Assembly (NCBI GenBank): GCA_031409795.1
Contig: JANNXX010000041.1
Coordinates: 11,210 to 75,209 of the forward strand
Origin: Rhodobacterales bacterium
GTDB lineage: Bacteria; Pseudomonadota; Alphaproteobacteria; Rhodobacterales; Rhodobacteraceae
Reading direction: 5' to 3'
DNA: 64,000 nucleotides
Part shown: piece by piece, positions 1 to 64,000 of the stretch
Layout of the letters: each line of letters opens with the position of its first letter
Numbering within the stretch: position 1 is the first letter of the stretch
The notes under the pieces: model-generated
Told to the model about the DNA's origin: nothing
Databases searched by the model: none
The model's input: the letters and a program-made list of their open reading frames with translations, nothing else
Position numbers and translations under genes: made by a program

Positions 1-320
1 TCCCGAAACGGCATCGCAGCTGACGCCTTCCAGTCGAAGGTTAATATGAATTGGCAACCAGAGATTGCAACAATTTTCGGGCAGGTTTGGGGCGCATCCG
101 CCCCTTGAATCATGAAAATGCCCAATTTCTTCACAGCTTGGCAGGAACCCTTGCAGCCGGAACGCGGATTGGAAGGAGTCTGGCGCGCAAACGACGGGTC
201 AGGGCCGGTCAGCCGCCGCCACCGATTCGCGGCACCGGCCTTGATCGGCAGAAAGTCCGGCAAGACTTGCCCCGGCAAGATTGGCCCGGAAAGCAGGATG
301 GGGAGCAGCCATGCTGGCTG

Positions 321-357
321 CCCCCCATTCGCGCCCCTCTCCCCAGAAGGGGCGAAA
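321..357 (+). repeat. Degenerate REP-like palindrome (family A)
   Basis: CCCCCCATTCGCGCCCCTCTCCCCAGAAGGGGCGAAAG; C-rich head plus hairpin, similar to copies at 4944, 10672, 10755 and 46718. Confidence 0.4.
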
Positions 358-443
358 GTGACCTGACCCGAAGGACGTGCCACCCCAGGTTGCGCCGCAT
401 AGGCCCGGCGTGCTGCAGCACGCGGCCGATGTGCGGCGCGATC

Positions 444-1886
444 TCAGCCGTGCTTGATCATCACATGCCGGACGACAGTGTAATCTTCCAGCGCATAGGC
501 GGACATGTCCTTGCCGTAGCCGCTTTGCTTCAACCCGCCGTGCGGCATTTCATTGGTCAGCATGAAATGCGTGTTGATCCAGGTGCAGCCGTAGCGCAGC
601 CGCGCGGCCGTCGCCATCGCGCGGCCGACGTCGCGGGTCCAGACCGAAGAGGCCAGCCCGTAGTCGCTGTCATTGGCCCAACCCACGGCGTCATCGACAT
701 CCGAGAAAGGTGTGACAGACACGACCGGGCCGAATACCTCGCGGCGCACGATCTCGTCGTCCTGCTTTGCCCCGGCCACCACCGTGGGTCGGTAGTAGAA
801 GCCCTGGTCCATCGCCTCGCCGCCCGTTGTCACCTGCACATGGTTCAACTCCCGTGCGCGGTTGACGAAGCTGGCCACCCGGTCGCGCTGGCGCTGGCTG
901 ATCAGGGGGCCGATCTCGTTGGTGGTGTCATCCTCGGCGCCAAGGGTGATCGAGGCGGCGGCAGAGGTCAGGTCGGCGACCAGCCGGTCATAGACCTTTT
1001 TCCCGGCATAGACGCGGCAGGCGGCGGTGCAGTCCTGCCCGGCGTTGTAGAAGCTGAAGGCGCGCAGGCCTTCGACCACAGCACTGATATCGGCGTCATC
1101 GAAGACGATGACCGGGGCCTTGCCGCCCAGTTCCAGATGGGTGCGCTTGACGGTCTTGGCGGCGGCATCCAGCATCTTCTTGCCGGTCGCCACATCGCCG
1201 GTCAGGCTGATCATGTCCACGCCGGGATGGTTGATCAGGTAGCTTCCGACGGTCTGGCCGCGCCCGGTAACCACGCTGACCACACCGTCAGGCAGTTCGT
1301 CAGCCAGGATCTTCGCCATCTTCAGCGCGGTCAGCGGGGTCTGCTCGCTGGGCTTGAAGATCACCGTATTGCCGCCGCCAATGGCGGGGCCAAGCTTCCA
1401 GGCCATCATCATCAAGGGGTAGTTCCAGGGCGCGATGGAGGCCACCACGCCGACCGGATCGCGGCGGATCATGCTGGTGTGGCCGGACAGGTATTCGCCG
1501 GCAACGGTTCCGTGCTGGCAGCGCACGGCGCCCGCGAAGTAGCGGTAGCAATCGACGATGGCGGGAATTTCATCGTTCAGGGCGGCGTTGATCGGCTTGC
1601 CGCAGTTCAGCGCCTCCAGCGCGGCAAAGCTGTCCGCCTCGGCCTCGACCCGGTCGGCAATGCGCAGAAGGGCGGCCGAACGTTCGGCCGGCGTGGTGCG
1701 CGACCAGCCCTCGAACGCCTTGCGGGCGGCGGCGACGGCGCGGTCAACCTGGGCGGGCGAGGCTTCGGGCACCTCAAGGATCAGCGCGCCGGTGCGCGGG
1801 TTCAGGATCTGCTCGCGCGCTTCGTGGCCCAACTCGAAGGTGGACCCGATCAGAAGGGCGGTGTCGATGGTGGTGAGGGTGTCCAT
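444..1886 (-). CDS. patD: Gamma-aminobutyraldehyde (1-pyrroline) dehydrogenase, ALDH family
   Basis: 480 aa; ALDH motifs PWNYP, FTG-like SLTG, ELGGK (catalytic Glu), GQDCTA (catalytic Cys), EVFGP; last gene of a ydcSTUV-like operon as in E. coli ydcW/patD. Confidence 0.9.
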
Positions 1887-1898
1887 GACGAAGGTTCC

Positions 1899-2717
1899 TT
1901 ATTTGCCCATGCCGGCGGTCTCGGATCCGCCGCGGGTCAGGTAATAGGCTGCAAGGATCGGCACGAAGGTGGCCGCGAAGACCACGATGGCGACGACATT
2001 GGTGACCGGGCGTTGCCGTGGGCGCACCAGCTCGTTCAGCATCCAGATCGGCAGGGTGCTTTGCTGCCCGGCGGTGAAGGTGGTGACGATGACCTCGTCG
2101 AACGACAGGGCAAAGGCCAGCATCCCCCCCGCCAGCAAGGCGGAGCCGAGGTTGGGCCTCAGCACATGGCGGAAGGTCTGGAAGGCGTTGGCGCCAAGGT
2201 CGGCCGAGGCCTCCATGATCCCGCCGGAAAGGCGCCGCATCCGGGCGACGGCGTTGTTGTAGACGATGACGATGCAGAAGGTGGCGTGGCCCAGCACGAT
2301 GGTCCAGGTGGAAAACGGGATGTCCATCACCCCGAAGGCCGACCGGAGCGACATGCCGGTGATGACGCCGGGCAGGGCGATGGGCAAGAGGATCAGCAGG
2401 CTGATCTGATCGCGGCCGAAGAACCTGGCCCGCGCCATCGCGGCGGCGACCAGGGTGCCAAGGATCATGGCCAGCGCGGTCGAGATCGCGGCGACCTTCA
2501 GCGACAGGAACAGGGGCGGCCAGATATCCTCACGCGCCCAGGCGACGCCGAACCACTGGGTCGTCAGGCCGGGGGGTGGAAACTGGTAGGTGCGTTCCTC
2601 GGTGGTGAAAGCGTAGAGGAAGATCAGCAGGATCGGCAGGTGCAGGAACAAAAGCCCACCCAGCGCCGCGACCTTCAGGCCAAGGGTGGCAGTGGGGGCC
2701 TGGGGATCAGAGCGCAT
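1899..2717 (-). CDS. ydcV: Polyamine ABC transporter permease (YdcV/PotC-like)
   Basis: Hydrophobic helices; EAA loop [15 protein letters not shown]; [10 protein letters not shown] motif; ATG 2717 chosen because it overlaps the end of the upstream gene. Confidence 0.85.
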
Positions 2718-3645
2718 CGAAGGCCCCCGCGCGTTTGGCAAGCGTCAGATAGACCAGCATGATCAGGATCGGAACCACGGCGAAGGCGGCGGCCAGGGGC
2801 GTGTTCCCGGCGGTGCCCTGCAACTGGTAGACGGCAAGGCCGATGAAGCGGGCGCTGTCGCCGACGATCTGCGGAATGATGTAGTCGCCCAGCGTCAGCG
2901 AGAAGGTGAAGATCGATCCGGCGATCACCCCCGGCATGGCCAGCGGCAGGACCACGGTGCGGAAGGTCTGCGACCGGGTGGCGCCAAGATCGGCCGAGGC
3001 TTCCAGCATCGAGGTCGGCACCCGTTCAAGCGCGGCCTGCATCGGCAGGATCATGTAGGGCAGCCAGACGTAGACAAAGACCAGGAAGGTGCCGAAGGGC
3101 GAGGTGGAGAGGGACGAGCCTTCAAGCCCGGGGATGGCCAGGACGGCGTCGATCAGGAACCCGGTCCCGGTGCCCTCGGCGGCCCAGGTCACGATGCCCT
3201 CCTTCGCGAGAATCAGTTTCCAGGCGTAGACCTTGACCAGGTAGCTGGACCACAAGGGCAGCATGACTCCAAGGTAGAAGGCCGCTTTCCACGGGCCTTT
3301 TGCGTAGCGGGCAGCGTAGTAGGCGATGGGGAAGGCCAGCACGGCGCAGGCCAGGGTTACCGCGGCGGACATCACCACGGTGCGCAGGATGATGTCGAGG
3401 TTCTGGGCGCGAAACAGCTCGGCATAGGTCTTGAGGGTGAACTCTTCCTTCACCACGCCCGAAAACTCGTCGATCGAGTAGAAGCTTTGCAGGAGAAGTG
3501 CGGCAAGCGAGCCCAGATAGACCACGCCCAGCCAGAGAAGCGGCGGGGTGACCAGAAGCAGCAGAAGGACGTTCGGCCGGCGCCAGAAGAGTCCGGTCAG
3601 CCGGTCAGACACGCCACGGGCGGGAAGGATTGCGGGGGCGGTCAA
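2707..3645 (-). CDS. ydcU: Polyamine ABC transporter permease (YdcU/PotB-like); start uncertain (TTG 3645 or GTG 3834)
   Basis: [18 protein letters not shown] loop; FSLTLGDYI motif; permease-like sequence begins at about TTG 3645 ([11 protein letters not shown]). Confidence 0.8.
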
Positions 3646-3665
3646 CGCGGCGCCCCCGGCCCGGA

Positions 3666-3688
3666 AAAATCCTTGAAGGAAGGATTTT
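3666..3688. repeat. Palindrome related to the TTCGAA-core family (family B)
   Basis: AAAATCCTT-GAAGG-AAGGATTTT, inside the ~180 bp insert between the ATPase and permease genes. Confidence 0.55.
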
Positions 3689-3826
3689 GGGCGCCCGGTT
3701 GCAGGAGACGGCCAGCGTTGCCGGGGTCGGAGCCTCTGGCGGGGAAATTTGCGGACGAGGAATGGCGCGGGCTGACCCACATTCTGCGCCCCTTGCAACG
3801 GTCGGGCTGGGCATTGTCGACAGGCA

Positions 3827-4825
3827 TCAGGCACCCCCCATCAGGTGCAGGGCCGAAGGTTCGAAGGCGATTGCGGTCCGCTCGCCTTCGGCAGGGACCG
3901 GCTGGCCCGCCGGGACAAGGGCGGCGATTTCCGTCCCGTCGGCGTCCAGCACCACGCGGGTGCCCGAGCCAAGGTAGCGCAGCGCCGTGACGCGGCCGGT
4001 CACCGGGCCGGTCGCGGCCAGGCGGGTCGCCTCGGGGCGCAGCGAGGCCCAGCTGTCCGGGCCACCAAGCGCGCGGGTCAGGGCCGGCGGCAGTACGTTC
4101 GACGAGCCGACGAAATCGGCGACGAAGCGGGTGGCGGGCCGGTCGTAGATGTCCTGCGGCGAGCCGATCTGGGCGATGCGGCCCTCGTTGAAGACGGCGA
4201 GGTGATCGGCCATCGACAGGGCCTCGTGCTGGTCATGGGTGACGAAGACGAAGGTCAGGCCCAGGCGGTGTTGCAGGGCCTTCAGCTCGTCCTGCATCGC
4301 CTCGCGCAGCTTGAGGTCAAGCGCGCCAAGCGGTTCGTCCAGGAGCAGCACCCGCGGTTCGTTCACCAGCGCCCGGGCCAGGGCGACACGCTGGCGCTGG
4401 CCGCCGGACAGCTGCGCGGGCTTGCGGTCGCCGTAGGCGTCCAGCTTGACCAGGGCAAGCATTTCCTCGGCCTTGGCATGGCGTCTGGCGCGCGGGGTGC
4501 CCTTGACCATCAGCCCATAGGCCACGTTGTCGCGCACGTTCAGGTGCGGAAAGAGCGCGTAGTCCTGAAACACCGTGTTGACGTTGCGCAAATGTGGCGG
4601 GGTGTTCGAGACATCCTCGCCGAAGATGCGGATCTGGCCGCCGGTTGGTTTCTCGAAGCCCGAGATCAGGCGCAGGCAGGTGGTCTTGCCCGACCCGGAC
4701 GGCCCCAGCATGGCGAAGAACGAGCCCTCGGCGATGGTCAGATCGACGCCATCGACGGCCTTCACCGGTGCGGAGGCGGGGCCGAAATGGCGCGAGACGG
4801 AGTGGAAGGTGACGGCAGCGGTCAT
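3827..4825 (-). CDS. ydcT: Polyamine ABC transporter ATP-binding protein (YdcT/PotA-like)
   Basis: Walker A GPSGSGKT, signature LSGGQRQRV, Walker B LLLDE, H-loop; alternative start at 4840. Confidence 0.92.
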
Positions 4826-4943
4826 GGGGCTTTCTTGCATAGAACGGGCAAGCCTCCCGTTTTCACCGTCCCTGAAGACAGGGAAGGCGGCGCGGGGTGC
4901 CCAAAGGTAAGGCCTGCGGCGACAGTCAGTTCGGAAAAGGTGG

Positions 4944-4980
4944 CTCCCCTTCCCCTTGGCGGGGGAGGGGAGGAGCGGGG
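4944..4980 (-). repeat. REP-like palindrome (family A)
   Basis: Minus strand CCCCGCTCCTCCCCTCCCCC-GCCAA-GGGGAAGGGGAG, just downstream of the SBP stop codon. Confidence 0.65.
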
Positions 4981-4996
4981 TTTCCCCCGACCGGGC

Positions 4997-6154
4997 TTAG
5001 CGCCCGCCGATCACGCCGATATAGTCCGAGACCCAGCGGTAATAGGGCACGCACATGCCGTCGCCCTGGGCGCAGTTCGACACGGGGGTGGTCCAGAACC
5101 GGATCTTCTCGAAGTCGTCAAGCCCGTTGGCGGTACAGGTTTCCGCCGTGGCCATGCCGCGCCCGTCGGTGCAGGCCGCCGGAACCGAGGGGTTCGCGCC
5201 GAACCAGACCGCAAGGTCGGATTGCAGGTTCGAGGACAGCGTGTGTTCCATCCACAGATAGGCGCAGTTCGGGTTCGCCGCATCGACATGCATCATCGTC
5301 GTGTCAGCCCAGCCGGTGGCGCCTTCCTGAGGGATCACCGAGGCGACGGGCTGGCCTTCGCCTTTCAGGAGGTTGACCTGGAAGGGCCAGGACCCGGACG
5401 CGACCACGCCTTCGTTCTTGAAGTCATCCATCTGGATGAAGGCGTCGTGCCAGTAGCGCGAGGTCAGGTCGCGTTGAACGCGCAGCAGATCAAGCGCGGC
5501 CTTGTACTGCTCTTCGTTCAGCTCGTAGGGCGAGGTGATGCCAAGTTCCGGCTTGTGGAACATCAGGTATTGCGCCGCATCGGCGACGTGGATCGGGCCG
5601 TCATAGGCCTGGACCCGGCCCTTGTTCGACTGGCCGTCGGGCAGAGTGGTTTCCTCGAACACCACCGACCACGAGGTTGGCGGTTCCTTGAAAACCTCGG
5701 TGTTGTACATCAGCACGTTCGGTCCCCACATGTAGGGAACGCCGAAATGCACGCCGTCGACCGTGTGCCAGGGCGCGCTTTGCAGGCGGGGGTCGACGGT
5801 GGACCAGGACGGGATCAGGTCGATGTTGACCGGCTGCACGCGGTCACCGGCCACCAGACGCAGCGAGGCGTCGCCCGAGGCGGTCACCAGGTCAAAGCCG
5901 CCTTCGTTCATCAGCGCAACCATTTCATCCGAGGTGTTCGCGGTCTTGACGTTGACCTTGCACCCGCTGGCAGCTTCGAACTTGGTGACCCAGTCGAAGG
6001 TCTTGTCGGTTTCGCCACGCTCGATGTAGCCAGGCCAGGCGACGATGTTCACCTGGCCTTCCGGCGCGCCGATTTCAGTGATCTGGGCCAGTGCCGGGGT
6101 CAGCCCGGTCAGCACGGCAAGGGCCGTCGTGGCCATCAGCTTCATGTGTCTCAT
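4997..6154 (-). CDS. ydcS: Polyamine ABC transporter substrate-binding protein (YdcS-like)
   Basis: Signal peptide; AWPGYIERGETDK...DWVTKFE, SDEMV, TASGDASLRL and WGPN segments match what I recall of E. coli YdcS; SD GGGAG upstream of ATG 6154. Confidence 0.9.
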   Translation of the reverse strand: MRHMKLMATTALAVLTGLTPALAQITEIGAPEGQVNIVAWPGYIERGETDKTFDWVTKFEAASGCKVNVKTANTSDEMVALMNEGGFDLVTASGDASLRLVAGDRVQPVNIDLIPSWSTVDPRLQSAPWHTVDGVHFGVPYMWGPNVLMYNTEVFKEPPTSWSVVFEETTLPDGQSNKGRVQAYDGPIHVADAAQYLMFHKPELGITSPYELNEEQYKAALDLLRVQRDLTSRYWHDAFIQMDDFKNEGVVASGSWPFQVNLLKGEGQPVASVIPQEGATGWADTTMMHVDAANPNCAYLWMEHTLSSNLQSDLAVWFGANPSVPAACTDGRGMATAETCTANGLDDFEKIRFWTTPVSNCAQGDGMCVPYYRWVSDYIGVIGGR

Positions 6155-6265
6155 CGCAAACTCCCTCTGGTTGGTCGCGCACAGCCGCGCCACGCCGGTT
6201 TTCCGGTCATGTCAGCACGCTACGACCACCGGAAGAAATCGCAATAACAAAACGGGGATGAGAGG

Positions 6266-6282
6266 TATCGGTTTTTCCGATA
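6266..6282. promoter_or_regulatory. Putative LysR-type operator upstream of the ydcS-like operon
   Basis: Dyad TATCGG-TTTTT-CCGATA containing a T-N11-A core; LysR gene nearby. Confidence 0.45.
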
Positions 6283-6315
6283 GGACGCCAGCCCGGGATG
6301 GAGCAAAATTAGCGC

Positions 6316-6346
6316 TTGACCTGAAGCTGCTCCAGCTTGCTAGGCC
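6316..6346 (+). promoter_or_regulatory. MerR-type promoter/operator with 19-bp spacer
   Basis: TTGACC-N19-TAGGCC with dyad AAGCTG-CTC-CAGCTT in the spacer, directly upstream of the MerR gene. Confidence 0.7.
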
Positions 6347-6367
6347 GGGGCATCGAAAGGAACGCTG

Positions 6368-6736
6368 ATGAACATCAAGGATGCCGCCGCGGCAAGCGGG
6401 CTGTCAATTGACACGATCCGGTTCTACGAGAAATCGGGGATGCTGCCCAAGGTGCAGCGCGATGCGCGGGGGTGGCGGCGGTTCGACGCGGGCGCCGTGG
6501 ACTGGCTGCGCAATCTGGAACGGCTGCGGGCCACGGGCATGCCGATGGCCGATATGCGCCGGTTCGCGCTGCTGGTGCATGGGGCCGGCCACCCCGGCGC
6601 GGCGGCGGCGCGGCTGGAGATTCTGCAACGGCATGGCGAACGGCTGGCGCTCCGTCGGCACGAGGTAGAGGCCTGCCAGGCGTATCTCGACCAGAAGATC
6701 AGCATTTACAGCAGGATGACGGAGGATCAGCGATGA
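6368..6736 (+). CDS. MerR-family transcriptional regulator (AdhR/NmlR-like)
   Basis: MNIKDAAAASGLSIDTIRFYEKSGML HTH, R-x-F wing motif, C-terminal coiled coil with a single Cys; SD AAGGA. Confidence 0.9.
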   Translation: MNIKDAAAASGLSIDTIRFYEKSGMLPKVQRDARGWRRFDAGAVDWLRNLERLRATGMPMADMRRFALLVHGAGHPGAAAARLEILQRHGERLALRRHEVEACQAYLDQKISIYSRMTEDQR

Positions 6737-7725
6737 TCATGCGAAGAGTGTGGGACGGGGCAACGGTGCCCGCGCTGGGCCTGGGGTGTTGGGCCATCGG
6801 TGGCCCGTGGACGGCGGGAGGCGCGCCAGCGGGCTGGGGCGTGGTGGATGATGCAGAATCCCTCCGCGCCATTCATGCGGGGGTCGCGGCGGGCGTGCGG
6901 TTTTTCGACACTGCGCAGGCCTATGGGGCGGGGCACTCCGAGACGGTGTTGGGGCAAGCGCTGCGGCATCACCCAGAGGTGCGGCTGGCGACGAAAGTCG
7001 GACTGGCAATCGATCCGGCGCGCCGCACCTTGATCGGCGAGGATCTGGCCGGGATCGCGGGGTCCGTCGACGGCTCCCTGCGGCGGCTCCGGCGGGACCG
7101 GATCGACCTGGTGCTCTTGCATCTGAACAGCCTGCCTGTTGCCGAGGCGGAAGCGGTCTTCGATACGCTCGACGACCTGTGCGTTGCGGGAAAGATCGCG
7201 GCCTATGGGTGGAGCACGGATTTCCCCGACAGGGCGGCCGCCTTTGCGCACCGGCCTGGGATGGTCGCAATCGAACATGCGATGAACGTGTTCTTCCGGG
7301 CTGACGCCCTGATGTCGGTGATCGCGGTACATGGTCTTATGTCGATCAACCGCTCGCCGCTGGCGATGGGACTGCTGGGCGGAAAGTATGAAAACGGCCA
7401 CCGCTTCGGCCGCGATGACGTCCGCAGCCGAAACGCGGACTGGATGGATTACTTCAAGGGCGGCGGGGTCGCGCCCGAGCTTCAGGCCCGGTTGAGTGCC
7501 GTCCGCGATCTCTTGCAGACCGGCGGGCGCTCGCTGGCGCAAGGGGCGATCGGCTGGCTTTGGGCGCGGTCCGGGGCGACCCTGCCGATCCCCGGCTTTC
7601 GGACCGTGGCGCAGGTCGAAGACCTGGCGGCAGCCTTGCAGAAAGGTGCCCTGCCAGCGTCGGTGATGGAAGAGATCGAGACGGTCATCCAGCGCGAGCC
7701 CGAAGGCCCGCCACGCGAACGCTGA
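6733..7725 (+). CDS. Aldo/keto reductase
   Basis: LGLGCW, FDTAQAYG, ATKVG, LLH tetrad residues, PIPG motif; ATGA overlap with the MerR stop. Confidence 0.9.
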   Translation: MIMRRVWDGATVPALGLGCWAIGGPWTAGGAPAGWGVVDDAESLRAIHAGVAAGVRFFDTAQAYGAGHSETVLGQALRHHPEVRLATKVGLAIDPARRTLIGEDLAGIAGSVDGSLRRLRRDRIDLVLLHLNSLPVAEAEAVFDTLDDLCVAGKIAAYGWSTDFPDRAAAFAHRPGMVAIEHAMNVFFRADALMSVIAVHGLMSINRSPLAMGLLGGKYENGHRFGRDDVRSRNADWMDYFKGGGVAPELQARLSAVRDLLQTGGRSLAQGAIGWLWARSGATLPIPGFRTVAQVEDLAAALQKGALPASVMEEIETVIQREPEGPPRER

Positions 7726-8628
7726 TCAGGGAGTAGAGATGGCCGTCTGTGCCGATCGGACGAAGTTGTGCGCCGGGGGCGACAGCGGCGCGCCTTTGCG
7801 CCAGGCCAGGCCCACCTGCACCGTCGGCAGATCACCCGAGACATCGCGGATCTCGATCCGGTCGCCTTCCAGCGACCAGGGGCGGTAGACCAGGCTGGGC
7901 AGGATCGCAAGGCCCGCCCCGGTGGCGACCAGCGAGCGCACCGCCTCGACACTGCGGGTGCGGAAGGCCATCTCGGGCTTCACCGGCATTGCTGCGGTCA
8001 GGCGGCGGGTCGATTCCTCGATCTCGTCGACCATCAGCTGGATCAAGGGCTGGCTGGACAGATCCTCCAGCGTGATCGTCTCCTGCTGCGCCAGAGGGTG
8101 ACCCAGCGGCAACCACAGCCGGTAGGGCGACACCAGCAGCGTCTCGACATTCAGCGCCAGCCGGTCCTTGACCGACGAGGTGAGCAGGACCGCCACGTCC
8201 AGCTCTCCGCCGATCAACAGGTGCTGCAGGTAATCGCCATTGTCCTCGATCACGTTCAGGTCGACCTGCGGATAGGCGCGGCGATAGCGGGCAAGGATGT
8301 CCGACAGCACATAGCCCGCAACCAGGCTGGTGACCCCAAGCGACAGCCGCCCTGTCGCCGCTTCGGTATCGGACTGGAAGGCCGACCGGGCCGAGGCGAC
8401 CTCGGACAGGATCTTGCGGACATGGCGCAGGAAGGCCGAGCCCTTGTGCGTGATCAAAAGCCCCCGCGCCTGCCGGTCAAAGAGCGTCACGCCAAGGTCA
8501 TCCTCAAGGCTGCGGATCGCCTCGGTGACCGAGGACTGGCTGATCGACAGGATCCGCGCCGCACCCGAAACGGACCCGGCTTCGGCGGCGGCGACGAAGA
8601 ACTGCAGCTGGCGAAGGGTAAAGGCCAT
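7726..8628 (-). CDS. LysR-family transcriptional regulator
   Basis: N-terminal LRQLQFF...SVSGAA..LSISQSSVTEAIRSLE HTH; substrate-binding domain; 300 aa. Confidence 0.93.
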   Translation of the reverse strand: MAFTLRQLQFFVAAAEAGSVSGAARILSISQSSVTEAIRSLEDDLGVTLFDRQARGLLITHKGSAFLRHVRKILSEVASARSAFQSDTEAATGRLSLGVTSLVAGYVLSDILARYRRAYPQVDLNVIEDNGDYLQHLLIGGELDVAVLLTSSVKDRLALNVETLLVSPYRLWLPLGHPLAQQETITLEDLSSQPLIQLMVDEIEESTRRLTAAMPVKPEMAFRTRSVEAVRSLVATGAGLAILPSLVYRPWSLEGDRIEIRDVSGDLPTVQVGLAWRKGAPLSPPAHNFVRSAQTAISTP

Positions 8629-8644
8629 GGGGCTGTTCTGACAG

Positions 8645-8680
8645 AGGGTGCCGGGGGTGCCGGGGGTGGCGCCCCCTGCG
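8645..8680. repeat. G-rich palindromic repeat (family C, partial)
   Basis: GGGTGCCGG-GGGTGCCGG-GGGTGGCGCCCCC, similar to the GGGGGTGNGGGGGC..CCCC part of the elements at 13436 and 28739. Confidence 0.4.
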
Positions 8681-8768
8681 GGATGGTTGGGGACAAGAAT
8701 GACGGCAGGCAGTCTGACGATTCCTTGGGTCAGGGCAAGGGCTGAAAGGCGGGCGCCGGGGATCGGGG

Positions 8769-9104
8769 TCAGTCTGCAGGCCAGCGGCCGGACTGCAGCA
8801 AGACCCAGCCCGACGCGGTTCCAGGCGGCGGGGCGCCCTCTTGCCAGAACTGCAGGCGGATGTGGTCGGGCAGGTCAGGGGATTCCGGCAGGGCCAGCAG
8901 CGACCAGTGCATCCTGAAACCGTCAATCAGCAGACCTTCGGCATAGAATGCAATCTCTTCGGACTCCAGCGCCTCGGACGGGGTCGCGGACCAGCCTTCG
9001 GCGGTGACCCAGAAAACCAGCCCTTCGATTTCCGGATAGTGCCGGGCCAGGTCCGACAAGGGCGCAAGGAAAGCCTCGATCGGGGTGGGGGAAGCTTTGG
9101 ACAT
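8769..9104 (-). CDS. Hypothetical protein (111 aa, acidic)
   Basis: Natural-looking composition and codon usage; SD AAAGGA upstream; co-directional after holA. Confidence 0.7.
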   Translation of the reverse strand: MSKASPTPIEAFLAPLSDLARHYPEIEGLVFWVTAEGWSATPSEALESEEIAFYAEGLLIDGFRMHWSLLALPESPDLPDHIRLQFWQEGAPPPGTASGWVLLQSGRWPAD

Positions 9105-9182
9105 GCGGGCGTTCCTTTCTGCGGCCGATGGGGGGGGGCGGGGGTCAGCGAAAAGCGCCCGCGCGGGAACGAGAAGCGGTGG

Positions 9183-10196
9183 TCACCGCCGGGTCATCGC
9201 AATGCGGATCAGCGCGCGTTCCATCAGCGCCATTCCGGGCGCTCGGCTGGCGGACCGCAGGGTCAGGTCGGTTTCCAGCAGGACCGAAACGGCGGCTTCC
9301 AGCGCACGGACCTCCCACTGCCCGGCCTGCCTGCCCATCGCGTCCTTCTGCTTGAAGTTCACCCGTGCCCGCTGAATGCCCACAGCCGGACCCTGCGGGT
9401 CGGTCGCGGCAGCGTGCAGCACGCGGAAATGCCGAAGCGCGCCGATGCAGATCGTTACCGGCAGCACGCCCTGGCCTTCAAGACGGCGAAACAAGGGGCC
9501 GATGGCCGGCGCGCGGGCCTCGGCGACAGCGTCGATCAGGTCATCGACGTCGGCCTCGATGGTGGCGGGGGCCATGGCGACGACATCGGCGGGGGTCAGC
9601 GGCGTGGCGTCGCCCCATTTGTACAGCGCGATCTTTTCCAGCGTCTGGCGGAAATCGCCGGGGTCCAGAGCGCGGGCCAGGGTGGTCAGGTCCGCCATCG
9701 CTTCGCGGCCGATATCTGCAAGCCCGGCCTTGCGCAGCGCCTCTTCGATCTCTTCGCGGCCCGGCGGGTCGTCGTAAAGCCCGATGGAGACCGCCTTCGG
9801 GTGCTTTTCGAACAGCGTCTTCAGCGCCGACTTGCCGGTCAGCCCGCCTGCCGTGACCACGATGACCGCATCGCCCGGCTTCCAGTCGGCCAGCGCGGTG
9901 GCCACGGGGTCGGCAAGCCCGTCGGTCGCGTCCTCCAGAAAGGCCACGCGCGGACCGGGAAAGAAACCGACCGCCTTGATCGCGTCCACAAGAAGGCTGC
10001 CGTCGCGGCGCAGATCGCCCCCGGACATCCGGGTCAGGCGCATCTCGGCCTCACCCCCCGGGCCGATCAGGGCAGAGATCGCCTCTTGTCGCTTCAGCGC
10101 CACCCGCATCGGATCCGCGCCGAAAATCAGCAGGCCCGCCCGGGCCGGGTCGGGATTTGCGCAATAGCGGGCGGCCTCGGCCCCCTTCAGGATCAT
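9183..10196 (-). CDS. holA: DNA polymerase III delta subunit
   Basis: LIFGAD, FFPGPRV, ELEKL-like QTLEKIALY, conserved leuS-lptE-holA order. Confidence 0.9.
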   Translation of the reverse strand: MILKGAEAARYCANPDPARAGLLIFGADPMRVALKRQEAISALIGPGGEAEMRLTRMSGGDLRRDGSLLVDAIKAVGFFPGPRVAFLEDATDGLADPVATALADWKPGDAVIVVTAGGLTGKSALKTLFEKHPKAVSIGLYDDPPGREEIEEALRKAGLADIGREAMADLTTLARALDPGDFRQTLEKIALYKWGDATPLTPADVVAMAPATIEADVDDLIDAVAEARAPAIGPLFRRLEGQGVLPVTICIGALRHFRVLHAAATDPQGPAVGIQRARVNFKQKDAMGRQAGQWEVRALEAAVSVLLETDLTLRSASRAPGMALMERALIRIAMTRR

Positions 10197-10831
10197 GGTT
10201 GGCTGGCCGAGGCGGCGATCAGCCGGGCGACGATCTGGTCGGCCAGGATGCGCATCAACCGAAGGGCGGCGTCCTCTTCCGCCGCAAGCCCGGCGACTGT
10301 GGACCCGGTGGCGGAATAGGCGGTGAAGCTTTGCACCCGGCCCCCGGCCACGCGGGTGCCGCTGGCACGGTCGGTCAGGGTGAAATCGACGACGCCCTTC
10401 AGGTTGTAGCGCGTGATCTCGTTTTCCGTGGTGATGCCGACCCCGACGGCCTCGGTCGTGATGGTGAAGGTCAGATCGTAGCGGACAGCTTCGGGGCGTC
10501 CAAGACGTTCTTCAAGCCGTTCGACAAGGTCGAAACCGTTCTTGTCGGTCGGGTCCTGCACCCAGACCGCCCCCATCAGCCCGGTTGCCGGTCCCCCGGG
10601 TGCAAGTGCCGGAGTGAACCCGCAGGCGGCAAGGGCAAGCGGGGCGAGGATCAGCCAGCGGCGTGTCGGTGCCCCCCCACACCAGCCCTCTCCCACCTGG
10701 GCAGAGAGAAGCGCCCGGTCCGAAGCGCCCCGCCTTGAGACGGGCGCGACTAGACCCCTGCCTCCGGCGTGGGGGAGGGACAGGCTGGGGGAAGCCCCTG
10801 ATGTAGAGCGGCTACCGCTAGACGACGACAT
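10193..10831 (-). CDS. lptE: LPS assembly lipoprotein LptE with a repeat-derived N-terminal insertion
   Basis: Lipobox LAACG; TRYNL..., SFTAYS..., [18 protein letters not shown]; ATG 10831 (MSSS) overlaps the end of leuS; position between leuS and holA. Confidence 0.85.
10672..10712 (+). repeat. REP-like palindrome (family A) inside the lptE 5' region
   Basis: CCCCCCCACACCAGCCCTCTCCCACCTGGGCAGAGAGAAGC. Confidence 0.65.
10755..10791 (-). repeat. REP-like palindrome (family A) inside the lptE 5' region, inverted relative to the 10672 copy
   Basis: Minus strand CCCCCAGCCTGTCCCTCCCCCACGCCGGAGGCAGGGG. Confidence 0.7.
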
Positions 10832-13373
10832 TGATGATGCGCCCCGGGACGACGATGATCTTCTTGACCGGCTGACCGGCCAGGAACCTGACCACATCCT
10901 CATCCGCCAGCGCCAGCTTTTCAACCTCCGGCGCGGGCATGTCCTTCGGCACGCTGATTTCCGCCCGCCGCTTGCCGTTGATCTGGATCGGCAGGGTCAC
11001 GGTGTCGTCGATCAGCAGAGCCGGGTCCGCCTTGGGCCATGGGGCCTGCGCACAAAGGCCCGCACCACCCTGATAGCTCCAGATCGACTCCGCGATATGC
11101 GGGGTCATCGGCTGCATAAGCTGCGCCAGCGTGCGGATCGCGTGCTTCATCGTTGCGGTCGAGGCGTTCGCTTTGGCGATGGTATTGGTAAAGGCGTAAA
11201 GGCTGGCGATGGCCTTGTTGAAGGCAAAGCCCTCGATCCCCTTCGTCACTTCAAAGGTGGCTTTGGCGGTGGCGCGTGCCAGATCGGCATCACCCTCGCC
11301 CTGATGGTCCGCAGGCATCTCGCCGATCCGGCTGCACACCGCCCAGACCCGGCTCAGATGCTTGAACGCCGCCTCCGCGCCCGAGGAGGTCCATTCCACA
11401 TCCCGCTCCGGCGGCGAATCCGACAGCACGAACCACCGCGCGGTGTCGGCCCCGAAGGAGGCAATGATGTTCATCGGGTCGACAACGTTCTTCTTGGATT
11501 TCGACATCTTGGCCGAGGGGATGACCTCGACCTTCGTGCCATTCTTGAGCGCCGCCCCGCCTTCCGACCGGATCACGTCTTCGGGCAGATGATAGACCGG
11601 TCGGTCCTGCGCGTCGGTCGTCCTGTAGATCTCATGCGTGACCATTCCTTGCGTGAAGAGCGCATTGAACGGCTCCACCGCCATCGCGGGCAGATGCCCG
11701 GTCTTCATCATCGCCCGGGCGAAGAAGCGGGAGTACAGCAGGTGCAAAATCGCATGCTCGACCCCGCCGATGTACTGGTCGACGTTCATCCAGTAGGCGG
11801 CGTCTTCCATCACGGTCGGAGTCGTCGCACGGGGTGCGGTGAAGCGGGCGAAGTACCAGCTTGAATCGACGAAGGTATCCATCGTGTCCGTCTCGCGCCG
11901 GGCCTTGGCACCGCACTTCGGGCACACGCAATCGCGCCAGGTGGGGTGACGGTCCAGCGGGTTGCCGGGGATGTCGAAGCTGACGTCATAGGGCAGCTCG
12001 ATCGGCAGGTTCGCCTTCGCCTCGGGCACCACGCCGCAGGTCGGGCAATGCACCACGGGAATCGGGCAGCCCCAATAGCGCTGACGGCTGATGCCCCAGT
12101 CACGCAGGCGGAATTTGGTCACGCCCTTGCCGTATCCATGGGTTTCGGCATGCGCGATGGCGGTGGCGACGCCCTCTTCGCCGGTCTGAACCGCAGCACC
12201 GGCAAAGCCGCGGACATAGTGGACCTGCTCTGATTTCATCGGCACGAACGCCTCGGCCAGCGCCCCGTCCGCGATGCCTTCGGCCACGAACACCGGCTTG
12301 ATCGCAAGCCCGTATTTCGTGGCAAAGTCAAAGTCGCGCTGGTCATGCGCCGGGCAGCCGAAGATCGCCCCGGTCCCGTAATCCATCAGGATGAAGTTGG
12401 CGATCCAGACCGGCAGCTCCCAGGTCGGGTCAAGGGGATGCTGCACCCGGATGCCGGTGTCGAGGCCGATCTTCTCGGCGGTTTCCAGCGCCTCGGCTGT
12501 GGTCCCGCCCACCCGGCAGCGGGCCAGGAAATCGGCCACGGCCGGGTCGCCCGCCAGCGCCTTGGCCAGCGGATGATCAGGCGAGATCGCCGCAAACGAC
12601 GCGCCCATCAGCGTATCCGGCCGCGTCGTATAGACCTCCAGCGCCTCGAACCCTGCGGGAGCCCCCACCGTCTGGAACGCAAACTGCAATCCGCGCGACT
12701 TGCCGATCCAGTTCGCCTGCATCAGGCGCACCTTTTCCGGCCAGTCCTTCAGCCCGTCCAGGGCCGACAGCAGTTCCTCCGAATAGTCGCTGATCCTGAA
12801 GAACCACTGCGTGAGTTCCCGCCGTTCAACGGCAGCCCCCGACCGCCAGCCCTTGCCGTCGATCACCTGCTCGTTCGCCAGAACCGTCATGTCGACCGGA
12901 TCCCAGTTCACCACCGCCGCCTTGCGGGTGACAAGGCCCGCCTCCAGCATGTCGATGAACATCGCCTGCTGCTGGCCGTAATACTCCGGGTCGCAGGTCG
13001 CAAGCTCACGCGACCAGTCGATCGACAGGCCCAGCGGCTTCATCTGCGCCTTCATGTCGGCGATGTTGCCGTAGGTCCAGTCCTTCGGATGGCCCCCCCG
13101 CTCCATCGCCGCATTCTCGGCGGGCATGCCGAAGGCGTCCCAGCCCATCGGGTGCAACACGCTGAAACCTTGCGCGGATTTGGTCCGTGCCACCACGTCG
13201 CCCATGGTGTAGTTGCGCACATGCCCCATGTGGATGCGGCCCGACGGATAGGGGAACATCTCCAGCACATAATACTTCGGCTTTGCCGGATCGCGCTGCG
13301 CAAGGAATGCCCGGGCCTTGTCCCACTCCTGTTGCCAGCGGGGTTCGATCTCCGAAGGGTCATAGCGCGACAT
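10818..13373 (-). CDS. leuS: Leucine--tRNA ligase
   Basis: [13 protein letters not shown] (HIGH motif), [19 protein letters not shown], editing domain. Confidence 0.98.
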
Positions 13374-13435
13374 CAGGGGCCTCAAGCTTGGGTTCGGCCC
13401 GGAATTACACCCTGCGCGAAGGAAAGGTCCACCCC

Positions 13436-13513
13436 TCCTTCCTGTCTGCGAAACTATCCTTGGGGTGAGGGCCTGGGGCTGCGGGGCCTGGGGGTGCGGG
13501 GGCTGGTCCCCGG
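13436..13513 (+). repeat. Intergenic repeat (family C)
   Basis: TTCCTGTCTGCGAAACTATCCTTGGGG...GGGGGTGCGGGGGCTGGTCCCCGG; aligns with the reverse complement of 28739-28803. Confidence 0.65.
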
Positions 13514-13520
13514 CGCACCC

Positions 13521-14072
13521 TCAAAGCTTGCTGTCGCGCACCCGAAGCTGGCGGGCGCGCGTCAGGATTGCATCCTCGACCGCGCGCACGGTTTCCTGCG
13601 GCACGGCCCCGCCGCCCTGGCCCTGCATCGCGATCTTCAGGCTGCGGGCGTCTAGTGAGGGGTCCTGCACATAGACCGTCGCGCGGTAGGCGCGGCCCCC
13701 GCCGGGCGGGCGGCCATAGCCGGTGACGATCACCCCGGTGAACGGATCGACCGATTCAATCGGCAGGAAGTTCAGCACTTCAAGACTGGCCTGCCAGATG
13801 TACTTGTTGACCTCGACCGTGGTGTTCGGGTCGTCCTTGTTCCCGAACAGGTCGAACACCGAGGAATCGCCGTCGCTTTCGCCATATTCATAGCCTTGGC
13901 TGCTGACCTCTTCGATCCGGGCGCGCTGGGCATCGGCGCGCTCTTTCTGCGAGGACTGCCCGGCCGTCGGGGTCGCCGCGCCGCGATTGAACCATCCGCC
14001 GCCGCCGCAGCCCGACAGAAGGCCCACCAGCCCAAGGGCCAAAGCGATGCGTGTGACGTTCTGCAAGCCCAT
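13521..14072 (-). CDS. DUF3576-family lipoprotein
   Basis: Lipobox LSGC; VNKYIWQASLEVLNFLPIESVDPFTGVIVT and VEDAILTRARQL motifs; usual neighbour of leuS in Alphaproteobacteria. Confidence 0.8.
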   Translation of the reverse strand: MGLQNVTRIALALGLVGLLSGCGGGGWFNRGAATPTAGQSSQKERADAQRARIEEVSSQGYEYGESDGDSSVFDLFGNKDDPNTTVEVNKYIWQASLEVLNFLPIESVDPFTGVIVTGYGRPPGGGRAYRATVYVQDPSLDARSLKIAMQGQGGGAVPQETVRAVEDAILTRARQLRVRDSKL

Positions 14073-14338
14073 CCGGACACCCTGAATTGCCGTGTTTTGC
14101 TGTCTAGCCGAGCCGTTGACCCTTTCCAAGGCCTTTCGCTGCGCGCGGGCCCACAGACGGCCCAAGACGCGGCCCGGGGCGGGCATTCCTGACCTGTGGC
14201 TTTGCTGCACCAATTTCCCGGCGTTTTTCGCCAGCCTTTTGCTTGGCGTTGCAATCCGGGGCGTCCCGGTTGAAATACGGTGCATTCCCGCTGCGGATTC
14301 CCCTGCGGAGGGCTTACCTTGAAGAAAGAGGGAAAAAC

Positions 14339-15409
14339 ATGAAAAAGCTTCTTCTTGCGACGAGCATCCTGGCGGGCACCGCCGGCCTTGCCGCCGCCGA
14401 GATCACCCTGTCGGGCGACGCCCGCATGGGCTTCAAAGACGACTTCGTTTTCGATCCGGCTGCGGATGATGATATCGGCTTCACCAGCCGCGCTCGCGTC
14501 ACGTTCACCTTCTCGGGCGAAACCGATGGCGGTCTGTCGTTCGGCGCTTCGTTCCGCGCTGACAACTCGTCGAACGCTGCAAACGGCACTGCCGGTTCGG
14601 TCTTCCTGTCGGGCGCTTTCGGCAAGATCTCGATGGGCGACGTTGATGGTGCGGCTCTCTCGGCCGTTGGTCACGTTGATGGCGTTGGCCTCACCGGCCT
14701 CGGCGACCGCAACGAATCGTCCTTCATCGGCAACGGCGGTCTGAACGACGACGACCTGACCGACCTCGACTCGCTCAGCGACACCCCCGGCCTGACCGGC
14801 GACCCGTCGGTTATCTACGAATACACCACCGGCAACATCGGCCTTTTCGTCGGCGTCACCAACCCGGGCTACGAGAGCGAGTTTGACTTTGATCTTGGCG
14901 CGGGCACTGCAGAAGCCACCGATGGCGTTGCATGGTCGATCGGTGCGAACTACACCACCGACGCCTACAAGTTCGGCATCGGCTACGAAGACCTTGATGT
15001 TGATGCTGCGACCGCTGGTGCGCTTGGCAACATCAGCGCCGACCACCTGTTCCTTGGCGCGGACGGCACCTTCGGTGCATTCACTGCCAAGGTCCGCTAC
15101 GGTATGGCTGACATCACCGCGACGGATACCGCCGGTTTGGCAACCGACATCGATTTCGACCAGTGGTCGATCTCGGGCACCTACGCGATGGACGCTGTCA
15201 GCGTGACCGGCTTCTACCAGGACAAGCAGTTCGACCTGGCCAGCGGTGCGAACTTCTTCGAAGTCGAATCGATGGGCATCGGCGCGTCCTACGACCTCGG
15301 CGGCGGTGCCAAGGTTGTCGGCGGCGTGGTCGACTCGGAAGAGACCGATGGCGCAAGCCCGGCAGTCTCCGACACCTCCTTCGACCTCGGTGTGTCGTTC
15401 TCGTTCTAA
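14339..15409 (+). CDS. Outer-membrane porin (Rhodobacter-type)
   Basis: Signal MKKLLLATSIL..AAA; EITLSGDARMG start; GETDGGLSFGAS; amphipathic strands; C-terminal Phe (GVSFSF); highly biased codon usage. Confidence 0.92.
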   Translation: MKKLLLATSILAGTAGLAAAEITLSGDARMGFKDDFVFDPAADDDIGFTSRARVTFTFSGETDGGLSFGASFRADNSSNAANGTAGSVFLSGAFGKISMGDVDGAALSAVGHVDGVGLTGLGDRNESSFIGNGGLNDDDLTDLDSLSDTPGLTGDPSVIYEYTTGNIGLFVGVTNPGYESEFDFDLGAGTAEATDGVAWSIGANYTTDAYKFGIGYEDLDVDAATAGALGNISADHLFLGADGTFGAFTAKVRYGMADITATDTAGLATDIDFDQWSISGTYAMDAVSVTGFYQDKQFDLASGANFFEVESMGIGASYDLGGGAKVVGGVVDSEETDGASPAVSDTSFDLGVSFSF

Positions 15410-15434
15410 TCCCTCGGGATCGGACGGAATTGGG

Positions 15435-15462
15435 AAGAGCGGACCTTCGGGTCCGCTCTTTT
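15435..15462 (+). terminator. Rho-independent terminator after the porin gene
   Basis: AAGAGCGGACC-TTCG-GGTCCGCTCTT followed by T residues. Confidence 0.85.
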
Positions 15463-15530
15463 CGTTTGGGGCCGCTGGTTTCCCCGGCCGCGCGGGCGTG
15501 CCATGGTCGTGCGGGAACAACGGGGGCAGC

Positions 15531-16187
15531 ATGGGACTGGACGGGATCACAGGCCGCCTGCGGGCGGCGGAACGCGCGGCGGGGCGGGCGGCGGGGTCGG
15601 TCCGGCTGATCGCCGTGTCCAAACTGCAGCCGCCTGATCGGGTGACGGCAGTGCTGCACGCCGGGCACCGCACCTTCGGCGAGAATTACGTCCAGGAAGC
15701 GGCCGGGAAATGGCCCGCATGGCGCGACCGTTTCGGCGCGGTGGACCTGCACATGATCGGCCCGCTGCAATCGAACAAGGCGAAGCTGGCGGTCGATCTT
15801 TTCGATGCGATCCACACGCTGGACCGCCCGTCGCTGGCGCAGCGGCTGGCCAGCCTGCAACAGGCGCGGGGAGGACTGCCCGCCCTTTTCGTGCAGGTCA
15901 ATACCGGCGCCGAGCCGCAGAAGGCCGGTGTCCTGCCTGCCGGTCTGGCGGCGTTCCTGCGCGACTGCCGGGCGATGGACCTGGCCCCGGTCGGGCTGAT
16001 GTGCATCCCCCCGGACGCCGAGGACAGCCGCCCGCATTTCGCCCTGCTGGCAAAGCTGGCGGCCGAGCATGGCCTGCAAGGCCTGTCGATGGGGATGAGC
16101 GGTGATTTCGAGGCGGCGGTCGCCGAAGGGGCCACCCATATCCGCGTCGGCAGCGCGATCTTCGGCGACCGGCCCGTCCCGGCCTGA
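15531..16187 (+). CDS. yggS: Pyridoxal phosphate homeostasis protein (YggS family)
   Basis: LIAVSK (PLP Lys), FGENYVQE, HMIGPLQSNK, LSMGMSGDF, IRVGSAIFG. Confidence 0.95.
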   Translation: MGLDGITGRLRAAERAAGRAAGSVRLIAVSKLQPPDRVTAVLHAGHRTFGENYVQEAAGKWPAWRDRFGAVDLHMIGPLQSNKAKLAVDLFDAIHTLDRPSLAQRLASLQQARGGLPALFVQVNTGAEPQKAGVLPAGLAAFLRDCRAMDLAPVGLMCIPPDAEDSRPHFALLAKLAAEHGLQGLSMGMSGDFEAAVAEGATHIRVGSAIFGDRPVPA

Positions 16188-16221
16188 CCCGCTGGCCCCT
16201 CGCCAGGGTTCGGCAACGGGT

Positions 16222-16542
16222 TCAGCCGGTCTGCGGCAGGCAGCCGCTCAGCCCGGCCGGCAGCACCAGCGGTGCGCCAAGGGCGTACAGCGTGGTGACA
16301 AGATCGGCCCCGCCGCGCAGGGTGACGCTGACCGGCCCGGCGCTGACCACCGAGACGCCCTGTGGCAAGCTGCGGATCAGCCCTTCGGGCGGCAGGATGA
16401 CCAGCGCCGCCGGGGCCTCGCCGCCCAGCCGCATGACCAGCGCCAGCGTGCCGATCCAGCCCAGCGCAACCAGCGGCAGCGCGATTAGCGGCAGCGCGGG
16501 CAGCGGCAGCGCGGGCAGCGCGCGGCGCAGGTCAGTAGTCAT
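16222..16542 (-). CDS. Small hypothetical membrane protein
   Basis: N-terminal TM helix; overlaps the upstream stop; C-terminal GCL motif. Confidence 0.65.
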   Translation of the reverse strand: MTTDLRRALPALPLPALPLIALPLVALGWIGTLALVMRLGGEAPAALVILPPEGLIRSLPQGVSVVSAGPVSVTLRGGADLVTTLYALGAPLVLPAGLSGCLPQTG

Positions 16543-17578
16543 GCACATGCTCCAGCGCGCCGTCCGGCAGGGCGCGCAAGGCGGCGGCAAGGTCGGCGAC
16601 CGGCAGCAGGATCAGGCTGCGGCGACCGGGATTGCCCTGCCGCGCGAAGCTGTGCAGCGTGCCAAGGGGGTCACCATCCGTGCCGATCACGGTGAACAGG
16701 ATGTCATCATTACCCGCGATCTCGACAAAGTTGCCGCCCGCCCGCGCGATGCTGTCGGCGATGCGGGTGAAGGCCCGGTAGCGCGGGGCCTCGATCACCG
16801 TGCCTTCGGGCAGGGTTTCGATCACCGTGACCTCGGGCAGGGCGGCCAGGGTGGCTTCGGGCAGGCCGGTGACCACGGCGCGCAGCTGAAGCTGGTCTTC
16901 GCCGACCGAGGCGACGGCGGCCGCGATCACCCCGGCATAGGCCGCCTTGACCCGGTATTCGACACCCAGCGCAAAGCGGCGTTCCCGGTCGCGGAAGGCG
17001 CCGGTCGCGGCCTTGTCCAGGGCGGCGGCGTCGGTGATGAAATCCCATTTGTACCACGGCACCTGCTGCAGGAAGGTGGCGTAATCGCCAGCCTGCCGGG
17101 CCGACAGGTCATCCAGCGGCGCACGCCCTTCGCCGCGCACCCAGGTGGCGGCCCGGCCCAGAGTTTCCTCATAGGCGGCCTTGGCCAGCAGCTCGGCGGT
17201 GAAGCTGACGCCGATGGTGTAGATCGTCTGTTTCGTGGTCCAGTCGAAGCCGCCATGTGGACCCGAGGCCTGCGACAGCGCGCAAAGCGAGGACCAGAAC
17301 CCGGTGATCGACCCAAGGAAGCCGAAGCGGTGTGGATCAGTGGTGCGGATCACCTCGGCGTAGTCGGCATAGGCGTGGACGATGTGCCATTCCGGGTAGG
17401 TCAGCAGGGTCCGCCCCTCGGGGCGCTGCCAGTCTTGGCCGACAAGCGGGGTATGGACAACGGGGGCGCCTTGGGGGCGGCACATCGTCTCGATGTAAAG
17501 GAGCGGAGAGAGAAGGCCGAGGATCGCAATGACCAGCAAAAGCAGTAGCCGCCCGGTCCAGCGGACAAGGAAGCTCAT
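16532..17578 (-). CDS. Conserved hypothetical membrane-anchored protein (348 aa)
   Basis: N-terminal TM; YPEWHIVHAY, IGVSFTAE, PWYKW, ERRFALG segments look like conserved motifs; ATGA overlap with the upstream gene. Confidence 0.75.
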   Translation of the reverse strand: MSFLVRWTGRLLLLLVIAILGLLSPLLYIETMCRPQGAPVVHTPLVGQDWQRPEGRTLLTYPEWHIVHAYADYAEVIRTTDPHRFGFLGSITGFWSSLCALSQASGPHGGFDWTTKQTIYTIGVSFTAELLAKAAYEETLGRAATWVRGEGRAPLDDLSARQAGDYATFLQQVPWYKWDFITDAAALDKAATGAFRDRERRFALGVEYRVKAAYAGVIAAAVASVGEDQLQLRAVVTGLPEATLAALPEVTVIETLPEGTVIEAPRYRAFTRIADSIARAGGNFVEIAGNDDILFTVIGTDGDPLGTLHSFARQGNPGRRSLILLPVADLAAALRALPDGALEHVHDY

Positions 17579-17973
17579 CGCCGGAACCCCACGGCAAGGG
17601 CAAAGCCGCCCAGCAGGATATGGGGCAGCGAGGACAGAAGCTTCAGGGTGAAGGGGATGTCCAGGACCCCCCAGGTGAAGATGCCAAGGTCAAGGAACCC
17701 CGACCCGGTGAAGGCCCCAAGCACGCCGTCCAAAAGGTAAAGCGCCCCGAACAGGATGAGGAACATCCGCGACGCCCGGACCGAGATCAGCGCAGCGGCC
17801 AAGGCCCAAAGCGCCGAGACGAGGTGCAGCGCGTCGTCGAAGATATCCAGCGCGAAGATGCCGAAGGTGCGGCCCTGATCGTCCACCAGCCCGGGGATTG
17901 GCAGGTAGTTCAGCGACGCCACCAGCGTCAGGATCACGGCATAGGCAAAGGCGGTCGTGCGGTGCAGGGTCAC
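17575..17973 (-). CDS. Small integral membrane protein (DUF4383-like)
   Basis: 3-4 TM helices; FGIFALDIFDDALHL segment; GTGA overlap with the oxidoreductase stop. Confidence 0.65.
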   Translation of the reverse strand: MTLHRTTAFAYAVILTLVASLNYLPIPGLVDDQGRTFGIFALDIFDDALHLVSALWALAAALISVRASRMFLILFGALYLLDGVLGAFTGSGFLDLGIFTWGVLDIPFTLKLLSSLPHILLGGFALAVGFRR

Positions 17974-19448
17974 GTGATGATCACCTTGTCCATATAGCTG
18001 TCCCAGAACCCGTTCCGCAGCCGCAGCCTCGGGTCGACCGTCAGCTTCACCTTCAGGAAATCCACCGTGCGGGGATAGCAGCGGCTGAACTGCTCGACCG
18101 TCGCATGCGGCCGGTAGGGAAGATAGTAGCTGCCGCCAATGGCCAGCACCGCGTCGATCAGCGCGCGGGTCATCCGGGCCATGTCGGCCTCGGCCCGCGC
18201 GGTCATCTCCTGGCTGAAGAGCAGAACCGAGGCGATGCGCGGGCCGTCCGGGGCATAGCTCAGCAGCGCGGTCGGGTCCTGCGCCACCCAGCGCAGCGTG
18301 ATGTTCAAAAGCTCTTGATAGCTGCCGGGAATGATCGCGCGCGCGGCGGTCAGGAAATCGCCGAACCGGTCCGGCGCGACGAAGTATTCGTGCAGGATAT
18401 CGGTGCGGGTGGGGTCGCGGTCGTCCAGCGTGATGACGGGTTCGTTCATCAGGCTGGACCGGCTGGCCGCCCCCTGCAGGCTGGCACCGACGCCGGTTTC
18501 GATCCCCCAGCGGCGGCGCTTGACCCATTCGTTGCCCGGCTGCGCCCGAAAGATCGCGCGCGAGGCTTTCGACAGAATGCCCGATCCGGCGGCCGGGGGG
18601 ATGTCGCCCGCAACCGGCCGATAAGTCACCAGCATCGCATCGTCGAAGAACCCCTCGCGGTCGATGTTCAGGCGGCCGTAAGCCATGGGCACCGACCCGT
18701 CAGCCACGGCGGTGAAGGCCGCAGCGAAATCGGCGGCGGGCATGGTCTGGAACATCGGCTCCAAGAGCTGGTTCGGCGCGGCCTCGACCTCCAGCTCGGT
18801 GATCAGGCCGATCAACCCATAGCCCCCCATCGCGGCCGCGAAGAGATCGGCGTTTTCCGTGCGGGACGCGGTGACCAGACTGCCGTCCGCCAGCAGCATC
18901 TGCACCGATCGGACGGTCGACCCCATCGGGCCATAGGGAATTGGCCAGCCATGCGCATTCACCGAAAAGGTGGAGGCAACGCCGAAATCGCTGTTCGACT
19001 GCATCACCTTGGGCGACAGGCCCAAGGGATCAAGCGCCGCGATGACCTGGTTCCAGCGAGTGCCCGCCTGCACGCGGTAGACATCACCCTCGGCCGTCAC
19101 CGATGGCGTGTCGAAGGTGATCGCGTGACCGTCGCGCGGGATCGCCTGACCGCCCATCGTGTGCCGGGCCGCGCCGATGCAGACCGGGCGACCCTCGGCC
19201 TCGGCGGCCTTCAGTTCGGCACGCAGGGCGGCGATCAGCGCTTCGCCGGGCGGCTCCTTGACGACGATATGCCGGAAGACCGGGGTTTCCGACAACAGCG
19301 AGGCGTCGTTCAGAACAGTTTCCCCGCCCGCGGGCGCGATGATGGACACCCCGTCCAGCGATGGGTTTGCCGCCCCGATCCAGCGGGTGCCGATCACCCC
19401 CGCCGCCGCCCCGGCTCCGAACAGCGCCGCCCGTCGTGTCAGCGCCAT
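17970..19448 (-). CDS. FAD-linked oxidoreductase (VAO/PCMH-type FAD-binding domain) with a twin-arginine signal
   Basis: MALTRRAALFG Tat-like motif; ARHTMGG flavinylation-type motif; SVNAHG; GGYGLIG; LNITLR. Confidence 0.85.
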   Translation of the reverse strand: MALTRRAALFGAGAAAGVIGTRWIGAANPSLDGVSIIAPAGGETVLNDASLLSETPVFRHIVVKEPPGEALIAALRAELKAAEAEGRPVCIGAARHTMGGQAIPRDGHAITFDTPSVTAEGDVYRVQAGTRWNQVIAALDPLGLSPKVMQSNSDFGVASTFSVNAHGWPIPYGPMGSTVRSVQMLLADGSLVTASRTENADLFAAAMGGYGLIGLITELEVEAAPNQLLEPMFQTMPAADFAAAFTAVADGSVPMAYGRLNIDREGFFDDAMLVTYRPVAGDIPPAAGSGILSKASRAIFRAQPGNEWVKRRRWGIETGVGASLQGAASRSSLMNEPVITLDDRDPTRTDILHEYFVAPDRFGDFLTAARAIIPGSYQELLNITLRWVAQDPTALLSYAPDGPRIASVLLFSQEMTARAEADMARMTRALIDAVLAIGGSYYLPYRPHATVEQFSRCYPRTVDFLKVKLTVDPRLRLRNGFWDSYMDKVIIT

Positions 19449-19534
19449 CTGGCACCACTCCCTTGTCCCGCGGAAAGCATTGCTGACCGGAGCGCGCGCG
19501 TCCAGTCAGCTTTTCCCGACGACAAACCAAGGCG

Positions 19535-21421
19535 TCACGTCAGCCACACCCGTGCATAGGGCGGCAGCACGATCTTGCCCTGATGTGCCTCGACCGGCTG
19601 GTCGGACAGCGCGTCATGCATCGCCGATGCCCCCAGCGCGCGGGCAAGGCCTGCGTCGACCTGCTGCCAGGCTTCGGTAAAGTTGAACAGGCCCAGCAGC
19701 GTGCCGGTCGGTGCCAGGCGCTGGAACGCCAGCACGGCGGGCGATCCACTGCCCGTCACCCGGATCGGCACGCCCGCATGCAGCGCGGGCGTCGCCGCGC
19801 GGCGGGCCAGGATCTGCTTCGTACCCCAGAACACCCGCGAGGCCGGGGTGTCGCCTGAATGCCGCGCCTCGGCCTTGGCCCAATCCATCCGGGGGCGGTG
19901 GATCCAGCGGCTGTCATGTGCGTGCTCCGGCACGGTCAGATAGCCATGGTCGTTCGTCTGCGCCAGCTCGTCGCCCATGTAGATCAGCGGGATGCCGCCC
20001 CAGGCCGCGATCAGCGCATGGCCCATCAGGATGCGCTGGACCGCCATCTCGACCCCCGCCGCGTCGTCTGCCGCCTCGGCCCGCTCCAGCCCGGCAAGCG
20101 AGGCGAAGCTGCCGGAGATGCGCTTGTCGCCGGTTGCCGCGTTGAACTGGAAAAGCGCGCCCCTGGCGAAGGTGCCGGGGAAACCACCTTCGTAGAAATC
20201 CGACAGGAAACTGCGGTGACCGTGGCCCGAGGCCCCCACCGCCGCCGCATCCTCGTCAGTGATCGCCCAGCCGATGTCGTCATGGCAGCGGATATAGGTG
20301 GCATAGGTCGCATTGGTCAGCCGGTCGGGGAAATGGAGCCCTAGCACATGGCTCATCAGACGCACATCGCGGGTGGCCAGTGCCGACCAGAACTGCACCA
20401 TCAGGCTGTTGTGATAGGCCAGGTTGCCCTCTTTCCCGTCATGCTGGCCACGGCCCAGGTAGGGCAGCATCTCCGCCGGGGCGACGATCGCCTCTTCCAG
20501 ATGCAGCACGGCGGCACTGGAGATGCGGCTGCAGGCGCGCAGGGCCTGAAGCAGCATGTGAACCTCGGGTTCCGACTGGCAGCGGGTGCCCATCCGCTTC
20601 CACATGAAGGCCACGGCATCCAGCCGCAGCACATCAACGCCCTTGTTGGCCAGGAACAGCATCACCGCGACGATTTCCAGGAACACCTGCGGATTGGCCC
20701 AGTTCAGGTCCCACTGGTGTTCGTTGAAGGTGGTCCAGACCCACTTTTCGACCTCGGGGCAATGGGTGAAGTTGCCTGGCGCGTTGTCGGGGAAGACCTC
20801 GACCAGCGTGCGTTCGTACTGGCCGGGCAGGTCGGGCGTGTCGAACATCAGGTAATAGTCCTGATAGACCGGATCGCCCTTCGCCGCCTTCTTCGCCCAG
20901 GCATGCTCTTTCGCGGTGTGGTTCAGCACAAGGTCGACACACAGCGACATGCCCCGCGCCCGCAGGGCGGCGCTGACCGCCTCGAAATCCGCCATCGTGC
21001 CGAAGGCGGGGTTGATCTGGCGGTAGTCCATCACCGAATAGCCGCCGTCGCTGTCACCGGGGCGGGGCTTCAGGCAGGGCATCAGGTGGACATAGGTAAT
21101 GCCGAGGTCTTCGAGGTAGTCGAGTTTGTCGAGAATGCCTTTGAGGGTACCGTTGAAGCGGTCGATGTAGAAGACATAGCCCGCCATGCCGGGGCGCTGG
21201 AACCAGTCGGGTTCAAGGTCGCGGGTCAGGTCCAGCCGCTTGAGGTCGGCGGGGCGGTCGGCCCAGCCCTTGCGCAGGGCCTTGACCAGCTTGTCACGGA
21301 ATGCCGGGTAGTCCGGCCGCGCGCCATAAAGCGCCTCCAGCATCGGGAAGAGATCGGGGGTCGACCGGGCCAGCCGCAAATCGAAAATGTCGTCATCCGC
21401 GCCGGACGGCGTTCTGGCCAT
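19535..21421 (-). CDS. GH13 amylosucrase-like glycoside hydrolase/transglucosylase
   Basis: DGGYSV, DLVLNH, LRLDAV (nucleophile), EEAIV (acid/base), YIRCHDDIGW. Confidence 0.88.
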   Translation of the reverse strand: MARTPSGADDDIFDLRLARSTPDLFPMLEALYGARPDYPAFRDKLVKALRKGWADRPADLKRLDLTRDLEPDWFQRPGMAGYVFYIDRFNGTLKGILDKLDYLEDLGITYVHLMPCLKPRPGDSDGGYSVMDYRQINPAFGTMADFEAVSAALRARGMSLCVDLVLNHTAKEHAWAKKAAKGDPVYQDYYLMFDTPDLPGQYERTLVEVFPDNAPGNFTHCPEVEKWVWTTFNEHQWDLNWANPQVFLEIVAVMLFLANKGVDVLRLDAVAFMWKRMGTRCQSEPEVHMLLQALRACSRISSAAVLHLEEAIVAPAEMLPYLGRGQHDGKEGNLAYHNSLMVQFWSALATRDVRLMSHVLGLHFPDRLTNATYATYIRCHDDIGWAITDEDAAAVGASGHGHRSFLSDFYEGGFPGTFARGALFQFNAATGDKRISGSFASLAGLERAEAADDAAGVEMAVQRILMGHALIAAWGGIPLIYMGDELAQTNDHGYLTVPEHAHDSRWIHRPRMDWAKAEARHSGDTPASRVFWGTKQILARRAATPALHAGVPIRVTGSGSPAVLAFQRLAPTGTLLGLFNFTEAWQQVDAGLARALGASAMHDALSDQPVEAHQGKIVLPPYARVWLT

Positions 21422-21497
21422 GGTTGTCCTCCCTCTGCAGCGGCAGACTATGCGGTCCAAAGCGGTTTGGGAAGGGGTTCATGGGTCCATGCCGGTG

Positions 21498-21542
21498 CCG
21501 ATTTCTTCGAAGAAATCGGGCCGGAACCTTCGAAGGTTCCGG
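21498..21542. repeat. Tandem pair of perfect 22-bp palindromes (family B)
   Basis: CCGATTTCTTCGAAGAAATCGG (21498-21519) and CCGGAACCTTCGAAGGTTCCGG (21521-21542). Confidence 0.85.
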
Positions 21543-21560
21543 GGCACCCGCAGGCAAAGG

Positions 21561-22064
21561 TCAGACCGTCACGATCAACCGCGTCTGGTAGGTGATGCGC
21601 GGGGCGATCCAGTGCAGGTCACGCCGCGCAACGGCCACGCAACCGGCCGTGGGCGCGCCGGGGCGGCGCCACTGGTGGACAAAGATCGCCGATCCGCGTC
21701 CCGGTTCGGCGTGGGGCCAGTTCCAACCGGTGATCAGGATCAAGTCATACATCGGATCGGCCCGGCGCAGGCGTTCGTGGCTGAACCCGTGCGGCGCGCG
21801 GACCAGAAGGTTGTAGTCCTCATCCCTCGGGTCATCCGACCACAGGTCACAAGGCCCGATGGGCAGCGCCCAGTCGGCAGGACGTGCCAGGCGGTCAGGC
21901 CGGTAAAGCATCCCCACGATCCGGTGGACCCCGGCCGGTGTCGCCCCGTCGCCTTCGCGCTTCTGCCCCGGCGACACGATCCCGCCGCGTCCGAGGGTGC
22001 AGGCGAACCTCCGGCCCAGGAACCGGACCCCGGCGCGGCTGACCACAAGGTCTTGCGGCGTCAC
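21561..22064 (-). CDS. L,D-transpeptidase-family (YkuD-like) protein
   Basis: [27 protein letters not shown] (His/Cys catalytic pair); GTGA overlap with ribA. Confidence 0.85.
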
Positions 22065-23149
22065 GTCAGATGCCCGGACTTCGCCGCCTTGGTGGCAAGA
22101 TAGGCGCGGTTCTCGTCGGTGAGGCCGACATGCAGGGGCACGCGCTCGGTCACGGCAAGGCCGCAACTTTCCAGCATCGCCAGCTTCCGGGGGTTGTTGG
22201 TCATCAGCCGGACCGTAGCGAACCCCAGCTTGCGCAGGATCTGCGCGCCGATCCGGAAATCGCGCTCGTCATCCTCGAAGCCCAGGCGGTGGTTGGCCTC
22301 GACCGTGTCAAACCCCTGATCCTGCAAGCTGTAGGCGCGCATCTTGTTGGCAAGGCCGATGCCCCGGCCCTCCTGGTTGAGGTAAAGCAGCACGCCCGCG
22401 CCATCGGTGCCCATCTGCTGCAAGGCCGCCCGAAGCTGCGGGCCGCAGTCGCATTTCAGGCTGCCCAGCACATCGCCGGTGAAACAGGCCGAATGCAGCC
22501 GGGCCAGCACTGGAAGCGCGCGGTCGGGGCGGCCGATCTCGATGGCGTAATGTTCGTCGCCGCCATCGTCGGGACGAAAGACATGCACGCGGCCTGCGGC
22601 GCTGGCGACCAGCGGTACGCGGGCCGAAACGACCTCGGCCATTGGTGGCAAGGCGGCCAGGGCGGGGGTGATCTCGTCCAGCGACAGAAGCGTCAGGCCG
22701 TGGCGGCCTGCCAGTTCCAGCGCCTGTGCCACCGGCACGACAAGCGTCGCCGGCAGAAGATGCGCGGACTTGGCCAGCGCCAGCGCGGCGCGGTGCAGGT
22801 CGGCGGGACCGTCACGCTGGCTTTGCAGCGGACCCTTCATCGGCATCCGCAGGTCATCGGCCGGGTCGGCGACCGACCGCAGCCAGCCAAGATCCGCCCC
22901 GGTCGGCGGGACGATGCGGGCAAGGTCGCCGTCATAGGCGCGGGCCTTCAAGGTCTCGGCCCGTCGCGCGGTGATCGCCAGCACCGGAGCGCCATGGCTG
23001 CGCAACGTTGCCAGACGGCCGGCATCCAGCGCCTCGACCGCGACGACAAGGACGGCACCCTCGGCCCCGCAAAGGACAACCGGCACGCCCATGCGCAGGT
23101 CCGCCCGGGCGCGGGTCAGCCGTTCGGCGATGGAAAGGGTCAGGCTCAT
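22061..23149 (-). CDS. ribA: GTP cyclohydrolase II with an N-terminal RibB-like domain
   Basis: [20 protein letters not shown] zinc motif; QEGRGIGL; LMTNNPRK. Confidence 0.93.
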
Positions 23150-23287
23150 GCCCGCCTTCTTACCCTCCGGGTGACGAAATTGAAACATTGCCCGGCCAGC
23201 CGACACGACCGCGTGAGATTTCGGTCGCAAATCTTGCGGGCGGCGTGATCGGGCTGCATGTCCGTTCCACAGGCAGTGGAGGTTGCA

Positions 23288-23974
23288 ATGGCTGGACTTC
23301 GGAAGATCCTCTTGGTTGACGATGACGACGACCTGCGCGAGGCGCTGAGCGAACAGCTGGTGATGACCGAGGATTTCGACGTGTTCGAAGCCCGCACCGG
23401 TGCCGAGGGCATGGAGAAGGCCAAGGCCGGGCTTTACGATCTGGTGATCCTGGACGTGGGCCTGCCCGATACCGACGGCCGTGAGCTGTGCCGCAGGATG
23501 CGCAAGGGCGGGGTGAAATGCCCGATCCTGATGCTGACCGGGCATGACACCGACAGCGACACGATCCTGGGCCTTGATGCCGGTGCCAACGACTATGTGA
23601 CCAAGCCGTTCAAGTTCCCGGTGCTTCTGGCCCGCATCCGCGCGCAGCTGCGCACGCATGAACAGTCGGAAGACGCGATCTTCCAGATGGGCCCCTACAC
23701 GTTCAAGCCCGCGCAGAAGATGCTGCTGGACGAAAAGGAAAAGAAGATCCGCCTGACCGAGAAAGAGACAAACATCCTGAAATACCTCTACCGCGCGCAG
23801 TCGGGCGTGGTGGCGCGGGATGTCCTGCTGCACGAGGTCTGGGGCTACAACGCCGGGGTCACCACCCACACGCTGGAGACCCATATCTACCGGCTGCGCC
23901 AGAAGATCGAGCCCGATCCCTCGAACGCGCGGCTGCTGGTCACCGAAAGCGGTGGCTACCGGCTGGTCGCCTGA
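23288..23974 (+). CDS. cenR: OmpR-family response regulator, CenR-like
   Basis: Receiver domain (DDD, LDV phospho-Asp, KPF) plus winged HTH ([20 protein letters not shown]); sequence and ribA linkage resemble alphaproteobacterial CenR. Confidence 0.8.
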
Positions 23975-24074
23975 CCTTACGGCAATTCTGATGCCCGGCG
24001 GCAACGCCGGGCTGCGTCCGCCTTGCAACAGCCCTGAAATCTTGCGCATTGGGGCTTATTGTCGCCGGAATTGC

Positions 24075-24189
24075 TTGCTAGCTTTCTCGCATGCACCGGT
24101 TGTGCAGCAGGTTCCCCTTGTCGCGTCGGGGTTATGGCGCGGCATCCTCCCTGTTGGACCTGGCCGGGCCGCTTGCCCGGCCTTTTTTT
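24075..24189 (+). ncRNA. Candidate SorX-like 3'UTR-derived small RNA (5' end approximate)
   Basis: Anti-SD motif ATCCTCCCTG (24144-24153) followed by a strong terminator, in the 3' UTR of the CenR/OmpR-1-type gene where SorX is known to lie in R. sphaeroides. Confidence 0.65.
24162..24189 (+). terminator. Rho-independent terminator of the cenR/sRNA transcript
   Basis: GGCCGGGC-CGCTT-GCCCGGCC-TTTTTTT. Confidence 0.9.
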
Positions 24190-24231
24190 GTCCTGGTTGC
24201 CCCGGCCTTCGCGCACTGTTAGCCAAGGGCG

Positions 24232-25197
24232 ATGCGGATCCTGGCTTTCCTTCTTGCCATCCTTGTCAGCCTTGCGCTGGTGCTGGTGTTGGGACTGCGC
24301 CTTGCAGCGGCGATCCGCGAGGCAGGCGTGCTGCCGGTCCGCCTCCCCGAAGAAGGCCGGATCGTCGAGACCGCCCTTGGCCCGATCTACGTCGAAGAGC
24401 TGGGGTCCCCGGACGGCGCGCCACTGTTCTTGGTGCATGGTTCGGTCGGCTGGTCGCGGATGTGGCGGCCGACCTCCGAGGCTTTGGCGGCGGCAGGCTA
24501 CCGTGTCATGGCCTTCGACATGCCACCGATGGGGTGGTCGTTCCGTGATCCCGAAGGCGACTACAGCCGCCAGACCCAGGCGAAGCGACTTCTGGCGCTG
24601 GCCGAGGCGGTGGGGGTCAGGCCGGTGCTGGTGGCGCATTCCTTCGGCGCCGGTGCCGCCTCCGAAGCCGCGATGCTGCAGCCGGACGCCTTCGCCGGGC
24701 TGGTCGTGGTCTCGGGTGCGATCGGGCTTGACCAGGACGGGGCGGGGCAGTCGCCGCCCTGGCCGCTGGGCTATCCCTTCCTGCGCGAACTGGCGATCTC
24801 GGCCACGGTGACCAATCCACCGGCAATGGGTCCGATGCTGCGGCGGTTCCTGCATCGCACCGATGCTGCGACCCCCGACATCATCGCCATGCTGAACCGC
24901 CCGAACCGCCGTGCCGGGACGACCGCTGCACTGGCCGACTGGCTGCCAAGCCTGCTTGTGCCGCCTGCGGGGGCCCTGTCGACGCAGCCGGAAAACTGGC
25001 AGGGCTTCCCCGTGCCGCTGGCCTTCCTCTGGGGCGACCGCGACACCGCGACCCCGCTGGATCAGGGCCAGCGCCTTGCTGGCCTGACCGGCGCGCCGCT
25101 TTCCATCCTGACCGAGGTCGGCCATATTCCCCAGATCGAGGCCCCGGCCGAGTTTCAGGCCTTGCTGATCGCTGCCCTTGCCGAAATCACCCCCTGA
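24232..25197 (+). CDS. Membrane-anchored alpha/beta hydrolase
   Basis: N-terminal TM; LVHG oxyanion segment; AHSFG nucleophile elbow; WGDRD; GH near the C-terminus. Confidence 0.85.
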   Translation: MRILAFLLAILVSLALVLVLGLRLAAAIREAGVLPVRLPEEGRIVETALGPIYVEELGSPDGAPLFLVHGSVGWSRMWRPTSEALAAAGYRVMAFDMPPMGWSFRDPEGDYSRQTQAKRLLALAEAVGVRPVLVAHSFGAGAASEAAMLQPDAFAGLVVVSGAIGLDQDGAGQSPPWPLGYPFLRELAISATVTNPPAMGPMLRRFLHRTDAATPDIIAMLNRPNRRAGTTAALADWLPSLLVPPAGALSTQPENWQGFPVPLAFLWGDRDTATPLDQGQRLAGLTGAPLSILTEVGHIPQIEAPAEFQALLIAALAEITP

Positions 25198-25203
25198 GGC
25201 CCC

Positions 25204-25992
25204 ATGCCCTTTACCCTTGCCACCTGGAACATCAACTCGGTCCGCCTGCGCGAAGGGCTGGTCGCGCGCCTTATGGCCGAGGAAAGCCCCGATATCCTGT
25301 GCCTGCAGGAATGCAAAAGCCCGGTGGAGCTGATCCCGCTGGAGCAGTTTCAGGCGCTGGGCTACCGCTACATCGTGGCGCGGGGACAGAAGGGCTATAA
25401 CGGGGTCGCGATCCTGTCGAAACTGCCGATCATGGATGCGGGAGAGCAGGATTTCGCCCGGCTTGGCCACGCCCGCCACGTCTCTGCGCAGCTGGAGAAC
25501 GGGGTGACGATCCACAACTGCTATGTCCCTGCGGGGGGCGACATCCCCGACCGCGACCAGAACGTCAAGTTCGGCCAGAAACTGGATTTCCTGACCGAGA
25601 TGCGGGATTACTTCCATTGGCAGCGGCCAGACCGCGCCATTCTGGTCGGCGACCTCAACATCGCGCCGCGCGAGGATGACGTCTGGGATCACAAGGCGCT
25701 GCTGAAGATCGTCAGTCACACGCCGGTCGAGGTTGATCACCTTGGCGCGGTGATGGAAGCCGGGGGCTGGCAGGACGTGACCCGCAACGACCTGCCGGAC
25801 GGCCGGCTTTACAGCTGGTGGAGCTACCGCGCCGCCGACTGGGACGCCGCCGACAAGGGGCGCCGGCTGGACCACATCTGGGCAACACCCGATATCACGG
25901 GCGCGGCGCATGGCAGCCGCATCCTGCGCACAGCGCGGGGGTGGGAGGGCCCCTCCGACCATGTCCCGGTGTTCGCGACGTTTGACCTTTAA
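25204..25992 (+). CDS. xthA: Exodeoxyribonuclease III
   Basis: ATWNINSVR, LCLQECK, GDLNIAP, YSWWSYR, RLDH, SDHVPV. Confidence 0.95.
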   Translation: MPFTLATWNINSVRLREGLVARLMAEESPDILCLQECKSPVELIPLEQFQALGYRYIVARGQKGYNGVAILSKLPIMDAGEQDFARLGHARHVSAQLENGVTIHNCYVPAGGDIPDRDQNVKFGQKLDFLTEMRDYFHWQRPDRAILVGDLNIAPREDDVWDHKALLKIVSHTPVEVDHLGAVMEAGGWQDVTRNDLPDGRLYSWWSYRAADWDAADKGRRLDHIWATPDITGAAHGSRILRTARGWEGPSDHVPVFATFDL

Positions 25993-26017
25993 CCGCAGGC
26001 CCCTTGGAACGAATCTG

Positions 26018-26039
26018 CAAATTCCTTCGAAGGAATTTG
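26018..26039. repeat. Perfect 22-bp palindrome (family B) between convergent xthA and tlpA
   Basis: CAAATTCCTTCGAAGGAATTTG. Confidence 0.85.
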
Positions 26040-26582
26040 TCAGTTTCCTGCCACAAGTGCCGCCAGAATCGCCCGGGCGCTGGCGCTGTCCCATTCGGCG
26101 TCACCGATAAGGCGGGCAATCTCCTGCCCCTCGGGGTTCAGGATGACGGTCACCGGCAGGCCCATGATCCCCATGCTGCGGGCCAGTTCCGATGTCGGGT
26201 CGCGCAGGATCGGCAGGTTGGCGATCGCCTCTTCCTCGAAGAACCGCTTCATTCCAGCCACCGCGTTGCGGCCCGTGGCCACCGGCACCACCGCGATTTC
26301 GGGCATCGCCGCCTGCAGCCTGTCAAGTGAGGGCATCTCGTGTCGGCAAGGTGCGCACCAGGTGGCCCAGAAGTTCAGCACCACCCATTTCCCGCGATAG
26401 TCTGCCAGCGACCGGGGCGCGTCCTCGACATCGACCAGCCCGATTTCATCCAGGGGGACCGGCGTTTCGTGGAAGGTCAGCTTCTTCATGTCGCCGTCGC
26501 GCAGGTCGGCCACGTCGGCTGCTGCCGCGTTTGCACCAAGAAGGAAGGCCGTATAAACGACCATGAGAGTTTTCCGCAGCAT
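26040..26582 (-). CDS. tlpA: TlpA-family thiol:disulfide oxidoreductase
   Basis: [18 protein letters not shown] (CxxC); GLPVT; divergent from argH as commonly seen in Alphaproteobacteria. Confidence 0.88.
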
Positions 26583-26604
26583 CTTCCCTCGCAAGGCCTG
26601 TCTC

Positions 26605-28008
26605 ATGTCCGTTCCGCCCACCACCCCGGCCGCCAACCAGATGTGGGGCGGGCGTTTTGCCTCTGGGCCGGACGCGATCATGCAGGCGATCAACGCTTCG
26701 ATCGGGTTCGACCAGCGGCTTTACGCGCAGGATATCGCGGGCAGCCGGGCCCATGCCGCGATGTTGGCGGCGACGGGCATCCTTAGTCATAAGGACGCGG
26801 AAGCCATCGGGGAAGGCCTTCTCACGGTGTTGTCAGAGATTGAAACCGGCAAGTTCCCGTTCCGGACCGAACTTGAGGACATCCATCTCAACATCGAGCA
26901 CCGGCTGACCGAGCTGATCGGCGAGCCCGGCAAGCGGCTGCACACCGCGCGCAGCCGCAATGACCAGGTGGCGGTCGATTTCCGCCTTTGGGTGCGCGAC
27001 CAGTGCGACCAGGCCGTGGCGGGGCTGACCGGGTTGATGCAGGCGTTCCTGGCGCAGGCCGAGGCGGGGGCCGATTGGGTGATGCCGGGCTTCACCCATC
27101 TGCAGACCGCGCAGCCGGTGACCTGGGGGCATCACATGCTGGCTTATGTCGAGATGTTTGCCCGCGACCGCAGCCGTTTCGAAGATGCCCGCCGCCGGAT
27201 GAACGAATGCCCGCTGGGCGCGGCGGCGCTGGCGGGCACGTCGTTTCCGATTGACCGCGAGATGACGGCACGGGCGCTGGGCTTTGACCGGCCGACGGCG
27301 AACAGCCTTGATTCCGTGTCCGACCGCGATTTCGCGCTGGAGTTCCTGGCGGCGGCCAGCATCAGCGCCATGCACCTGTCGCGCTTCGCCGAGGAGCTGG
27401 TGATCTGGTCTTCGGCACAGTTCCGCTTTGTCCGCCTGTCAGACCGCTGGACCACCGGGTCAAGCATCATGCCGCAAAAGAAGAACCCCGACGCGGCCGA
27501 GCTTCTGCGGGCCAAGCTGGGGCGCATCCTTGGCGCGACGGTGGCGCTGTTCACGGTGATGAAGGGGCTGGCACTGACCTATTCCAAGGACATGCAGGAG
27601 GACAAGGAACAGGTCTTCGACGCTGCGGACAGCCTGATGCTGGGCCTGGCCGCGATGACCGGCATGGTCGGCGACATGACCGCCAACCGTGCGATCCTGG
27701 CGACGGCGGCAGCCAGCGGCTTTTCCACCGCGACCGATCTGGCCGACTGGCTGGTGCGCGCGCTGGGCCTGCCCTTCCGCGAGGCGCATCACGTCACCGG
27801 CGCCCTGGTTGCGCTGGCCGAGGCGGGTGGCGTCGACCTGCCCGACCTGACCCTCGCGCAGATGCAATCGGTTCATCCCGGCATCACCGAGGCGGTCTTT
27901 GCTGTCCTTGGGGTGGAAAACTCGGTGCGCAGCCGCGTGTCCCAGGGGGGCACCGCACCGGATCAGGTGCGGGCCCAGATCGCCCGCTGGCGCGCGGCGC
28001 TTGGTTGA
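26605..28008 (+). CDS. argH: Argininosuccinate lyase
   Basis: [45 protein letters not shown]. Confidence 0.98.
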
Positions 28009-28232
28009 CGTGGGGCGAAAATCTGTCGCCGAAGGATTATCTGGCCGGCGTCGTCCGAACCGGATCGACATGCAATGATCCCGACAAGCGCCGCATCGAT
28101 CTTGCTCTTTCCGGCCTTCGGCGCCCGGACGATTCGGGATGGCCATCGGTCATTTCGGAATACCTGCCTTGTCAGGCGTTGACCGGCAGCCCACGATCAG
28201 CTTTGAAGCAACTGACAAAGAGGACCGCATGA
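28005..28232 (+). CDS. Possible 75-aa bridging ORF or gene remnant
   Basis: TTG overlaps the argH TGA and its TGA overlaps the next ATG; no recognisable family. Confidence 0.3.
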
Positions 28233-28357
28233 CCCGCCTGATCCTGATCGCCTGCCTGCTGCTGGCCGCCTGCGGCGTGGACGGCCCGCCGGAGCCCCCG
28301 GCGCCGTCCGGCCTGACCCTGTCCGGCGACGCCCAGATCGGGATCGTGTCGAATTGA
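28229..28357 (+). CDS. Small lipoprotein (LptM/YifL-like position and motif)
   Basis: SD AGAGGA; lipobox LAAC followed by GVDGPPEPP; between argH and lysA. Confidence 0.7.
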   Translation: MTRLILIACLLLAACGVDGPPEPPAPSGLTLSGDAQIGIVSN

Positions 28358-28674
28358 CCCCTTTGAGACTGGCATTTCTGGCGCTTGCGGTCTGGGGCGC
28401 CGTTCATCCGATGTACTGGTTCCTGCGTCACATGCGCGAAACCGGCACCGGCCTGTCGGGCCTGATCGACGCCTGGTATGTCAACGCCTCGACCACCGGG
28501 CTGACCTGGGACCTGACCATTGCCGCCATCGCGCTGACGGTCTGGATCCTGGCCGAGGCGATCAGTCGCCGGGCGTGGTGGCACCTGATCGCCATCCCGG
28601 CGACCTTCTGCATCGGCGTCAGCTGCGGATTGCCGCTCTACCTTTTCCTGCGCTCGGGGCGTCCATCAGATTGA
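28354..28674 (+). CDS. DUF2834-like small membrane protein
   Basis: TTGA overlap; WDLTIAAIALTVWI and IGVSCGLPLYLFLR motifs. Confidence 0.75.
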   Translation: MTPLRLAFLALAVWGAVHPMYWFLRHMRETGTGLSGLIDAWYVNASTTGLTWDLTIAAIALTVWILAEAISRRAWWHLIAIPATFCIGVSCGLPLYLFLRSGRPSD

Positions 28675-28738
28675 GCGTGTTCCGCGCAAGCCACTTGTCT
28701 CGCCGCTTCGCGTGAAGGACGCAAGGCAGCGTGGATAT

Positions 28739-28803
28739 CGGGGGCGCTTCGCCCCCCACCCCCCCAAAAATTGCCCCCCCAGGATATTCAGGGCAAGGTG
28801 AAC
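28739..28803 (-). repeat. Intergenic repeat (family C) between convergent genes
   Basis: Minus strand TTCACCTTGCCCTGAATATCCTGGGGGGG...GGGGGGTGGGGGGCGAAGCGCCCCCG. Confidence 0.65.
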
Positions 28804-28805
28804 GG

Positions 28806-29780
28806 CTACAGGGTCAGGATCGTCTGGCCCGTGGTGGCACGCGCCTCCAGCGCGCGATGGGCCTCGGCGACGTGCTCCAAGGGGAACCGCTGGTCAATGC
28901 GAATCTTTACCTTGCCCGAGGTGACCATGTCGAAGAGGTCGCGGGCCATGGACTGGCAGGTTTCATGGTCGGCAATGTGCGAGAAAAGCGTTTGCCGCGT
29001 CAGCTTGAGCGACCCCCTGGCCGCAAGGATGCCGATGTCGAAGGGGGGCACCTTGCCGCTGGCATTGCCGAAAGAGATCATCATCCCGAAGGGCTTCAGG
29101 CAATTCAGCGAGCCGTCGAACGTGTCCTTGCCAACGGCGTCCATCACCACGTCAACGCCGCGGCCAGCGGTAAGATCCTTGACGCGGGCCACGAAATCCT
29201 CGGCGCGGTAGTTGATCGCGTGGGCGGCGCCATGGTCAAGCGCAAGGCGGCATTTCTCGTCTGACCCGGCGGTGGCGATCAGCGTGATCCCTTCCGCCCT
29301 TGCCCACTGGCAGGCGATCAGCCCCACACCCCCCGCAGCCGCATGGAAAAGGACCGTGTCGCCAGCCTTGATCGGGGTGGTCCGACGGAAAAGGTACTGC
29401 ACCGTCATGCCTTTCAGCATCATCGCAGCCGCTTCGTCGAAGCCGATGGCATCGGGCAGCGGGCAGACCTGGAAAGCCGGCATCACCCGCGCTTCGGCAT
29501 AGGCGCCGGGCGGTTGCGCGGCATAGGCCACGCGGTCGCCCGGACTTACATGGGTCACGCCCTCGCCCACCGCCTCGACCACGCCCGAGGCCTCCATCCC
29601 CAAGGCTGCGGGCAGTTGCATCGGATACAGGCCCGACCGCTGGTAGGTGTCGATGAAGTTCAGCCCGCAGGCCCTGTGCGCCACGCGCAGCTGCCCCGGC
29701 CCGGGGTCGCCGACCGGGCGGTCCACAAGCTGCAGCACCTCCGGTCCGCCGGTGGTTTCGATGATGACGGTGCGTGCCAT
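28806..29780 (-). CDS. qor: NADPH:quinone oxidoreductase (zeta-crystallin family)
   Basis: GLNFIDTYQRSGLY, LGMEASG, HAAAGGVG, GKDTF, TTGQTIL. Confidence 0.92.
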   Translation of the reverse strand: MARTVIIETTGGPEVLQLVDRPVGDPGPGQLRVAHRACGLNFIDTYQRSGLYPMQLPAALGMEASGVVEAVGEGVTHVSPGDRVAYAAQPPGAYAEARVMPAFQVCPLPDAIGFDEAAAMMLKGMTVQYLFRRTTPIKAGDTVLFHAAAGGVGLIACQWARAEGITLIATAGSDEKCRLALDHGAAHAINYRAEDFVARVKDLTAGRGVDVVMDAVGKDTFDGSLNCLKPFGMMISFGNASGKVPPFDIGILAARGSLKLTRQTLFSHIADHETCQSMARDLFDMVTSGKVKIRIDQRFPLEHVAEAHRALEARATTGQTILTL

Positions 29781-29900
29781 GGCTTTCTCCCTGGTTTGCC
29801 CCACCTTAGTGCGCGCCGCCCGATTGGCCAGCCCGCCGAAATCGCCGCTTTGCACCTGCGCGGCGCTTGGATATGACGGCACGGGCGAACGGGGGCGACG

Positions 29901-31166
29901 ATGGACCATTTTCTCTACCGCAACGGCACCCTGCATGCCGAGGATGTGGCGATCGCCGACATCGCCGCTGCGGTCGGCACGCCGTTCTACGTCTATTCCA
30001 CCGCCACCCTGACCCGGCACTACCGGCTTTTCACCGAGGCGCTCAGCCCGCTGCCGCATCTGGTGTGCTTTGCGATCAAGTCGCTGTCCAATGTCGCGGT
30101 CCTGAAGACGCTGGGCAATCTTGGTGCCGGGATGGATGTGGTCTCGGCCGGGGAATACCTGCGCGCGAAAGCCGCCGGGGTGCCGGGCGACAGGATCGTC
30201 TTTTCCGGCGTCGGCAAGACCCGCGCCGAGATGCGGCTGGCGCTGACCGGGGGCATCCGGCAGTTCAACGTGGAGTCCGAGCCCGAGCTGCGGGCGCTGT
30301 CCGAAGTGGCGGTCAGCCTTGGCGTGACCGCCCCGATCACCATCCGTGTCAATCCGGACGTGGATGCCAGGACCCACGAAAAGATCGTGACCGGCAAGAA
30401 GGAAAACAAGTTCGGCATCCCGATCGCCCGCGCCTCCGAGGTCTATGCCGAAGCAGCATCCCTGCCCGGCCTTCAGGTCATCGGGATCGATGTCCACATC
30501 GGCAGCCAGCTGACCGATCTGGCCCCGTTCGAGGAAGCCTATCTGAAGATCGCCGACCTGACCCGCCGCCTGCGGTCGGAAGGCCACACGATCACCCGGC
30601 TGGATCTGGGCGGGGGACTGGGCATTCCCTATACCCGATCGAACGATGCCCCGCCCTTGCCTACCGACTATGGCGCGCTGATCAAGCGGACGGTCGGCGA
30701 TCTTGGCTGCGAGATCGAGATCGAGCCTGGCCGCCTGATTTCCGGCAATGCCGGGCTGCTGGTGGCTTCGGTCATCTATGTCAAGAACGGCGAGGGGCGG
30801 GATTTCCTGATCCTCGACGCCGCGATGAACGACCTGGTCCGCCCGTCGATGTATGGCGCGCACCATGACATCCTGCCGGTGGTGGAACCCCCCGTCGCCG
30901 CCCCGACGCAGGAGTTCGACGTCGTCGGCCCGGTCTGCGAGACCGGCGACACCTTTGCCAAGGGCCGCGATCTGCCGCTGGTGGCCGAGGGCGATCTGGT
31001 CGCATTCCGCAGCGCGGGCGCCTATGGCGCGGTCATGGCCTCGGAATACAACACAAGGCCGCTGGTGCCGGAGGTGCTCGTCCATGGGGATCACTTCGCC
31101 GTCATTCGGGAAAGACCGACCTTTGACGAAATGCTGAACCGCGATACCATTCCCCCATGGCTGTGA
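29901..31166 (+). CDS. lysA: Diaminopimelate decarboxylase
   Basis: FAIKS (PLP Lys), HIGSQ, DLGGG, EPGR, GPVCETGD, AGAYG. Confidence 0.97.
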   Translation: MDHFLYRNGTLHAEDVAIADIAAAVGTPFYVYSTATLTRHYRLFTEALSPLPHLVCFAIKSLSNVAVLKTLGNLGAGMDVVSAGEYLRAKAAGVPGDRIVFSGVGKTRAEMRLALTGGIRQFNVESEPELRALSEVAVSLGVTAPITIRVNPDVDARTHEKIVTGKKENKFGIPIARASEVYAEAASLPGLQVIGIDVHIGSQLTDLAPFEEAYLKIADLTRRLRSEGHTITRLDLGGGLGIPYTRSNDAPPLPTDYGALIKRTVGDLGCEIEIEPGRLISGNAGLLVASVIYVKNGEGRDFLILDAAMNDLVRPSMYGAHHDILPVVEPPVAAPTQEFDVVGPVCETGDTFAKGRDLPLVAEGDLVAFRSAGAYGAVMASEYNTRPLVPEVLVHGDHFAVIRERPTFDEMLNRDTIPPWL

Positions 31167-31193
31167 CGCGTCGTCCGGTCCCTGGCAGGTAAG

Positions 31194-33794
31194 ATGACCG
31201 GAACATCCGAAGGGCTTCCGCTTAAAACGCTCGTCTGGCCGATGCGGCTGACGCTGGTGGGGCTTTGGGCCGAACGACTGGCGCGTGCGTTCTGGCCGCT
31301 GTGGTCGCTGATCCTGCTGGTGCTTGCCGCGCTGGCCTTCGGATTGCAGGACCTGGGACCGCTGGTCTGGGCGCAGGCCGCCGGAGTGGTCGCGGGGCTT
31401 GCGGCGCTGGGGCTTCTGGTGCTGGGCTACCGGCGGTTCCGCAAACCCACGCTGGCAGACGCGCTGGACCGGCTGGATGCAGCGCTGCCCGGCCGCCCGA
31501 TTGCCGCCCTGCGCGATACCCAGGCGCTGGGCACCGCCGATCCGGCCTCGCTGGCGGTCTGGCGCGCGCATCAGGAGCGGATGGCCGCTCGGGCCGCACA
31601 GGCCCAGCCGGTGTCGCCGAACCTGCGCCTGTCGTCGCGCGACCCCTTCAGCCTGCGCTATGTCGCCCTTACCGCCTTTGTCATGGCGATGATCTTCGGG
31701 TCGTTCTGGCGGGTGGCTTCGGTCTCGGGCCTGGCGCCCGGCACGGCAGAGGCGATGCCGGGAGGTCCAAGCTGGGAAGGCTGGGCGCAGCCGCCCGCCT
31801 ATACCGGCAAGCCCACGCTGTACCTCAACGATCTTGCCGAAGGCGGGCTGGACCTGCCGACCGGCACGCGCCTGCAGATCCGCATCTACGGCCCCGATGG
31901 CAGCCTGACCGTCGCGCAGACCGTGGCCGACCTGCCGCCGGTTGCGACACCCTCCGCTGATCCTTCGGCAGCACCGGGGGCCACACCCGCCGCCGCGGTT
32001 CCTGACGCCATGCCGGGGGTCTACGATCTGACCGTCACCCGGTCGGGCCGGCTGGCGATCGAGGGGCGCGGCGGGCGGGAATGGGACATTGCCGCGACGC
32101 CCGACACCGGCCCGACCATCGAGGTCAGCGGCGAGATGGAGCGTGAAGCAGACGGCCGTTTCAAGCAGGGCTTCGCGGCGACCGACGACTATGGCGTCGT
32201 GGCCGGGCGGGTCACGATCACGCTGGACCTTGCCGCGATCGACCGCCGCCATGGCCTGTCTGTTGACGCCGAGCCGATGGAACCGGTGGTCCTTGACCTG
32301 CCGCTGCCGCTTTCGGGCGACCGGACCGAGGTCACCGAAACCCTGGTCGACGATCTGTCGAAGCATGTCTTCGCCAACCTGCCGGTCACCATGGTCTTTG
32401 CCGCTGTCGATGCCGCCGGGCAAGAGGCCAGTTCAGCGCCCTACGCCGTGACCCTGCACGGCAAGCGGTTCTTCGATCCGCTGGCCGCCGCGCTGATCGA
32501 GATGCGCCGCGACCTTTTGTGGAACCGCGTCAACGCTCCGCGCGCTGTCGAGCTTTTGAAAGCCATGACCCATGCGCCGGAAGGCTTCATCCGGCACGAC
32601 CGGGCATTCCTCTATCTGCGCGTGCTGATCCGCGCGCTTGAGGCGAAGAAGGCCAGCCTGACGGTGGAAGAGCGTGACGCCCTTGCCGAAGAGCTGTGGA
32701 CCATCGCGCTGATGGTCGAGGAAGGAAACCTGCAATCCGCGCTTGACCGGCTGCAGCGCGCGCAGGACCGGCTGGACGAGGCGATCAAGAATGGCGCCTC
32801 GCCCGGGGAAATCGACCAGCTGATGAAGGAAATGCAGCAGGCGCTGAACGACTACATGCGCGAACTGGCCGAAGAAGCGCAGCGCAACCCGGACGAACAG
32901 CAGCAAGGCCAGATGCAGGGCCAGATGATGTCGGGCGACCAGCTGCAAGAGATGCTGGACGAATTGCAGCGCCTGATGGAGGAAGGCAAGACCGCCGAAG
33001 CGGCCGAACTGATGGAACAGTTGCGCCAACTGATGGAAAACATGCAGGTCGTGCAGGGCCAGGGCCAGGGACAAGGCCAGGGCAGCCCCGGCCAGCAAGG
33101 CATGCGCGACCTTGGTGACGCCCTGCGCGACCAGCAGGACCTGTCCGACGACGCCTACCGCGACCTGCAGCAGGGCGGGCCGCAGCCGGGGGAAGAGCTT
33201 GGTGAAAACGGTGAACAACCGGGGCAGGACCAGCCGGGGCAGGGGCAGGATGGCTTGGGCGAGGGCGAAACGGGCGAAGGCGAAGGCGGTCAGGATCAGG
33301 GCAACCTGAGCGACCGCCAGCGCGGCTTGCGCGAGCGGCTGGACGACCTGCAACAGGGCGATCTGCCGGGCGACGGCACCGAAGAGGGCGAAGCGGGCCG
33401 CCGCAGCCTCGACCGGGCCGGCCGCGCGATGGAAGAGGCCGAAGAGGCGCTGCGCGAGGGCGATCTTGACGGCGCGCTGGACCGCCAGGCCGAGGCGATG
33501 GAAGCGATGCGCGACGGTTTGCAGGACTTTGGCGAGGCTTTGGCCGAGGAACAGCGCGAGAATCGCGACGGGCAGGACGGCGAACGCTTTGGCAGCGCCG
33601 ACCCGAACGGCCGCGATCCGCTTGGCCGCGAGCCAGGGGATTCCGCACGGATCGGGTCGGATCAGAACATGGTCCAGAACGACCCGAACAAGCGCGCGCA
33701 AGAGCTTCTGGACGAGATCCGCCGCCGGTCCGGCGACCTGGCCCGCCCGCTGGAGGAACTGGATTACCTCAAGCGCCTGTTGCAGCTTTTTTGA
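31194..33794 (+). CDS. TIGR02302 / DUF4175-family membrane protein
   Basis: ERLARAFWP, DPFSLR, WAQPPAYTGKP, DDYGV, FFDPLAAALIEMRR; Gln/Gly-rich coiled-coil C-terminus; ELDYLKRLL end; follows lysA. Confidence 0.9.
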   Translation: MTGTSEGLPLKTLVWPMRLTLVGLWAERLARAFWPLWSLILLVLAALAFGLQDLGPLVWAQAAGVVAGLAALGLLVLGYRRFRKPTLADALDRLDAALPGRPIAALRDTQALGTADPASLAVWRAHQERMAARAAQAQPVSPNLRLSSRDPFSLRYVALTAFVMAMIFGSFWRVASVSGLAPGTAEAMPGGPSWEGWAQPPAYTGKPTLYLNDLAEGGLDLPTGTRLQIRIYGPDGSLTVAQTVADLPPVATPSADPSAAPGATPAAAVPDAMPGVYDLTVTRSGRLAIEGRGGREWDIAATPDTGPTIEVSGEMEREADGRFKQGFAATDDYGVVAGRVTITLDLAAIDRRHGLSVDAEPMEPVVLDLPLPLSGDRTEVTETLVDDLSKHVFANLPVTMVFAAVDAAGQEASSAPYAVTLHGKRFFDPLAAALIEMRRDLLWNRVNAPRAVELLKAMTHAPEGFIRHDRAFLYLRVLIRALEAKKASLTVEERDALAEELWTIALMVEEGNLQSALDRLQRAQDRLDEAIKNGASPGEIDQLMKEMQQALNDYMRELAEEAQRNPDEQQQGQMQGQMMSGDQLQEMLDELQRLMEEGKTAEAAELMEQLRQLMENMQVVQGQGQGQGQGSPGQQGMRDLGDALRDQQDLSDDAYRDLQQGGPQPGEELGENGEQPGQDQPGQGQDGLGEGETGEGEGGQDQGNLSDRQRGLRERLDDLQQGDLPGDGTEEGEAGRRSLDRAGRAMEEAEEALREGDLDGALDRQAEAMEAMRDGLQDFGEALAEEQRENRDGQDGERFGSADPNGRDPLGREPGDSARIGSDQNMVQNDPNKRAQELLDEIRRRSGDLARPLEELDYLKRLLQLF

Positions 33795-33869
33795 TCCGGG
33801 CCCACGATTTTTCTGCGAAAGATCGCGACCTTGTCTGCCAGCCGGATCCGCGCGACAGTCGGGGTGACC

Positions 33870-34592
33870 ATGGAATCTGTCGCTGGACCCCGCCTGATCG
33901 CGCTTGATGCCGCCCGAACGCTGGCCCTGCTGGCGATGGTGGCCTTCCATTTCACCTTCGACCTGGCGCTTTTCGGCCATATCCCGGTCGAGACGCTGTA
34001 TCAGCCGTTCTGGCACTATTTTCCGCGCATGATCGCCGGCAGTTTCCTGTTCCTTGCGGGCCTTGGCCTTTGGCTGGCGCATGGGCTGGGCATCCGCTGG
34101 CCCGGCTTTTGGCGCAGGTTTGTCAAGGTCGGGGCAGCGGCGCTTCTGGTGACGCTGGCCAGCTTGTGGTTCGTGCCGGGCGGGCCGATCTGGTTCGGTA
34201 TCCTGCATGCCATCGCCGCCACCAGCCTTCTGGGCCTGCTGGTCCTGCGCCTGCCCTGGCCGGTCACCCTTGCCCTGGCCGCATTGATCCTTGCCGCCGC
34301 CTGGGGCCCGCGCATCCCGGCCTTCGACCCGTTGTGGCTGGTCTGGACCGGGCTGGCCGAGACACGCCCGCCGATGGGCGACTATGTTCCGCTGATCCCC
34401 TGGGCTGCCCCCGCGCTGGCCGGGGTCGCCTTTGGCAAGGCGCTGGGGGTGGACCGTTGGCCGACCGCCTTGCCCTCGGGCCTTGTCCGGGCGCTGACGT
34501 TCCCCGGCCGACACAGCCTGGTGATCTACCTGATCCACCAGCCGATCCTGATCGGGCTTTTCAAGCTGCATCTTCGGGCCACCGCTGGCTGA
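33870..34592 (+). CDS. DUF1624 / HGSNAT-like membrane protein
   Basis: RLIALDAART..MVAFH, FGILHAI, DYVPLIPW, GRHSLVIYLIHQP. Confidence 0.85.
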   Translation: MESVAGPRLIALDAARTLALLAMVAFHFTFDLALFGHIPVETLYQPFWHYFPRMIAGSFLFLAGLGLWLAHGLGIRWPGFWRRFVKVGAAALLVTLASLWFVPGGPIWFGILHAIAATSLLGLLVLRLPWPVTLALAALILAAAWGPRIPAFDPLWLVWTGLAETRPPMGDYVPLIPWAAPALAGVAFGKALGVDRWPTALPSGLVRALTFPGRHSLVIYLIHQPILIGLFKLHLRATAG

Positions 34593-34657
34593 GCGCGCTT
34601 CCCCTTCGCCGCCCTTTGCGCTACTCCGGGGCCGCACCGCACCCGGGAACCCGCACG

Positions 34658-37075
34658 ATGAAGTTCACCCTCGCCTGGCTGAAAGATCACCTCGACACCG
34701 AAGCCACCGTCGACGCCCTTGCCGAGGCGCTGACCGACCTTGGGCTGGAAGTGGAGGGGATCGAGGATCCCGCCGCGCAGCTGGGTGCCTTCCGCATCTG
34801 CCGGGTGACCCTGGCCGTGCCGCATCCCAACGCCGACCGCCTGCGCGTCTGCCGGGTGGAGACCTGGCCGGACGGTCCCGGCGGCCGGACAGAGGAGGTG
34901 CAGGTCGTCTGCGGCGCACCGAATGCCGCGACCGGTCTGGTCGGCGTCTTCGCCCCGCCCGGCACGCATGTTCCGGGAACGGGCGTGGACCTGAAACCCG
35001 GCGTGATCCGGGGGGTTGAGTCCAACGGGATGCTGTGTTCGGAACGTGAGCTGATGCTTTCGGACGCGCATGACGGCATCATCGAGCTGCCCGCCGATGC
35101 GCCCCTTGGTGCCCGCTACATCGACTGGCGCGGCGCCAATGATCCGGTGGTCGAGATCAAGGTCACCCCGAACCGCCCCGATGCGCTTGGCATCCACGGC
35201 ATCGCCCGCGACCTTGCCGCGCGAGGTCTTGGCACGCTGAAGCCGGTCACGGCCGTGCCAGTACCGGGCCGCTTCCCGTCACCCATCGGTGTGCGGATCG
35301 ACCCCGCGCTCAAGTCCAAGGGCTGCCCCCATTTCACCGGCCGCCTGATCCGTGGAGTGACAAACGGCCCCTCGCCCGACTGGCTGGCCGCGCGGTTGAA
35401 GGCCATCGGCCTGCGCCCGATCTCGGCGCTGGTTGACATCACCAATTACTTCACCGTCGGGCTGAACCGCCCCCTGCACGTTTTCGACGCCGCCAAGGTC
35501 AAGGGCGACCTGCGCATCCACCCGGCAGAAGGGGGCGAGACGCTGCGGGCGCTGGATGGCAAGACCTATACGCTGGGTGCGGGCCAGATGGTGATTTCCG
35601 ACGACCACGGCCCGGAATCGCTGGCCGGGATCATGGGTGGCGAAGCGTCGGGCTGCATGCCGGACACCGTGGATGTCTTCCTCGAAAGCGCCTTCTGGGA
35701 CCCGATCACCATCGCCGCCACCGGCCGCGCGCTGAAGATCAACTCGGACGCCCGCTACCGCTTTGAACGCGGCGTGGACCCGGCCTTCACCCTGCCGGGG
35801 CTGGAGCTGGCCACGCAGATGATCCTTGACCTCTGCGGGGGCGAGGCCAGCAAGGTCGTGCAGGACGGTGCCCCCCCGGACACCACCCGCCACTATCAGC
35901 TGAACCCCGCCCGCGTGGTCAGCCTGGTCGGGATGGAAATCCCCGAAGCCACCCAGCGCGCCACGCTGGAGGCTTTGGGCTTCACACTTGACGGCAATAC
36001 CGTGACCCCGCCGACCTGGAGGCCTGACATCCTTGGCGATGCCGACCTGGTCGAGGAAGTTGCCCGGATCGCCAGCCTGACCCGGCTCAAGGGCGCGCCT
36101 ATGGCCGGGCAGCTGCCCGGCGTGCCGAAGCCGATCCTGACGCCTCTGCAGGTCCGCGAACGCAGCACGCGGCGGACGCTGGCAGCGCTTGGCTACAACG
36201 AATGCGTGACCTACAGCTTCATCGACACGAAGGCTGCGGCCCTGTTCGGCGGCGGGTCGGATGCGGTGAAGGTCGAGAACCCGATCTCCTCCGAGATGTC
36301 GCACCTTCGGCCTGACCTGCTGCCCGGCCTTCTGGCGGCAGCGGCGCGCAACCAGGCGCGCGGCTTCATGGACCTGTCGCTGTTCGAGATCGGCCCCGCC
36401 TTCCACGGCGGCGAGCCGGGCGATCAGCACCTTCAGGCCGCAGGGCTTCTGGTTGGTGCGGCCGCCCAGCGCGACCCGCACGGCTCTCGCCGCATGGTCG
36501 ATGTCTTCGACGCCAAGGCCGATGCCGAAACGGTGCTGGCCACGCTTGGCGCGCCGGCCCGGGTGCAGATCACCCGCAAGCTGGCCGCATGGTGGCATCC
36601 TGGACGGTCGGGCGTGATCGGGCTTGGGCCGACGGTGATGGCCATCTTCGGCGAGGTGCATCCCCGTATCCTGCAGGCGATGGATGTGAAAGGCCCGGCG
36701 GTGGCCTTCACCGTGCTGATCGCCAACATCCCCGCGCCCAAGGTCAAGACCCCCACCCGCCCGGCGCTTCTGATCAGCGACCTGCAGGCGGTGGACCGCG
36801 ACTTTGCCTTCGTGGTGGACGCCAAGGTCGAGACCCTGACCGCCGTCAACGCCGCCCTTGGCGCGGACAAGGCGCTGATCGACAGCGTGCGGGTCTTCGA
36901 CCAGTTCACCGGCGACAAGGCCGAAGCGCAGATGGGGCCGGGCCGCAAGTCCATCGCCCTGACCGTGCGCCTGCAGCCCACGACCGCGACCCTGACCGAG
37001 GCGGAGATCGAGACGGTGTCGGCGAAGATCGTCGAGAAGGTGGCAAAAGCCACCGGCGGTGTCCTGCGCGCCTGA
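34658..37075 (+). CDS. pheT: Phenylalanine--tRNA ligase beta subunit
   Basis: MKFTLAWL, HPNADRL, VVCGAPN, SNGMLCS, TPNRPD, RFERGVDP, RDFAF anticodon-binding domain. Confidence 0.97.
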   Translation: MKFTLAWLKDHLDTEATVDALAEALTDLGLEVEGIEDPAAQLGAFRICRVTLAVPHPNADRLRVCRVETWPDGPGGRTEEVQVVCGAPNAATGLVGVFAPPGTHVPGTGVDLKPGVIRGVESNGMLCSERELMLSDAHDGIIELPADAPLGARYIDWRGANDPVVEIKVTPNRPDALGIHGIARDLAARGLGTLKPVTAVPVPGRFPSPIGVRIDPALKSKGCPHFTGRLIRGVTNGPSPDWLAARLKAIGLRPISALVDITNYFTVGLNRPLHVFDAAKVKGDLRIHPAEGGETLRALDGKTYTLGAGQMVISDDHGPESLAGIMGGEASGCMPDTVDVFLESAFWDPITIAATGRALKINSDARYRFERGVDPAFTLPGLELATQMILDLCGGEASKVVQDGAPPDTTRHYQLNPARVVSLVGMEIPEATQRATLEALGFTLDGNTVTPPTWRPDILGDADLVEEVARIASLTRLKGAPMAGQLPGVPKPILTPLQVRERSTRRTLAALGYNECVTYSFIDTKAAALFGGGSDAVKVENPISSEMSHLRPDLLPGLLAAAARNQARGFMDLSLFEIGPAFHGGEPGDQHLQAAGLLVGAAAQRDPHGSRRMVDVFDAKADAETVLATLGAPARVQITRKLAAWWHPGRSGVIGLGPTVMAIFGEVHPRILQAMDVKGPAVAFTVLIANIPAPKVKTPTRPALLISDLQAVDRDFAFVVDAKVETLTAVNAALGADKALIDSVRVFDQFTGDKAEAQMGPGRKSIALTVRLQPTTATLTEAEIETVSAKIVEKVAKATGGVLRA

Positions 37076-37120
37076 GCCAGACCGTCAGGCGACGGGCGAT
37101 CCTTACAGGCGTTCGTCCTT

Positions 37121-37168
37121 TGCCTGAAGTTCGGGCGCATCGCGCGGTCCGTGCCTGAAGATCGTGCA
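37121..37168. promoter_or_regulatory. Putative tandem NtrC-type enhancer sites
   Basis: Direct repeat TGCCTGAAG(T/A)TCG at 37121 and 37152 (31 bp apart); the second copy reads TGCCT-N7-GTGCA. Confidence 0.45.
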
Positions 37169-37195
37169 GTTTCCATGCTATCCGGCGTCCTAGTC

Positions 37196-37211
37196 TGGTG
37201 CTTTCCTTGCA
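37196..37211 (+). promoter_or_regulatory. Putative sigma54 (-24/-12) promoter of nasTS
   Basis: TGGTGC-TTTCC-TTGCA with exact GG-N10-GC spacing. Confidence 0.6.
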
Positions 37212-37240
37212 GGAACCGGCCCGGAGTGGTCTCGGGGCCC

Positions 37241-37825
37241 ATGACCAAGCGCCTGTCCATCATCGTGGTCGAGAACGAGCCCGGCCGTGCAAGGACCATC
37301 GTGGACGGCCTGCGCGAAGCGGGCGATCATGACGTGCTGGTGATCGCCGACGAGATCGGCCTTGCGCGACGGATCGCCGAGCGCAATCCGGATCTGGTGC
37401 TGATCGACGCCGGCAACCCCTCACGCGATGCGATCGAAGAGCTGACGCTGGCCAGCGCGCCGCTTCAACGCCCGGTCGCCATGTTTGTCGATGAAAGCGA
37501 TGGCGCGCTGACAAGGACGGCGATCGAGGCCGGGGTCTCGGCCTATGTCGTCGCGGGGCTGGCGTCCAACCGCATCCGGCCGGTCCTTGATGCCGCCTTC
37601 GCGCGGTTCCACATGATGCAGAAGATGCGGGCGGAACTGGCCGAGACCCGCCGCGCGCTGGACGAGCGCAAGATGATCGACCGGGCGAAAAGCATCCTGA
37701 TGCGCGCCAAGGGCATCGGCGAGGACGAGGCCTATGCGCTTATGCGCAAGGCCGCCATGGACCAAAGCCGCAAGCTGGCCGACGTGGCGCAGGCGCTGGT
37801 GACGGCGGCGGAGCTTCTGAAATGA
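37241..37825 (+). CDS. nasT: ANTAR-domain antiterminator NasT
   Basis: Pseudo-receiver domain plus ANTAR (ERKMIDRAKSILM...EDEAYALMRKAAM). Confidence 0.92.
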   Translation: MTKRLSIIVVENEPGRARTIVDGLREAGDHDVLVIADEIGLARRIAERNPDLVLIDAGNPSRDAIEELTLASAPLQRPVAMFVDESDGALTRTAIEAGVSAYVVAGLASNRIRPVLDAAFARFHMMQKMRAELAETRRALDERKMIDRAKSILMRAKGIGEDEAYALMRKAAMDQSRKLADVAQALVTAAELLK

Positions 37826-38988
37826 TGCTGCCGCTGCGTCTGGGCTTTCTGCCGCTGGTCGATGCCGCACCCCTGATTGTCGCCAAGGCCATGGGTTTTG
37901 CCGAGGAAGAGGGTCTGGCTCTTGACCTGATCGCCGCGCCAGGCTGGTCCGCCCTGCGTGACCTTCTGGCGCAGGGGGCCGTGACGGCGGCGCATATGCT
38001 GGCTCCGGTCCCCGTGGCACAGGCGCTGGGCCTGGGCGGCACGGCGCGGTTCGACGTGCTGTCGGTGTTGAACCTGAACGGAAACGCAATCGGCGTGTCA
38101 ATGGCACTGGCCGCGCGCATGCAGGGGCATGACTTCGCGCTGACCGATCCCTGGGTCGCTGGCCGCGCCCTGCTTGCAGCCCGGTCCGACCGGCTGCGGA
38201 TCGGCGTGCCCTTCACCTTTTCCATGCATGCCGAACTGGTGCGCTACTGGCTGGAATGCCTTGCGGATCCCTTGCCCCCTTCGGTCGAGATCGTGACGGT
38301 GCCCCCGGCCCTGATGCCCGAAGCGCTTGCGCTGGGCGAAATCGATGCCTTCTGTGTCGGCGAGCCGCGCGGCTCGGTCGCGGTGGACCGGGGCGCCGGT
38401 GTCCTGCTGCTGCCGACCAGCGCGATCTGGGCGGCGGCGCCGGAAAAGGTGCTGGCGGCGCGCAAGGGCTGGGCCGAGGCCGAACCGGATGCCGCAGGCC
38501 GCCTGATCCGGGCGATCTGGCGGGCAGGTCACTGGCTGGATCAGGGTCAGAACCTGTCGGTCGCCTCGGAGATCCTGTCGAAACCCGCGCATCTTGATCT
38601 GGCACCCGAGATCATCGAGCGCAGCCTGTCCGGGCGGCTGGTGATCTCGGCGGACGGGCAAGAGCGCACCCTTCCCGGCTTCCTGCGCTTTCACGATGGG
38701 GCGGCCGGATTTCCGTGGCGCAGCCAGGCGGCGTGGATCGGAACGCGCCTGGCCGCGCGGCACGGGCTTGACCCGGCGACGGCCGGTCGCCTGGCGGGGG
38801 CGGTGTTCCGCAGCGACCTGTACCGGCTGCATCTTGGTCCGGCCGGAGCCGACATGCCCGCCGCCAGTGCCAAGGTCGAAGGGTCGCTTGCGCTGCCGAC
38901 GCCGGTCGCTTCGTCGCGGGGAAAGCTGATCCTGCCCCCGGACCGCTTTTTCGATGCCCGGATCTTCGACCCTGACCTGCCCGGGTGA
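37822..38988 (+). CDS. nasS: Nitrate sensor NasS (NrtA/CmpA-like, no signal peptide)
   Basis: LGFLPLVDAAPLIVA, AAHML, FSMHAE, FCVGEP, FPWRSQAAW; ATGA-coupled to nasT. Confidence 0.88.
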   Translation: MMLPLRLGFLPLVDAAPLIVAKAMGFAEEEGLALDLIAAPGWSALRDLLAQGAVTAAHMLAPVPVAQALGLGGTARFDVLSVLNLNGNAIGVSMALAARMQGHDFALTDPWVAGRALLAARSDRLRIGVPFTFSMHAELVRYWLECLADPLPPSVEIVTVPPALMPEALALGEIDAFCVGEPRGSVAVDRGAGVLLLPTSAIWAAAPEKVLAARKGWAEAEPDAAGRLIRAIWRAGHWLDQGQNLSVASEILSKPAHLDLAPEIIERSLSGRLVISADGQERTLPGFLRFHDGAAGFPWRSQAAWIGTRLAARHGLDPATAGRLAGAVFRSDLYRLHLGPAGADMPAASAKVEGSLALPTPVASSRGKLILPPDRFFDARIFDPDLPG

Positions 38989-39101
38989 TGAAAAACTGGG
39001 CGCTGCGGTGCAGCGAAGTGAAAATTCCCACTTTTCGCTAGCCTGTCCTGTTCGCGGCAGTTGACGCCGCGCCGCGGCATGACACTCTTGGCTCACGCGC
39101 C

Positions 39102-39200
39102 GAGGCAACGGGGTCTCATCGCGCCTGTCCCCAAATCCGGGAAAGCCGAGCAATGCCGCTCGATCCGACGTCACTTCGACGAGGGATCTTGCGGCTTTTT
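39102..39200 (+). promoter_or_regulatory. ANTAR dual-hexaloop leader with overlapping intrinsic terminator
   Basis: Hairpin 1 GAGGC-AACGGG-GTCTC, hairpin 2 CGAGC-AATGCC-GCTCG (both loops have A1 and G4); terminator GCCGC..GATC...GATC..GCGGC-TTTTT shares the 3' arm of hairpin 2. Confidence 0.85.
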
Positions 39201-39240
39201 CCGTTTCAACGCCGCAGCCAAGGCCACGAGGATCGAACCC

Positions 39241-40599
39241 ATGACGCGCATCTCCGCATTCCTGATCAGCAGCGCTTTGTGCCTGCCCGCCTTCGCCGAA
39301 ACGCCCGGCATCGAAAAGGATGAACTGACCCTGGGCTTCATCAAGCTGACCGACATGGCGCCGCTTGCCGTCGCCAAGGAGAAGGGTTTTTTCGAGGACG
39401 AGGGCCTTTCGGTCACCCTGGTCGCCCAGTCGAACTGGAAGGTTCTTCTGGATGGCGTCGTTTCGGGCGAACTGGACGGGGCGCACATGCTGGCCGGTCA
39501 GCCGATTGCCGCCTCGATCGGCTATGGCACCAAGGCGGCGCTGGTGACGCCATTCTCGATGGACCTGAACGGTAACGCGATCACCGTGTCGAATGCCGTG
39601 TGGGAGGCGATGAAGCCAAACGTCCCGCTGGACGCCGAGGGCAAGCCGCAGCACCCGATCACCGCCGCCGCGCTGAAGCCGGTGGTCGAGGCTTATGCGG
39701 CGGAAGGCACGCCTTTCAACCTGGGAATGGTGTTCCCGGTCAGCACCCACAACTATGAACTGCGCTATTGGCTTGCGGCCGGCGGGATCAACCCCGGCCT
39801 CTACAGCCCGGATGACGTCTCGGGCCAGATCGGCGGCGAAGTGCTGATCTCGGTCACCCCGCCGCCACAGATGCCCGCGACCTTGGAGGCGGGAACGATC
39901 CTGGGCTACGCGGTGGGTGAGCCGTGGAACCAGGCGGCGGTGGCCAAGGGCATCGGTGTGCCGGTGATCACCGACAACGACATCTGGAAGAACAATCCGG
40001 AAAAGGTCTTAGGCCTGACCGCCGAATTCGTCGAGGCTAACCCGCAGACCACGCTGGACCTGACCAAGGCCCTGATCCGCGCGGCGATCTGGCTGGACGA
40101 GAACGACAACGCCAACCGCGCCGAAGCGGTGGAGATTCTGGCGCGCGCCGAATATGTGGGCGCAGATGCGGCAGTCATCGCCAACAGCATGACCGGTACC
40201 TTTGAATTCGAGCCGGGTGACGAGCGCCCCGCCCCCGACTTCAACGTCTTCTTCCGCTACAACGCGACCTTCCCTTATTACTCCGATGCGGTCTGGACCC
40301 TGACCCAGATGCGCCGCTGGGGGCAGATCGCCGAGGCCAAGCCTGACAGCTGGTATGACGAGACGGCAAAGTCGGTCTACAAGCCCGACATCTACAAGCT
40401 GGCCGCCGAGGCGCTGATCGCGGACGGCAAGGCCACGGCCGAGATGTTCGACTTTGACGCCGACGGCTACCGCGAGCCGACCGCCGAGTTCATCGACGGC
40501 ATCGCCTATGACGGCAAGACCCCCAACGCCTATATCGACAGCCTGCCGGTCGGCCTGAAGGGCGACCAGACGGTCGTCGCGGGCGAAGTGACGAATTGA
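39241..40599 (+). CDS. nrtA: Nitrate/nitrite ABC transporter substrate-binding protein
   Basis: Signal peptide; [38 protein letters not shown]. Confidence 0.93.
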
Positions 40600-40610
40600 G
40601 GGGTGGGCTG

Positions 40611-41693
40611 ATGACCATGATCCAGTCCGCTTTGCCCGTGCAGCCCGCGACTCCGGACCGGCGACCAACCCGGTTTCCCGCCTTCATCGGCAAGGCCGAC
40701 CCCTGGTTCCGGGCGCTGGGTCTGGCCTGGCTGACGCCGATCCTGCGCATCCTGTCCGGCGAGGCGCCGCGCGCGCAACTCAAGGATCTGTGGCGTCTTC
40801 TTGTGGTGCCGTTGCTGGCCATCATGGCCTTCCTGGCACTTTGGGCCTGGGCCGCGCCAAAGGTGCAGACGTCGCTTGGCGCGATCCCCGGCCCGGCGCA
40901 GGTGTGGGAGCAGGCGGGCATCCTGCACGCCGATGCCCTGGCAGCCCGTCAGAAAGAGGCCGAGTTCTACGCAGCGCAGGCCGAAAAGAACGCGGGTCTG
41001 GTGGCCGAAGGCAAGGCTGACAAGGTCAAGGACCGCGCCTACACCGGCAAGCCGACCTATTATGAACAGATCTTCACATCAATCCGCACGGTGTTCTTCG
41101 GCTTTGTGCTGGCGACGCTGGTGGCGGTGCCCTTGGGCATCCTGTCCGGCATGTCGGCTACGGCGAATGCCGCGCTGAATCCGCTGGTGCAGATCTTCAA
41201 GCCGGTCTCGCCGCTGGCCTGGCTGCCGATTGTCACCATGGTCGTCTCGGCCGCCACTGTCGGCGACGGGGCGATGTCGAAAAGCTTTGTGATTTCGGCG
41301 GTGACGGTGACGCTGTGTTCACTTTGGCCGACGCTGATCAACACCGCGTTGGGCGTGGCCAGCATCGACAAGGACTTGGTGAACGTGGGCCGGGTTCTGA
41401 AGCTTTCGACCTGGACCAAGATCACCCGGCTGGTCCTGCCCTCGGCTTTGCCGCTGATCTTTACCGGCCTGCGACTGTCGCTGGGCGTGGGCTGGATGGT
41501 ACTGATCGCGGCGGAAATGCTGGCGCAGAACCCGGGCCTTGGCAAGTTCGTCTGGGACGAGTTCCAGAACGGATCCGAACAGTCGCTGGCCCGCATCATG
41601 GTGGCGGTCTTCACCATCGGCATCATCGGCTTTCTTCTGGACCGGGTGATGTTCGCCTTGCAGCAGGCCTTTACCTTCAGCGGAAAGCGGTGA
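40611..41693 (+). CDS. nrtB: Nitrate ABC transporter permease
   Basis: FKPVSPLAWLPI, WPTLINTALG, IFTGLRLSLGVGWMVLIAAEML. Confidence 0.93.
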   Translation: MTMIQSALPVQPATPDRRPTRFPAFIGKADPWFRALGLAWLTPILRILSGEAPRAQLKDLWRLLVVPLLAIMAFLALWAWAAPKVQTSLGAIPGPAQVWEQAGILHADALAARQKEAEFYAAQAEKNAGLVAEGKADKVKDRAYTGKPTYYEQIFTSIRTVFFGFVLATLVAVPLGILSGMSATANAALNPLVQIFKPVSPLAWLPIVTMVVSAATVGDGAMSKSFVISAVTVTLCSLWPTLINTALGVASIDKDLVNVGRVLKLSTWTKITRLVLPSALPLIFTGLRLSLGVGWMVLIAAEMLAQNPGLGKFVWDEFQNGSEQSLARIMVAVFTIGIIGFLLDRVMFALQQAFTFSGKR

Positions 41694-41697
41694 CGCG

Positions 41698-43341
41698 ATG
41701 GGCATTCTGGACCTCAAGGGCGTGTCCAAGGGCTATGGCGCGACGCCCGTGCTGAAGCGGCTGGACCTGACCGTCGAGGATGGCGAGTTTCTGGCGATCC
41801 TCGGGTTTTCCGGCACCGGCAAGACCACGCTGATCAACCTTCTGGCCGGGCTGGAGCTGCCGGATGCGGGGCAGGTGCTGTTCCGTGGCCAGCCGGTGAC
41901 CGGGCCGGGGCCGGAGCGCGGGCTGGTGTTCCAGTCCTATGCGCTGATGCCCTGGCTGACCGTGGCGGGCAACATTGCCCTGGCTGTTGACGCGGTGTCG
42001 CAAGGCTCACGCGCCGAACGGGCGGCGCTGGTGGCAAAGTATATCGGCATGGTTGGCCTTGCCCATGCCGCCGACCGCCGTCCGGCAGAACTGTCAGGCG
42101 GGATGCGGCAGCGGGTGGCCGTGGCGCGGGCGCTGGCGATGCAGCCCGACGTGCTGTTGATGGACGAACCGCTGTCCGCCCTGGACGCGTTGACCCGGGC
42201 AAATGTGGCCTCCGAGATCGAGGCGATCTGGGCCGCCGAAAAGCGCACCGTTATCCTCGTCACCAATGACGTGGATGAGGCGCTGGTGCTGGCCGACCGC
42301 ATCCTTTGCCTGAATCCCGATGGCACGCTTGGGGCTGCGTTCAAGGTCGACCTCCCGCGCCCGCGCGACCGGTCTGCGATGAACGATGACCCGGCCTTCA
42401 AGACCCTGCGGGCCGAAGTCACGGCCTACCTGATGGACGTCGGCATCAGGGGCAAGGTTGACGGCACGCGCCTGCTGCCCGCCGTCACCCCGCGCCACGC
42501 CTTGCCCCGCGCCTATGCCGAAGCCGCGCGCAGTGCGACCGACGATCGCTATCTGCAGTTCTCGCAACTGCACAAGGTCTATGCCACGCCGAAAGGGCCG
42601 CTGACCGTGGTGAAGGATTTCAACCTGACCCTGAAGAAGGGCGAGTTCGTCAGCCTCATCGGCCATTCCGGCTGCGGCAAGTCCACCGTGCTGACCATGG
42701 CGGCTGGGCTGAACGACATCTCTAAAGGTGCGATCAAGCTGGACGGGCTGCACGTCGAGGGGGCGGACCCGGAACGGGCGGTGGTCTTCCAGTCGCCGTC
42801 GCTGTTCCCATGGCTGACCGCCCGCGAGAACGTGGCGATCGGGGTGGACCGGGTCTATCCCAAGGCCACTCAGGCCGAGCGGCAGGATGTGGTGGAGTAT
42901 TATCTGGAGCGGGTGGGGCTGGCAGATGCCATGCACAAACCCGCCGCCGAGCTTTCCAACGGCATGAAGCAGCGCGTGGGTATTGCAAGGGCCTTTGCCC
43001 TGTCACCGAAACTGCTGCTGCTGGATGAACCTTTCGGGATGCTGGACAGCCTGACCCGGTGGGAGCTGCAGGAAGTGCTGATGGAGGTCTGGTCGCGCAC
43101 GCAAGTGACCGCGATCTGTGTCACCCATGACGTGGATGAGGCGATCCTTCTGGCCGACCGCGTGGTGATGATGACCAACGGCCCCGAGGCGACCATCGGC
43201 AAGATCACCGAGGTGAACCTGCCCCGCCCCCGCACTCGCCGCGCGCTATTGGATCACGCCGACTACTGGCACTACCGGGCCGAGGTGCTGGGCTTTCTGG
43301 AATCGCACGACCACGGCGCGAAGAAGACGGAGGCCGCGTGA
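41698..43341 (+). CDS. nrtC: Nitrate ABC transporter ATPase with two fused ABC domains (NrtC/NrtD-like)
   Basis: Two Walker A (GFSGTGKT, GHSGCGKS), two signatures (LSGGMRQR, LSNGMKQR), two Walker B motifs. Confidence 0.92.
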   Translation: MGILDLKGVSKGYGATPVLKRLDLTVEDGEFLAILGFSGTGKTTLINLLAGLELPDAGQVLFRGQPVTGPGPERGLVFQSYALMPWLTVAGNIALAVDAVSQGSRAERAALVAKYIGMVGLAHAADRRPAELSGGMRQRVAVARALAMQPDVLLMDEPLSALDALTRANVASEIEAIWAAEKRTVILVTNDVDEALVLADRILCLNPDGTLGAAFKVDLPRPRDRSAMNDDPAFKTLRAEVTAYLMDVGIRGKVDGTRLLPAVTPRHALPRAYAEAARSATDDRYLQFSQLHKVYATPKGPLTVVKDFNLTLKKGEFVSLIGHSGCGKSTVLTMAAGLNDISKGAIKLDGLHVEGADPERAVVFQSPSLFPWLTARENVAIGVDRVYPKATQAERQDVVEYYLERVGLADAMHKPAAELSNGMKQRVGIARAFALSPKLLLLDEPFGMLDSLTRWELQEVLMEVWSRTQVTAICVTHDVDEAILLADRVVMMTNGPEATIGKITEVNLPRPRTRRALLDHADYWHYRAEVLGFLESHDHGAKKTEAA

Positions 43342-43348
43342 TGGGGGG

Positions 43349-43633
43349 CTATTCGGCGGCGTGGCGGGCGGATTTCGCCAGATCCTCTAGCATTTCGGCA
43401 GCCCTTTCCAGGAAGCCGGGCTTTCCGGGGGACAGCGGCAGGAACATCGCTCGGTCTATGCCACGCGAATCGACATCGCGCAGAAACTCTGCACGGCGGA
43501 GCATGAAATCGTGGACGCTGACGATATCGCCGCCGAAGTCTTGGCTCTTGACCGACCAAGCCCATTCTTCGCGCGTCGGTGTACGGGCTTCGCCATCGTC
43601 ATCGATCAGTGGGGTAGTCTTTCTCTGTGCCAT
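43349..43633 (-). CDS. Putative antitoxin, divergent BrnA-like
   Basis: Overlaps the brnT 3' end; N-terminal PLIDDDGEAR resembles BrnA N-termini; C-terminus only weakly similar. Confidence 0.6.
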   Translation of the reverse strand: MAQRKTTPLIDDDGEARTPTREEWAWSVKSQDFGGDIVSVHDFMLRRAEFLRDVDSRGIDRAMFLPLSPGKPGFLERAAEMLEDLAKSARHAAE

Positions 43634-43886
43634 ATTCCCTTATCTCACGTCGGTTCGCTTTCCTCAACGAAATGATGCGCAGGCGCGTGTAGCGCCAGGT
43701 GTAGATGCAGACGTGAAGGCGCGCGCCAAGCATGGCGTAGCGTGCAACCCGGCCCTCTCCATAGACGAATCGGTCGTCCGAAACCTCGGTGCCAGTTACC
43801 CAATCCAGGCGCATCGCATCAGCCAGCGACAGCCCGTGTTTGGCCCGGTTCACCCTGTCCTTCGCCTCATCCCATTCAAACTCCAT
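43599..43886 (-). CDS. brnT: BrnT-family ribonuclease toxin (DUF497)
   Basis: MEFEWDEAK..N.AKHGLS.A, DDR..YGE.R, RIISLRKAN hallmark motifs. Confidence 0.9.
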   Translation of the reverse strand: MEFEWDEAKDRVNRAKHGLSLADAMRLDWVTGTEVSDDRFVYGEGRVARYAMLGARLHVCIYTWRYTRLRIISLRKANRREIREYGTEKDYPTDR

Positions 43887-43951
43887 GCCGCCCACCCTAC
43901 CCGCGACGTGGTTAAGCAAATGTTGTCCTACGGGCGGATGGAGGCTCTCGC

Positions 43952-46375
43952 ATGAGACTGGTTGTCATCGGGGCCGGCATGGCCTCGGGTCGGATGCTGG
44001 AGCATCTGTTCGACGCGGGGTTTGCCGGTCAGGTCACGCTCTTCAACGGCGAGCCTCGGGGGAATTACAACCGCCTGATGCTGTCGCCGGTCCTGTCGGG
44101 CGAGAAGACCTACGCTGACATCATCACCCATGACGAGGACTGGTACGCCGAAAAGGGCGTGCAGTGCCGCTTTGGCGAACATGTGACCAAGATCGACCGG
44201 GACCGGAAGGTCGTGCTCAGCAAGGGCGGCGAGACGCCCTATGACGCGCTGGTGATCGCGACGGGATCGGCGCCGTTCATCATTCCGGTGGCGGGCAAGG
44301 ACCTGCCGGGCGTCTGCACCTACCGCGACCTTGAGGATACCAACGCGATGATTGCGGCATCCGCGCCGGGGGCAAAGGCGGTGGTCGTCGGCGGGGGCCT
44401 GCTGGGGCTGGAGGCGGCGGCAGGCATGGCGGCGCGGGGGGCGGAGGTGACGGTGATCCACCTGATGGGCCACCTGATGGAGCGGCAGCTTGACCCCTCG
44501 GCAGGGTATCTGCTGCAGAAGGACCTGGAACGCCGGAGCATCCGCATCCACTGCAAAGGGGCGACGAAGGCGATCCTTGGCAACGGCAAGGTCGAGGCGG
44601 TGCTGCTGGAGGACGGCACGATCTATGACGCCGATCTGGTCTGCATGGCCGTGGGCATCCGGCCGGAAATCCGCATCGCAACCGACGCGCATCTGGAGAT
44701 CGGGCGCGGGGTGGTGGTCAACGACCGGATGCAGACCAGCGACCCGGCGATCTGGGCGCTGGGGGAATGTGTCGAGCATGAAAAGCAGCTCTTCGGGCTG
44801 GTGGCACCCCTCTACGATCAGGCGAAGGTGCTGGCCTCCAGCCTGATGGGACAGGAAGCGGCCTTCAGGCCGGTGCAAACCGCGACCAAGCTGAAGGTCA
44901 CGGGCGTCGACCTGTTCAGCGCGGGCGACTTTGCCGACGGGCCGGGGCGCGAGGACATCGTGTTCCGCGATCCGGGGCGCGGGGTCTACAAGCGGCTGGT
45001 GCTGGAGGGTGACCGGCTGGTCGGCGCGGTCATGTATGGCGACACCGGCGACGGGGCCTGGTTCTTCGACAAGATCAAGACCGGAGAGGACGTGTCGGCG
45101 CTGCGCGACACGCTGATCTTCGGCCCGGCCTTTGCTGCGGGGGGGGCCCAGGCGGACCCTCTGGCAGCCGTTGCAGCCTTGCCGCCTGAGGCGGAAATCT
45201 GTGGCTGCAACGGCGTCTGCAAAGGGAAGATCATCACGGCAGTTGAAGGCGGTGCGGCCACGCTGGATGCGGTCCGCGCCCAGACCAAGGCCAGCTCAAG
45301 CTGCGGCACCTGCACCGGGCTGGTGGAAAAGGTCATGGCGCTGACGCTGGGCGAAAGCTTTGCCGCCAATGCCAATCCGCCGATGTGCAAATGCACCGAC
45401 CACACGCATGAAGACGTGCGGCGGCTGATCAAGGCAGGTGGGCTGAAAAGCATTCCGGCGGTGATGCAGGACCTGGGCTGGAAGACGGTGGGGGGCTGCG
45501 CCAGCTGCCGTCCGGCGCTGAACTACTACCTTCTGTCCGACTGGCCGCTGGACTATGCCGATGACCGGCAAAGCCGCTTCGTGAATGAACGCAACCACGC
45601 CAACATCCAGAAGGACGGCACCTATTCGGTGGTCCCTCGCATGTGGGGCGGGGTGACGACCTCGGCGGAACTGCGGGCGATTGCCGATGCGGCCGACCGC
45701 TACGGGGTGCCGATGATCAAGGTGACCGGCGGCCAGCGGATCGACCTGCTGGGGGTGAAAAAGCAGGACCTTCCGGGCATCTGGGCCGATTTCAACGCCG
45801 CCGGCATGGTGTCGGGCCATGCCTATGCCAAAGGCCTGCGCACGGTGAAGACCTGTGTCGGGTCCGAATTCTGCCGCTTCGGCACGCAGGATTCGACGGG
45901 GCTTGGGATCCGGCTGGAAAAGCTGCTCTGGGGGTCCTGGACCCCGGCGAAGGTCAAGCTGGGCGTCTCTGGCTGCCCCCGCAACTGTGCCGAGGCGACC
46001 TGCAAGGATATTGGCGTGGTCTGTGTCGACAGCGGCTATCAGATCAGCGTCGCCGGGGCGGCAGGGATGGATGTGAAGGAGACAGAACTTCTCTGCACCG
46101 TCCCGACCGAAGACGAGGCGATGGAGGTGATCGCGGCCTTCGTCCAGCTCTACCGCGAGAACGCGCGCTATCTGCACCGGATCTACAAATGGGTGGCGAA
46201 GGTCGGGCTTGACTGGTGCAAGGACCAGATTGCCGACACCGAAATCCGCCGGGCGCTGCGGGACCGTTTCCTGCAAAGCCAGGCGGTCTACCAGACCGAT
46301 CCCTGGGCTGATCTGGCGGAACGGCCTGCGGACTGGGCCCCGATTGCCGACCTGACGCTGAGGGCCGCCGAATGA
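43952..46375 (+). CDS. nirB: Assimilatory NAD(P)H nitrite reductase large subunit
   Basis: FAD site GAGMAS, NAD site GGGLLGLE, BFD-like CGCNGVC clusters, siroheme/4Fe-4S CVGSEFC and GCPRNC. Confidence 0.96.
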   Translation: MRLVVIGAGMASGRMLEHLFDAGFAGQVTLFNGEPRGNYNRLMLSPVLSGEKTYADIITHDEDWYAEKGVQCRFGEHVTKIDRDRKVVLSKGGETPYDALVIATGSAPFIIPVAGKDLPGVCTYRDLEDTNAMIAASAPGAKAVVVGGGLLGLEAAAGMAARGAEVTVIHLMGHLMERQLDPSAGYLLQKDLERRSIRIHCKGATKAILGNGKVEAVLLEDGTIYDADLVCMAVGIRPEIRIATDAHLEIGRGVVVNDRMQTSDPAIWALGECVEHEKQLFGLVAPLYDQAKVLASSLMGQEAAFRPVQTATKLKVTGVDLFSAGDFADGPGREDIVFRDPGRGVYKRLVLEGDRLVGAVMYGDTGDGAWFFDKIKTGEDVSALRDTLIFGPAFAAGGAQADPLAAVAALPPEAEICGCNGVCKGKIITAVEGGAATLDAVRAQTKASSSCGTCTGLVEKVMALTLGESFAANANPPMCKCTDHTHEDVRRLIKAGGLKSIPAVMQDLGWKTVGGCASCRPALNYYLLSDWPLDYADDRQSRFVNERNHANIQKDGTYSVVPRMWGGVTTSAELRAIADAADRYGVPMIKVTGGQRIDLLGVKKQDLPGIWADFNAAGMVSGHAYAKGLRTVKTCVGSEFCRFGTQDSTGLGIRLEKLLWGSWTPAKVKLGVSGCPRNCAEATCKDIGVVCVDSGYQISVAGAAGMDVKETELLCTVPTEDEAMEVIAAFVQLYRENARYLHRIYKWVAKVGLDWCKDQIADTEIRRALRDRFLQSQAVYQTDPWADLAERPADWAPIADLTLRAAE

Positions 46376-46707
46376 GTGCCATGATCGACATCGCCGCGCT
46401 TGACGACATTCCGCGGCAGGGCGCGCGGGTGGTGAAGACCGACGCGGGCTGTGTGGCGGTGTTCCGCACGGCGGACGATCAGGTCTTCGCGCTGGAGGAT
46501 CGCTGTCCGCACAAGGGCGGCCCGCTGTCCGAAGGCATCGTCCACGGCACGCAGGTCACCTGCCCCTTGCATGCCTGGGTCTTCGATCTTGCGACCGGGC
46601 AAGCAGAGGGCGCTGATGCAGGCAGTGTGCAGACCTATCCGGCGCGGACGGACGGCGGGCGGGTGTTTCTGGACGCGACCTTCCTTCTCAGCCGGTCGGC
46701 GGCGTGA
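46372..46707 (+). CDS. nirD: Nitrite reductase small (Rieske) subunit
   Basis: CPHKGGPLSEG and CPLH Rieske motifs. Confidence 0.95.
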   Translation: MSAMIDIAALDDIPRQGARVVKTDAGCVAVFRTADDQVFALEDRCPHKGGPLSEGIVHGTQVTCPLHAWVFDLATGQAEGADAGSVQTYPARTDGGRVFLDATFLLSRSAA

Positions 46708-49442
46708 CCCTGGCCAGCCCCCCCACCCCATCCCTCCCCCACAGCGGGGGGAGGGAGGCGCATCCGTATGGCGGCAGGACGGGCATCCGGTCGACCTGCC
46801 CCTATTGCGGGGTGGGCTGCGGGGTGGTCCTGACGCCGGACGGGACGGGTGGGTTGTCCGTGCAGGGCGACCCCGACCATCCTGCGAATTTCGGGCGGCT
46901 TTGTTCCAAAGGCTCGGCGCTGGGCGAGACGGTCGGCCTGGGCGGGCGGCTGCTGGCCCCCCGCGTCTTCGGGCAGGAGGTGGGCTGGGCGGCGGCGCTG
47001 GACGTGGTGGCCAGACGCTTTGCCAAGACGATTGCCGATCACGGGCCGGATGCGGTGGCGCTTTACGTCTCGGGCCAGTTGCTGACCGAGGATTACTACG
47101 TCGCCAACAAGCTGGCCAAGGGCTTCTGGGGCACCGCGAACATCGACACCAATTCGCGGCTTTGCATGGCCTCGTCGGTTGCGGGGCATCGGCGGGCCTT
47201 CGGGTCGGACACGGTTCCGGGCCTCTATGAGGATCTGGAGCAAGCCGATCTCGTGGTCCTTGTCGGGTCGAACCTGGCCTGGTGCCATCCGGTCCTTTAC
47301 CAGCGCCTTGCTGCCGCCAAGGCCGCCCGGCCCGCGCTGAAGGTGGTCGTCATCGACCCCCGTCGCACCGCCACCTCCGAGATCGCGGACCTGCACCTTG
47401 CCATCGCCCCCGGCGGCGACATCGCCCTTTTCAACGCGCTTCTGGCCCGGATCGAGGCGGGCGGCCATGCTGATCCCGCTTTTCTGGCCCATGTCAGCGG
47501 GGCCGGGGCCGCCTTCGCCGCCGCCCGCGCGACCGATCCAGCCGGATCCGGGATCTCCAGCCCCGACCTGGGCGCGTTTCTTGATCTCTGGACCGGGACG
47601 GAACGGGTCGTCACCGTCTATTCGCAAGGCGTGAACCAGTCCGCGCAGGGCACCGACAATGTCAATGCGATCCTGAACTGCCACCTTGCCACCGGGCGGA
47701 TCGGCCGTCCCGGCATGGGGCCGTTCAGCGTGACGGGCCAGCCGAACGCCATGGGCGGGCGCGAGGTTGGCGGGCTGGCCAACATGCTGGCCTGCCACCT
47801 TGAGATCGAGAACCCGTCGCATCGCCAGGCAGTGCAGGACTTCTGGCAATCGCCTGCGATCCCAGAGAAACCGGGCCTAAAGGCGGTAGACATGTTCCGT
47901 GCTGTCGCCGACGGGCGGATCAAGGCGATCTGGATCATCCACACCAACCCGGTCGTGTCGATGCCCGAGGCTGATCTGGTGGCCCGCGCGCTGCAAGCCT
48001 GCCCCCTTGTCGTGGTGCAGGACATCACTGCCGCGACCGATACCGCCCGGCTGGCCCATATCCTTCTGCCCGCAACCGCCTGGGCCGAAAAATCCGGCAC
48101 TGTCACCAATTCCGAACGCCGGATCAGCCGCCAGCGTGCCGCCCTTCCCGTGCCGGGGCAGGTGCGGGATGACTGGCGCATCCTGGCCGGGGTCGCGGGC
48201 CGCATGGGCTGGGGCGCGGCCTTTGCCTGGGACGGCCCGGCAGAGATCTTTGCCGAACACGCAGCCCTGTCCGGGGTGGCAGGCGGGTTGGGCAGTGATT
48301 TCGACATTTCCGACTACGCGGGGATCGGTCCGGCGGACTATGATGCCTTGCAGCCCTTCCTCTGGCCCGCAAACCCGCGCCAGCGGGGCGGGCGGTTCTT
48401 TGGCGGGGGCCGGTTCCATACCCCGGACGGCAAGGCCCGGATGCTGGCGGTCTCGCCGCCCGCGCCCTCTGCGGACCCAGCGCCGTTCCGGTTGAACACC
48501 GGGCGCATCCGCGACCAGTGGCACACGATGACGCGCAGCGGCAAAAGCCCGCGCCTGTCGGTACATCTGGCCGAACCCTTTCTGGAGCTGCACCCGGCCG
48601 ACGCCGCGCGGCTGACCCTTGCCCCCGCCGATCTGGTCGAGGTGGAAAGCCCGCTTGGCCACGCGATCCTGCGGGTGCTGGTCACCGACCGCGTTGCGCC
48701 GGGACACCCTTTCGCGCCGATGCACTGGACCGGAGAGACCGCACCTTCGGGGCGCATCGACGCGCTGGTCGCGGCCAATCCCGATCCGGTCTCGGGCCAG
48801 CCCGACAGCAAGGCCGCCCCGGTCGCGCTGCGCCGGTTTGCTGCGGGCTGGTTCGGCTTTGCCGTCGCAAGCGCCGATTTCCGCCCCGATTGCGACTATT
48901 GGGCCAAGGCACGCACCGCCGGGGGATGGCGGGCCGAACTGGCCGGGCGCGCCGTGCCGGGGGACTGGGAAGCACAGGCCCGCAGGCTGTTCGGTCTGCC
49001 GAACGCCGAAGCGGCGACCGTGATCGACCGGACCCGGGGCCTGGCCCGGATCGCGTTTCACGCCGAGGGGCGGCTTCTGGCGGCACTGTTCGTCGGACCC
49101 GACCCCGTCGCCCTGGCCCGTGACCAGCTTGCCGCGCGTCTGGCCGGGCAACCGGGCTCGGATGCGCCGCATGAGGCTTTGTCCGGGCGTGCGCGGTCAG
49201 GCCGCCCGGACCCCGGACCTACGGTCTGCGCCTGTCTGAATATCGGGTTGAACACCCTCCGCCAGGCCATCGAAGGCCGCCAGGTGCTGTCCGTCGCCGC
49301 GCTGGGCGAGGCCTTGGGTGCCGGAACCTCTTGCGGGTCCTGCCGACCCGAACTGGCAGCCCTGATCCGGCGGTTCGGGCCGGTCGGGGACCAGCCAGCA
49401 CCAGCCGCGTCGCGCGACCAGTGCGCCGAGCCGCTGCTCTGA
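46704..49442 (+). CDS. nasA: Assimilatory nitrate reductase catalytic subunit (Mo-bisPGD)
   Basis: TCPYCGVGCG...C 4Fe-4S; DTNSRLCM; GQPNAMGGRE; TGRIRDQWHTM; C-terminal BFD-like CAC...CGSC. Confidence 0.95.
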   Translation: MTLASPPTPSLPHSGGREAHPYGGRTGIRSTCPYCGVGCGVVLTPDGTGGLSVQGDPDHPANFGRLCSKGSALGETVGLGGRLLAPRVFGQEVGWAAALDVVARRFAKTIADHGPDAVALYVSGQLLTEDYYVANKLAKGFWGTANIDTNSRLCMASSVAGHRRAFGSDTVPGLYEDLEQADLVVLVGSNLAWCHPVLYQRLAAAKAARPALKVVVIDPRRTATSEIADLHLAIAPGGDIALFNALLARIEAGGHADPAFLAHVSGAGAAFAAARATDPAGSGISSPDLGAFLDLWTGTERVVTVYSQGVNQSAQGTDNVNAILNCHLATGRIGRPGMGPFSVTGQPNAMGGREVGGLANMLACHLEIENPSHRQAVQDFWQSPAIPEKPGLKAVDMFRAVADGRIKAIWIIHTNPVVSMPEADLVARALQACPLVVVQDITAATDTARLAHILLPATAWAEKSGTVTNSERRISRQRAALPVPGQVRDDWRILAGVAGRMGWGAAFAWDGPAEIFAEHAALSGVAGGLGSDFDISDYAGIGPADYDALQPFLWPANPRQRGGRFFGGGRFHTPDGKARMLAVSPPAPSADPAPFRLNTGRIRDQWHTMTRSGKSPRLSVHLAEPFLELHPADAARLTLAPADLVEVESPLGHAILRVLVTDRVAPGHPFAPMHWTGETAPSGRIDALVAANPDPVSGQPDSKAAPVALRRFAAGWFGFAVASADFRPDCDYWAKARTAGGWRAELAGRAVPGDWEAQARRLFGLPNAEAATVIDRTRGLARIAFHAEGRLLAALFVGPDPVALARDQLAARLAGQPGSDAPHEALSGRARSGRPDPGPTVCACLNIGLNTLRQAIEGRQVLSVAALGEALGAGTSCGSCRPELAALIRRFGPVGDQPAPAASRDQCAEPLL
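46718..46759 (+). repeat. REP-like palindrome (family A) in frame inside the nasA N-terminus
   Basis: CCCCCCCACCCCA-TCCCTCCCCC-ACAGCG-GGGGGAGGGA-GGC, encoding PPTPSLPHSGGRE. Confidence 0.8.
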
Positions 49443-49453
49443 CCAGCGGCGCC

Positions 49454-49473
49454 CTGCCTGCCGCAGCAGGCAG
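49454..49473. terminator. Hairpin between convergent nasA and the GcvT-family gene
   Basis: CTGCCTGC-CGCA-GCAGGCAG; no clear U-tract. Confidence 0.4.
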
Positions 49474-49482
49474 TAACCTTGA

Positions 49483-51981
49483 TCAGCCATCCAGCCGGAT
49501 GCGCGCGTTCGTGGGGTCGAAGGGGCTGTCTTCGGTCACGACCGCATCCCATTCCTGCAACTGCATCTTGACCTTGAGCTTCTGCCCCGGTTCCGCAAGG
49601 GCCACCGGGACATAGCCCATGCCGATCTGCTTGCCGAAAGCCACCGAGTACCCGCCAGAGGTCAGGCGCCCGACCTTCACCCCGTCATGGATCAGCGCCT
49701 CCTTGCCCCAGGGGTCGGCGTCCGCCGGGCCGTCGATCAGCAGGGTGACGCATTTGCTGCGGATGCCGGTGTCCAGCATCTTCTGCTTGCCGCGGAAATC
49801 TTTCGTCAGGTCGACGAAGCGGTCAAGCGCGGCTTCCAGCGGCGTCGCATCGCGGCCAAGCTCGTTGCCGAAGGCGCGGTAGGATTTTTCCTGCCGCAGC
49901 CAGTTCTGCGCCCGGGCCCCGACGGGTTTCAGGCCGTGGTCTGCCCCGGCCTTGAGGATGAGGTCCCAGAGGTAGCGCCCGAATTCGATGGGATAGTGCA
50001 GCTCCCAGCCAAGCTCGCCCGTGTAGGCCACGCGGATCGCGCGGACCGGGCACATGCCCAGTTCGATGTCGCGATACGACAGCCAGGGGAAGCGCTTGTT
50101 GGAAAGAACCGTCTCGGGGTCGCGGTCCTTGACGATGTCTTTGAGAAGCGCGCGGGCATTCGGCCCGGCCAGCGCATAGACGCCCCACTGGGTAGTGATG
50201 TCGTGGATGTCGATTGCGCCTTTGCCTGCGGCCATCCAGTCATCGGCGGATTTCTGCAGGAAATCATAGTCATAGGTCGTCCAGGCCCCGGCTGAGATCA
50301 GGTAGTACTCATCCTGCTTCAGCCGGACGATGGTGTATTCGGTGCGGGTGGTGCCGTGGTCGGTCAGGGCATAGGTCAGGTTGATCCGACCGACATTCGG
50401 CAGCTTGTTGCAGGTGAAATGGTCCAGGAACGCCGTCGCCCCCGGCCCCCGGACAAGGTGCTTGGTGAAGGCAGAAGCGTCGATGATGCCGACAGTGTTG
50501 CGCACCGCTTCGGCTTCGGCCTTGGCATAGGGCCACCACGCGCCGCGCCGGAAGCTGCGGGAGTTGTGGTCGAAATCGGCGGGGGCGTCGGTCGGGCCAT
50601 AGTAGTTGGGCCGTTCCCAGCCGTTCACCTGCCCCATCTGCGCGCCAAGGTCTTTCTGTCGGTCATAGGCGGGGGCGGTGCGCAAGGGGCGGCAGGCCTC
50701 ACGCTCTTCGTCCGGGTGGTGCAGGATGAAGACGTGGTCGTAGCATTCCTCATTCTTGCGCGAGGCGTATTCGGTCGTCATCCAGTTGCCGAAGCGCTTG
50801 GGGTCGAGGGAGGCCATGTCAATCTCGGCCTCGCCTTCGGTCATCAGTTGCGCAAGGTAGTGGCCGGTGCCGCCTGCCGCCGTGATGCCGAACGAAAATC
50901 CCTCGGCCAGCCACATGTTGCGCAGGCCGGGGGCGGGGCCAACGAGGGGGTTGCCATCGGGGGTATAGCAGATCGGGCCGTTGTAATCGTCTTTGAGGCC
51001 CACGGTTTCCGAACTGGGCAGGCGGTGGATGAAGGACATGTATTCCTGCTCGATCCGCTCAAGGTCCAGCGGGAAGAGGTCAGCGCGGAAGCTTTCGGGC
51101 ACCTCATAGGGGAAGCGGGCCGGGGCACCTTTTTCGTATGGCCCAAGGATCCAGCCGCCGCGTTCCTCGCGCACATACCACTTGGCATCGGCGTCGCGCA
51201 GGACCGGGTGCTGCGGGTTGGTCTTGCGCCATTCGACAAGGGCGGGGTCGGGTTCGGTCACGATATACTGGTGCTCGACCACCACGGCGGGGGTCTTGAT
51301 CCCCAGCAGCCGCGCGGTGCGCTGGGCGTGGTTGCCGGTGGCGGTGACGACATGTTCGGCGGTGATGTCGAAACGGTCATCGCTGGCGACAAGGTTGCCG
51401 CCCTGTTCCACCATGCGGGTGCAGGAGACGATCCACTCGGATCCGGTCCAGCGGTAGCCGTCGACCTGCACCTTGCGCTCGAAGGTGCAGCCGAACTGCC
51501 GCGCGCCCTTGGCCATCGCCTGCGTCACGTCCGCCGGATTGATGTAGCCGTCCTGCGGGTGATAGAGCGCGCCGATCAGGTCATCGGTGCGCAAAAGCGG
51601 CCAGCGGTCTTTCATTTCCTTCGGCGTCAGAAACTCATGGTAGACCCCGGCGGTTTCCGCGACCGAGGAATACAGCATGTACTCGTCCATCCGCTGCTGA
51701 TGCTGCGCCATCCGCAGGTTGCCGACGACATAGAAACCGGGGTTGAGACCGGTTTCCGCCTCCAGCCCCTTGTAGAAATCGACGCTGTACTTGTGGATGT
51801 GGGTCGTCGCGTAAGACATGTTGAACAAGGGCAACAGCCCCGCCGCGTGCCACGTCGACCCCGCCGTCAGCTCGTCCCGCTCGACCAGCATCGTGTTCCA
51901 GCCCGCCTTGGCCAGATGATAGGCAATCCCTGTGCCGACCGCGCCGCCACCGACAACAAGGGCTTTGACATGGGTTTTCAT
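49483..51981 (-). CDS. GcvT-family FAD-dependent amine dehydrogenase (dimethylglycine/sarcosine dehydrogenase-like)
   Basis: GGGAVG FAD site; GSTWHAAG covalent-FAD His motif; YTPDGNP; GWERP; C-terminal aminomethyltransferase fold (YTGELGWE). Confidence 0.9.
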   Translation of the reverse strand: MKTHVKALVVGGGAVGTGIAYHLAKAGWNTMLVERDELTAGSTWHAAGLLPLFNMSYATTHIHKYSVDFYKGLEAETGLNPGFYVVGNLRMAQHQQRMDEYMLYSSVAETAGVYHEFLTPKEMKDRWPLLRTDDLIGALYHPQDGYINPADVTQAMAKGARQFGCTFERKVQVDGYRWTGSEWIVSCTRMVEQGGNLVASDDRFDITAEHVVTATGNHAQRTARLLGIKTPAVVVEHQYIVTEPDPALVEWRKTNPQHPVLRDADAKWYVREERGGWILGPYEKGAPARFPYEVPESFRADLFPLDLERIEQEYMSFIHRLPSSETVGLKDDYNGPICYTPDGNPLVGPAPGLRNMWLAEGFSFGITAAGGTGHYLAQLMTEGEAEIDMASLDPKRFGNWMTTEYASRKNEECYDHVFILHHPDEEREACRPLRTAPAYDRQKDLGAQMGQVNGWERPNYYGPTDAPADFDHNSRSFRRGAWWPYAKAEAEAVRNTVGIIDASAFTKHLVRGPGATAFLDHFTCNKLPNVGRINLTYALTDHGTTRTEYTIVRLKQDEYYLISAGAWTTYDYDFLQKSADDWMAAGKGAIDIHDITTQWGVYALAGPNARALLKDIVKDRDPETVLSNKRFPWLSYRDIELGMCPVRAIRVAYTGELGWELHYPIEFGRYLWDLILKAGADHGLKPVGARAQNWLRQEKSYRAFGNELGRDATPLEAALDRFVDLTKDFRGKQKMLDTGIRSKCVTLLIDGPADADPWGKEALIHDGVKVGRLTSGGYSVAFGKQIGMGYVPVALAEPGQKLKVKMQLQEWDAVVTEDSPFDPTNARIRLDG

Positions 51982-52120
51982 CTGGGTGACCTCCGGACTG
52001 CGTCAGCCCCTATCTGCCAGAGGTGCTGGAAAGGGGGCAAGTCCACCCGACCTTTGGCGTCAGAAAACGACATGGGGTCGGATTGCGACCATCGAGAACC
52101 GGCGGGCGGACGGGATCGGG

Positions 52121-52735
52121 TCAGCCCCGCAACAGCGCGGCAAGGCTGGCGGTCTGGGCATCGTTCATCCGGTGAAGGTCGGCAAGCTGCATGCTTTCTG
52201 CCTTCACGAACTCGATGAACATCTGGTTCAGCGTGTTGAACACGATCTGGCCGACCACCCCCGGCTTCAGGTCGGGGCGGGCCAGCCGACGCTTCTGCAA
52301 GGCGGCGATCAGGGCACTGACCTGCGCGACCAGCATGGCGTCAAGCTCGGTATAGCGTTGCGAGAACGGCGTGCCCGGCGCCTCGATCGAAAAGGCCATC
52401 GCCTTGCGCCACATCTCTTTCGACAGGTAGTTGAGCGAATGGTCATAATAGAGTCGGATCAGACGGCGCAGGGCCAGTTCCACGTCGGGCGGCGGGGCCT
52501 CGACCACGGCGCGCCCGGCCCCGACCACCTCTTCCACCTCCATCGACACGATGGCCAGCAGTAGGTCGCCCTTTGTTGAGAAATAATTGTAGCAGGTTCC
52601 AGCCGACACTTCGGCGGCGGCGGCGATATCCTCGATCCTGACCGCGTCATAGCCCTGTGCGCGGAACAGGGTTGAGGCCGCCTCAAGAATACGCCTTGTG
52701 CGGTCGGCCTTCTGTCTTTCGCGCAGTCCGGTCAT
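52121..52735 (-). CDS. TetR-family transcriptional regulator
   Basis: ILEAASTLFRAQGY...IEDIAAAAEVSAGTCYNYFSTKGDLL HTH. Confidence 0.92.
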   Translation of the reverse strand: MTGLRERQKADRTRRILEAASTLFRAQGYDAVRIEDIAAAAEVSAGTCYNYFSTKGDLLLAIVSMEVEEVVGAGRAVVEAPPPDVELALRRLIRLYYDHSLNYLSKEMWRKAMAFSIEAPGTPFSQRYTELDAMLVAQVSALIAALQKRRLARPDLKPGVVGQIVFNTLNQMFIEFVKAESMQLADLHRMNDAQTASLAALLRG

Positions 52736-52756
52736 GCTGTTCTCAAATCGCCCATA

Positions 52757-52776
52757 TTTTGATGTTGACTTCAAAA
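52757..52776. promoter_or_regulatory. Possible TetR operator in the divergent promoter
   Basis: TTTTGA-TGTTGACT-TCAAAA dyad in an AT-rich divergent intergenic region, overlapping a TTGACT -35-like hexamer. Confidence 0.4.
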
Positions 52777-52841
52777 ATGAACGAACTCAATCTTTTTGTG
52801 AAGCGCCCGCCAGAGGCCCCCACCCCAACCCGGAGAAGATC

Positions 52842-53891
52842 ATGGCCCAGACCCGCCTTGCTGCCACCTCGCTTGCCCTGCTGCTGACTTCCACCCCCGG
52901 GCTTGCGCAAGAGTTGAACGCCCTTGTGTGGTGCGACCACACCGACCCCGCGCTGACCAAGCCGTTCGAAGAGAAGTTCGGCGTCAAGGTGAACCTGAAG
53001 GAATACGAAGGCACTGCGGCGGGCCTGGCGATCCTGGAGCAGTCGCAGCCCGGGGACTGGGACGTTCTGGTGATCGACGCGGTCGACGTGGGCCGCGCGG
53101 TCGAGGCCGGGCATCTGGCGGAACTGCCGGCGGACAAGCTGCCCACGGCGGATTTCTTTCCGGAGCTGGTGATGGCCGAGAACAACATGGTCGGCGGCAA
53201 GACCTATGCCGTGACGGAAAAATTCGGCTACAACACCATCTCTTACGACAAGTCCAAGGTCGACCCGGCGGATATGGAGGATATGGCCACCTTGACCAGC
53301 GGCAAGTACGACGGGCGGATCGGGATCTACGACTACTACTTGCCGGTCATCGGGCTGGTGGCACTGGGGCAGGGGATCAATACGGCGGACATCTCGGCCG
53401 ACACCCTCGGGTCGCTGAAGGATCCGCTGATGGCCCTGCGCGGCGCGGCCAAGCAGGTGTCGGACGTGGTGTCGGCCCAGACCGCGTTGGCGACGGGCGA
53501 GGTGGATATCATCGTCGGAGGCGGCGAATGGCTGACGGCGGTGCTGGCGGCCGAGAACCCGAACCTCGACTGGACGATCCCGAAGCAGGGCGCCCTGCGC
53601 TGGGCGCAGTCGATCGGCGTGGTGGCCGGGTCGACCCAGCCCGATCTGGCGCTGGAGTTCGTCACCTACATCACCTCGCCCGAGGGGCAGGCGCGGCTGG
53701 CCACATCCTCGTGCTACTGGGGGATGCCGGCGAACGCCAAGGCCGGGGATCTGCTGACGCCGGAACAGAAGGCGGTGCTGCGCTGGGACCAGCAGCCCGA
53801 GTTCCTGGCCCGCGCCCAGCTTTACCCGATCCCGGATGCCGCCCTTGACACCGCAATGCAGGATCTCTGGACCGAGATGCTGGCCCGGTAA
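52842..53891 (+). CDS. Polyamine-type (PotD/PotF family) ABC substrate-binding protein
   Basis: Signal peptide; VWCDH, DWDVLV, KFGYNTISY, EG-like QGALRWAQSIGV. Confidence 0.85.
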   Translation: MAQTRLAATSLALLLTSTPGLAQELNALVWCDHTDPALTKPFEEKFGVKVNLKEYEGTAAGLAILEQSQPGDWDVLVIDAVDVGRAVEAGHLAELPADKLPTADFFPELVMAENNMVGGKTYAVTEKFGYNTISYDKSKVDPADMEDMATLTSGKYDGRIGIYDYYLPVIGLVALGQGINTADISADTLGSLKDPLMALRGAAKQVSDVVSAQTALATGEVDIIVGGGEWLTAVLAAENPNLDWTIPKQGALRWAQSIGVVAGSTQPDLALEFVTYITSPEGQARLATSSCYWGMPANAKAGDLLTPEQKAVLRWDQQPEFLARAQLYPIPDAALDTAMQDLWTEMLAR

Positions 53892-53900
53892 GCCCGCGCG

Positions 53901-54755
53901 ATGTCACTGGCCGGACAAGACCGCCGTCTGGGCTGGGGGCTGATCGCCCCGGCGCTGATCTGGACGGCGGTTTTCTTCCTTCTGCCCTTTCTGGCGATGG
54001 TGGCGCTGTCCTTCGCGTCGATGACCGGGCGGCAGGTGGTGCATGGCTTCGACCCCGGCAACTATGTCCGCATCTTCACCGACCCGACGATGCTGGGCGC
54101 GCTGGTCAACAGCCTGCAGATCACGGCTGTCGTGACCGTGATCTCGGTCATCCTGGCCTACCCGCTGGCCGCGATCATCGCCTTCCGGGTGCCTGCACGC
54201 TGGCAGCGGCTGGCGCTTCTGCTGGCTGTGCTGCCGTTCTGGACGTCCTACGTCGTGCGGTCCTACTCCTGGCTGCTGGTGCTGGGGCAGAACGGGGTGG
54301 TGAACCAGACGCTGCTGGGTCTGGGTGTCATCGCTGAGCCCTTGGAGATCGCCTCGACCCGGGCGGCGACTGTGATCGGCTTCGTGCATTTCTTCGTCAT
54401 GCTGCTGACGCTGACGATCTATGCCAACCTCATCCAGCTGTCGCCGAACTATGCCCGCGCGGCGCAGGACCTTGGGGCCGGTCGCTGGCAGACCTTCGCC
54501 CATGTGATCCTGCCGCTGACCCTGCCGGGGGTGGTGACCGGGGCGTTCCTGACCTTCGTGCTGTGCATCGGCGACTACATCACGCCGCAGATCCTGGGCG
54601 GGAATGCCGAATTGACGCTGCCGCAGCTGATCATGCTGCAACTGGGGCGCAGCGGGAACTTTCCTTTGGCCTCGGCCCTTTCGGTGGTGCTGATGGCGGT
54701 GGTGACGCTGGCCTATGTCGCATCGAGCCGCTGGTTGCGGCTGGACCGGGTATGA
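53901..54755 (+). CDS. ABC transporter permease (PotB-like)
   Basis: LPFWTSYVVRSYSW; AAQDLGAGRWQTF EAA loop; GDYITPQILGG. Confidence 0.9.
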   Translation: MSLAGQDRRLGWGLIAPALIWTAVFFLLPFLAMVALSFASMTGRQVVHGFDPGNYVRIFTDPTMLGALVNSLQITAVVTVISVILAYPLAAIIAFRVPARWQRLALLLAVLPFWTSYVVRSYSWLLVLGQNGVVNQTLLGLGVIAEPLEIASTRAATVIGFVHFFVMLLTLTIYANLIQLSPNYARAAQDLGAGRWQTFAHVILPLTLPGVVTGAFLTFVLCIGDYITPQILGGNAELTLPQLIMLQLGRSGNFPLASALSVVLMAVVTLAYVASSRWLRLDRV

Positions 54756-54761
54756 TGGGGC

Positions 54762-54827
54762 GCTCGTCGATGACTTCGTCACTCCTCGCTGCGGGTGCTC
54801 CGACGAGGAGACGAAGTCGAACGAGGA
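54762..54827. repeat. Long imperfect inverted repeat inserted between permease genes
   Basis: CTCGT..GACTTCGTC.CTCCTCG / CGAGGAG-ACGAAGTC..ACGAG; insert flanked by ATGATG on both sides. Confidence 0.7.
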
Positions 54828-54837
54828 GGCTGTCGCG

Positions 54838-55608
54838 ATGATGCGTGTCCTCTCCTGGGCCTATCTCGGACTCGCCTATTTCTTCGTCTTCCTGCCGGTC
54901 GTCGTGCTGGTGGTGTTCAGCTTTCAGGACGGCCGTCTGCCGGTGCCTCCGTTAAAAGGCTTCACGCTGGACTGGTATGCCAAGGTCATTGGCGACGAAG
55001 CCCTGATGGCGGCGCTGGTGAACTCGCTGGCCGTTGCCGTCGTCTCGTCCGCCGTGGCGCTGGTCCTGGGCTTCCTTGCCGCGCATGCGCTGGCCCGTGT
55101 CCGCTTGCCGGGCTCGGCGCTGCTGCGCGGGGTGCTGATCGCGCCGATGACGGTCAGTTACCTGATCATCGCGCTGGGCCTTCTGACCGTTTTCAATCAG
55201 CTGGGCCTTCGCCCGTCGCTCATGGCCGCCGGGATCGGGCATGTGGTGATCAACCTGCCCCTGTGTTTTGCCATCACCTATGCCGCGATGGGCGACCACC
55301 AGAAATCCGCCGAACGCGCCGCGCGCGATCTGGGCGCGCCGGAATGGAAGGTGCTGGCGCTGGTCTCCGCCCCGATGCTAACCGCCCCCCTTGCCGCCGC
55401 CTTCTTCCTGTCCGTCACCTTCAGCTGGGACGAGTTCATCATCGCCTTCCTGCTGACCCGCTTTGACGTGACCCTGCCGGTCGAGATCTGGTCGATGTTG
55501 AAATCCGGCCTGTCGCCCGCGACCAATGCCGTCGGCGCGCTGGTGTTCCTTGTTTCGGTGGCGCTGGTGATCGTGCTTGAACTGACAGTTTTCCGGAGGG
55601 CAAGATGA
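54838..55608 (+). CDS. ABC transporter permease (PotC-like)
   Basis: SD GAGGAGG; FTLDWY; ERAARDLGA; FSWDEFI; TLPVEIW. Confidence 0.9.
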   Translation: MMRVLSWAYLGLAYFFVFLPVVVLVVFSFQDGRLPVPPLKGFTLDWYAKVIGDEALMAALVNSLAVAVVSSAVALVLGFLAAHALARVRLPGSALLRGVLIAPMTVSYLIIALGLLTVFNQLGLRPSLMAAGIGHVVINLPLCFAITYAAMGDHQKSAERAARDLGAPEWKVLALVSAPMLTAPLAAAFFLSVTFSWDEFIIAFLLTRFDVTLPVEIWSMLKSGLSPATNAVGALVFLVSVALVIVLELTVFRRAR

Positions 55609-56603
55609 CTGCCGCGGTGTCCATCCTGCAGGTGTCGCAACGCTATGGCAGCGCCACGGCGCTGGATGCCGTGACGCTTGATATCGAAGCGGGGGAGTTT
55701 GTCGTCCTCCTTGGCCCCTCGGGCTGCGGCAAGACCACGCTGCTCAACATCATCGGCGGCTTTGCCGAACCGACAGAAGGCCGCGTGCTGATCGGCGGGC
55801 GTGACATGGCAGGGGTGGCCCCGAAGGACCGGCCGACGACGACGGTGTTTCAGGATTATGCCCTCTTCCCCCACATTAGCCTGCGCGACAACGTGGCCTT
55901 CGGCCTGCGGATGCGCGGGGTTTCGCGGGCGAAACGCGCGGCGAAGGCCGACGCCATGCTGGCGTTGGTCGGCCTGGACGGGCGCAGCGACCATCGTCCG
56001 CATGAGCTGTCGGGCGGGCAGCGGCAGCGGGTGGCCCTGGCCCGAGCGCTGGCGGTGGAGCCCGAGGTTCTGCTTTTGGACGAACCGCTCGGCGCGCTGG
56101 ACCTGAAGCTGCGCCGCCAGATGCAGGACGAGCTGAAGGCGATCCAGCGCCGGGTGGGGACGACCTTTGTTCATGTGACCCATGACCAGGAGGAAGCGAT
56201 GGCCATCGCCGACCGCATCGTGGTGATGAACGCGGGGCAGGTCGAGGATTTCGCCCCCCCGCGTGAGGTGTACCTGCACCCCAAGACCCTATTTACCGCC
56301 AGTTTCATGGGCGAGGTGAACCGGGTTCCAGTGCTGGGCGGGCAAGCCCCCTTCGGCCCGGTGCCGGTGGCGGATGGCACGCTCTGCTTGCGGCCCGAAG
56401 CAATTTCCACCACGGGGACGCTGCGGCTCGGGCCATGCCGGGTGGCGGATGTGGCCTTCTTCGGCACCCATGTCCGTGCGCATGTGTCCCCACTGGCCGC
56501 GCCCGACTTGCGGCTGGTGGTGCATCTGCCGCAATCTGCGGTGCCAGAGGTCGGCGCGGTCCTGGACCTTGGGGCGGAAAGCCATGTGGTTCTGCAGGGA
56601 TGA
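55605..56603 (+). CDS. ABC transporter ATP-binding protein (PotA-like)
   Basis: [41 protein letters not shown]. Confidence 0.93.
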   Translation: MTAAVSILQVSQRYGSATALDAVTLDIEAGEFVVLLGPSGCGKTTLLNIIGGFAEPTEGRVLIGGRDMAGVAPKDRPTTTVFQDYALFPHISLRDNVAFGLRMRGVSRAKRAAKADAMLALVGLDGRSDHRPHELSGGQRQRVALARALAVEPEVLLLDEPLGALDLKLRRQMQDELKAIQRRVGTTFVHVTHDQEEAMAIADRIVVMNAGQVEDFAPPREVYLHPKTLFTASFMGEVNRVPVLGGQAPFGPVPVADGTLCLRPEAISTTGTLRLGPCRVADVAFFGTHVRAHVSPLAAPDLRLVVHLPQSAVPEVGAVLDLGAESHVVLQG

Positions 56604-57325
56604 GGGCACGGCCGGAAGACTGGTGGCGGGTGCGGTCGGTGGGCGACGGCGTCACCCATATCGACGAACCGCATATCCGCGAATTCTACCGCTGCAACGT
56701 CTGGCACGTCCGGGGGCGTGACAGCGACATGCTGGTCGACAGCGGCATGGGCGTCGTGTCCTTGCGCGACCGCGTTCCGCTGGTCACCGAACGCCCGTTG
56801 CAGGCGGTGGCCAGCCACACGCATTTCGACCACATCGGGCTGCACCACGAATTTCCCTGCCGGCTGTGCCACGGGGCAGAGGCGCATCTTCTGCGCGCAC
56901 CCACGCGGGAAAACACCTTTGCCGACAAGTATGTGACCGATGATATCTTCACCACCTTGCCGCCAGACCCCTTCACCTGCGCGACCTATGCCGTGCAAGC
57001 CGCCCCGGCCACACGGCTTCTGTGGGACGGCGATGTGGTCGATCTTGGCGACCGGCAGTTTCAGGTGATCCATACCCCTGGCCATTCCCCGGGCGGGATC
57101 GCCCTGTGGGAGGCAGCAACCGGGGTATTGTTTTCGGGCGATATCGTCTATGACGGCGAGCTGATCGAGGGCACAAGTGACCTTGAACAGGCACAGTATC
57201 TCGTGTCGATGGAGCGTCTGCTGGCCCTGCCGGTGCGGGTGGTGCATGGCGGACATTTCCCAAGTTACCCGGGCGCGCGGCACCGCGACATGATCAGCGT
57301 ATGGCTGAAAGGAAAAGGCATATGA
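56600..57325 (+). CDS. Metallo-beta-lactamase-fold hydrolase
   Basis: SHTHFDH (HxHxDH), HTPGHSPG, LFSGD, VHGGH. Confidence 0.9.
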   Translation: MRARPEDWWRVRSVGDGVTHIDEPHIREFYRCNVWHVRGRDSDMLVDSGMGVVSLRDRVPLVTERPLQAVASHTHFDHIGLHHEFPCRLCHGAEAHLLRAPTRENTFADKYVTDDIFTTLPPDPFTCATYAVQAAPATRLLWDGDVVDLGDRQFQVIHTPGHSPGGIALWEAATGVLFSGDIVYDGELIEGTSDLEQAQYLVSMERLLALPVRVVHGGHFPSYPGARHRDMISVWLKGKGI

Positions 57326-58296
57326 CCAGGTTCAACCAGCCGCTGGGCGGCAACGACATGCCGCGCTTCGGCGGGCCGGCAACGATGATGCGGCTGCCTG
57401 CGGCCACCTCGGCCAAGGGGCTGGACGTGGCCTTCATCGGCGTGCCAATGGACCACGGCACCAGCAACCGCCCCGGCACGCGGCTGGGGCCACGGCAGAT
57501 CAGGGACGAAAGCCGGATGATCCGGCCCTACAACATGGCCACCGGCGCGGCCCCCTTTGATCATCTGCAGGTCGCTGATATCGGCGATGTGGCGATCAAC
57601 ACCTTCGATCTGAAAAAGACCGTGGACATCATCACCGCCCACTACCGCGAGGTGCTTGGCCACGGCGTGATCCCCCTGACCCTTGGCGGCGACCACACCC
57701 TGACCTGGCCGATCCTGCGGGCGATCAGGGAACGGCACGGCCCGGTCGCCCTGATCCACATCGACGCGCATGCCGACATCAACGACACCATGTTCGGCGA
57801 GACGGTCGCGCACGGCTGCCCCTTCCGCCGCGCCTGGGAGGACGGCTGCCTGATCAACGACAAGGTGTTCCAGATCGGCCTGCGCGCCACCGGCTATGCG
57901 CCCGAGGATTTCGACTGGGCGCGCGGCCAGGGCTGGACGGTGGTGCAGGCCGAGGAATGCTGGCACAAATCGCTGACCGGCCTCATGGCGCAGGTCCGTG
58001 CGACGATCGGCGATGCGCCGGTCTACATCAGCTATGACATCGACAGCCTTGACCCGGCCTTTGCCCCGGGCACGGGAACAGTGGAACCAGGCGGCCTGTC
58101 CACCTGGCAGGCGCTGGAGATCATCCGGGGCTGTCAGGGGCTGAACATCGTCGGCGGCGACCTTGTCGAGGTGTCGCCGCCCTATGACCCCAGCGGCAAC
58201 ACCGCGCTGATCGGGGCGAACCTGCTGTACGAAATGCTGTGCGTCCTGCCCGGCGTGCCACAGGCACCGTCGCGCTTTTCCGGCCTGACGTTCTGA
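57322..58296 (+). CDS. Ureohydrolase (agmatinase family), guanidinobutyrase GbuA-like
   Basis: Canonical Mn ligands GGDH, DAHAD, DID; QPLGGNDMPRFGG and RPYNMATGAAPFD closely resemble Pseudomonas GbuA as I recall it. Confidence 0.88.
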   Translation: MTRFNQPLGGNDMPRFGGPATMMRLPAATSAKGLDVAFIGVPMDHGTSNRPGTRLGPRQIRDESRMIRPYNMATGAAPFDHLQVADIGDVAINTFDLKKTVDIITAHYREVLGHGVIPLTLGGDHTLTWPILRAIRERHGPVALIHIDAHADINDTMFGETVAHGCPFRRAWEDGCLINDKVFQIGLRATGYAPEDFDWARGQGWTVVQAEECWHKSLTGLMAQVRATIGDAPVYISYDIDSLDPAFAPGTGTVEPGGLSTWQALEIIRGCQGLNIVGGDLVEVSPPYDPSGNTALIGANLLYEMLCVLPGVPQAPSRFSGLTF

Positions 58297-58305
58297 GGCC
58301 CCGCC

Positions 58306-59274
58306 TCAGCCTTGCGGACTGACGCTGCAGCGCTTGATGCCGCCGGCGTCCTTCTTGCACGTCGAGACGGCGGCAGGGCTGGAACCCGTATCCGGCGCAA
58401 CGCCCGCGCCTTCGGCGGCTAAGGCGCGTTCGGCTTCGGCTGCGGCCCGCAGGTCACGGGCGCGCCGGACGGCCGCATCGGCGCGGGCGGCGCGATCGGC
58501 CTCATAGGCGGCAAGGTCCGCCTCGCCCAGCGCCGAGGCCAGCACCATCACCGGAACTTCGCCCAGCCCGGGTTGCCGGTCGATCACCGCCGCATTCAGC
58601 GCCTGCACATTCAGCGTCTCGAAGAAGGCCAGAAGCTCGGCATCCTTCAGCCGCTTGGATGCCAGCACCCGGATCTGGATCTGCGCACCGACACTGGCGC
58701 TGAAATAGCGCACGCGCATTCCGTCTCCAAGGAATTCCTCGGTCACGTCCAGCCCGCGCGCGGTGATGAAAGGCCGGCCACGGACTTCGGCCGCCTGCAT
58801 CTGCAGATCGAACCGCCTTTCGATGGCTTCAAGGCTGGCAAAGATCCGGTCCGGATGACGGGTGACCTGGAAAACCACCCGGCGTTCCCCCTTTTCGAAG
58901 GCCAGGATCGCCACGTCGGTCCCTTTCGCGGCCCGGCTGCTGCCTGCGGCCTTGACCAGGTCGATCGACGCCGGATCGCCCTTGCCGCGCGACTTGGGCA
59001 GGAAGCTGGCGATGTCGGTGTCCTGAACCGGGCGCGCCGTCCAGCCTTCGGGCGGGCGGGGCATCAGGTCTGCAAGCGGTTTGGTGGTCGATGAGGCCTG
59101 GGAAGATCCGCTCAGGCTGACAAGCCTTGCCGGGACCGCTTCGATATAGCTGCGGAAGCTTGGGGCCGTGGCTTCGCCTGCGCCTGCGGCCTGGACCGTC
59201 CGGTTGTAGTCCAGAAAAAGGATACCACCGGCGCCCGCAAGCACCAGCACCAGAAATCCCATCAGTCGCAGCAC
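58306..59274 (-). CDS. Hypothetical membrane-anchored protein
   Basis: GTG start with SD; single N-terminal TM; Ala-rich helical tail; terminal C-x6-C pair (CKKDAGGIKRC). Confidence 0.7.
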   Translation of the reverse strand: MLRLMGFLVLVLAGAGGILFLDYNRTVQAAGAGEATAPSFRSYIEAVPARLVSLSGSSQASSTTKPLADLMPRPPEGWTARPVQDTDIASFLPKSRGKGDPASIDLVKAAGSSRAAKGTDVAILAFEKGERRVVFQVTRHPDRIFASLEAIERRFDLQMQAAEVRGRPFITARGLDVTEEFLGDGMRVRYFSASVGAQIQIRVLASKRLKDAELLAFFETLNVQALNAAVIDRQPGLGEVPVMVLASALGEADLAAYEADRAARADAAVRRARDLRAAAEAERALAAEGAGVAPDTGSSPAAVSTCKKDAGGIKRCSVSPQG

Positions 59275-59353
59275 GGACCTCTCCTTCCCGGGTGAGCCAG
59301 GCCTTTGTGACGCAAGATTGGGGCAAGCTTCGGGCAGACAACGAAGATTCTTG

Positions 59354-60142
59354 TCAATTTCCGGCCTGGCCCCGCCCCGCGCTGATGGCAAAAAGCACCG
59401 CCGCCACGACGATGATCGACGGGCCGGTCGGCGTGTCCTGCCAAAGCGACAGCGCCAGGCCTCCAAGCCCGGACAGGATGCCGAAGACGACCGCCAGCAG
59501 GGCCATCGCTTCCGGCGTCCGCGCAAACCCGCGCGCGGCGGCGGCCGGGATGATCAGCATCGCCGCGACCAGAAGCGCGCCCACCACCTTCAGCGCAACC
59601 GCCACGACGATGGCAAGCGCCAGGACCAGCACCAGCCGCTCGCGGTCGGGACGCAAGCCTGCGGCATGGGCCAGGTCCTCGCTCAGCGTCGCGGTCAGCA
59701 GGGCCTGCCAGCGCCAGGCCAGCAGACCAAGCACCAGAAGCGACCCCAGCCAGACCAGCCCAAGCTCGGACCGGCTGACGGCAAGGATGTCGCCGAAAAG
59801 GTAGGCGGACAGGTCGGTCCGCACAGCCGGAAAGAAGCTGACCGCGACCAGACCGAAGGCCAGCGCCGAATGGGCCAGCACCCCAAGCGTGGTGTCCATC
59901 GCCCAGCCCCGGGCCGACAGGCCCGCCACCGTGACCGCCATCGCCAGCGCCACGACCAGCGTGCCAAGGCCGATCGGCAGGTCCGTCGCCAGCGCCAGGG
60001 CCACGCCAAGGACGGCGGCATGCGCAGTCGCGTCGCCGAAGTAAGCCATCCTGCGCCAGACGACGAAGGACCCCAGCGGTCCGGTCGCCAGGCTGAGGCC
60101 CACCGCCGCAAGGCCAGCCCGCACCAGGAAATCGTCAAGCAT
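59354..60142 (-). CDS. znuB: Zinc ABC transporter permease
   Basis: GSFVVWRRMAYFGDATAH, YLFGDILAV, ALKVVGALLV, DTPTGPSI. Confidence 0.93.
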   Translation of the reverse strand: MLDDFLVRAGLAAVGLSLATGPLGSFVVWRRMAYFGDATAHAAVLGVALALATDLPIGLGTLVVALAMAVTVAGLSARGWAMDTTLGVLAHSALAFGLVAVSFFPAVRTDLSAYLFGDILAVSRSELGLVWLGSLLVLGLLAWRWQALLTATLSEDLAHAAGLRPDRERLVLVLALAIVVAVALKVVGALLVAAMLIIPAAAARGFARTPEAMALLAVVFGILSGLGGLALSLWQDTPTGPSIIVVAAVLFAISAGRGQAGN

Positions 60143-60899
60143 GATCATGCGCATGGTCATGGTGAAGGTGATGCGCATGGCCTGCTTCGGCCGGATGGTC
60201 ATGGTCGTGTTCATGCTGGTAAAGCGCCAGCGCGCCCTGGGTGCCCAGCCCGAACAGCGCGCGGTATTCCGGCGCGTTCGACACCACGCGGGGCGTGCCT
60301 TCGCAGCAGATGTGGCCGTTCAGGCAGATCACCCGGTCCGATGCCGCCATCACCACATGCAGGTCATGGCTGACCATAAGCACGGCCGCACCCGTGTCGC
60401 GGCGGACGTCCTCGATCAGGCGGTAGAAGGCGGCCTCGCCCGGCTGGTCCAGGCCCTGGGTCGGCTCATCCAGCAGCAGGATCTGCGGCCTGCCCAGCAG
60501 CGCGCGCGCCAGCAGCACCCGCTGCAACTGCCCGCCCGACAATGCGGTCATCTGGGCGCGGCCCTGTCCGGCCATGCCCACCTGTGCAAGCGCGGCACTG
60601 GCGTCGGCATCGGCCGAGCGGACCGGCAGCGACAGGAACCTGCGGACGGTGATCGGCATCGTCCGGTCGATCTGCAGCCGCTGCGGAACATATCCGATAC
60701 TGAGACCGGCCTGCCGCAGGATCCGACCCTCGGCCACCGGCAGGATGCCCAGAAGCGCGCGCAAGAGCGTCGACTTCCCGGATCCGTTCGGCCCAAGGAT
60801 GGTCACGATCTCGCCTGCCGCGATGCCAAGGCTGACGTCGTGCAGCACTTCGACGCCGCCAATGCGGACGCAGATGTGTTCGGCCGCGATCAGGGTCAT
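60135..60899 (-). CDS. znuC: Zinc ABC transporter ATPase
   Basis: GPNGSGKS, LSGGQLQR, LNGHICCEGTP, His-rich tail. Confidence 0.93.
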   Translation of the reverse strand: MTLIAAEHICVRIGGVEVLHDVSLGIAAGEIVTILGPNGSGKSTLLRALLGILPVAEGRILRQAGLSIGYVPQRLQIDRTMPITVRRFLSLPVRSADADASAALAQVGMAGQGRAQMTALSGGQLQRVLLARALLGRPQILLLDEPTQGLDQPGEAAFYRLIEDVRRDTGAAVLMVSHDLHVVMAASDRVICLNGHICCEGTPRVVSNAPEYRALFGLGTQGALALYQHEHDHDHPAEAGHAHHLHHDHAHDHA

Positions 60900-61405
60900 G
60901 CCGCGTCCTTCCGGCAGGCGGGGCACAGGCCAAGCGCTTCGATCGTGGACCGTTCGACCACGAAGCCCAGGGCGGTCGCCGCCGTTTCAAGCGCCGTGCG
61001 GGCCGGTCCGGCGTCCGCTTCGGCCACGGTCGCGCAGACCTCGCAGATCAGGAAGGCCGGGGCATGCGCCGCGCCGGCATGGGTACAGGCGGTGAAGGCG
61101 TTCAGACGCTGGATCCGGTGCGCCAGCCCGTGATCGACCAGAAACTCCAGCGCCCGATAGGCGACCGGCGGCTGGTTGCCGAAGCCGGCCTCGGCCAGTC
61201 GGCGCAGCACCTCGTAGGCACCAAGCGCCTTGTGCTCTTCCAGCAGGATTTCCAGCACCCGGCGGCGCACCGGGGTCAATCGGGCGCCCGCAGCCTCGGC
61301 AACCGCTTCGGCGCGGGCAAGGGCATCGGTGGCGCAATGGGCGTGGTCATGCGCGGCAAAGGCCGGGTCGGTGCCATGGTCGGCAGAGGAGTGGCGGGCG
61401 GACAT
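60896..61405 (-). CDS. zur: Zinc uptake regulator (Fur family)
   Basis: HDHAHC N-terminus; RLTPVRRRVLEIL; YRALEFL; CxxC motifs (CEVC, CPAC); adjacent to znuCB. Confidence 0.92.
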   Translation of the reverse strand: MSARHSSADHGTDPAFAAHDHAHCATDALARAEAVAEAAGARLTPVRRRVLEILLEEHKALGAYEVLRRLAEAGFGNQPPVAYRALEFLVDHGLAHRIQRLNAFTACTHAGAAHAPAFLICEVCATVAEADAGPARTALETAATALGFVVERSTIEALGLCPACRKDAA

Positions 61406-61419
61406 GATCGGACTTGACC

Positions 61420-61434
61420 TGTTATGATATTACA
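61420..61434. promoter_or_regulatory. Zur box
   Basis: TGTTATGATATTACA resembles the TGTTAT-N3-ATAACA Zur consensus; lies between zur and znuA. Confidence 0.75.
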
Positions 61435-61470
61435 TTCATAGACCGGCCATAGCTTTGGAAGGCCCATCCC

Positions 61471-62451
61471 ATGCGTTATATCATAACTCTTGCCTTTGCC
61501 AGCACCCCGGTCCTTGCCGAGGTGCCCCTGGTCGTCACCGACATCCCCCCGGTACACGCGCTGGTGGCCGAGGTGATGGGCGACCTCGGCCAGCCCGCGC
61601 TTTTGCTGACCACGGGCGCTGACGAGCATGATTTCCAGTTGCGCCCCAGCCAGGCGAGAGCGGTCGCGGACGCGGACCTTGTGGTCTGGATCGGCCCCGA
61701 GTTGACACCCTGGCTTGACGCAGCCTTGCAGACGCGCCCGGAAGGGGCCGCCGCCCTGGCCTTGCTGACGGCCGAAGGCACCGAAACCCGCGCCTACGGC
61801 GAAACCGGGCACGACCATGCGGAAGAAGGCCATGACCACGCCAAGGAAGGCGAGAACCACGCCGAGGAAGGCGCAGAACATGCAAGGGAAGGCGAAGATC
61901 ACGCCGAAGACGACCACGACCATGGCCATGACGGCGCCGACCCGCATGCCTGGCTTGATCCCGGCAATGGTCGGCACTGGCTTGGCCTGATCGCGGCCGA
62001 ACTTGCGCGGCTTGACCCGGCCAACGCCGCCACCTACGCGGTCAACGCCACCGCAGCCGCCGGGCGGATCGACGCTCTGGACGCCGAGCTTGCCGCCATC
62101 CTGGCGCCGGTCGCGGGCAAGCCTCTGGTCACCTTTCACGACGCCTATGGCTATTTCGCCGGGCACTACGGGTTGACCATGGCCGGCAGCATCGCGCTGG
62201 GCGATGCCGCCTCGCCCGGGGCGCAGCGACTGAACGACCTGCGCGCCACGATGGAGGCCGGCGCAGTGCTGTGCATCTTCCCGGAGGTGCAGCACGATCC
62301 GGCGCTGGTCACCCAGATGGCCGAAGGAACCGGTGCCCGGATCGGCGCGGCGCTTGACCCGGTGGGCTCCAGCCTAAAGCCGGGACCGGATGCCTATGCC
62401 GCCCTCTTGCGCGGCATGGCCCGGACATTTGCCGACTGCCTGAAGGGCTGA
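61471..62451 (+). CDS. znuA: Zinc ABC transporter substrate-binding protein
   Basis: VVTDIPPVHAL, DEHDFQLRPS, His/Glu-rich loop, DPHAWLDP, FHDAYGYF. Confidence 0.93.
   Translation: MRYIITLAFASTPVLAEVPLVVTDIPPVHALVAEVMGDLGQPALLLTTGADEHDFQLRPSQARAVADADLVVWIGPELTPWLDAALQTRPEGAAALALLTAEGTETRAYGETGHDHAEEGHDHAKEGENHAEEGAEHAREGEDHAEDDHDHGHDGADPHAWLDPGNGRHWLGLIAAELARLDPANAATYAVNATAAAGRIDALDAELAAILAPVAGKPLVTFHDAYGYFAGHYGLTMAGSIALGDAASPGAQRLNDLRATMEAGAVLCIFPEVQHDPALVTQMAEGTGARIGAALDPVGSSLKPGPDAYAALLRGMARTFADCLKG
61475..61487. promoter_or_regulatory. Second Zur-box-like dyad inside the znuA first codons
   Basis: GTTAT-ATC-ATAAC. Confidence 0.55.
61810..61938 (+). repeat. Degenerate 21-nt tandem repeat encoding the ZnuA His-rich loop
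   Basis: About 5 units of x-(D/N/E)-H-A-(E/K/R)-E-G. Confidence 0.7.
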
Positions 62452-62455
62452 GATC

Positions 62456-62504
62456 CCGGCCCGGCTCAACCCGGCCCAACCCGGCCCCGCCCAACCCGGC
62501 CCGG
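62456..62504. repeat. Simple repeat of CCCGGCCC(AA) units between convergent genes
   Basis: cccggcccggctcaacccggcccaacccggccccgcccaacccggcccgg. Confidence 0.6.
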
Positions 62505-62509
62505 ACAGC

Positions 62510-63775
62510 TCAGCGCAACAGTGTCAGCACGTCCAGCCCGGGATAGCCGTCCGGCACCAGTCCCCGTGCTTTCTGAAGGGTCTTGATGGCGGCGATCGTC
62601 TTTGGGCCCATCCGTCCGTCAACGCCGCCGGGGTCGAACCCGGCCTTGCCCAGCAGATCCTGCAGCTCGCGCCTCTCGTCCAGGGTCAGCGCCCGCAGAT
62701 CGCGCGGCCACGGGGCGGCGATCGGCGGGCCTCCGGCGATACGGTCTGCCAGGTGGCCGATGCCGATGATATAGGCGTCGGCTGTGTTGTATCTCTCGAT
62801 CACCTGGAAATTCGGAAAGATCAGGAACGCCGCTCCCCGGTGGCCTCCGGGCAGAAGGATCGACCCCGGCCCGTGATCCGGCAGATCACCCCCGGCGGCG
62901 GTCCGCACCCCCAGCGCCTGCCAGTCCGGCACCGGCTTTACCACCCGTTCAGTCGTCTGATCGACGTCGAACCCCTTGGGCAACGTCACCTCCAGACCCC
63001 AGGGCATCCCCTTGGTCCAGCCCCAGTGCCGCAGGTAATTCGCGGTCGAAGCCAGCGCGTCGCCCGGATCATCCCCCCAAAGGTCGCGCTTGCCGTCGCC
63101 GTCGAAATCGACCGCAAAACGCTCCCAGCTGGAGGGCATGAACTGGGTGTGCCCGCTGGCCCCGGCCCAGCTGCCGGTGAAGCTGTCCACATGCCCTCCC
63201 GCGATGATCTTCAGCGCGGCGATCAGCTCGGCCTCGAAGAACGCACCCCGCCGCCCGTCATAGGCCAGCGTCGCCAGCGAGCCTGTGACCGGAAGATCGC
63301 CGCGATAGGTGCCATAGGCGCTTTCCAGCCCCCAGACCGCGGCGAGGATCTGTTTCTCGACGCCATACTCCGCCTCGATCCGCGCCAGAAGTGCGCCGTG
63401 GTCGACCAAGGCCCTGCGGCCCAGCGCCACGCGGTCCTCCGATACGGCGGTGTCAAGATAATCCCAGACCGTCTTGGTGAATTCATTCTGGTTGCGGTCA
63501 CGCTCAACGACCTTCGGGTTGAACTCGACGCCCCGCAGTGCGGCATCGAAGGTCGCGGCCGGCACCCCTGCCGCCAGCGCCCTTGGGCGGAAGTCCTGAA
63601 CCCAAGCGTCAAGCCCGGCCTGCGTGCCCATTTCGGCCTCCGTTGTCGCCGCTGCATCGGGAAGGACGCTCTGTGCGGCGACCGTGGCCGCAAGGCTTAT
63701 GGCAAGGACGGCAGCCGCCAGGATCCGTCGCAGGATCTTGCAAACTTCTTCGAAGAAATCTGTCCCGCCCGTCAT
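62510..63775 (-). CDS. Lytic murein transglycosylase (MltB/SLT_2 with a C-terminal peptidoglycan-binding domain)
   Basis: AVWGLES, GSWAGASGHTQFMPS, DALASTANYL, YN..YI; PG-binding DGRMGPKTIAAI; ATGA overlap with rnr. Confidence 0.9.
   Translation of the reverse strand: MTGGTDFFEEVCKILRRILAAAVLAISLAATVAAQSVLPDAAATTEAEMGTQAGLDAWVQDFRPRALAAGVPAATFDAALRGVEFNPKVVERDRNQNEFTKTVWDYLDTAVSEDRVALGRRALVDHGALLARIEAEYGVEKQILAAVWGLESAYGTYRGDLPVTGSLATLAYDGRRGAFFEAELIAALKIIAGGHVDSFTGSWAGASGHTQFMPSSWERFAVDFDGDGKRDLWGDDPGDALASTANYLRHWGWTKGMPWGLEVTLPKGFDVDQTTERVVKPVPDWQALGVRTAAGGDLPDHGPGSILLPGGHRGAAFLIFPNFQVIERYNTADAYIIGIGHLADRIAGGPPIAAPWPRDLRALTLDERRELQDLLGKAGFDPGGVDGRMGPKTIAAIKTLQKARGLVPDGYPGLDVLTLLR
63741..63762. 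repeat. Family-B palindrome (2 mismatches) in frame inside the transglycosylase N-terminus
   Basis: CAAACTTCTTCGAAGAAATCTG, encoding DFFEEVC on the minus strand. Confidence 0.7.
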
Positions 63776-64000
63776 TTCCGCCGCCGCACCACCCGCCGTT
63801 TTGCCGCCGCCTGAGCGGGCTTGCGTGGCTGATACCGTCCGCCCTTGCGTCCGGCAGGCTTCATTGCTGCACCCTCGACGGCCAGCAGCTCCAGGATCAG
63901 CCCGCCGGTCACCGGCACCGCCTCGGTCAACCGCACCGTCACGCGCTGCCCGATCCCCAGCACCAGCCCGCTGTCCGACCCCGTCAGCGTCTGGCTGGCC
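63772..64000 (-). CDS. rnr: Ribonuclease R, 3' end (partial, runs off the window)
   Basis: S1-domain tail ..LTGSDSGLVLGIGQRVTVRL.EAVPVTGGL..E followed by a basic Arg/Lys-rich C-terminus. Confidence 0.75.
   Translation of the reverse strand, partial: ASQTLTGSDSGLVLGIGQRVTVRLTEAVPVTGGLILELLAVEGAAMKPAGRKGGRYQPRKPAQAAAKRRVVRRRK

Follow-up and report, generated by a model that had tools for sequence, protein, structure and literature searches.

In the window, by which the whole 64-kb stretch of DNA analysed here is meant, the translation-initiation region (TIR) of a ydcS-like gene is complementary to the seed of the small RNA (sRNA) SorX. Given that this seed includes an anti-Shine-Dalgarno (anti-SD) core, the locus raises the question of whether the complementarity marks a site of regulation or accompanies any strong Shine-Dalgarno (SD) sequence. 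The reading favored here, with about even confidence, is that positions 6156-6174 form a SorX pairing site, which would make ydcS a plausible new predicted target of a known sRNA. The interpretation given in the initial annotation, which had proposed the same target, is partly supported overall.

The SorX locus and the ydcS-like operon

SorX (RF02784), which scores 70.5 bits (gathering score 46.6; E 3e-15) over all 73 positions of its model (1-73), is alone among the Rfam families in having a match in the 64-kb window. In its minimum free energy (MFE) fold, the 75-nt RNA consists of hairpin 1 and a Rho-independent terminator with a U tail, between which the linker CCUCCCUGUUGGA stays single-stranded. 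The sRNA starts 140 nt past the stop codon of an OmpR-type response regulator gene, the ATG of which, at 23288, is preceded by a GGAGG SD, and which has 92% identity to the Cereibacter regulator and is the counterpart of RSP_0847. The same order, with the sRNA after the OmpR-type regulator gene, is described for RSP_0847/SorX in the R. sphaeroides literature, and is also found in C. azotoformans and in 30 metagenome loci. The Rfam match, the position in the 3' UTR of the regulator and the fold all bear out the initial identification of the sRNA as SorX. As had also been stated there, the SorX of R. sphaeroides acts as a repressor of potA, the gene of a polyamine transporter subunit, which is confirmed by reviews; the coordinates of the SorX-potA pairing were not found in this secondary literature on SorX.

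The ydcS-like frame, with its ATG at 6154..6152 on the minus strand, has as its best NCBIfam family the YdcS equivalog NF041888 (592.9 bits, the cutoff of 725 not being reached, over 376/379 profile positions), and 94% of its product aligns with E. coli YdcS, at an identity of 59%. The order of the operon (SBP, ATPase, permease, permease, aminobutyraldehyde dehydrogenase) is that of E. coli ydcSTUV-patD, and the family matches and the gene order together uphold the earlier claim that ydcS heads an operon of the YdcSTUV-PatD type (Table 1). The closest relatives of the window are Tabrizicola/'Rhodobacter' calidifons, with a YdcS identity of 92%, and none of the RNA-seq runs searched for the organism had its sequence, which is present only in freshwater-sediment metagenome DNA.

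Table 1. Positions in the window of the SorX locus, the two polyamine transporter operons and the predicted pairing sites (SBP, substrate-binding protein)
Feature	Position	Strand	Basis
ydcS-like periplasmic SBP gene, 385 aa, first cistron	4997..6154	-	NCBIfam, E. coli identity
Rest of the ydcS operon	444..4840	-	Family matches, gene order
ydcT/PotA-like ATPase gene	4840 or 4825 to 3827	-	
Two permease genes	3834-2707, 2741-1899	-	
PatD-like aminobutyraldehyde dehydrogenase gene	1886-444	-	NF010000, 789 bits (cutoff 615)
ydcS TIR complementary to SorX	6156..6174	-	Strand reading, RNAduplex, ortholog conservation
Parts of the ydcS TIR	CCAAC 6174..6170; CAG bulge 6169..6167; AGGGAG 6166..6161; UU 6160..6159; UGC 6158..6156	-	
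Putative ydcS promoter, TTGCGA (6244..6239), 16 nt, TAGCGT (6222..6217)	6194..6244 including the stem-loop	-	Conserved leader blocks
Conserved 5' stem-loop AUGACCGGAAAACCGGC	6210..6194	-	Ortholog leader alignment
OmpR-type response regulator gene, 3' UTR carrying SorX	23288..23974	+	NCBIfam response-regulator matches
SorX sRNA homologue, mature 75-nt form	24114..24188	+	Rfam match, fold, alignment with Cereibacter azotoformans and metagenome SorX
SorX seed CCUCCCUGUUGGA (anti-SD CCUCCC and G/U-rich UGUUGGA)	24146..24158	+	Seed kept across SorX loci
Second SorX-complementary TIR, CCAAC-CC-GGAG, 6 nt before ATG 52842	52825..52835	+	Ortholog leaders, flank control
PotD-like polyamine binding-protein gene	52842-53891	+	Signal peptide, SBP_bac_8 domains
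Second ABC operon (SBP, permease, permease, PotA-like ATPase), PotD-like gene first	52842-56603	+	

Only three blocks are shared by the ydcS leaders of the orthologs, namely a promoter-like TTGCGA, the 5' stem-loop AUGACCGGAAAACCGGC and the SD block, and between them lies a G+C-rich hairpin that is variable in both sequence and length. The putative promoter would give a ydcS 5' UTR of approximately 56 nt, with an equally putative transcription start, and a consensus promoter scan of the ydcS upstream region yielded no match. Given that the middle hairpin differs in length, RNAalifold recovered no consensus structure from 25 ydcS leaders, and the alignment alone was used. In the MFE fold of the window leader, the SD region is partly paired (z-score -1.3). 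The layout of the leader is kept across the Rhodobacterales, with a single-stranded C/A-rich stretch preceding the SD, and TTGCGAA is found in Rhizobiales ydcS leaders too.

Predicted pairing at the ydcS start and its rank within the window

The plus strand at 6156-6174 reads GCAAACTCCCTCTGGTTGG, the mRNA from the minus strand reads CCAAC-CAG-AGGGAG-UU-UGC-G-AUG, and the SorX side, at 24142-24157, reads GCATCCTCCCTGTTGG, which agrees with the sequences that had been given for both places. The pairing would join CCAAC to GUUGG (5 bp) and AGGGAG to CUCCCU (6 bp), with a 3-nt bulge of the mRNA between the two helices, and, beyond a 2x2 mismatch, UGC to GCA (3 bp). The duplex of 5+6+3 bp that was described initially is right in its arithmetic and in covering the SD, but its 3-bp leg is doubtful, given that in the MFE fold the base of SorX hairpin 1 includes GCA (24142-24144), and this hairpin would have to open for UGC:GCA to form; in the Rfam alignment the G of GCA is paired and CA is an insert. 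The RNAduplex energy is -21.4 kcal/mol for the 21-nt linker including GCA, and -16.0 for the strictly single-stranded 17-mer UCCUCCCUGUUGGACCU. Interaction predictors such as IntaRNA usually require a 7-bp seed, and an unbroken helix of 7 bp or more with the seed is present in 34/50 of the Rhodobacterales orthologs and absent from the window ydcS, where the longest uninterrupted SorX helix is one of 6 bp on the SD, with 5 bp more upstream.

Two other energy estimates were rejected. The value of -63 kcal/mol obtained by RNAduplex with full-length SorX is meaningless, given that intramolecular structure is ignored, and an IntaRNA-like score, which combined hybrid and opening energies over near-optimal duplexes only, returned mostly positive totals because only long duplexes were sampled; RNAcofold ensemble energies were used instead.

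In the proposed mechanism, positions 6156-6174 comprise the SD and an upstream C/A-rich element of the ydcS-like mRNA, with which the linker of SorX, encoded 18 kb away, would pair through its anti-SD core CCUCCC (on AGGGAG) and its G/U-rich UGUUGGA (on CCAAC), and this pairing would occlude the 30S binding site. SorX accumulating under oxidative or heat stress would then lower the synthesis of YdcS, and probably the stability of the operon mRNA too, the likely result being a reduced import of polyamines, as for potA in R. sphaeroides. The expression of SorX under RpoHI/HII control, its processing by RNase E to about 75 nt, its dependence on Hfq, its pairing in vivo and the direction of the regulation would, in this scheme, follow the R. 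sphaeroides literature, from which they are taken by analogy.

The alternative that survives best, which is possible if somewhat unlikely, is that ydcS merely has an ordinary strong SD facing an anti-SD-like seed, with CCAAC present by chance or as a generic C/A-rich enhancer, and that ydcS is not regulated by SorX. The ranking within the window is what this explanation would lead one to expect. Among the 45 TIRs called by a GC3/SD heuristic over the 64 kb of genome covered, that of ydcS comes 17/45 by duplex energy; when RNAcofold ensemble binding energy is used, it comes 20/45, at -8.3 kcal/mol, and five others of the called TIRs have 6 nt or more of contiguous complementarity to the seed. 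Equally good duplexes number in the hundreds in this GC-rich genome, given that the two strands of the window, with its 66% G+C, have 697 distinct sites at -16 kcal/mol or lower for the single-stranded seed; of the 538 background TIRs, taken from Rhodobacterales loci, 33% equal or surpass the window ydcS in their binding of SorX. Within the window, then, the match between ydcS and SorX does not exceed chance, and the rank above ordinary SD matches that the initial annotation had looked for does not appear inside the 64-kb fragment.

Two of the other TIRs were noted during this ranking. The longest contiguous seed complement among the window TIRs, 8 nt, is AGGGAGGA, which is one of the five just named and is located before an amylosucrase/alpha-amylase-family gene at 21421 (-), and a FAD-binding oxidase gene at 19448 (-), with ACAAGGGAG, has rank 3/45 by cofold (-15.1).

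The secondary candidates named alongside ydcS have proved weak. The first of these, GGGAGG at 4853-4858, belongs to a small hairpin with a stem of 6 bp (AACGGG-AGGCUUG-CCCGUU), of which it forms the loop side, and its distance is 12 nt to ATG 4840 and 27 nt to ATG 4825. The orthologous ydcT start, M-T-A-A-V, corresponds to ATG 4825 (MTAAVTF), with weak SDs, and the ydcT-like ATPase probably starts there rather than at 4840; judged by these sequences, the GGGAGG upstream of the gene is no SD. The ydcT starts of the orthologs share no site complementary to SorX, and GGGAGG is rejected as a SorX target on account of the hairpin, the wrong spacing and this lack of ortholog conservation. The second, the TIR of the PotA-like gene at 55605 (CCGGAGGGCAAG), reaches only -14.7 kcal/mol, with rank 34/45.

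Conservation of the leaders and of the SorX seed

A scan of species-representative genomes provided 80 ydcS loci, 50 classed as Rhodobacterales and 19 as Rhizobiales by record title, and it is only this cross-species comparison of sequences that lifts the ydcS site above an ordinary SD match. In the Rhodobacterales, GGGAG is found in 45/50 of the ydcS leaders, CAGGGAG in 31/50, and ACAGGGAG or a longer form, up to CAACAGGGAG, in 21/50, whereas the 502 other TIRs of the same loci have GGGAG in 47 cases, with CAGGGAG in only 1 of those 47. It speaks against an ordinary SD that conservation of the two to four bases preceding GGGAG is confined to the ydcS orthologs, and among these to the Rhodobacterales. 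Complementarity to 8 or more contiguous nt of the seed is present in 21/50 of the ydcS orthologs versus 5/502 of the background TIRs. When the Rhodobacterales leaders are anchored on GGAG, A accounts for 82% at position -2, C for 71% at -3 and A for 69% at -4, followed further upstream by C (56%) or A (33%) at -5 and C (51%) at -6, while the columns farther out and those 3' of the SD are near random in the same alignment. The leader consensus is CCcACAGGGAG, as compared with the SorX complement CCAACAGGGAG (...CCAACA-GGGAG). The mean cofold dG of the ydcS orthologs is -10.9 versus -6.8 (sd 3.7) for the background, with a Mann-Whitney U p of 8e-13 that overstates the case, given that the orthologs are phylogenetically non-independent.

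A control on the flank of the seed bears directly on the bases beyond the SD. With the UCCUCCC core fixed and the UGUUGGA flank swapped for 140 permutations or 400 random 7-mers, the real flank gave a ydcS-minus-background difference (background being the GGAG-type TIRs) of -2.88 kcal/mol, which, for the Rhodobacterales ydcS, was matched by 0/400 random flanks and by none of the other 139 permutations. An ordinary SD would hardly account for upstream bases that fit the non-SD part of the seed better than 400/400 random flanks. In the Rhizobiales ydcS orthologs the same control had no effect, the real flank being unremarkable (36/140; 58/400).

The Rhodobacterales leaders that lack CAGGGAG are often in two parts, such as CCAAC-GGGAG (L004, L009) or GUCCAA-AGGGAG (L011), and other variants read CCAACCAAA(A)GGGAG (L006, L008) or CCAACAGGAAGG (L034, L050, L058), with CAACAGGGAAAG in a more distant ydcS ortholog, that of Thioclava. 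As far as can be read from these sequences, the variant leaders keep their complementarity to SorX by other routes. By the same comparison, the ydcS site of the window appears as a degenerate, bulged form (6+5 bp) of the contiguous complement of 7-10 nt found in most relatives, and the regulation in this organism may therefore be weak.

The complementarity of the Rhodobacterales ydcS leaders to SorX is thus conserved beyond the SD, a result that supports pairing in those genomes if the presence of SorX there, which is assumed from the clade-wide invariance of the seed, is granted. No SorX was found within the 80 ydcS loci themselves, as expected at a distance of about 18 kb, and among the isolate genomes the regulator matches did not coincide with the ydcS-bearing isolates. 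Of the initial proposal that ydcS is a SorX target, the conservation of the site has held up, while its rank in the window is ordinary.

The invariance of the seed was assessed in 80 loci from a metagenome scan with the response regulator as the query. The exact 12-mer CCTCCCTGTTGG, which served as the search pattern for the seed, is present in 30/40 of the loci with a regulator identity of at least 74%, followed each time by A, a 13th base that was read afterwards, and then by the terminator, so that the seed CCUCCCUGUUGGA is identical in all 30 of the SorX-bearing loci found through its first 12 bases. The seed of Cereibacter azotoformans is also identical to that of the window SorX. Unlike the seed, hairpin 1 and the terminator stem vary among the 30 seed-bearing loci. 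Three of the 10 seed-negative loci at or above 74% identity have less than 150 nt of downstream sequence, and 39/40 of the regulator homologues below 74% (68-73% identical), which probably represent other orders, are without the seed. The invariance of the half of the seed that is not anti-SD (UGUUGGA) argues, at the level of sequence, that there are conserved targets that pair with it.

Downstream of the regulator orthologs L117, which is among the 10 seed-negative loci at or above 74%, and L126, the remaining one of the 40 below it, lie SorX-like RNAs with the variant seeds CCUCCCUGUUGAA and UCUCCCUGUUGAA, the former differing by a single G-to-A change and the latter by a two-base change. 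Six other regulator orthologs of 79-87% identity (L099, L101, L109, L115, L116 and L119) have no seed within 600 nt; given that several regulator orthologs are without it, SorX is not universal in the clade.

A second site with the same pattern, which the initial annotation had missed, precedes the PotD-like gene at 52842, where 52825-52835 can pair with SorX through helices of 5 and 4 bp separated by a 2x2 loop. In the window, the TIRs of ydcS and of the PotD-like gene are the only 2/45 to have CCAAC placed 0-6 nt before GGAG. The same arrangement is seen in 5/541 of the TIRs called in the Rhodobacterales, namely that of the PotD-like gene 52842, those of three ydcS orthologs and that of an unrelated gene. 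Nine orthologous PotD-like loci of the Rhodobacterales read CCAACAGGAG, CAACAGGAG, CCAACAUGGAG, CCGACAUGGAG or GGUCCCAGCAAGGAG, with up to 10/11 positions of the complement of CUCCCUGUUGG, and the CCAACA(G/U)GGAG of the orthologs is a near-full complement of the seed. In the flank control on the PotD-like leaders, the real SorX flank was the best of the 140 permutations, and 4/400 of the random flanks matched its absolute energy and 0/400 the differential. In four outgroup orthologs (Rhizobium, Shinella, Azospirillum), which read CGACAGAGGG, CACCAGAGGGAA and similar, the trend was weaker (14/140). The recurrence of this pattern on the leader of a second polyamine binding protein further weighs against an ordinary SD, and by these comparisons the PotD-like gene is probably a co-target of SorX, with 52825-52835 probably being a stronger conserved target than the ydcS site. 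A search of the plasmid collection gave no Cereibacter match for either the YdcS-like or the PotD-like binding protein.

All of the ortholog loci retrieved for the PotD-like gene have a divergent TetR-family gene upstream of it.

Weaker C/A-rich elements before the SD are also found in the outgroup orthologs of the Rhizobiales and Azospirillum, which presumably lack SorX. This is what a generic enhancer would produce, and some of the conservation may accordingly date from before SorX or have nothing to do with it.

Other binding factors and related sRNA systems

A further explanation, which is rather improbable, is that the (C)ACAGGGAG block binds some other factor, either a different anti-SD sRNA of the Rhodobacterales, with a seed of the CUCCCUGUG type, or a CsrA-type protein, the match to SorX being incidental. 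The SELEX consensus of CsrA is ACARGGAUG, and ACAGGGA would fit the CsrA core motif; to our knowledge, CsrA is uncommon in the Rhodobacterales. It agrees with such a factor that the commonest base at -5 is C, where SorX needs A, and that the best-fitting hypothetical flank for the ydcS leaders is UGUGGUG rather than UGUUGGA, as does the finding that the Rhizobiales keep a different extended motif, UGGGAG (AbcR1), which would make this leader a regulatory hot-spot. No such factor was identified in this analysis, in which SorX is the one sRNA family at hand and is already linked to polyamine transport, and the leaders without ACAGGGAG keep CCAAC or GUCCAA, which fit SorX and not a fixed protein motif.

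The preferred reading, that of a SorX pairing site at ydcS, has its closest parallel in R. sphaeroides, where the regulation of potA by SorX was reportedly described by Peng et al. in 2016 (RNA Biol 13:988) for Rhodobacter (Cereibacter) sphaeroides. The two cases share the sRNA family, an identical seed, the position after an OmpR-type regulator gene, the theme of an ABC importer of the polyamine/opine family and, presumably, the mode of action, in which pairing at the TIR would lower transporter synthesis under oxidative stress. Unlike the R. sphaeroides potA, which encodes the ATPase, the candidate in the window is an SBP gene, the ydcS-like first cistron, and its regulation is a prediction.

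In enterobacteria, the G/U-rich seed of the sRNA GcvB pairs with C/A-rich elements at or upstream of the SD of the binding-protein genes of ABC importers. The pairing of the SorX UGUUGGA with CCAAC/ACA would follow the same logic, but GcvB is an unrelated RNA with amino-acid and peptide transporters as its targets, has no anti-SD core and is not dependent on a stress sigma factor.

The AbcR1/AbcR2 sRNAs of Agrobacterium, Sinorhizobium and Brucella resemble SorX in another respect, given that they are Hfq-dependent and use a single-stranded anti-SD UCCC to repress many ABC binding-protein mRNAs. They differ from it in belonging to another RNA family, in having their own genes rather than a 3' UTR, and in their target motif, which is UGGGAG as opposed to CAGGGAG. 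AbcR1 was mapped at UGGGAG on binding-protein mRNAs in Agrobacterium, including that of the spermidine/putrescine binding protein AttC (PMC4152367). The 64 kb of the window have no Rfam match to the AbcR family, and the window leader reads AGAGGGAG, not UGGGAG. The Rhizobiales ydcS leaders have, for the most part, (A)AUGGGAG, or else AACGGGAG, with CAGGGAG in 0/19. The ydcS-type leader may thus be an AbcR1 target in the Rhizobiales, and the sequences suggest that from one order to the next this leader has been fitted to whichever sRNA is resident there. In the Rhizobiales loci L025, L032, L043 and L079, (A)AUGGGAG lies about 10 nt before the ydcS ATG.

A broader scheme, which is offered tentatively and with considerable doubt, would have the leaders of the polyamine SBP genes re-tuned in each order to the resident anti-SD sRNA, with (CA)ACAGGGAG/CCAACAnGGAG fitted to the SorX CUCCCUGUUGG in the Rhodobacterales and UGGGAG to AbcR1 in the Rhizobiales. 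SorX would then be the functional counterpart of AbcR and GcvB in the Rhodobacterales, acting not on potA only but on the first cistron of each of two polyamine importers, which would form its conserved core regulon. If both targets are real, the conserved SorX regulon of the Rhodobacterales would be made up of the genes that head two polyamine importer operons, which would explain the absolute invariance of the UGUUGGA half of the seed and would tie stress-sigma signaling to the uptake of polyamines and, through patD, to their catabolism. The lineage-specific matching of seed and leader, by SorX here and AbcR1 in the Rhizobiales, would provide a testable case, in which a known mechanism is refined rather than a new one proposed. 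What is known is SorX and its repression of a polyamine transporter, with potA as its one published target according to the reviews, and what is new are the candidate sites on the ydcS-type and PotD-type leaders; if the R. sphaeroides potA operon were orthologous to either of the window operons, the finding would largely be a re-discovery.

Finally, two observations concern the surroundings of the ydcS-like gene. Divergent from it, at 6368-7725 (+), lie the genes of a MerR/NmlR-like regulator and an aldo-keto reductase, a pair also found in the metagenome-assembled contig L001, which is a carbonyl/aldehyde-stress module beside the polyamine/aminobutyraldehyde operon. The 156-nt spacer between ydcS and ydcT, at 4841-4996 (-), contains palindromes of C-tracts and G-tracts, for example CUCCCCUCCCC...GGGGAAGGGGAG, and in many orthologous loci the spacer has similar GGGGAGGGG hairpins, which, following the binding-protein gene, look like REP-type or mRNA-stabilizing elements.

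Follow-up and report, generated by a model that had tools for sequence, protein, structure and literature searches.

A REPIN-like palindromic doublet probably translated as part of the LptE signal peptide at coupled leuS–lptE junctions

Several systems are already known in which small palindromic repeats have become fused in frame to genes. The Rickettsia palindromic elements (RPE) are "coding palindromes" that lie in frame in genes (Ogata et al. 2000, 2002, according to the passages on them in PMC10969869 and PMC3733652). The family described here is like RPE in that a short palindromic element occurs both between genes and in frame in functional ORFs, where a peptide is added and the gene stays intact; the Rickettsia host is also an alphaproteobacterium. 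The two differ in base composition, which is opposite, as the present family is extremely G+C-rich with poly-C/poly-G arms and belongs to free-living Paracoccaceae. They also differ in that the peptide added to LptE would be removed with the signal peptide and thus be absent from the mature protein, and in that the lptE insert lies at a translationally coupled gene junction. The family may be called RPE-like as a functional class, a likeness of behavior and not of sequence, and we do not file it as an RPE.

REP sequences are a second point of comparison. The sections of Di Nocera et al. (2013; PMC3733652) on this subject describe GTAG- and CGTC-tagged REP families, with REPs inside genes and at ORF N-termini in several free-living species. 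The same sections caution that REPs at the N-termini of predicted ORFs may be extragenic, with translation starting downstream. Other small mobile repeats of the ERIC, BOX, and MITE types have been found fused in frame to ORFs, some of them extending protein termini (Delihas 2007, 2011, PMC3184786; PMC10969869). Those fusions are mostly single annotated cases without a test for selection, unlike the present case with about 40 orthologous junctions. Tens of extra N-terminal residues are compatible with export, as in the ESPR of autotransporters and in long Tat n-regions. Like the ESPR, the extension of LptE stands ahead of an otherwise normal n/h/c signal peptide; unlike the ESPR, which is a conserved functional motif and a Pfam family, it comes from a repeat, varies, and is missing from sister lineages. 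In our literature search, no palindromic element of this kind turned up in a signal peptide.

The leuS–lptE–holA junction and its repeat pair

The window (the whole stretch of DNA analysed, 64,000 nt) comes from an uncultured, Tabrizicola-like member of the Paracoccaceae found in freshwater sediment. It carries leuS, lptE, and holA in this order on the minus strand, and the order is kept in related loci. The genes and the parts of lptE are as follows.

10818–13373, minus strand: leuS (leucyl-tRNA synthetase), an 855-aa ORF with the stop TAG at 10820–10818
10829–10831, minus strand: lptE start ATG, overlapping the end of leuS by 14 nt and conserved in 79 of 79 junctions
10622–10666, minus strand: ancestral signal peptide core, with the n-region TRR, the h-region WLILAPLA, and the lipobox LAAC with Cys70
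10193–10621, minus strand: mature LptE and stop (Pfam PF04390, 1734 homologues, AlphaFold model)
9183–10196, minus strand: holA (DNA polymerase III delta), from the ORF list, with its ATG overlapping the lptE TGA (ATGA)

The lptE ATG lies within the last codons of leuS (ATC AAT GTC GTC GTC TAG). This overlap couples the translation of lptE to that of leuS, and holA is translationally coupled to lptE. The N-terminal sequence of LeuS begins 4 codons past the listed TTG of its ORF. From the ATG at 10831–10829 the lptE frame is open through two repeat units to the RR pair and the lipobox, with the Cys as codon 70 (10624–10622). The lipoprotein signal of LptE is present by motif (RR, LILAPLA, and LAAC followed by GF), and R57, R58, L67, A68, A69, and C70 were invariant in an alignment of 35 homologues. 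The protein matched the Pfam family LptE (PF04390) with E = 4e-11 over residues 88–204 and profile positions 3–118 of 118. Its 1734 homologues in the protein collection include many named LPS-assembly lipoprotein, the best match being 91% identical. In the AlphaFold model of LptE, residues 3–55 had a pLDDT below 50, residues 57–69 formed a helix, and the pLDDT was 60–90 from about residue 80. A lipoprotein signal peptide of 69 residues is unusually long.

The segment 10500–10881 was identical at every position in independent contigs from two metagenome runs, and the runs that carry the window sequence were all DNA metagenomes. The same metagenomes contain a relative whose junction is shorter by exactly 153 nt. 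This is also the size of the insert relative to the uninserted relatives, that is, 51 codons. The following parts were recognised in it.

10749–10797, minus strand: upstream REP-like unit, C-rich in the mRNA (UCCCCCAGCCUGUCCCUCCCCCAC-GCC-GGAGGCAGGGG), read as 14 residues; family profile E = 0.004
10718–10748, minus strand: spacer between the units, read as 12 residues and homologous to the doublet spacer GPVAPVxxRxAS at the same site in relatives
10668–10717, plus strand (inverted): downstream REP-like unit, G-rich in the mRNA (CUUCUCUCUGCCCAG-GUGGGAGAGGGCUGGUGUGGGGGGG), read as 13 residues; family profile E = 0.01

The inverted arms (10674–10696 and 10769–10791; 23 nt each) are 74% complementary and 72 nt apart, with each arm forming the outer half of its small hairpin unit. 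Neither arm was matched even once in 100 shuffles of the window. The peptide of the upstream unit aligns with the 13-residue repeat peptide of relatives. We built a family profile from 124 copies taken from other genomes and ran it on the window, where it found four sites: 46716–46761 (plus strand, E = 1e-11), 10754–10780 (minus strand, E = 0.004), 10669–10713 (plus strand, E = 0.01), and 4942–4969 (minus strand, E = 0.16). Both lptE units thus belong to the family, in opposite orientation and in degenerate form, and the lptE copy is old. The last site is a possible family member:

4942–4969, minus strand: weak variant hairpin (CTCCCCTTCCCC-TTGGC-GGGGGAGGGGAG), extragenic, between potD-like and potA-like genes; its E value of 0.16 is below significance

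A sequence-only reading of the locus had placed the start at the ATG that overlaps leuS, followed by about 50 extra codons with two palindromes in opposite orientation, an open frame, and the lipobox Cys at residue 70. Each of these points agreed with our coordinates, the insert length, and the profile matches.

A long hairpin was predicted for the RNA of the lptE doublet, with an energy no better than that of shuffled sequences (z = -0.65), so the structure alone is no evidence. A scan of 10000–11500 with Rfam gave sub-threshold chance matches only, and a scan of 10500–11000 for promoters and terminators found neither an internal sigma-70-type promoter nor an intrinsic terminator in the repeat.

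The extension peptide is rich in Ser (16%), Pro (16%), Gly (15%), and Arg (8%). It has no hydrophobic segment, the maximal Kyte-Doolittle mean over 11 residues being 1.16 versus 2.5 for the h-region. The net charge of the extension in the window, counted from the sequence, is +3; in relatives it ranges from -3 to +5 (median +1) and is not consistently positive. The extension was without any match in Pfam and NCBIfam. A search for a Tat signal profile found no TAT_signal family in Pfam or NCBIfam at E ≤ 1. Reading the RR motif as part of a Tat signal peptide was dropped, as it was without profile support and RR alone is not diagnostic.

Frame conservation at orthologous junctions and the start of lptE

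We took 80 related leuS–lptE loci, of which 78 had both genes; with the window, this gave 79 junctions. Junction length was counted from the leuS stop to the codon of the lipobox Cys, with the leuS C-terminus as the anchor. The junctions were of three kinds.

Short (ancestral) junctions, 35 of 79: 37–43 nt; the signal peptide, MSSFNRRxLLLxPLALAAC, has 18 residues and begins at the same overlapping ATG
Extended junctions, 41 of 79: 15–234 nt longer than the ancestral ones, in 19 distinct lengths, all multiples of 3
Out-of-frame junctions, 3 of 79 (L071, L074, and L079; labelled Cypionkella or Rhodobacteraceae): 162–168 nt, with an AT-richer, repeat-free spacer and an own ATG

In the ancestral junction, lptE has no separate ribosome-binding site, and in many uninserted relatives the overlapping ATG is the only in-frame start codon. 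The own ATG of L071, L074, and L079 has a short, purine-rich, Shine-Dalgarno (SD)-like stretch on its 5' side, as judged by eye. Recognisable repeat units were found in about 33 of the 41 extended junctions. Cultured strains are among the carriers: the junction measures 274 nt in Tabrizicola soli CCTCC AB 2017177, 178 nt in T. flagellatus SYSU G03088, and 91 nt in T. thermarum YIM 73036, compared with 40 nt in the uninserted T. aquatica RCRI19.

Over the 41 extended junctions (6065 nt), the lptE frame contained no stop codon, whereas the two remaining frames contained 34 and 22. Taken as background, these two frames had 56 stops in about 4040 codons, from which some 28 would be expected in the lptE frame. 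Three control spacers from the same loci showed no length bias, with lengths modulo 3 distributed as 26/19/20, 7/11/6, and 25/20/15. In a neighbor-joining tree of LeuS+LptE, inserted and uninserted alleles were interspersed. Parsimony gave at least 32 length changes and at least 13 gains or losses on this tree, which is rough, and recombination could raise the apparent number of independent events. Fourteen sister pairs had unequal lengths, and the difference was a multiple of 3 in each of them.

These comparative data show that the reading frame through the repeat has been kept by selection across about 40 orthologous junctions. In an untranslated region, nothing would hold the length at multiples of 3 or exclude stops. 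The lengths and the stop-free frame of the 41 junctions thus argue that the coupled ATG is used and that the repeat is translated.

That the open frame and the inverted repeat arose by chance in G+C-rich DNA, or from an assembly artefact, seems hardly credible. The 28 or so expected stops that are missing from the lptE frame, the failure of either arm to find a match among the shuffles, the profile matches of both units, and the identity of independent contigs all speak against it. What can be said for chance is that long spurious ORFs are common at the G+C content of the window (66.6%), that the doublet folds no better than shuffles, and that most other family copies with an open downstream frame show an obvious ATG after the element.

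A more specific question is which start codon is used. The window offers one other candidate:

10694–10696, minus strand: GTG, the only alternative canonical in-frame start in the window, inside the downstream arm and 24 codons before the Cys

If LptE started at this GTG, the repeat would be an untranslated intergenic spacer and the open frame upstream of it would be incidental. The signal peptide would then have a typical length, 25 residues, and an in-frame GTG is present at -24 or -28 in most two-unit junctions. The NCBI annotation of relatives uses the GTG (P0027, P0030, and P0050; 167 aa), and the caution voiced in the relevant sections of Di Nocera et al. (2013; PMC3733652), that N-terminal REPs may be extragenic, applies to this situation. 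More broadly, 33 of the 41 extended junctions, including that of the window, have a GTG, ATG, or TTG in frame downstream of the element, from which a signal peptide of 15–28 residues would result. The start annotation of LptE is inconsistent in these genomes, with forms of 153, 167, and 206–217 aa, of which the 167-aa and 153-aa forms are the result of downstream starts.

Several observations make the GTG an improbable sole start. Every occurrence of the repeat brings the GTG along within the consensus GTGGGGGAGGG, so that finding it here does not point to selection for a start. The letters before it, CUUCUCUCUGCCCAG, contain no SD-like run, and the GTG is paired in the predicted hairpin. In eight extended junctions (L001, L023, L037, L038, L041, L039, L042, and L076), the stretch from the coupled ATG down to the RR pair offers no further canonical start that would retain RR, and one of these, L001, is the closest relative. 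The lineages in which the spacer is truly intergenic have their own ATG and an out-of-frame length. Above all, a start at the GTG leaves unexplained why 41 of 41 extended junctions have a length of 3n and are stop-free, whereas the control spacers differ.

Initiation at both sites was also considered. Ribosomes that start at the leuS-coupled ATG would melt the hairpin and permit an internal start at GTG or ATG, giving two precursors and the same mature LptE. The hairpin would make the internal start depend on upstream translation, and such a scheme fits both the conserved frame and the frequent in-frame starts downstream. None of the observations needs it, however, and the internal starts are without an SD, so we regard dual initiation as unlikely; additional initiation could take place at the GTG of the downstream arm.

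We infer that translation of lptE in the source organism starts at the coupled ATG. The sequence-only reading had likewise preferred this ATG, noting that no downstream start was supported by an SD, and the region before the GTG bore this out. N-termini of the repeat-free relatives were not long, with the 18-residue signal peptide beginning at the same ATG. Nor was a downstream start what selection has preserved, as judged from the 41 extended junctions with lengths of 3n and no stops, 8 of them without an alternative start.

The repeat family in other genomes and other genes

The repeat family is REPIN-like, with the consensus CCCCCCCACCCCATCCCTCCCCCAC-loop-GGGGGAGGG, also given as CCCTCCCCC-ACgag-GGGGGAGGG. 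The single unit is an imperfect, G+C-rich palindrome with a 9-bp stem and a 5-nt loop. Undecayed doublets in relatives have the form GCCCCCCCACCCCATCCCTCCCCCAC-nnn-GGGGGGAGGGGG, about 45 nt, and CCTCCCTCCCCCC-nn-GTGGGGGAGGGATGGGGTGGGGGGGC, which makes two stem-loops head to head over about 120 nt; their terminal inverted repeats of about 25 nt are GCCCCCCCACCCCATCCCTCCCCCAC and its complement. At least 119 stretches in the genome collection contained the exact 21-mer CCCACCCCATCCCTCCCCCAC, several of them from one genome. Among the matches listed, the sources were mostly Tabrizicola, Rhodobacter, Gemmobacter, and other Paracoccaceae, with a few Azospirillum and Hyphomicrobiales. An inverted partner accompanied 46 of the 126 copies among the matches listed, with a modal gap of 70–72 nt. 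In doublets away from lptE, the arms were 70, 71, 72, or another number of nt apart, and thus not only at multiples of 3. Two subfamilies occupy the lptE site in different genomes, both in frame: one with the stem CCCTCCCCC (the 13-residue reading) and one with the stem CCCTCTCCCC, which reads PHPSPLPQGERG.

In several respects the family resembles REPs and REPINs. The 9-bp G+C-rich stem, the 5-nt loop, and the head-to-head doublets are shared traits, as is the position, mostly just outside coding regions near stop codons, without evident target-site duplication. Most family copies among the matches listed were extragenic, lying after a stop or being followed by an obvious ATG start. Unlike REPs, the family carries 14 nt of C-rich sequence as a long tail on the 5' side of the stem. 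In many copies the stem is followed by GGCC(T/C)GTCGCGCC, so that (T/C)GTC, no clear equivalent of the defining REP tag, lies 4 nt beyond the stem and not adjacent to it, and the stems are without the initial A-T pairs of the CGTC families as these are described in the pertinent part of PMC3733652.

The doublets also have terminal inverted repeats, as MITEs do, and their size of about 120 nt fits the MITE range of 70–400 bp. We inspected the flanks of 42 doublets by eye and found no evident target-site duplication, although the ends are not base-exact and a 2-nt duplication could escape such inspection. MITE-type insertion with target duplication was dropped for this reason. A protein search with the canonical repeat peptide gave no candidates. 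A profile search with 12 extension peptides against 1.8 billion representatives gave only 21 weak matches, mostly to short ORFs, and was uninformative. As far as our literature search reached, this G+C-rich family is undescribed.

Some copies lie inside other genes. Among the 21-mer matches listed, 12 occurrences (11 distinct insertions) had coding-like flanks on both sides in the same frame. The 126 copies had been classed by context based on GC3, which left 77 unclassified and was used only to pick candidates; these were then judged by eye and with Pfam. In PhnI, a 40-residue doublet insert lies inside one Pfam match (residues 1–388, profile positions 1–347 of 348). A single unit stands between XdhC_CoxI and XdhC_C in the XdhC of four genomes. 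The insert in CobB is inside the CbiA domain, and that in HrpB is between Helicase_C (helicase core) and the connector domain, both according to Pfam. A CobG-like ORF with an in-frame copy was named from its sequence, and its one domain match, ferredoxin-like and N-terminal, lies before the insert; the name of a CobN ORF with an in-frame copy comes from the sequence reading alone. These results show that the family is tolerated inside other genes, and the comparison with RPE drawn in the sequence-only reading proved apt, given the Pfam-checked in-frame copies in XdhC, PhnI, HrpB, and CobB of relatives. Since most copies with an open downstream frame then show an obvious ATG, the usual position of the family is extragenic, and lptE is a special case.

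A further copy in the window stands at the junction of nirD and nasA:

46716–46761, plus strand: canonical single repeat unit, in frame at the N-terminus of nasA and directly after the nirD stop; profile E = 1e-11

The nirD and nasA ORFs overlap by GTGA at 46704–46707. The unit reads as SPPTPSLPHSGGRE, in the same frame as in lptE, and no other canonical in-frame start of nasA precedes the Fe-S cysteine motif. Elsewhere, among the matches listed, NasA usually starts 4–11 codons before the Cys motif, and there is one similar case, in a Roseobacter. Contigs of three runs confirmed 46716–46761, which is a multi-copy repeat at about 20–40 times the depth of its flanks; an assembly frameshift in nasA was rejected, as three independent assemblies agree. 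An ATG at 46770, out of frame, has a good SD. The nasA unit may be a second translated case in the window.

Proposed course of insertion and its meaning

LptE is essential as part of the Lpt pathway, and HolA is essential in the replisome. Lipoproteins are lipidated by Lgt and then cleaved by LspA (signal peptidase II). Against this background we propose the following course of events. A REPIN-like doublet would settle immediately 3' of the leuS stop. Because the lptE ATG is inside leuS, 10 nt before the stop, such an insert would already be within lptE, and the element would fall into the lptE frame between MSS and RR. lptE would be read from the coupled ATG, without a ribosome-binding site of its own. 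As LptE and the coupled HolA are essential, the insert would be lethal unless the frame stayed open, and only stop-free versions with a length of 3n would persist. The repeat would be translated as a 51-residue, unstructured extension of the n-region, rich in Ser, Pro, Gly, and Arg, on the cytoplasmic side. The unchanged RR pair, h-region, and LAAC lipobox would guide the protein through export, lipidation at Cys70, and signal peptidase II cleavage, and the extension would be discarded with the signal peptide, leaving mature LptE unchanged. In-frame inserts would survive because the extra residues precede the RR pair, the h-region, and the lipobox. A return to the 40-nt state may come about by excision or by deletion.

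On the sequence evidence, the explanation that we consider best, and quite probable, is that a doublet at the coupled junction is translated and removed with the signal peptide and that only in-frame versions persist. On this explanation the long precursor would be exported and processed in the normal way, and the mode of movement of the element likewise belongs to what is proposed. The sequence-only reading had described the repeat as a translated, disposable extension of the cleaved signal peptide and a 'safe harbour' for insertion. The extension is supported by the selection on the frame, from which we infer translation itself; the 'safe harbour' needs restating. We would say that insertion at this site reflects the tendency of REP-type elements to settle immediately downstream of stop codons, which in this case means within the overlapping lptE, and that the cleaved n-region tolerates the insert.

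The doublet could also have been put to use, with its hairpin and G-quadruplex-prone, G-rich arm setting the passage of ribosomes from leuS to lptE–holA, and free-living Paracoccaceae carrying a class of translated REPINs that prefer signal peptides and coupled junctions. We think this doubtful. If it were so, the recurrent gain and loss (at least 13 changes) would reflect tuning of the output of LptE and HolA.

What is new here is the location of the repeat in a cleaved lipoprotein signal peptide at a coupled junction, together with about 40 orthologous alleles that show selection on the frame. They provide a comparative demonstration that an N-terminal REP-type element can be under selection to stay open, a point on which the literature, as represented by the relevant sections of PMC3733652, is ambiguous. 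Signal-peptide predictors are likely to miss a lipoprotein signal of 69 residues. The finding suggests a route for selfish repeats into coding sequence, in which settling after a stop at overlapping, coupled genes would bring the element into the downstream frame and a cleaved signal peptide would hide its cost. It also means that coding palindromes of the RPE-like kind occur in free-living freshwater Paracoccaceae, in a G+C-rich repeat family.

The lptE junction and its annotated start

In a contig of a co-occurring relative, recovered from the metagenome runs X1 and X2 that contain the window sequence, the points corresponding to window positions 10525 and 10828 are joined by 149 nt, as opposed to 302 nt in the window. 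The relative's lptE junction falls short of the window's by 153 nt, or 51 codons, in agreement with the uninserted state. Where LptE starts in the genomes carrying the repeat is annotated inconsistently in public records (homologues P0027, P0030, P0050 and P0057 versus P0001-P0010). One form of the NCBI records starts at a GTG within the downstream repeat arm, giving 167 aa, and the other at an ATG 10 codons ahead of the Cys, giving 153 aa with loss of the RR; a long form of 206-217 aa is what JGI, ENA and Logan predict in their gene calls.

The G-rich arm of the repeat, GTGGGGGAGGGATGGGGTGGGGGGG, contains at least four G-runs and as a sequence motif is of the G-quadruplex type. The lptE copy has this arm on the mRNA strand, immediately ahead of the RR codons.

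10674-10696, minus strand: G-rich arm; also in canonical copies in L031, L032 and other related loci

Copies within conserved genes of relatives

In related genomes, copies of the repeat family were found in frame within conserved genes.

Genes with an in-frame repeat, by related genome locus
XdhC: L172, L205, L243, L265
PhnI: L198, L230
HrpB: L227
CobB: L249
CobG-like ORF (named from our own reading of the ORF): L177
CobN ORF (likewise our reading): L242

The usual translations of these copies are PPTPSLPHxGGRE and PPSPPVGEGWGGG. In XdhC, PhnI, HrpB and CobB, Pfam domains flank the insert on both sides or span it.

Other repeats in the window and the nasA unit

A weaker hairpin variant, CTCCCCTTCCCC-TTGGC-GGGGGAGGGGAG, at 4942-4969 occupies an ordinary extragenic position, the 156-nt spacer between two genes:

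4997-6193, minus strand: potD-like gene
3827-4840, minus strand: potA-like gene

Separately, a minus-strand ORF contains, at 16462-16520, a tandem repeat whose period is 15 nt (CAGCGCnnnCAGCGG...) and which reads in translation as repeated ALPALPLP.

The nasA N-terminus of Roseobacter sp. HKCCA0434 (L087, upstream of position 1501), PPSPSLPPTGGGERFAASGVSPSPRRGEGRGGG, holds a similar in-frame doublet in the genus Roseobacter; in-frame starts there occur only 45-56 codons ahead of the Cys motif.

In the window (region 46704-46830), nasA carries one canonical unit of the repeat family found in lptE, in frame at 46716-46761, directly 3' of the nirD stop, and the nirD/nasA GTGA overlap spans 46704-46707. 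Upstream of the STCPYCGVGCG motif of the window nasA there is no further canonical in-frame start; an ATG at 46770, with GGAGG 9 nt upstream, is out of frame with nasA. Three independent assemblies agree on the junction sequence. After lptE, nasA is a possible second case of repeat translation at a coupled junction.

Follow-up and report, generated by a model that had tools for sequence, protein, structure and literature searches.

A SorX regulatory RNA in the 3' tail of a CenR-type regulator gene from a freshwater member of the Rhodobacterales

The closest described counterpart of the locus analyzed here is the small RNA SorX (RSs2461, RF02784) of Rhodobacter (Cereibacter) sphaeroides. In this organism, a 116-nt pre-SorX, whose 5' end lies 42 nt before the mature end, is processed by RNase E into the 75-nt SorX, and the potA gene of a spermidine importer is a validated target. 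According to the published model SorX is co-transcribed with cenR. In strain 2.4.1 the two 5' ends map to 2,598,182 and 2,598,224. The 5' end of pre-SorX is enriched on RNase E inactivation, as are true transcription starts, and ChIP-seq of FnrL detected a site in a region described as the putative promoter of RSs2461 (PMC4263372). The gene RSP_0847 encodes the essential envelope regulator CenR, which is phosphorylated by the orphan kinase CenK and controls the tol-pal and envelope genes (PMC9275681). RSP_0847 also appears in the RpoH regulon table and was reported to be RpoHI/II-dependent, the features of RpoHI/RpoHII promoters being TTG at positions -36..-34 and A at position -12 (PMC3441632).

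We analyzed a 64-kb stretch of DNA (64,000 nucleotides, referred to below as the window) from a member of the Rhodobacterales, for which the original prediction had proposed a SorX homologue in the 3' UTR of a CenR-type regulator. A scan of the whole window with Rfam 15 at gathering thresholds gave a sole match, to the SorX family RF02784, at positions 24114..24188 of the forward strand. This match covers model positions 1-73 of 73 and scores 70.5 bits (E 3.2e-15), whereas the gathering score of the family is 46.6. Based on the Rfam match, the predicted fold and the covariation described below, we assign the mature RNA to 24114..24189 (+), with the 5' end inferred from the model alignment to within 2 nt on either side. 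This segment is SorX, a new member of a described and curated family of small RNAs, located where the family is expected. With such an E-value for the whole window, and with the 12-mer CCTCCCTGTTGG present at a single position in the 64 kb, the match lies well outside the range of chance. A covariance model of our own (see below) assigned 91.1 bits to the window RNA and detected no second or degenerate copy in the 140-nt spacer between cenR and SorX at E <= 1; the window thus holds one full SorX copy.

A permissive Rfam scan of 23900..24300 revealed nothing besides SorX near a family threshold. Among the sub-threshold matches, SorY (RF02651) overlaps SorX at 24121..24189 with 35.3 bits versus a gathering score of 111, and its E-value of 1e-5 comes from a small search. 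The two Rhodobacter stress RNAs, SorY and SorX, may have a common seed and terminator module. The suhB/mmgR family (alpha-r8, RF00519), proposed at the outset as an alternative for comparison, was rejected because its score is 17.5 bits and its gathering score is 41.

The 76-nt RNA is predicted to fold with a minimum free energy of -36.7 kcal/mol (z -2.3). In the predicted fold, a 10-bp stem-loop 1 (24119..24144, +) is followed by a single-stranded seed (24144..24158, +), with AUCCUCCCUG located at 24144..24153. The core UCCCUGUU (24148..24155) has a predicted unpaired probability of 0.8-1.0 and is flanked by nothing but a weak 3-bp helix. The terminator (24162..24189, +), identified by a terminator scan, consists of GGCCGGGC (24162..24169), the loop CGCTT, GCCCGGCC (24175..24182) and T7 (24183..24189), so that the hairpin 24162..24182 is a perfect stem of eight G-C pairs. 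The scan found this one terminator-like site behind cenR, and it is common to cenR and SorX.

These features agree in large part with the original prediction. The UTR had been described as about 215 nt long; the TGA ends at 23974 and the T-run at 24189, and the tail 23975..24189 is indeed 215 nt. The strong terminator is likewise present as described. The interval given for the small RNA, 23974-24189, does contain SorX, but the RNA proper takes up only the last ~75 nt (24114..24188/9). The anti-Shine-Dalgarno motif, which had been called exposed, is predicted to be so in the mature 76-nt form but not in longer precursors, where positions 24150..24156 are predicted to be paired with the leader.

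The regulator gene cenR (23288..23974, +; stop codon TGA at 23972..23974) encodes an OmpR-family response regulator of 228 aa, with a receiver and a winged-helix domain and full-length matches to OmpR/PhoB-family models. The longest open reading frame of cenR starts at 23258; the start at 23288 is better supported and was preferred because GGAGG is found 5 nt before its ATG, and because position 23258 lies inside the promoter motif described below. The key residues of CenR are D11-D13, D51 and the phospho-acceptor D56 (PMC9275681). With the ATG at 23288 as the first codon, the corresponding residues of the window protein are D11-D15, D51 and D56; this numbering supports both the orthology with CenR and the choice of the start codon. 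Together with the motif found upstream of the gene, it supports the assignment of the window regulator as the orthologue of CenR (RSP_0847). Among species-representative genomes, the closest proteins belong to Tabrizicola and other Paracoccaceae (up to 96% identity), and DNA near-identical to the window locus was found in freshwater-sediment metagenomes.

Upstream of cenR we identified, by motif match, a CenR-box-like inverted repeat, ACACGACCGCGTGAG (23203..23217, +), that is one base off ACACGAGCGCGTGAG, which was reported as the motif of the ChIP-seq peak at RSP_0847 in R. sphaeroides (PMC9275681). It is situated 30 nt upstream of a candidate sigma-32/RpoH-type promoter (23233..23261, +), which comprises CTTG (23233..23236), a 17-nt spacing and CTGCATGT, with A-12 at 23258 and a predicted start near 23270. 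In 52 of 81 sequences (80 related loci and the window), the 110 nt preceding cenR contain the pattern TTG-N19-21-YATNT at a conserved position; the CenR-box-like repeat likewise keeps its relative position in many of the loci shown. As far as motif matches can tell, the promoter and the repeat resemble those reported for R. sphaeroides.

To describe the distribution of SorX, we used 80 cenR loci taken from Rhodobacterales genomes, the R. sphaeroides locus being outside this set. Of 20 loci scanned with Rfam, 13 have a match immediately 3' of cenR that exceeds the SorX gathering score, and our covariance model was built from these 13 loci and the window (14 sequences). With this model, full-length matches 3' of cenR and on the same strand were obtained in 69 of the 80 loci; in a 70th (L007) the contig ends exactly at the SorX start. 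The 12-mer CCTCCCTGTTGG is exact in 58 of the 80. In the 14-sequence alignment a 13-nt core is invariant, and standard pairs are formed in 97% of the cells, versus 33-44% in slid controls. Compensatory changes were seen in 10 of the 15 pairs, including all seven of stem 1, and none of 500 shuffles reached the observed values of pairing and covariation. The aligned RNAs have in common a stem-loop at the 5' end, an unpaired CCUCCCUGUUGG seed and the hairpin of the terminator, with support from covariation.

The genes around SorX differ in how far they accompany it. In the window the order is ribA (divergent, upstream), cenR, SorX, an alpha/beta hydrolase gene from 24232, and then xth (exonuclease III), and the general order across loci is ribA (divergent), cenR, SorX, a variable insert and xth. 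Since ribA is present in 76 loci and xth in 55, but the hydrolase gene in only 3, SorX travels with cenR and not with the gene downstream. The Rfam score, the synteny, the covariation and the identity of the regulator all support the proposed homologue in the 3' UTR of a CenR-type gene, and the comparison with Rfam models came out in favor of SorX and against suhB/alpha-r8. The R. sphaeroides biology given as background to the original prediction agrees with the literature on RSP_0847 as CenR, the 116-nt pre-SorX and the 75-nt SorX, RNase E processing, and potA and spermidine.

The number and the form of SorX copies also vary among the loci. Tandem SorX elements, in two or three copies behind cenR, were observed in nine relatives (L001, L004, L006, L008, L009, L010, L013, L018 and L059). 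The copies of L001 are located at 3190-3268 and 3390-3464, and L018 has three; a counterpart of the first copy of L001 was not found in the window. In three other loci (L040, L051 and L075) a reduced SorX, without stem-loop 1, occupies the first ~60 nt after the cenR stop and keeps only a seed-like stretch (such as TTCCTCCCTGGAC) and the terminator.

By extension from R. sphaeroides, cenR and SorX would be transcribed together from the RpoH-type promoter under oxidative or heat stress, and transcription would end at the terminator 24162..24189. Endonucleases would free a precursor from the cenR tail, and RNase E would cut it near RRGUU|CCCC (about 24112..24114) to give an RNA of ~75 nt. The product would consist of the 5' stem-loop, the single-stranded CCUCCCUGUUGGA seed, and the terminator hairpin followed by a U-tail. 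Hfq would bind this last part, and the hairpin and U7 tail are compatible with such binding. As in R. sphaeroides, the seed would mimic an anti-Shine-Dalgarno sequence, pair over ribosome-binding sites and block translation. The RRGUU|CCCC junction is conserved at the predicted SorX 5' end in the clade of the window.

The conserved part of the locus is present in freshwater and soil metatranscriptomes. In four metatranscriptomes compared with 23800..24300, contigs of relatives (90-95% alike) cover the 3' end of cenR, the tail and SorX, and one contig of 316 nt spans 23873..24189. These contigs stop at 24189/24190, and the depth beyond is zero in all four runs. The contigs are compatible with co-transcription and terminator use, weakly so because they are directionless, come from relatives and may include DNA carry-over.

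Two further hairpins are predicted in the tail. A G+C-rich hairpin, GCCCGGCG-GCAA-CGCCGGGC (23994..24013, +), with eight G-C base pairs and no T-run, begins 20 nt after the cenR stop; it is part of the UTR fold and is not conserved as a hairpin in relatives. The leader of the presumed pre-SorX is predicted to form the hairpin TGCAC-CGGTT-GTGCA (24093..24107, +), and a leader hairpin of differing sequence is predicted at the same place in most close relatives; RNAalifold did not recover it as a consensus helix. In the predicted precursor fold of the window, CAGCAGG (24104..24110) pairs with CCUGUUG (24150..24156) of the seed. We considered masking of the seed by the leader, relieved by processing, as a general mechanism, and rejected it. 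RNAalifold gave no consensus helix for such pairing, and comparable masking relative to shuffled leaders was seen in only one of ten relatives (L006, with the short leader only).

Less easily reconciled with a simple scheme is a 28-nt A+T-rich block, TATTGTCGCCGGAATTGCTTGCTAGCTT (24057..24084, +), which is specific to the clade of the window and lies upstream of SorX. The positions ATTG..GCC..A.T...TA of this block are invariant in the window and nine close relatives, and its consensus reads TATTGYYGCC-NN-AWTY-N6-7-TA. The exact pattern occurs once per locus in ten loci and nowhere else in them. The distance from the block to SorX is 57 nt in the window and 57-61 nt in nine of 12 sequences, and position -42, at which the precursor begins in R. 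sphaeroides, corresponds to a point within the block. The block may direct processing, bind a regulator or serve as an unusual promoter. Compared by eye with consensus sequences, it fits none of the sigma-70, RpoH, sigma-54, sigma-28, EcfG or FNR sites.

A different arrangement was observed in marine relatives. Strict TTGAY-N4-RTCAA boxes (FNR/Crp-type) number 20 in the 433 kb of loci, and 13 of the 20 are found just upstream of the SorX match. Eleven of these 13, all in marine roseobacter loci (L021, L024, L037, L045, L053, L056, L057, L062, L067, L070 and L076; for example L037:3198-3211), have their center 41.5-45.5 nt ahead of the 5' end of SorX, and a -10-like hexamer (TAGATT/TAGGTT-like) comes after the box. 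This geometry suggests a class II FNR/Crp promoter starting at SorX, with a primary transcript that would begin there, and the boxes agree with the site that FnrL ChIP-seq located at RSs2461. In the window, an FNR-type box is not present upstream of SorX.

Together, the conserved block and the marine FNR boxes raise the possibility that SorX also arises by a route other than co-transcription with cenR. The strongest alternative to release from the cenR mRNA is accordingly that SorX is wholly or partly an independent transcript, with the block as an internal promoter or regulator site and the precursor as a primary transcript. The block is conserved as DNA at a fixed distance and is unique in each locus, and it has a TA-N3-T-like element followed by a leader that starts with a hairpin; the marine boxes with their hexamers, the FnrL site (PMC4263372) and the enrichment of the pre-SorX 5' end in R. 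sphaeroides when RNase E is inactive, as for true starts, point in the same direction. However, the TTG-TA spacing of the block is 14 nt, which does not suit sigma-70, and the block lacks the A at -12 expected for RpoH, the GG/GC of sigma-54 and an FNR box (all judged by eye against consensus sequences); a sigma-70 scan yielded no sites. In addition, contigs of relatives in the metatranscriptomes run through the block, and co-transcription is the published model. Across the loci, SorX follows the cenR stop codon at distances of about 0 to 290 nt. In 13 of them the gap is no more than about 20 nt, too short to accommodate a promoter, which argues for release from the cenR transcript as the general route. 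On balance, we consider an independent origin possible and rather unlikely. The block and the FNR boxes bear on how the precursor 5' end arises and on whether SorX has its own promoter.

Far less probable is the explanation that the element serves solely as an intrinsic terminator and 3' stabilizer of the cenR mRNA, and that the anti-Shine-Dalgarno-like stretch is incidental. The element holds the sole terminator of cenR and certainly has that role as well, but the last ~28 nt would suffice for it, whereas the invariant 13-nt core and the covarying stem 1 are kept across genera with about 85% CenR identity. The seed-like stretch beside the terminator is retained even in the three reduced versions, and a plain terminator does not explain the two or three tandem copies in several relatives. 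A small protein encoded by the existing open reading frame 24091..24222 (43 aa) can be practically dismissed, since relatives differ by single-base indels inside the frame (alignment columns 33-35 and 49-52), conservation follows base-pair covariation and not third-position variation, and the frame would run through the terminator. The joint explanation that we favor with high confidence is SorX in the cenR tail, presumably working as in R. sphaeroides.

The original prediction also drew attention to two polyamine-type ABC operons in the window, and both are present. A ydcS/T/U/V-like operon with an aminobutyraldehyde dehydrogenase gene (6154..444, -) is located 18 kb from SorX, and a potD/B/C/A-like operon (52698..56603, +), followed by an agmatinase gene, 28 kb from it. 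The adjoining agmatinase (57301..58296) and aminobutyraldehyde dehydrogenase (444..1886) genes place both transporters in contexts of polyamine catabolism or synthesis. That these operons and SorX lie in one window does not in itself point to a link, and the regulatory connection that had been drawn from it found no support: duplex predictions rank the operons no higher than other genes, and the start regions of the potA-like ATPase genes have no conserved site. A functional link between SorX and the polyamine operons of the window is hypothetical.

In a ranking of 43 gene starts by duplex energy with the SorX seed, the ydcT (potA-like) start came seventh (-19.3 kcal/mol) and the second potA-like start fell near the middle (-15.5 kcal/mol). 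We rejected duplex-energy ranking, applied both to sliding segments of the entire window and to these 43 start regions, as non-discriminating, as it is dominated by G+C-rich noise and ordinary Shine-Dalgarno sequences. Complements of the 12-mer with up to two mismatches were no more numerous than expected by chance and, apart from the SorX antisense strand, did not occur in start regions. Among 77 related metagenome loci, no conserved complementarity was found at the ydcT (potA-like ATPase) starts. Autoregulation at the cenR start was also considered and rejected; a duplex of -19.8 kcal/mol is predicted there in the window, but its CCACAGG is absent from the relatives shown.

The best candidate site in the window, a speculative one, is CCAAC-CAG-AGGGAG (6161..6174, -) at the ribosome-binding site of the ydcS-like gene, where the SorX seed is predicted to form 5 + 6 base pairs around a 3-nt bulge (-16.0 kcal/mol). 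The start of this gene was set at the ATG 6154..6152, preceded by CCAACCAGAGGGAG, the longest open reading frame with a start at 6193 being too long. In ydcS-like orthologues (L081-L160), the start regions often read (A)ACAGGGAG, which is over-represented and matches CUCCCUGU(UG) as a perfect complement over 8-10 nt, including in orthologues whose flanks have diverged. At least seven contiguous complementary bases were counted at 19 of 68 ydcS-like (binding protein) starts, in comparison with 3 of 77 ydcT (potA-like ATPase) starts, 9 of 80 cenR starts and one of the 43 window genes. These counts are suggestive; any Shine-Dalgarno sequence is, however, partly complementary to the SorX seed, the sequences are interrelated and the ydcS search windows were slightly longer. 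Judged from such complementarity, a real interaction of SorX with ydcS in the window organism is a tentative proposal that we would bet against. In the same operon, the 156-nt spacer between the ydcS-like and ydcT-like genes (4841..4996, -) contains the strong hairpins GGGGAAACCCC and CTCCCCTCCCCC...GGGGAAGGGGAG, and similar GGGAGGGATGGGGTGGGGGG-type elements recur in related loci; the spacer is possibly an intra-operon attenuator, a stabilizer or a repeat element.

These observations can be combined into a second joint scenario, in which the block of the freshwater Tabrizicola/Rhodobacter-like clade would provide a second input to SorX, like the FNR/Crp-type promoter of the marine loci, and the target in the polyamine operon would be the ydcS-like ribosome-binding site and not the ATPase gene. 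We consider this combination improbable, a little more so than either the independent transcript or the ydcS interaction taken separately. The FNR boxes, the clade-specific block, the tandem copies and the ydcS-type seed complementarity are side leads for laboratories that study SorX, and they leave the picture of its nature unchanged. That picture adds a reliable regulatory RNA annotation to an uncharacterized freshwater genome of the Paracoccaceae. It also indicates that a cenR-SorX module, with an RpoH-type promoter and a CenR-box-like repeat, is kept across the Rhodobacterales, and that an essential envelope regulator is thereby tied to a stress small RNA.

In comparison with SorX of R. 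sphaeroides, the window RNA has the same full-length match to the covariance model, the same place in the 3' UTR behind cenR/RSP_0847, two stem-loops that enclose the CCUCCCUGUUGG seed and a terminator common with cenR. By motif match, the sequence ahead of cenR also has an RpoH-type promoter and a CenR-box-like repeat. The window RNA differs in having 2 additional nt inserted after stem 1, ahead of the seed, and in a long spacer between the stop codon and SorX (140 nt) that carries the clade-specific block and the extra hairpin. Furthermore, the window is without an FNR-type box, whereas FnrL binds near SorX in R. sphaeroides. Two other RNA families compared, SorY (RF02651) and suhB/mmgR (alpha-r8, RF00519), have weak sub-threshold similarity over the seed-plus-terminator part, but the window RNA falls far below their gathering scores (111 and 41, respectively) and is a member of neither family. 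CpxQ (from cpxP), CcsR1-4 (from ccaF1) and PcrX (from puf) are 3' UTR-derived Hfq small RNAs processed by RNase E. They are unrelated in sequence to the window SorX, and none of them reached an Rfam score here. By analogy, the window RNA would be like them in having a promoter and a terminator in common with a stress-related mRNA and in being released from it by endonucleolytic cleavage.

Follow-up and report, generated by a model that had tools for sequence, protein, structure and literature searches.

In the 64,000-nucleotide stretch of a Rhodobacterales genome analyzed here (the window), a toxin-antitoxin (TA) cassette of the BrnT family lies antisense between nrtC and nirB of an assimilatory nitrate operon, and the operon strand across the cassette forms one open reading frame (ORF) that starts on the nrtC stop codon and ends on the nirB start codon. 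Judging from sequence, we consider it somewhat better than an even chance (roughly 0.55) that the locus is a non-contiguous operon whose nrtC-to-nirB coupling is kept intact, and Rho-dependent polarity prevented, by translation of a bridging ORF. The host operon would stay functional because its strand over the cassette is kept as a single open frame.

The cluster is ordered nasT-nasS-nrtABC-[TA]-nirBD-nasA, with all nas, nrt and nir genes on the forward strand. It opens with nasT (37241..37825), encoding a response-regulator/ANTAR antiterminator (PF03861 ANTAR, E=8.7e-20), whose stop codon overlaps the start of nasS (37822..38988), which encodes an NMT1_2 nitrate/nitrite sensor-like protein (PF13379, E=5.8e-58). 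The nitrate ABC transporter follows, with genes for a binding protein (nrtA, 39061-40599, PF13379), a permease (nrtB, 40596-41693, PF00528) and a fused double ATPase (nrtC, 41698..43341, TIGR01184, E=4e-174, stop TGA at 43339-43341). Beyond the cassette lie nirB (43952-46375, ATG at 43952, TIGR02374), nirD (46372-46707, Rieske) and the nitrate reductase gene nasA (46704-49442, molybdopterin match), consecutive genes that share overlapping stop and start codons. An ANTAR-type nasT, nasS, a nitrate transporter, nirBD and nasA thus occur together, as in a NasS/NasT-regulated assimilatory nitrate operon, and these family matches bear out the nitrate-assimilation context given in the initial annotation.

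The spacing of the TA pair is exactly as first described, with 7 nt between the nrtC and antitoxin stop codons (43342-43348) and 65 nt between the brnT and nirB ATGs. Opposite-strand inner genes separated by such short gaps from co-directional flanks of one functional unit have the geometry of a non-contiguous operon. The locally low GC content noted earlier (29/60 at 43621-43680) was likewise found; the cassette gap as a whole has a GC content of 0.61, compared with 0.66 in nrtC and nirB, and a GC3 of 0.67-0.69 vs 0.84. A scan of 42800-44500 found no intrinsic terminator on either strand, and the nrtC-nirB gap holds no transposase or integrase and has no room for a transposase, in agreement with the earlier statement that terminator and transposase are absent. 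A consensus scan of the same interval also returned no sigma70-consensus promoter on either strand, although an internal nirB promoter in the cassette could escape such a scan. There was no Rfam match in 38900-44300. The cassette sequence was sought in RNA sequencing runs and was contained in none of them; the runs retrieved with the distant cassette of isolate Rhodobacterales HKCCE2091 (L006) had only conserved words in common with it.

The toxin gene brnT (43599..43886, minus strand, ATG at 43886, stop at 43599) encodes a 95-aa protein of the RelE/ParE-superfamily RNase family PF04365, which it matches over the full profile (positions 1-77 of 77) with 63.9 bits (cutoff 34.5, E=1.8e-17); it also matches the PDB toxin 7vd7_A (E=5.5e-5). 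The downstream antitoxin gene (43349..43633, minus strand, start at 43633) encodes 94 aa ending in AAE and belongs to a rare nas-specific family. The two genes form a toxin-first bicistron in which the antitoxin start lies within a 35-nt overlap, a frame relation common, with few outliers, to the analyzed BrnT loci with a called partner. The proposal of a BrnT toxin-antitoxin pair therefore stands for the toxin, while the partner has no Pfam BrnA match.

Searches with the window antitoxin gave no Pfam, NCBIfam, PADLOC or PDB match, and the BrnA model PF14384 matched neither this protein nor, at E<=10, a single one of 34 family members. Its sequence contains no recognizable RHH or HTH, and its AlphaFold2 model is all-helical (pLDDT 91.5) and retrieved nothing from the PDB with Foldseek. 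Aligning the antitoxin family with 23 canonical BrnAs in hhalign yielded a weak match over the RHH region (probability 6.9%, E=0.005), pairing GIDR..FLP..PGKPGF.ER of the antitoxin with LRLD..FK..GPGWQGRIN of BrnA. The acidic N-terminal BrnA motif GVPDEENPEWT.EDF (PDEENPEWT.E.F) is clear in the distant family members P0040-P0050 and degenerate in the window antitoxin (PLIDDDGEARTPTREEWAW). The C-terminal AAE occurs in 34/34 aligned antitoxins and in most distant members. On account of the motif in distant members and the weak profile match, the protein is probably a strongly diverged BrnA, though one that fails the family model; by its sequence it is not a canonical BrnA and is a new antitoxin type for BrnT.

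Differences among brnT genes fall at codon positions 1, 2 and 3 in the numbers 1107, 1132 and 1991, and in both TA genes third-position differences are about twice those at either other position. This pattern marks the TA genes as the coding strand, with both proteins under purifying selection on the minus strand. Together with a conserved palindrome upstream (GGTTAACC), the selection on both genes is an indirect sign of a putative type II module, with neutralization by the antitoxin and autoregulation. As far as it is described in the source citing it, the Brucella abortus BrnT/BrnA system (Heaton et al., 2012, cited in PMC11980606) is similar in that a PF04365 toxin gene comes first and overlaps the downstream antitoxin gene, and in the BrnA N-terminal motif that distant members of the nas antitoxin family have in common with it. 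It differs in that the nas antitoxin fails PF14384 and ends in AAE, and in that the nas cassette is dedicated to one operon junction.

The bridging ORF (43341..43955, plus strand, 204 codons and a stop) runs across the entire TA cassette in antisense. At its 5' end the ATG overlaps the nrtC stop codon (TGATG, 43339-43343), and at its 3' end the TGA overlaps the nirB ATG (ATGA, 43952-43955). A GGAGG Shine-Dalgarno (SD) sequence (43329..43333, plus strand) lies 7 nt before its ATG and is the one that serves nirB in cassette-free relatives; the SD of nirB in the window, also GGAGG (43940..43944, plus strand), comes from the cassette's right end. The operon-strand RNA, which had been described simply as antisense to the TA pair, thus contains a conserved ORF joined to both neighbours by stop/start overlaps. 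In 12/12 complete cassettes the frame is open and its start is arranged in the same way. In the metagenomic contig L168, where two different cassettes stand in tandem (about 1.27 kb), it remains open for 1305 nt, a 137-nt spacer included; it is also open through an extra 80-nt spacer in L176, and in L107 at a GC content of 0.53, where brnT carries a premature stop and the toxin is dead. Two variants depart from the common pattern: the L170 ORF stops about 20 nt short of the nirB ATG, with no overlap, and L091 is one G short in a G-run that is present in its near-identical relatives L173-L175.

The arrangement suggests how a type II TA cassette, toxin first and antisense between nrtC and nirB, could be accommodated. 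Ribosomes finishing nrtC would re-initiate at the ATG overlapping its stop codon, which may be the former nirB start with its SD, and would then read through the cassette, translating about 204 codons that otherwise have no meaning. Termination would occur on the nirB ATG (ATGA), beside the new SD, from which nirB would be started. Such translation would shield the C-rich, antisense-type RNA from Rho-dependent termination. Composition over the cassette is in keeping with this model. The C>G skew on the operon strand is -0.054, compared with +0.05 to +0.115 in the flanking genes, and a C-rich, G-poor stretch at 43790..43880 (plus strand; C minus G +0.2 to +0.28 per 78 nt) would be rut-like if untranslated. 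C-rich, G-poor composition is expected of Rho-utilization sites and of antisense RNA generally, and Rho polarity is expected in alphaproteobacteria. From the skew and from Rho polarity we infer that a bridge is needed; the bridging ORF would then be translated and required for nirBD-nasA expression, and transcription of the nas and TA genes would interfere.

The cassette is not the isolated insertion that it had first seemed to be. An exhaustive HMM search with the antitoxin gave 30 matches among 1.84 billion cluster representatives, and the antitoxin profile gave 35 matches among 5.8e9 proteins; a scan of metagenome contigs with the profile returned none. All family members with retrieved context (L083, L091, L107, P0033, P0015, P0013, P0021, P0032, P0014, P0004, P0029, L006, P0040 and P0046) are antisense directly 5' of nirB in a nas cluster, among them the more distant copy L006 of isolate HKCCE2091. 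The upstream neighbour varies, being nrtC in most, an MFS transporter in one clade and a GAF-domain gene in L006; nirB is the constant neighbour. By these contexts, the cassette belongs to a rare lineage found only immediately 5' of nirB in Paracoccaceae-type nas operons, and because the association with nirB is kept through changes of the upstream gene, there is a hint that it is more than accident. It is unusual among TA modules that all known occurrences of a family fall at one junction of one metabolic operon, and such a family could be useful for asking what chromosomal TAs are for.

Comparison with empty sites supports the description of the pair as an extra element in a tightly coupled operon. 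Among 80 nirB loci from species-representative genomes, the nrtC stop overlaps or abuts the nirB start in most, and three genomes (L083, L091 and L107) carry a homologous antisense pair in the gap. The closest relatives of the window (L081 and L082; NirB 90%, NrtC 93%) lack the cassette, and their nrtC stop overlaps the nirB start; empty sites show TGATG or ATGA overlaps. The sediment metagenomes that contain the window allele also contain an empty allele (joint 43295->43959), from a relative with about 90% identity. A sliding comparison of carriers with non-carriers along nrtC and nirB showed no step in identity near the cassette. Relatives are all about 80-90% identical in nrtC/nirB, which fits vertical descent with loss and allele exchange alike. 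The cassette ends carry no terminal inverted repeats; a 9-nt direct repeat (CGGGCGGAT, at 43365 and 43931) was considered as a signature of mobility and rejected, as it is not conserved in other cassettes.

Most simply, the cassette is a selfish or stabilizing addiction module that the operon tolerates. Chromosomal TA cassettes, such as those of superintegrons, stabilize neighbouring DNA. The nas cassette resembles these in being small, without mobility genes of its own and located among dispensable genes, and in that it could penalize deletions; unlike them, it has no attC or integron context and lies antisense at a stop-start junction within an operon. Possible roles in nitrogen metabolism include tying toxin activity to nitrogen status, tuning nirB or stabilizing the nas cluster.

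Signals on the TA strand bear on the first of these roles. A -10-like hexamer, TAGGGT (43894..43899, minus strand), lies exactly 7 nt before the brnT ATG, as originally reported, and the suggestion of a leaderless transcript drawn from it gains comparative support: a hexamer NAnnnT stands 7 nt before the brnT ATG in 11/11 cassettes, with A2 and T6 invariant and the other positions variable. No brnT SD is conserved across these 11 cassettes. Given the invariant A2 and T6, the fixed 7-nt spacing and the absence of a conserved SD, the brnT mRNA is probably leaderless, with a promoter of its own within the 65-nt right end. Inspection of this right end found no convincing sigma54 or -35 motif. Ten nucleotides upstream of the hexamer, GGTTAAGC (43910..43917) is an imperfect copy of the conserved palindrome, which is operator-like and a candidate TA operator.

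These features could also be read as regulatory coupling. NasT-dependent read-through induced by nitrate would collide and base-pair with the TA transcript and lower antitoxin synthesis, so that BrnT activity, seen as slower growth or persistence, would depend on nitrogen status; in the opposite direction, nirBD-nasA could be dampened, relative to nrtABC, by transcription of the TA genes. The convergent arrangement without terminators, the conserved promoter-like hexamer and palindrome in the right end and the strict association with nirB despite a changing upstream gene are all consistent with such coupling, and non-contiguous operons and, according to the available abstracts, the phage Tha/Tai systems act in this way (PMC11034616, PMC11087260, PMC11364771). 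However, nitrate assimilation in the closest relatives uses the same operon without a cassette, the toxin of the L107 cassette is broken, and activation of a toxin upon nitrate use has no obvious benefit. We consider regulatory coupling rather doubtful, though it is compatible with a translated bridging ORF.

Embedded cassettes with the same geometry were found in two other operons. Four Rhizomicrobium-type genomes carry an antisense BrnT with a canonical BrnA (PF14384) inside the operon of an NMT1-type ABC transporter, where the pair separates the ATPase gene from the permease gene (SBP-ATPase-[BrnT/canonical BrnA]-permease). The operon strand there holds an ORF of 218-242 aa that begins with its ATG on the ATPase stop and finishes with its stop on the permease start, with 4-nt overlaps at both ends. 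In the Rhodocyclaceae metagenome-assembled genome L224, an antisense BrnTA pair separates liuC (enoyl-CoA hydratase) from liuD (methylcrotonyl-CoA carboxylase alpha) in the order liuB-liuC-[BrnTA]-liuD; the ORF begins 1 nt beyond the liuC stop and runs until 5 nt past the liuD ATG. The frame is not open in BrnTA pairs whose co-directional flanks are at least 200 nt away, nor in L005 and L014, the closest non-embedded sisters of the Rhizomicrobium cassette.

A simpler account would hold that the cassette is a neutral selfish insertion, that the ORF results incidentally from GC-rich antisense frames and common descent, and that nirB is expressed by untranslated read-through or from a promoter within the cassette. 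The antisense frame is indeed intrinsically stop-poor across BrnTA pairs. Among canonical-BrnA pairs with a GC content of at least 0.55 it is fully open in 16/54, including some that do not appear to be embedded; of about 40 other BrnTA pairs, 5 have it fully open, so that some 12-30% of other pairs have it open. When codons were resampled synonymously, given the TA proteins and host codon usage, the probability of an open frame was about 0.3-0.8 per locus, and the window frame alone is therefore not significant (about 0.45-0.55, an ordinary value for these TA proteins at GC-rich codon usage). Over all cassettes, by contrast, 5.6-7.8 stops are expected and none was observed. The nas cassettes do share ancestry: the 12 may amount to about five deep types, and the start/stop overlaps of the nas clade could trace to a single ancestral event.

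The two TA genes provide reciprocal controls for each other. In brnT, to which the bridging frame is codon-aligned antisense, the only codons that create a stop are TTA, CTA and TCA. Against the antitoxin gene the frame is offset, and a stop there requires Tyr after a pyrimidine-ending codon or His/Gln after a T-ending codon. Across the 12 cassettes, comparing the constrained with the free gene by one-sided tests, TTA/CTA/TCA codons numbered 0/124 in brnT vs 8/131 in the antitoxin (p=0.004). Tyr followed a pyrimidine-ending codon in 0/3 cases in the antitoxin, where Tyr is rare (3/1144 residues vs 42/1120 in brnT), and in 29/42 cases in brnT (p=0.04), while His/Gln followed a T-ending codon in 0/35 and 8/57 cases, respectively (p=0.018). 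Combined by Fisher's method (by hand), the three values give approximately 3e-4, with shared ancestry ignored. Each TA gene, as its codons show, avoids only the stop-making patterns of its own register. This reciprocal, frame-specific avoidance argues against a neutral by-product, as do the frames that stay open through the L168 and L176 spacers and in the GC-poorer L107 with its dead toxin, the recurrence of start-on-stop and stop-on-start geometry in two unrelated operons, and the closed frames of loosely flanked and sister pairs. We regard the neutral account as unlikely and prefer a translated bridge.

Extending the translated-bridge reading beyond the nas operon, we tentatively suggest that BrnTA modules include a class of 'stealth' invaders, although we hold this wider proposal to be distinctly less secure than the reading of the window itself. 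Such modules would settle antisense at overlapping stop-start junctions and carry, or rapidly acquire, a host-strand ORF that serves as a translated bridge against Rho polarity. Within this class, the nas clade would have co-evolved with nirB for long enough to acquire a distinct type of antitoxin, and it may gate the expression of nitrite reductase against the activity of the toxin.

A primarily anti-phage (abortive-infection) function, with an incidental nas location, appears quite improbable. Some RelE/ParE-superfamily TA modules do defend (PMC11980606), and diversification into deep types and presence/absence polymorphism of the cassette would suit such a role; however, the cassette proteins match no PADLOC model, the neighbourhood is not a defence island, and an incidental location leaves the confinement of the family to a single operon junction unexplained. 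That the operon-strand ORF encodes a functional protein of about 204 aa, as a true antisense overlapping gene of the nas operon, is very improbable despite its good SD and ATG, its conservation as an ORF and its operon-gene-like position, given that its codon position 1 is the most variable position of brnT, that substitution patterns follow the minus-strand frames, and that its Ser/Arg/Ala/Pro-rich product shows little conservation from one cassette type to another and no match in Pfam or PADLOC.

Non-contiguous operons, of the Staphylococcus aureus menE-menC/MW1733 type, have an opposite-strand gene between co-directional, functionally related genes, and an atlas of them counts TA systems among the inner genes (PMC11034616). 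As in these operons and in excludons, the operon transcript is expected here to be antisense to the inner genes, with mutual interference; in the window, co-transcription is predicted from the gene arrangement. In the non-contiguous operon literature, transcription must cross an untranslated stretch, and tolerance of this is explained by uncoupled 'runaway transcription' in Gram-positive bacteria (PMC11034616). The nas operon differs in that its strand over the inner genes is a conserved ORF with stop/start overlaps, and its host is an alphaproteobacterium, for which the Gram-positive explanation is unavailable. The phage defence genes Tha and Tai, which lie in non-contiguous operons, are similar in that a toxic or defensive module lies antisense in a host transcription unit and can be silenced by expression of that unit (PMC11087260, PMC11364771). 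According to their abstracts, they differ in their prophage late operon context and in the proteins involved, and the abstracts mention no bridging ORF. In the searchable literature, we found no prior description of a TA module in nas operons or of a bridging ORF.

How transcription survives a long, supposedly untranslated antisense stretch is a general problem for non-contiguous operons, and it is sharpest where Rho-dependent polarity operates. Loci with a bridging ORF suggest a testable answer, namely that the antisense stretch is kept translated. The nas, ABC transporter and liu loci could serve as three independent natural replicas, and HKCCE2091 offers a cultured carrier for testing. Separately, in the Sulfuritalea loci L185, L188 and L190, a 500-aa antisense ORF was observed behind an HlyD-like gene.

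At one compared locus, L168, a single gap holds two cassettes of different types in tandem (reverse-complement coordinates 1161-2429). They are linked by a 137-nt spacer that contains the promoter-like end of the first cassette and a Shine-Dalgarno plus ATG remnant, and a single 1.27-kb ORF spans both. This arrangement suggests that the same stop-start junction was hit by repeated insertion or was recombined across. In another genome (L107), codon 29 of the brnT toxin gene (3651-3938, minus strand), Trp in the other copies, is an in-frame stop; both the antitoxin and the bridging ORF, which is the operon-strand frame across the cassette, are intact.

All 34 antitoxins in our alignment of the rare nas-specific family (A2) terminate in Ala-Ala-Glu-stop regardless of the preceding residues, as do most of the more distant members of the antitoxin family. 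This end is encoded at positions 43349-43360 on the minus strand of the window and, when read on the operon strand, gives the Y/H-S-A-A that lies early in the bridging ORF. The constraint may act at the protein level, possibly as a degron, or at the DNA or RNA level.

We also surveyed BrnTA pairs elsewhere, using those BrnT loci (L001-L080) and BrnA loci (L181-L260) that have a called partner. In all but a few outlying pairs, the end of the toxin gene and the start of the antitoxin gene overlap in a constant relative frame, and one given antisense frame consistently has the fewest stops. This holds even for AT-rich cyanobacterial copies, in which that frame contains 5-6 stops versus 8-12. Antisense embedding may have left the family as a whole with this stop-poor frame, or the frame may reflect codon structure alone. 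BrnTA adjoins an HlyD-like gene in Sulfuritalea MAGs (L185, L188 and L190), where an antisense ORF of ~500 aa runs through the toxin-antitoxin pair and then ~950 nt further; this ORF had no Pfam match.

Two of the compared loci, L091 and L161, derive from a 4.26-Mb MAG labelled Exiguobacterium profundum (CP059262.1). Its nas operon is of the Paracoccaceae type, with proteins 86-87% identical to those of the window, and the label looks wrong. In this assembly, homopolymer errors are probable in the G-run at the start of the bridging ORF and in the first nirB codons.

The nas cluster of the window is bounded by a pheT-like ORF (phenylalanyl-tRNA synthetase beta subunit; 35003-37075, plus strand) and a dimethylglycine/sarcosine-dehydrogenase-like ORF (49483-51981, minus strand), both recognised from translations read by eye. 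Other genes occupy the nrtC-nirB junction in other genomes. One, on the operon strand, encodes a GAF-domain protein of 311-324 aa, assigned by a PF13185 match for the Rhodobacterales HKCCE2091 copy (L006, 6549-7523, minus strand of that locus) and by likeness to it, judged by eye, for L119 (~3048-3983) and L138 (~3023-3973). Another, which separates nrtC from nirB in three genomes of Rhodobacterales, encodes a single-domain globin (L151, 3519-3995, the copy tested against and matching PF00042; L157, ~223-648; L158, ~3544-3990). These globins are reminiscent of the NO-detoxifying haemoglobin that is tied to nitrate assimilation in Bradyrhizobium (PMC4724949).
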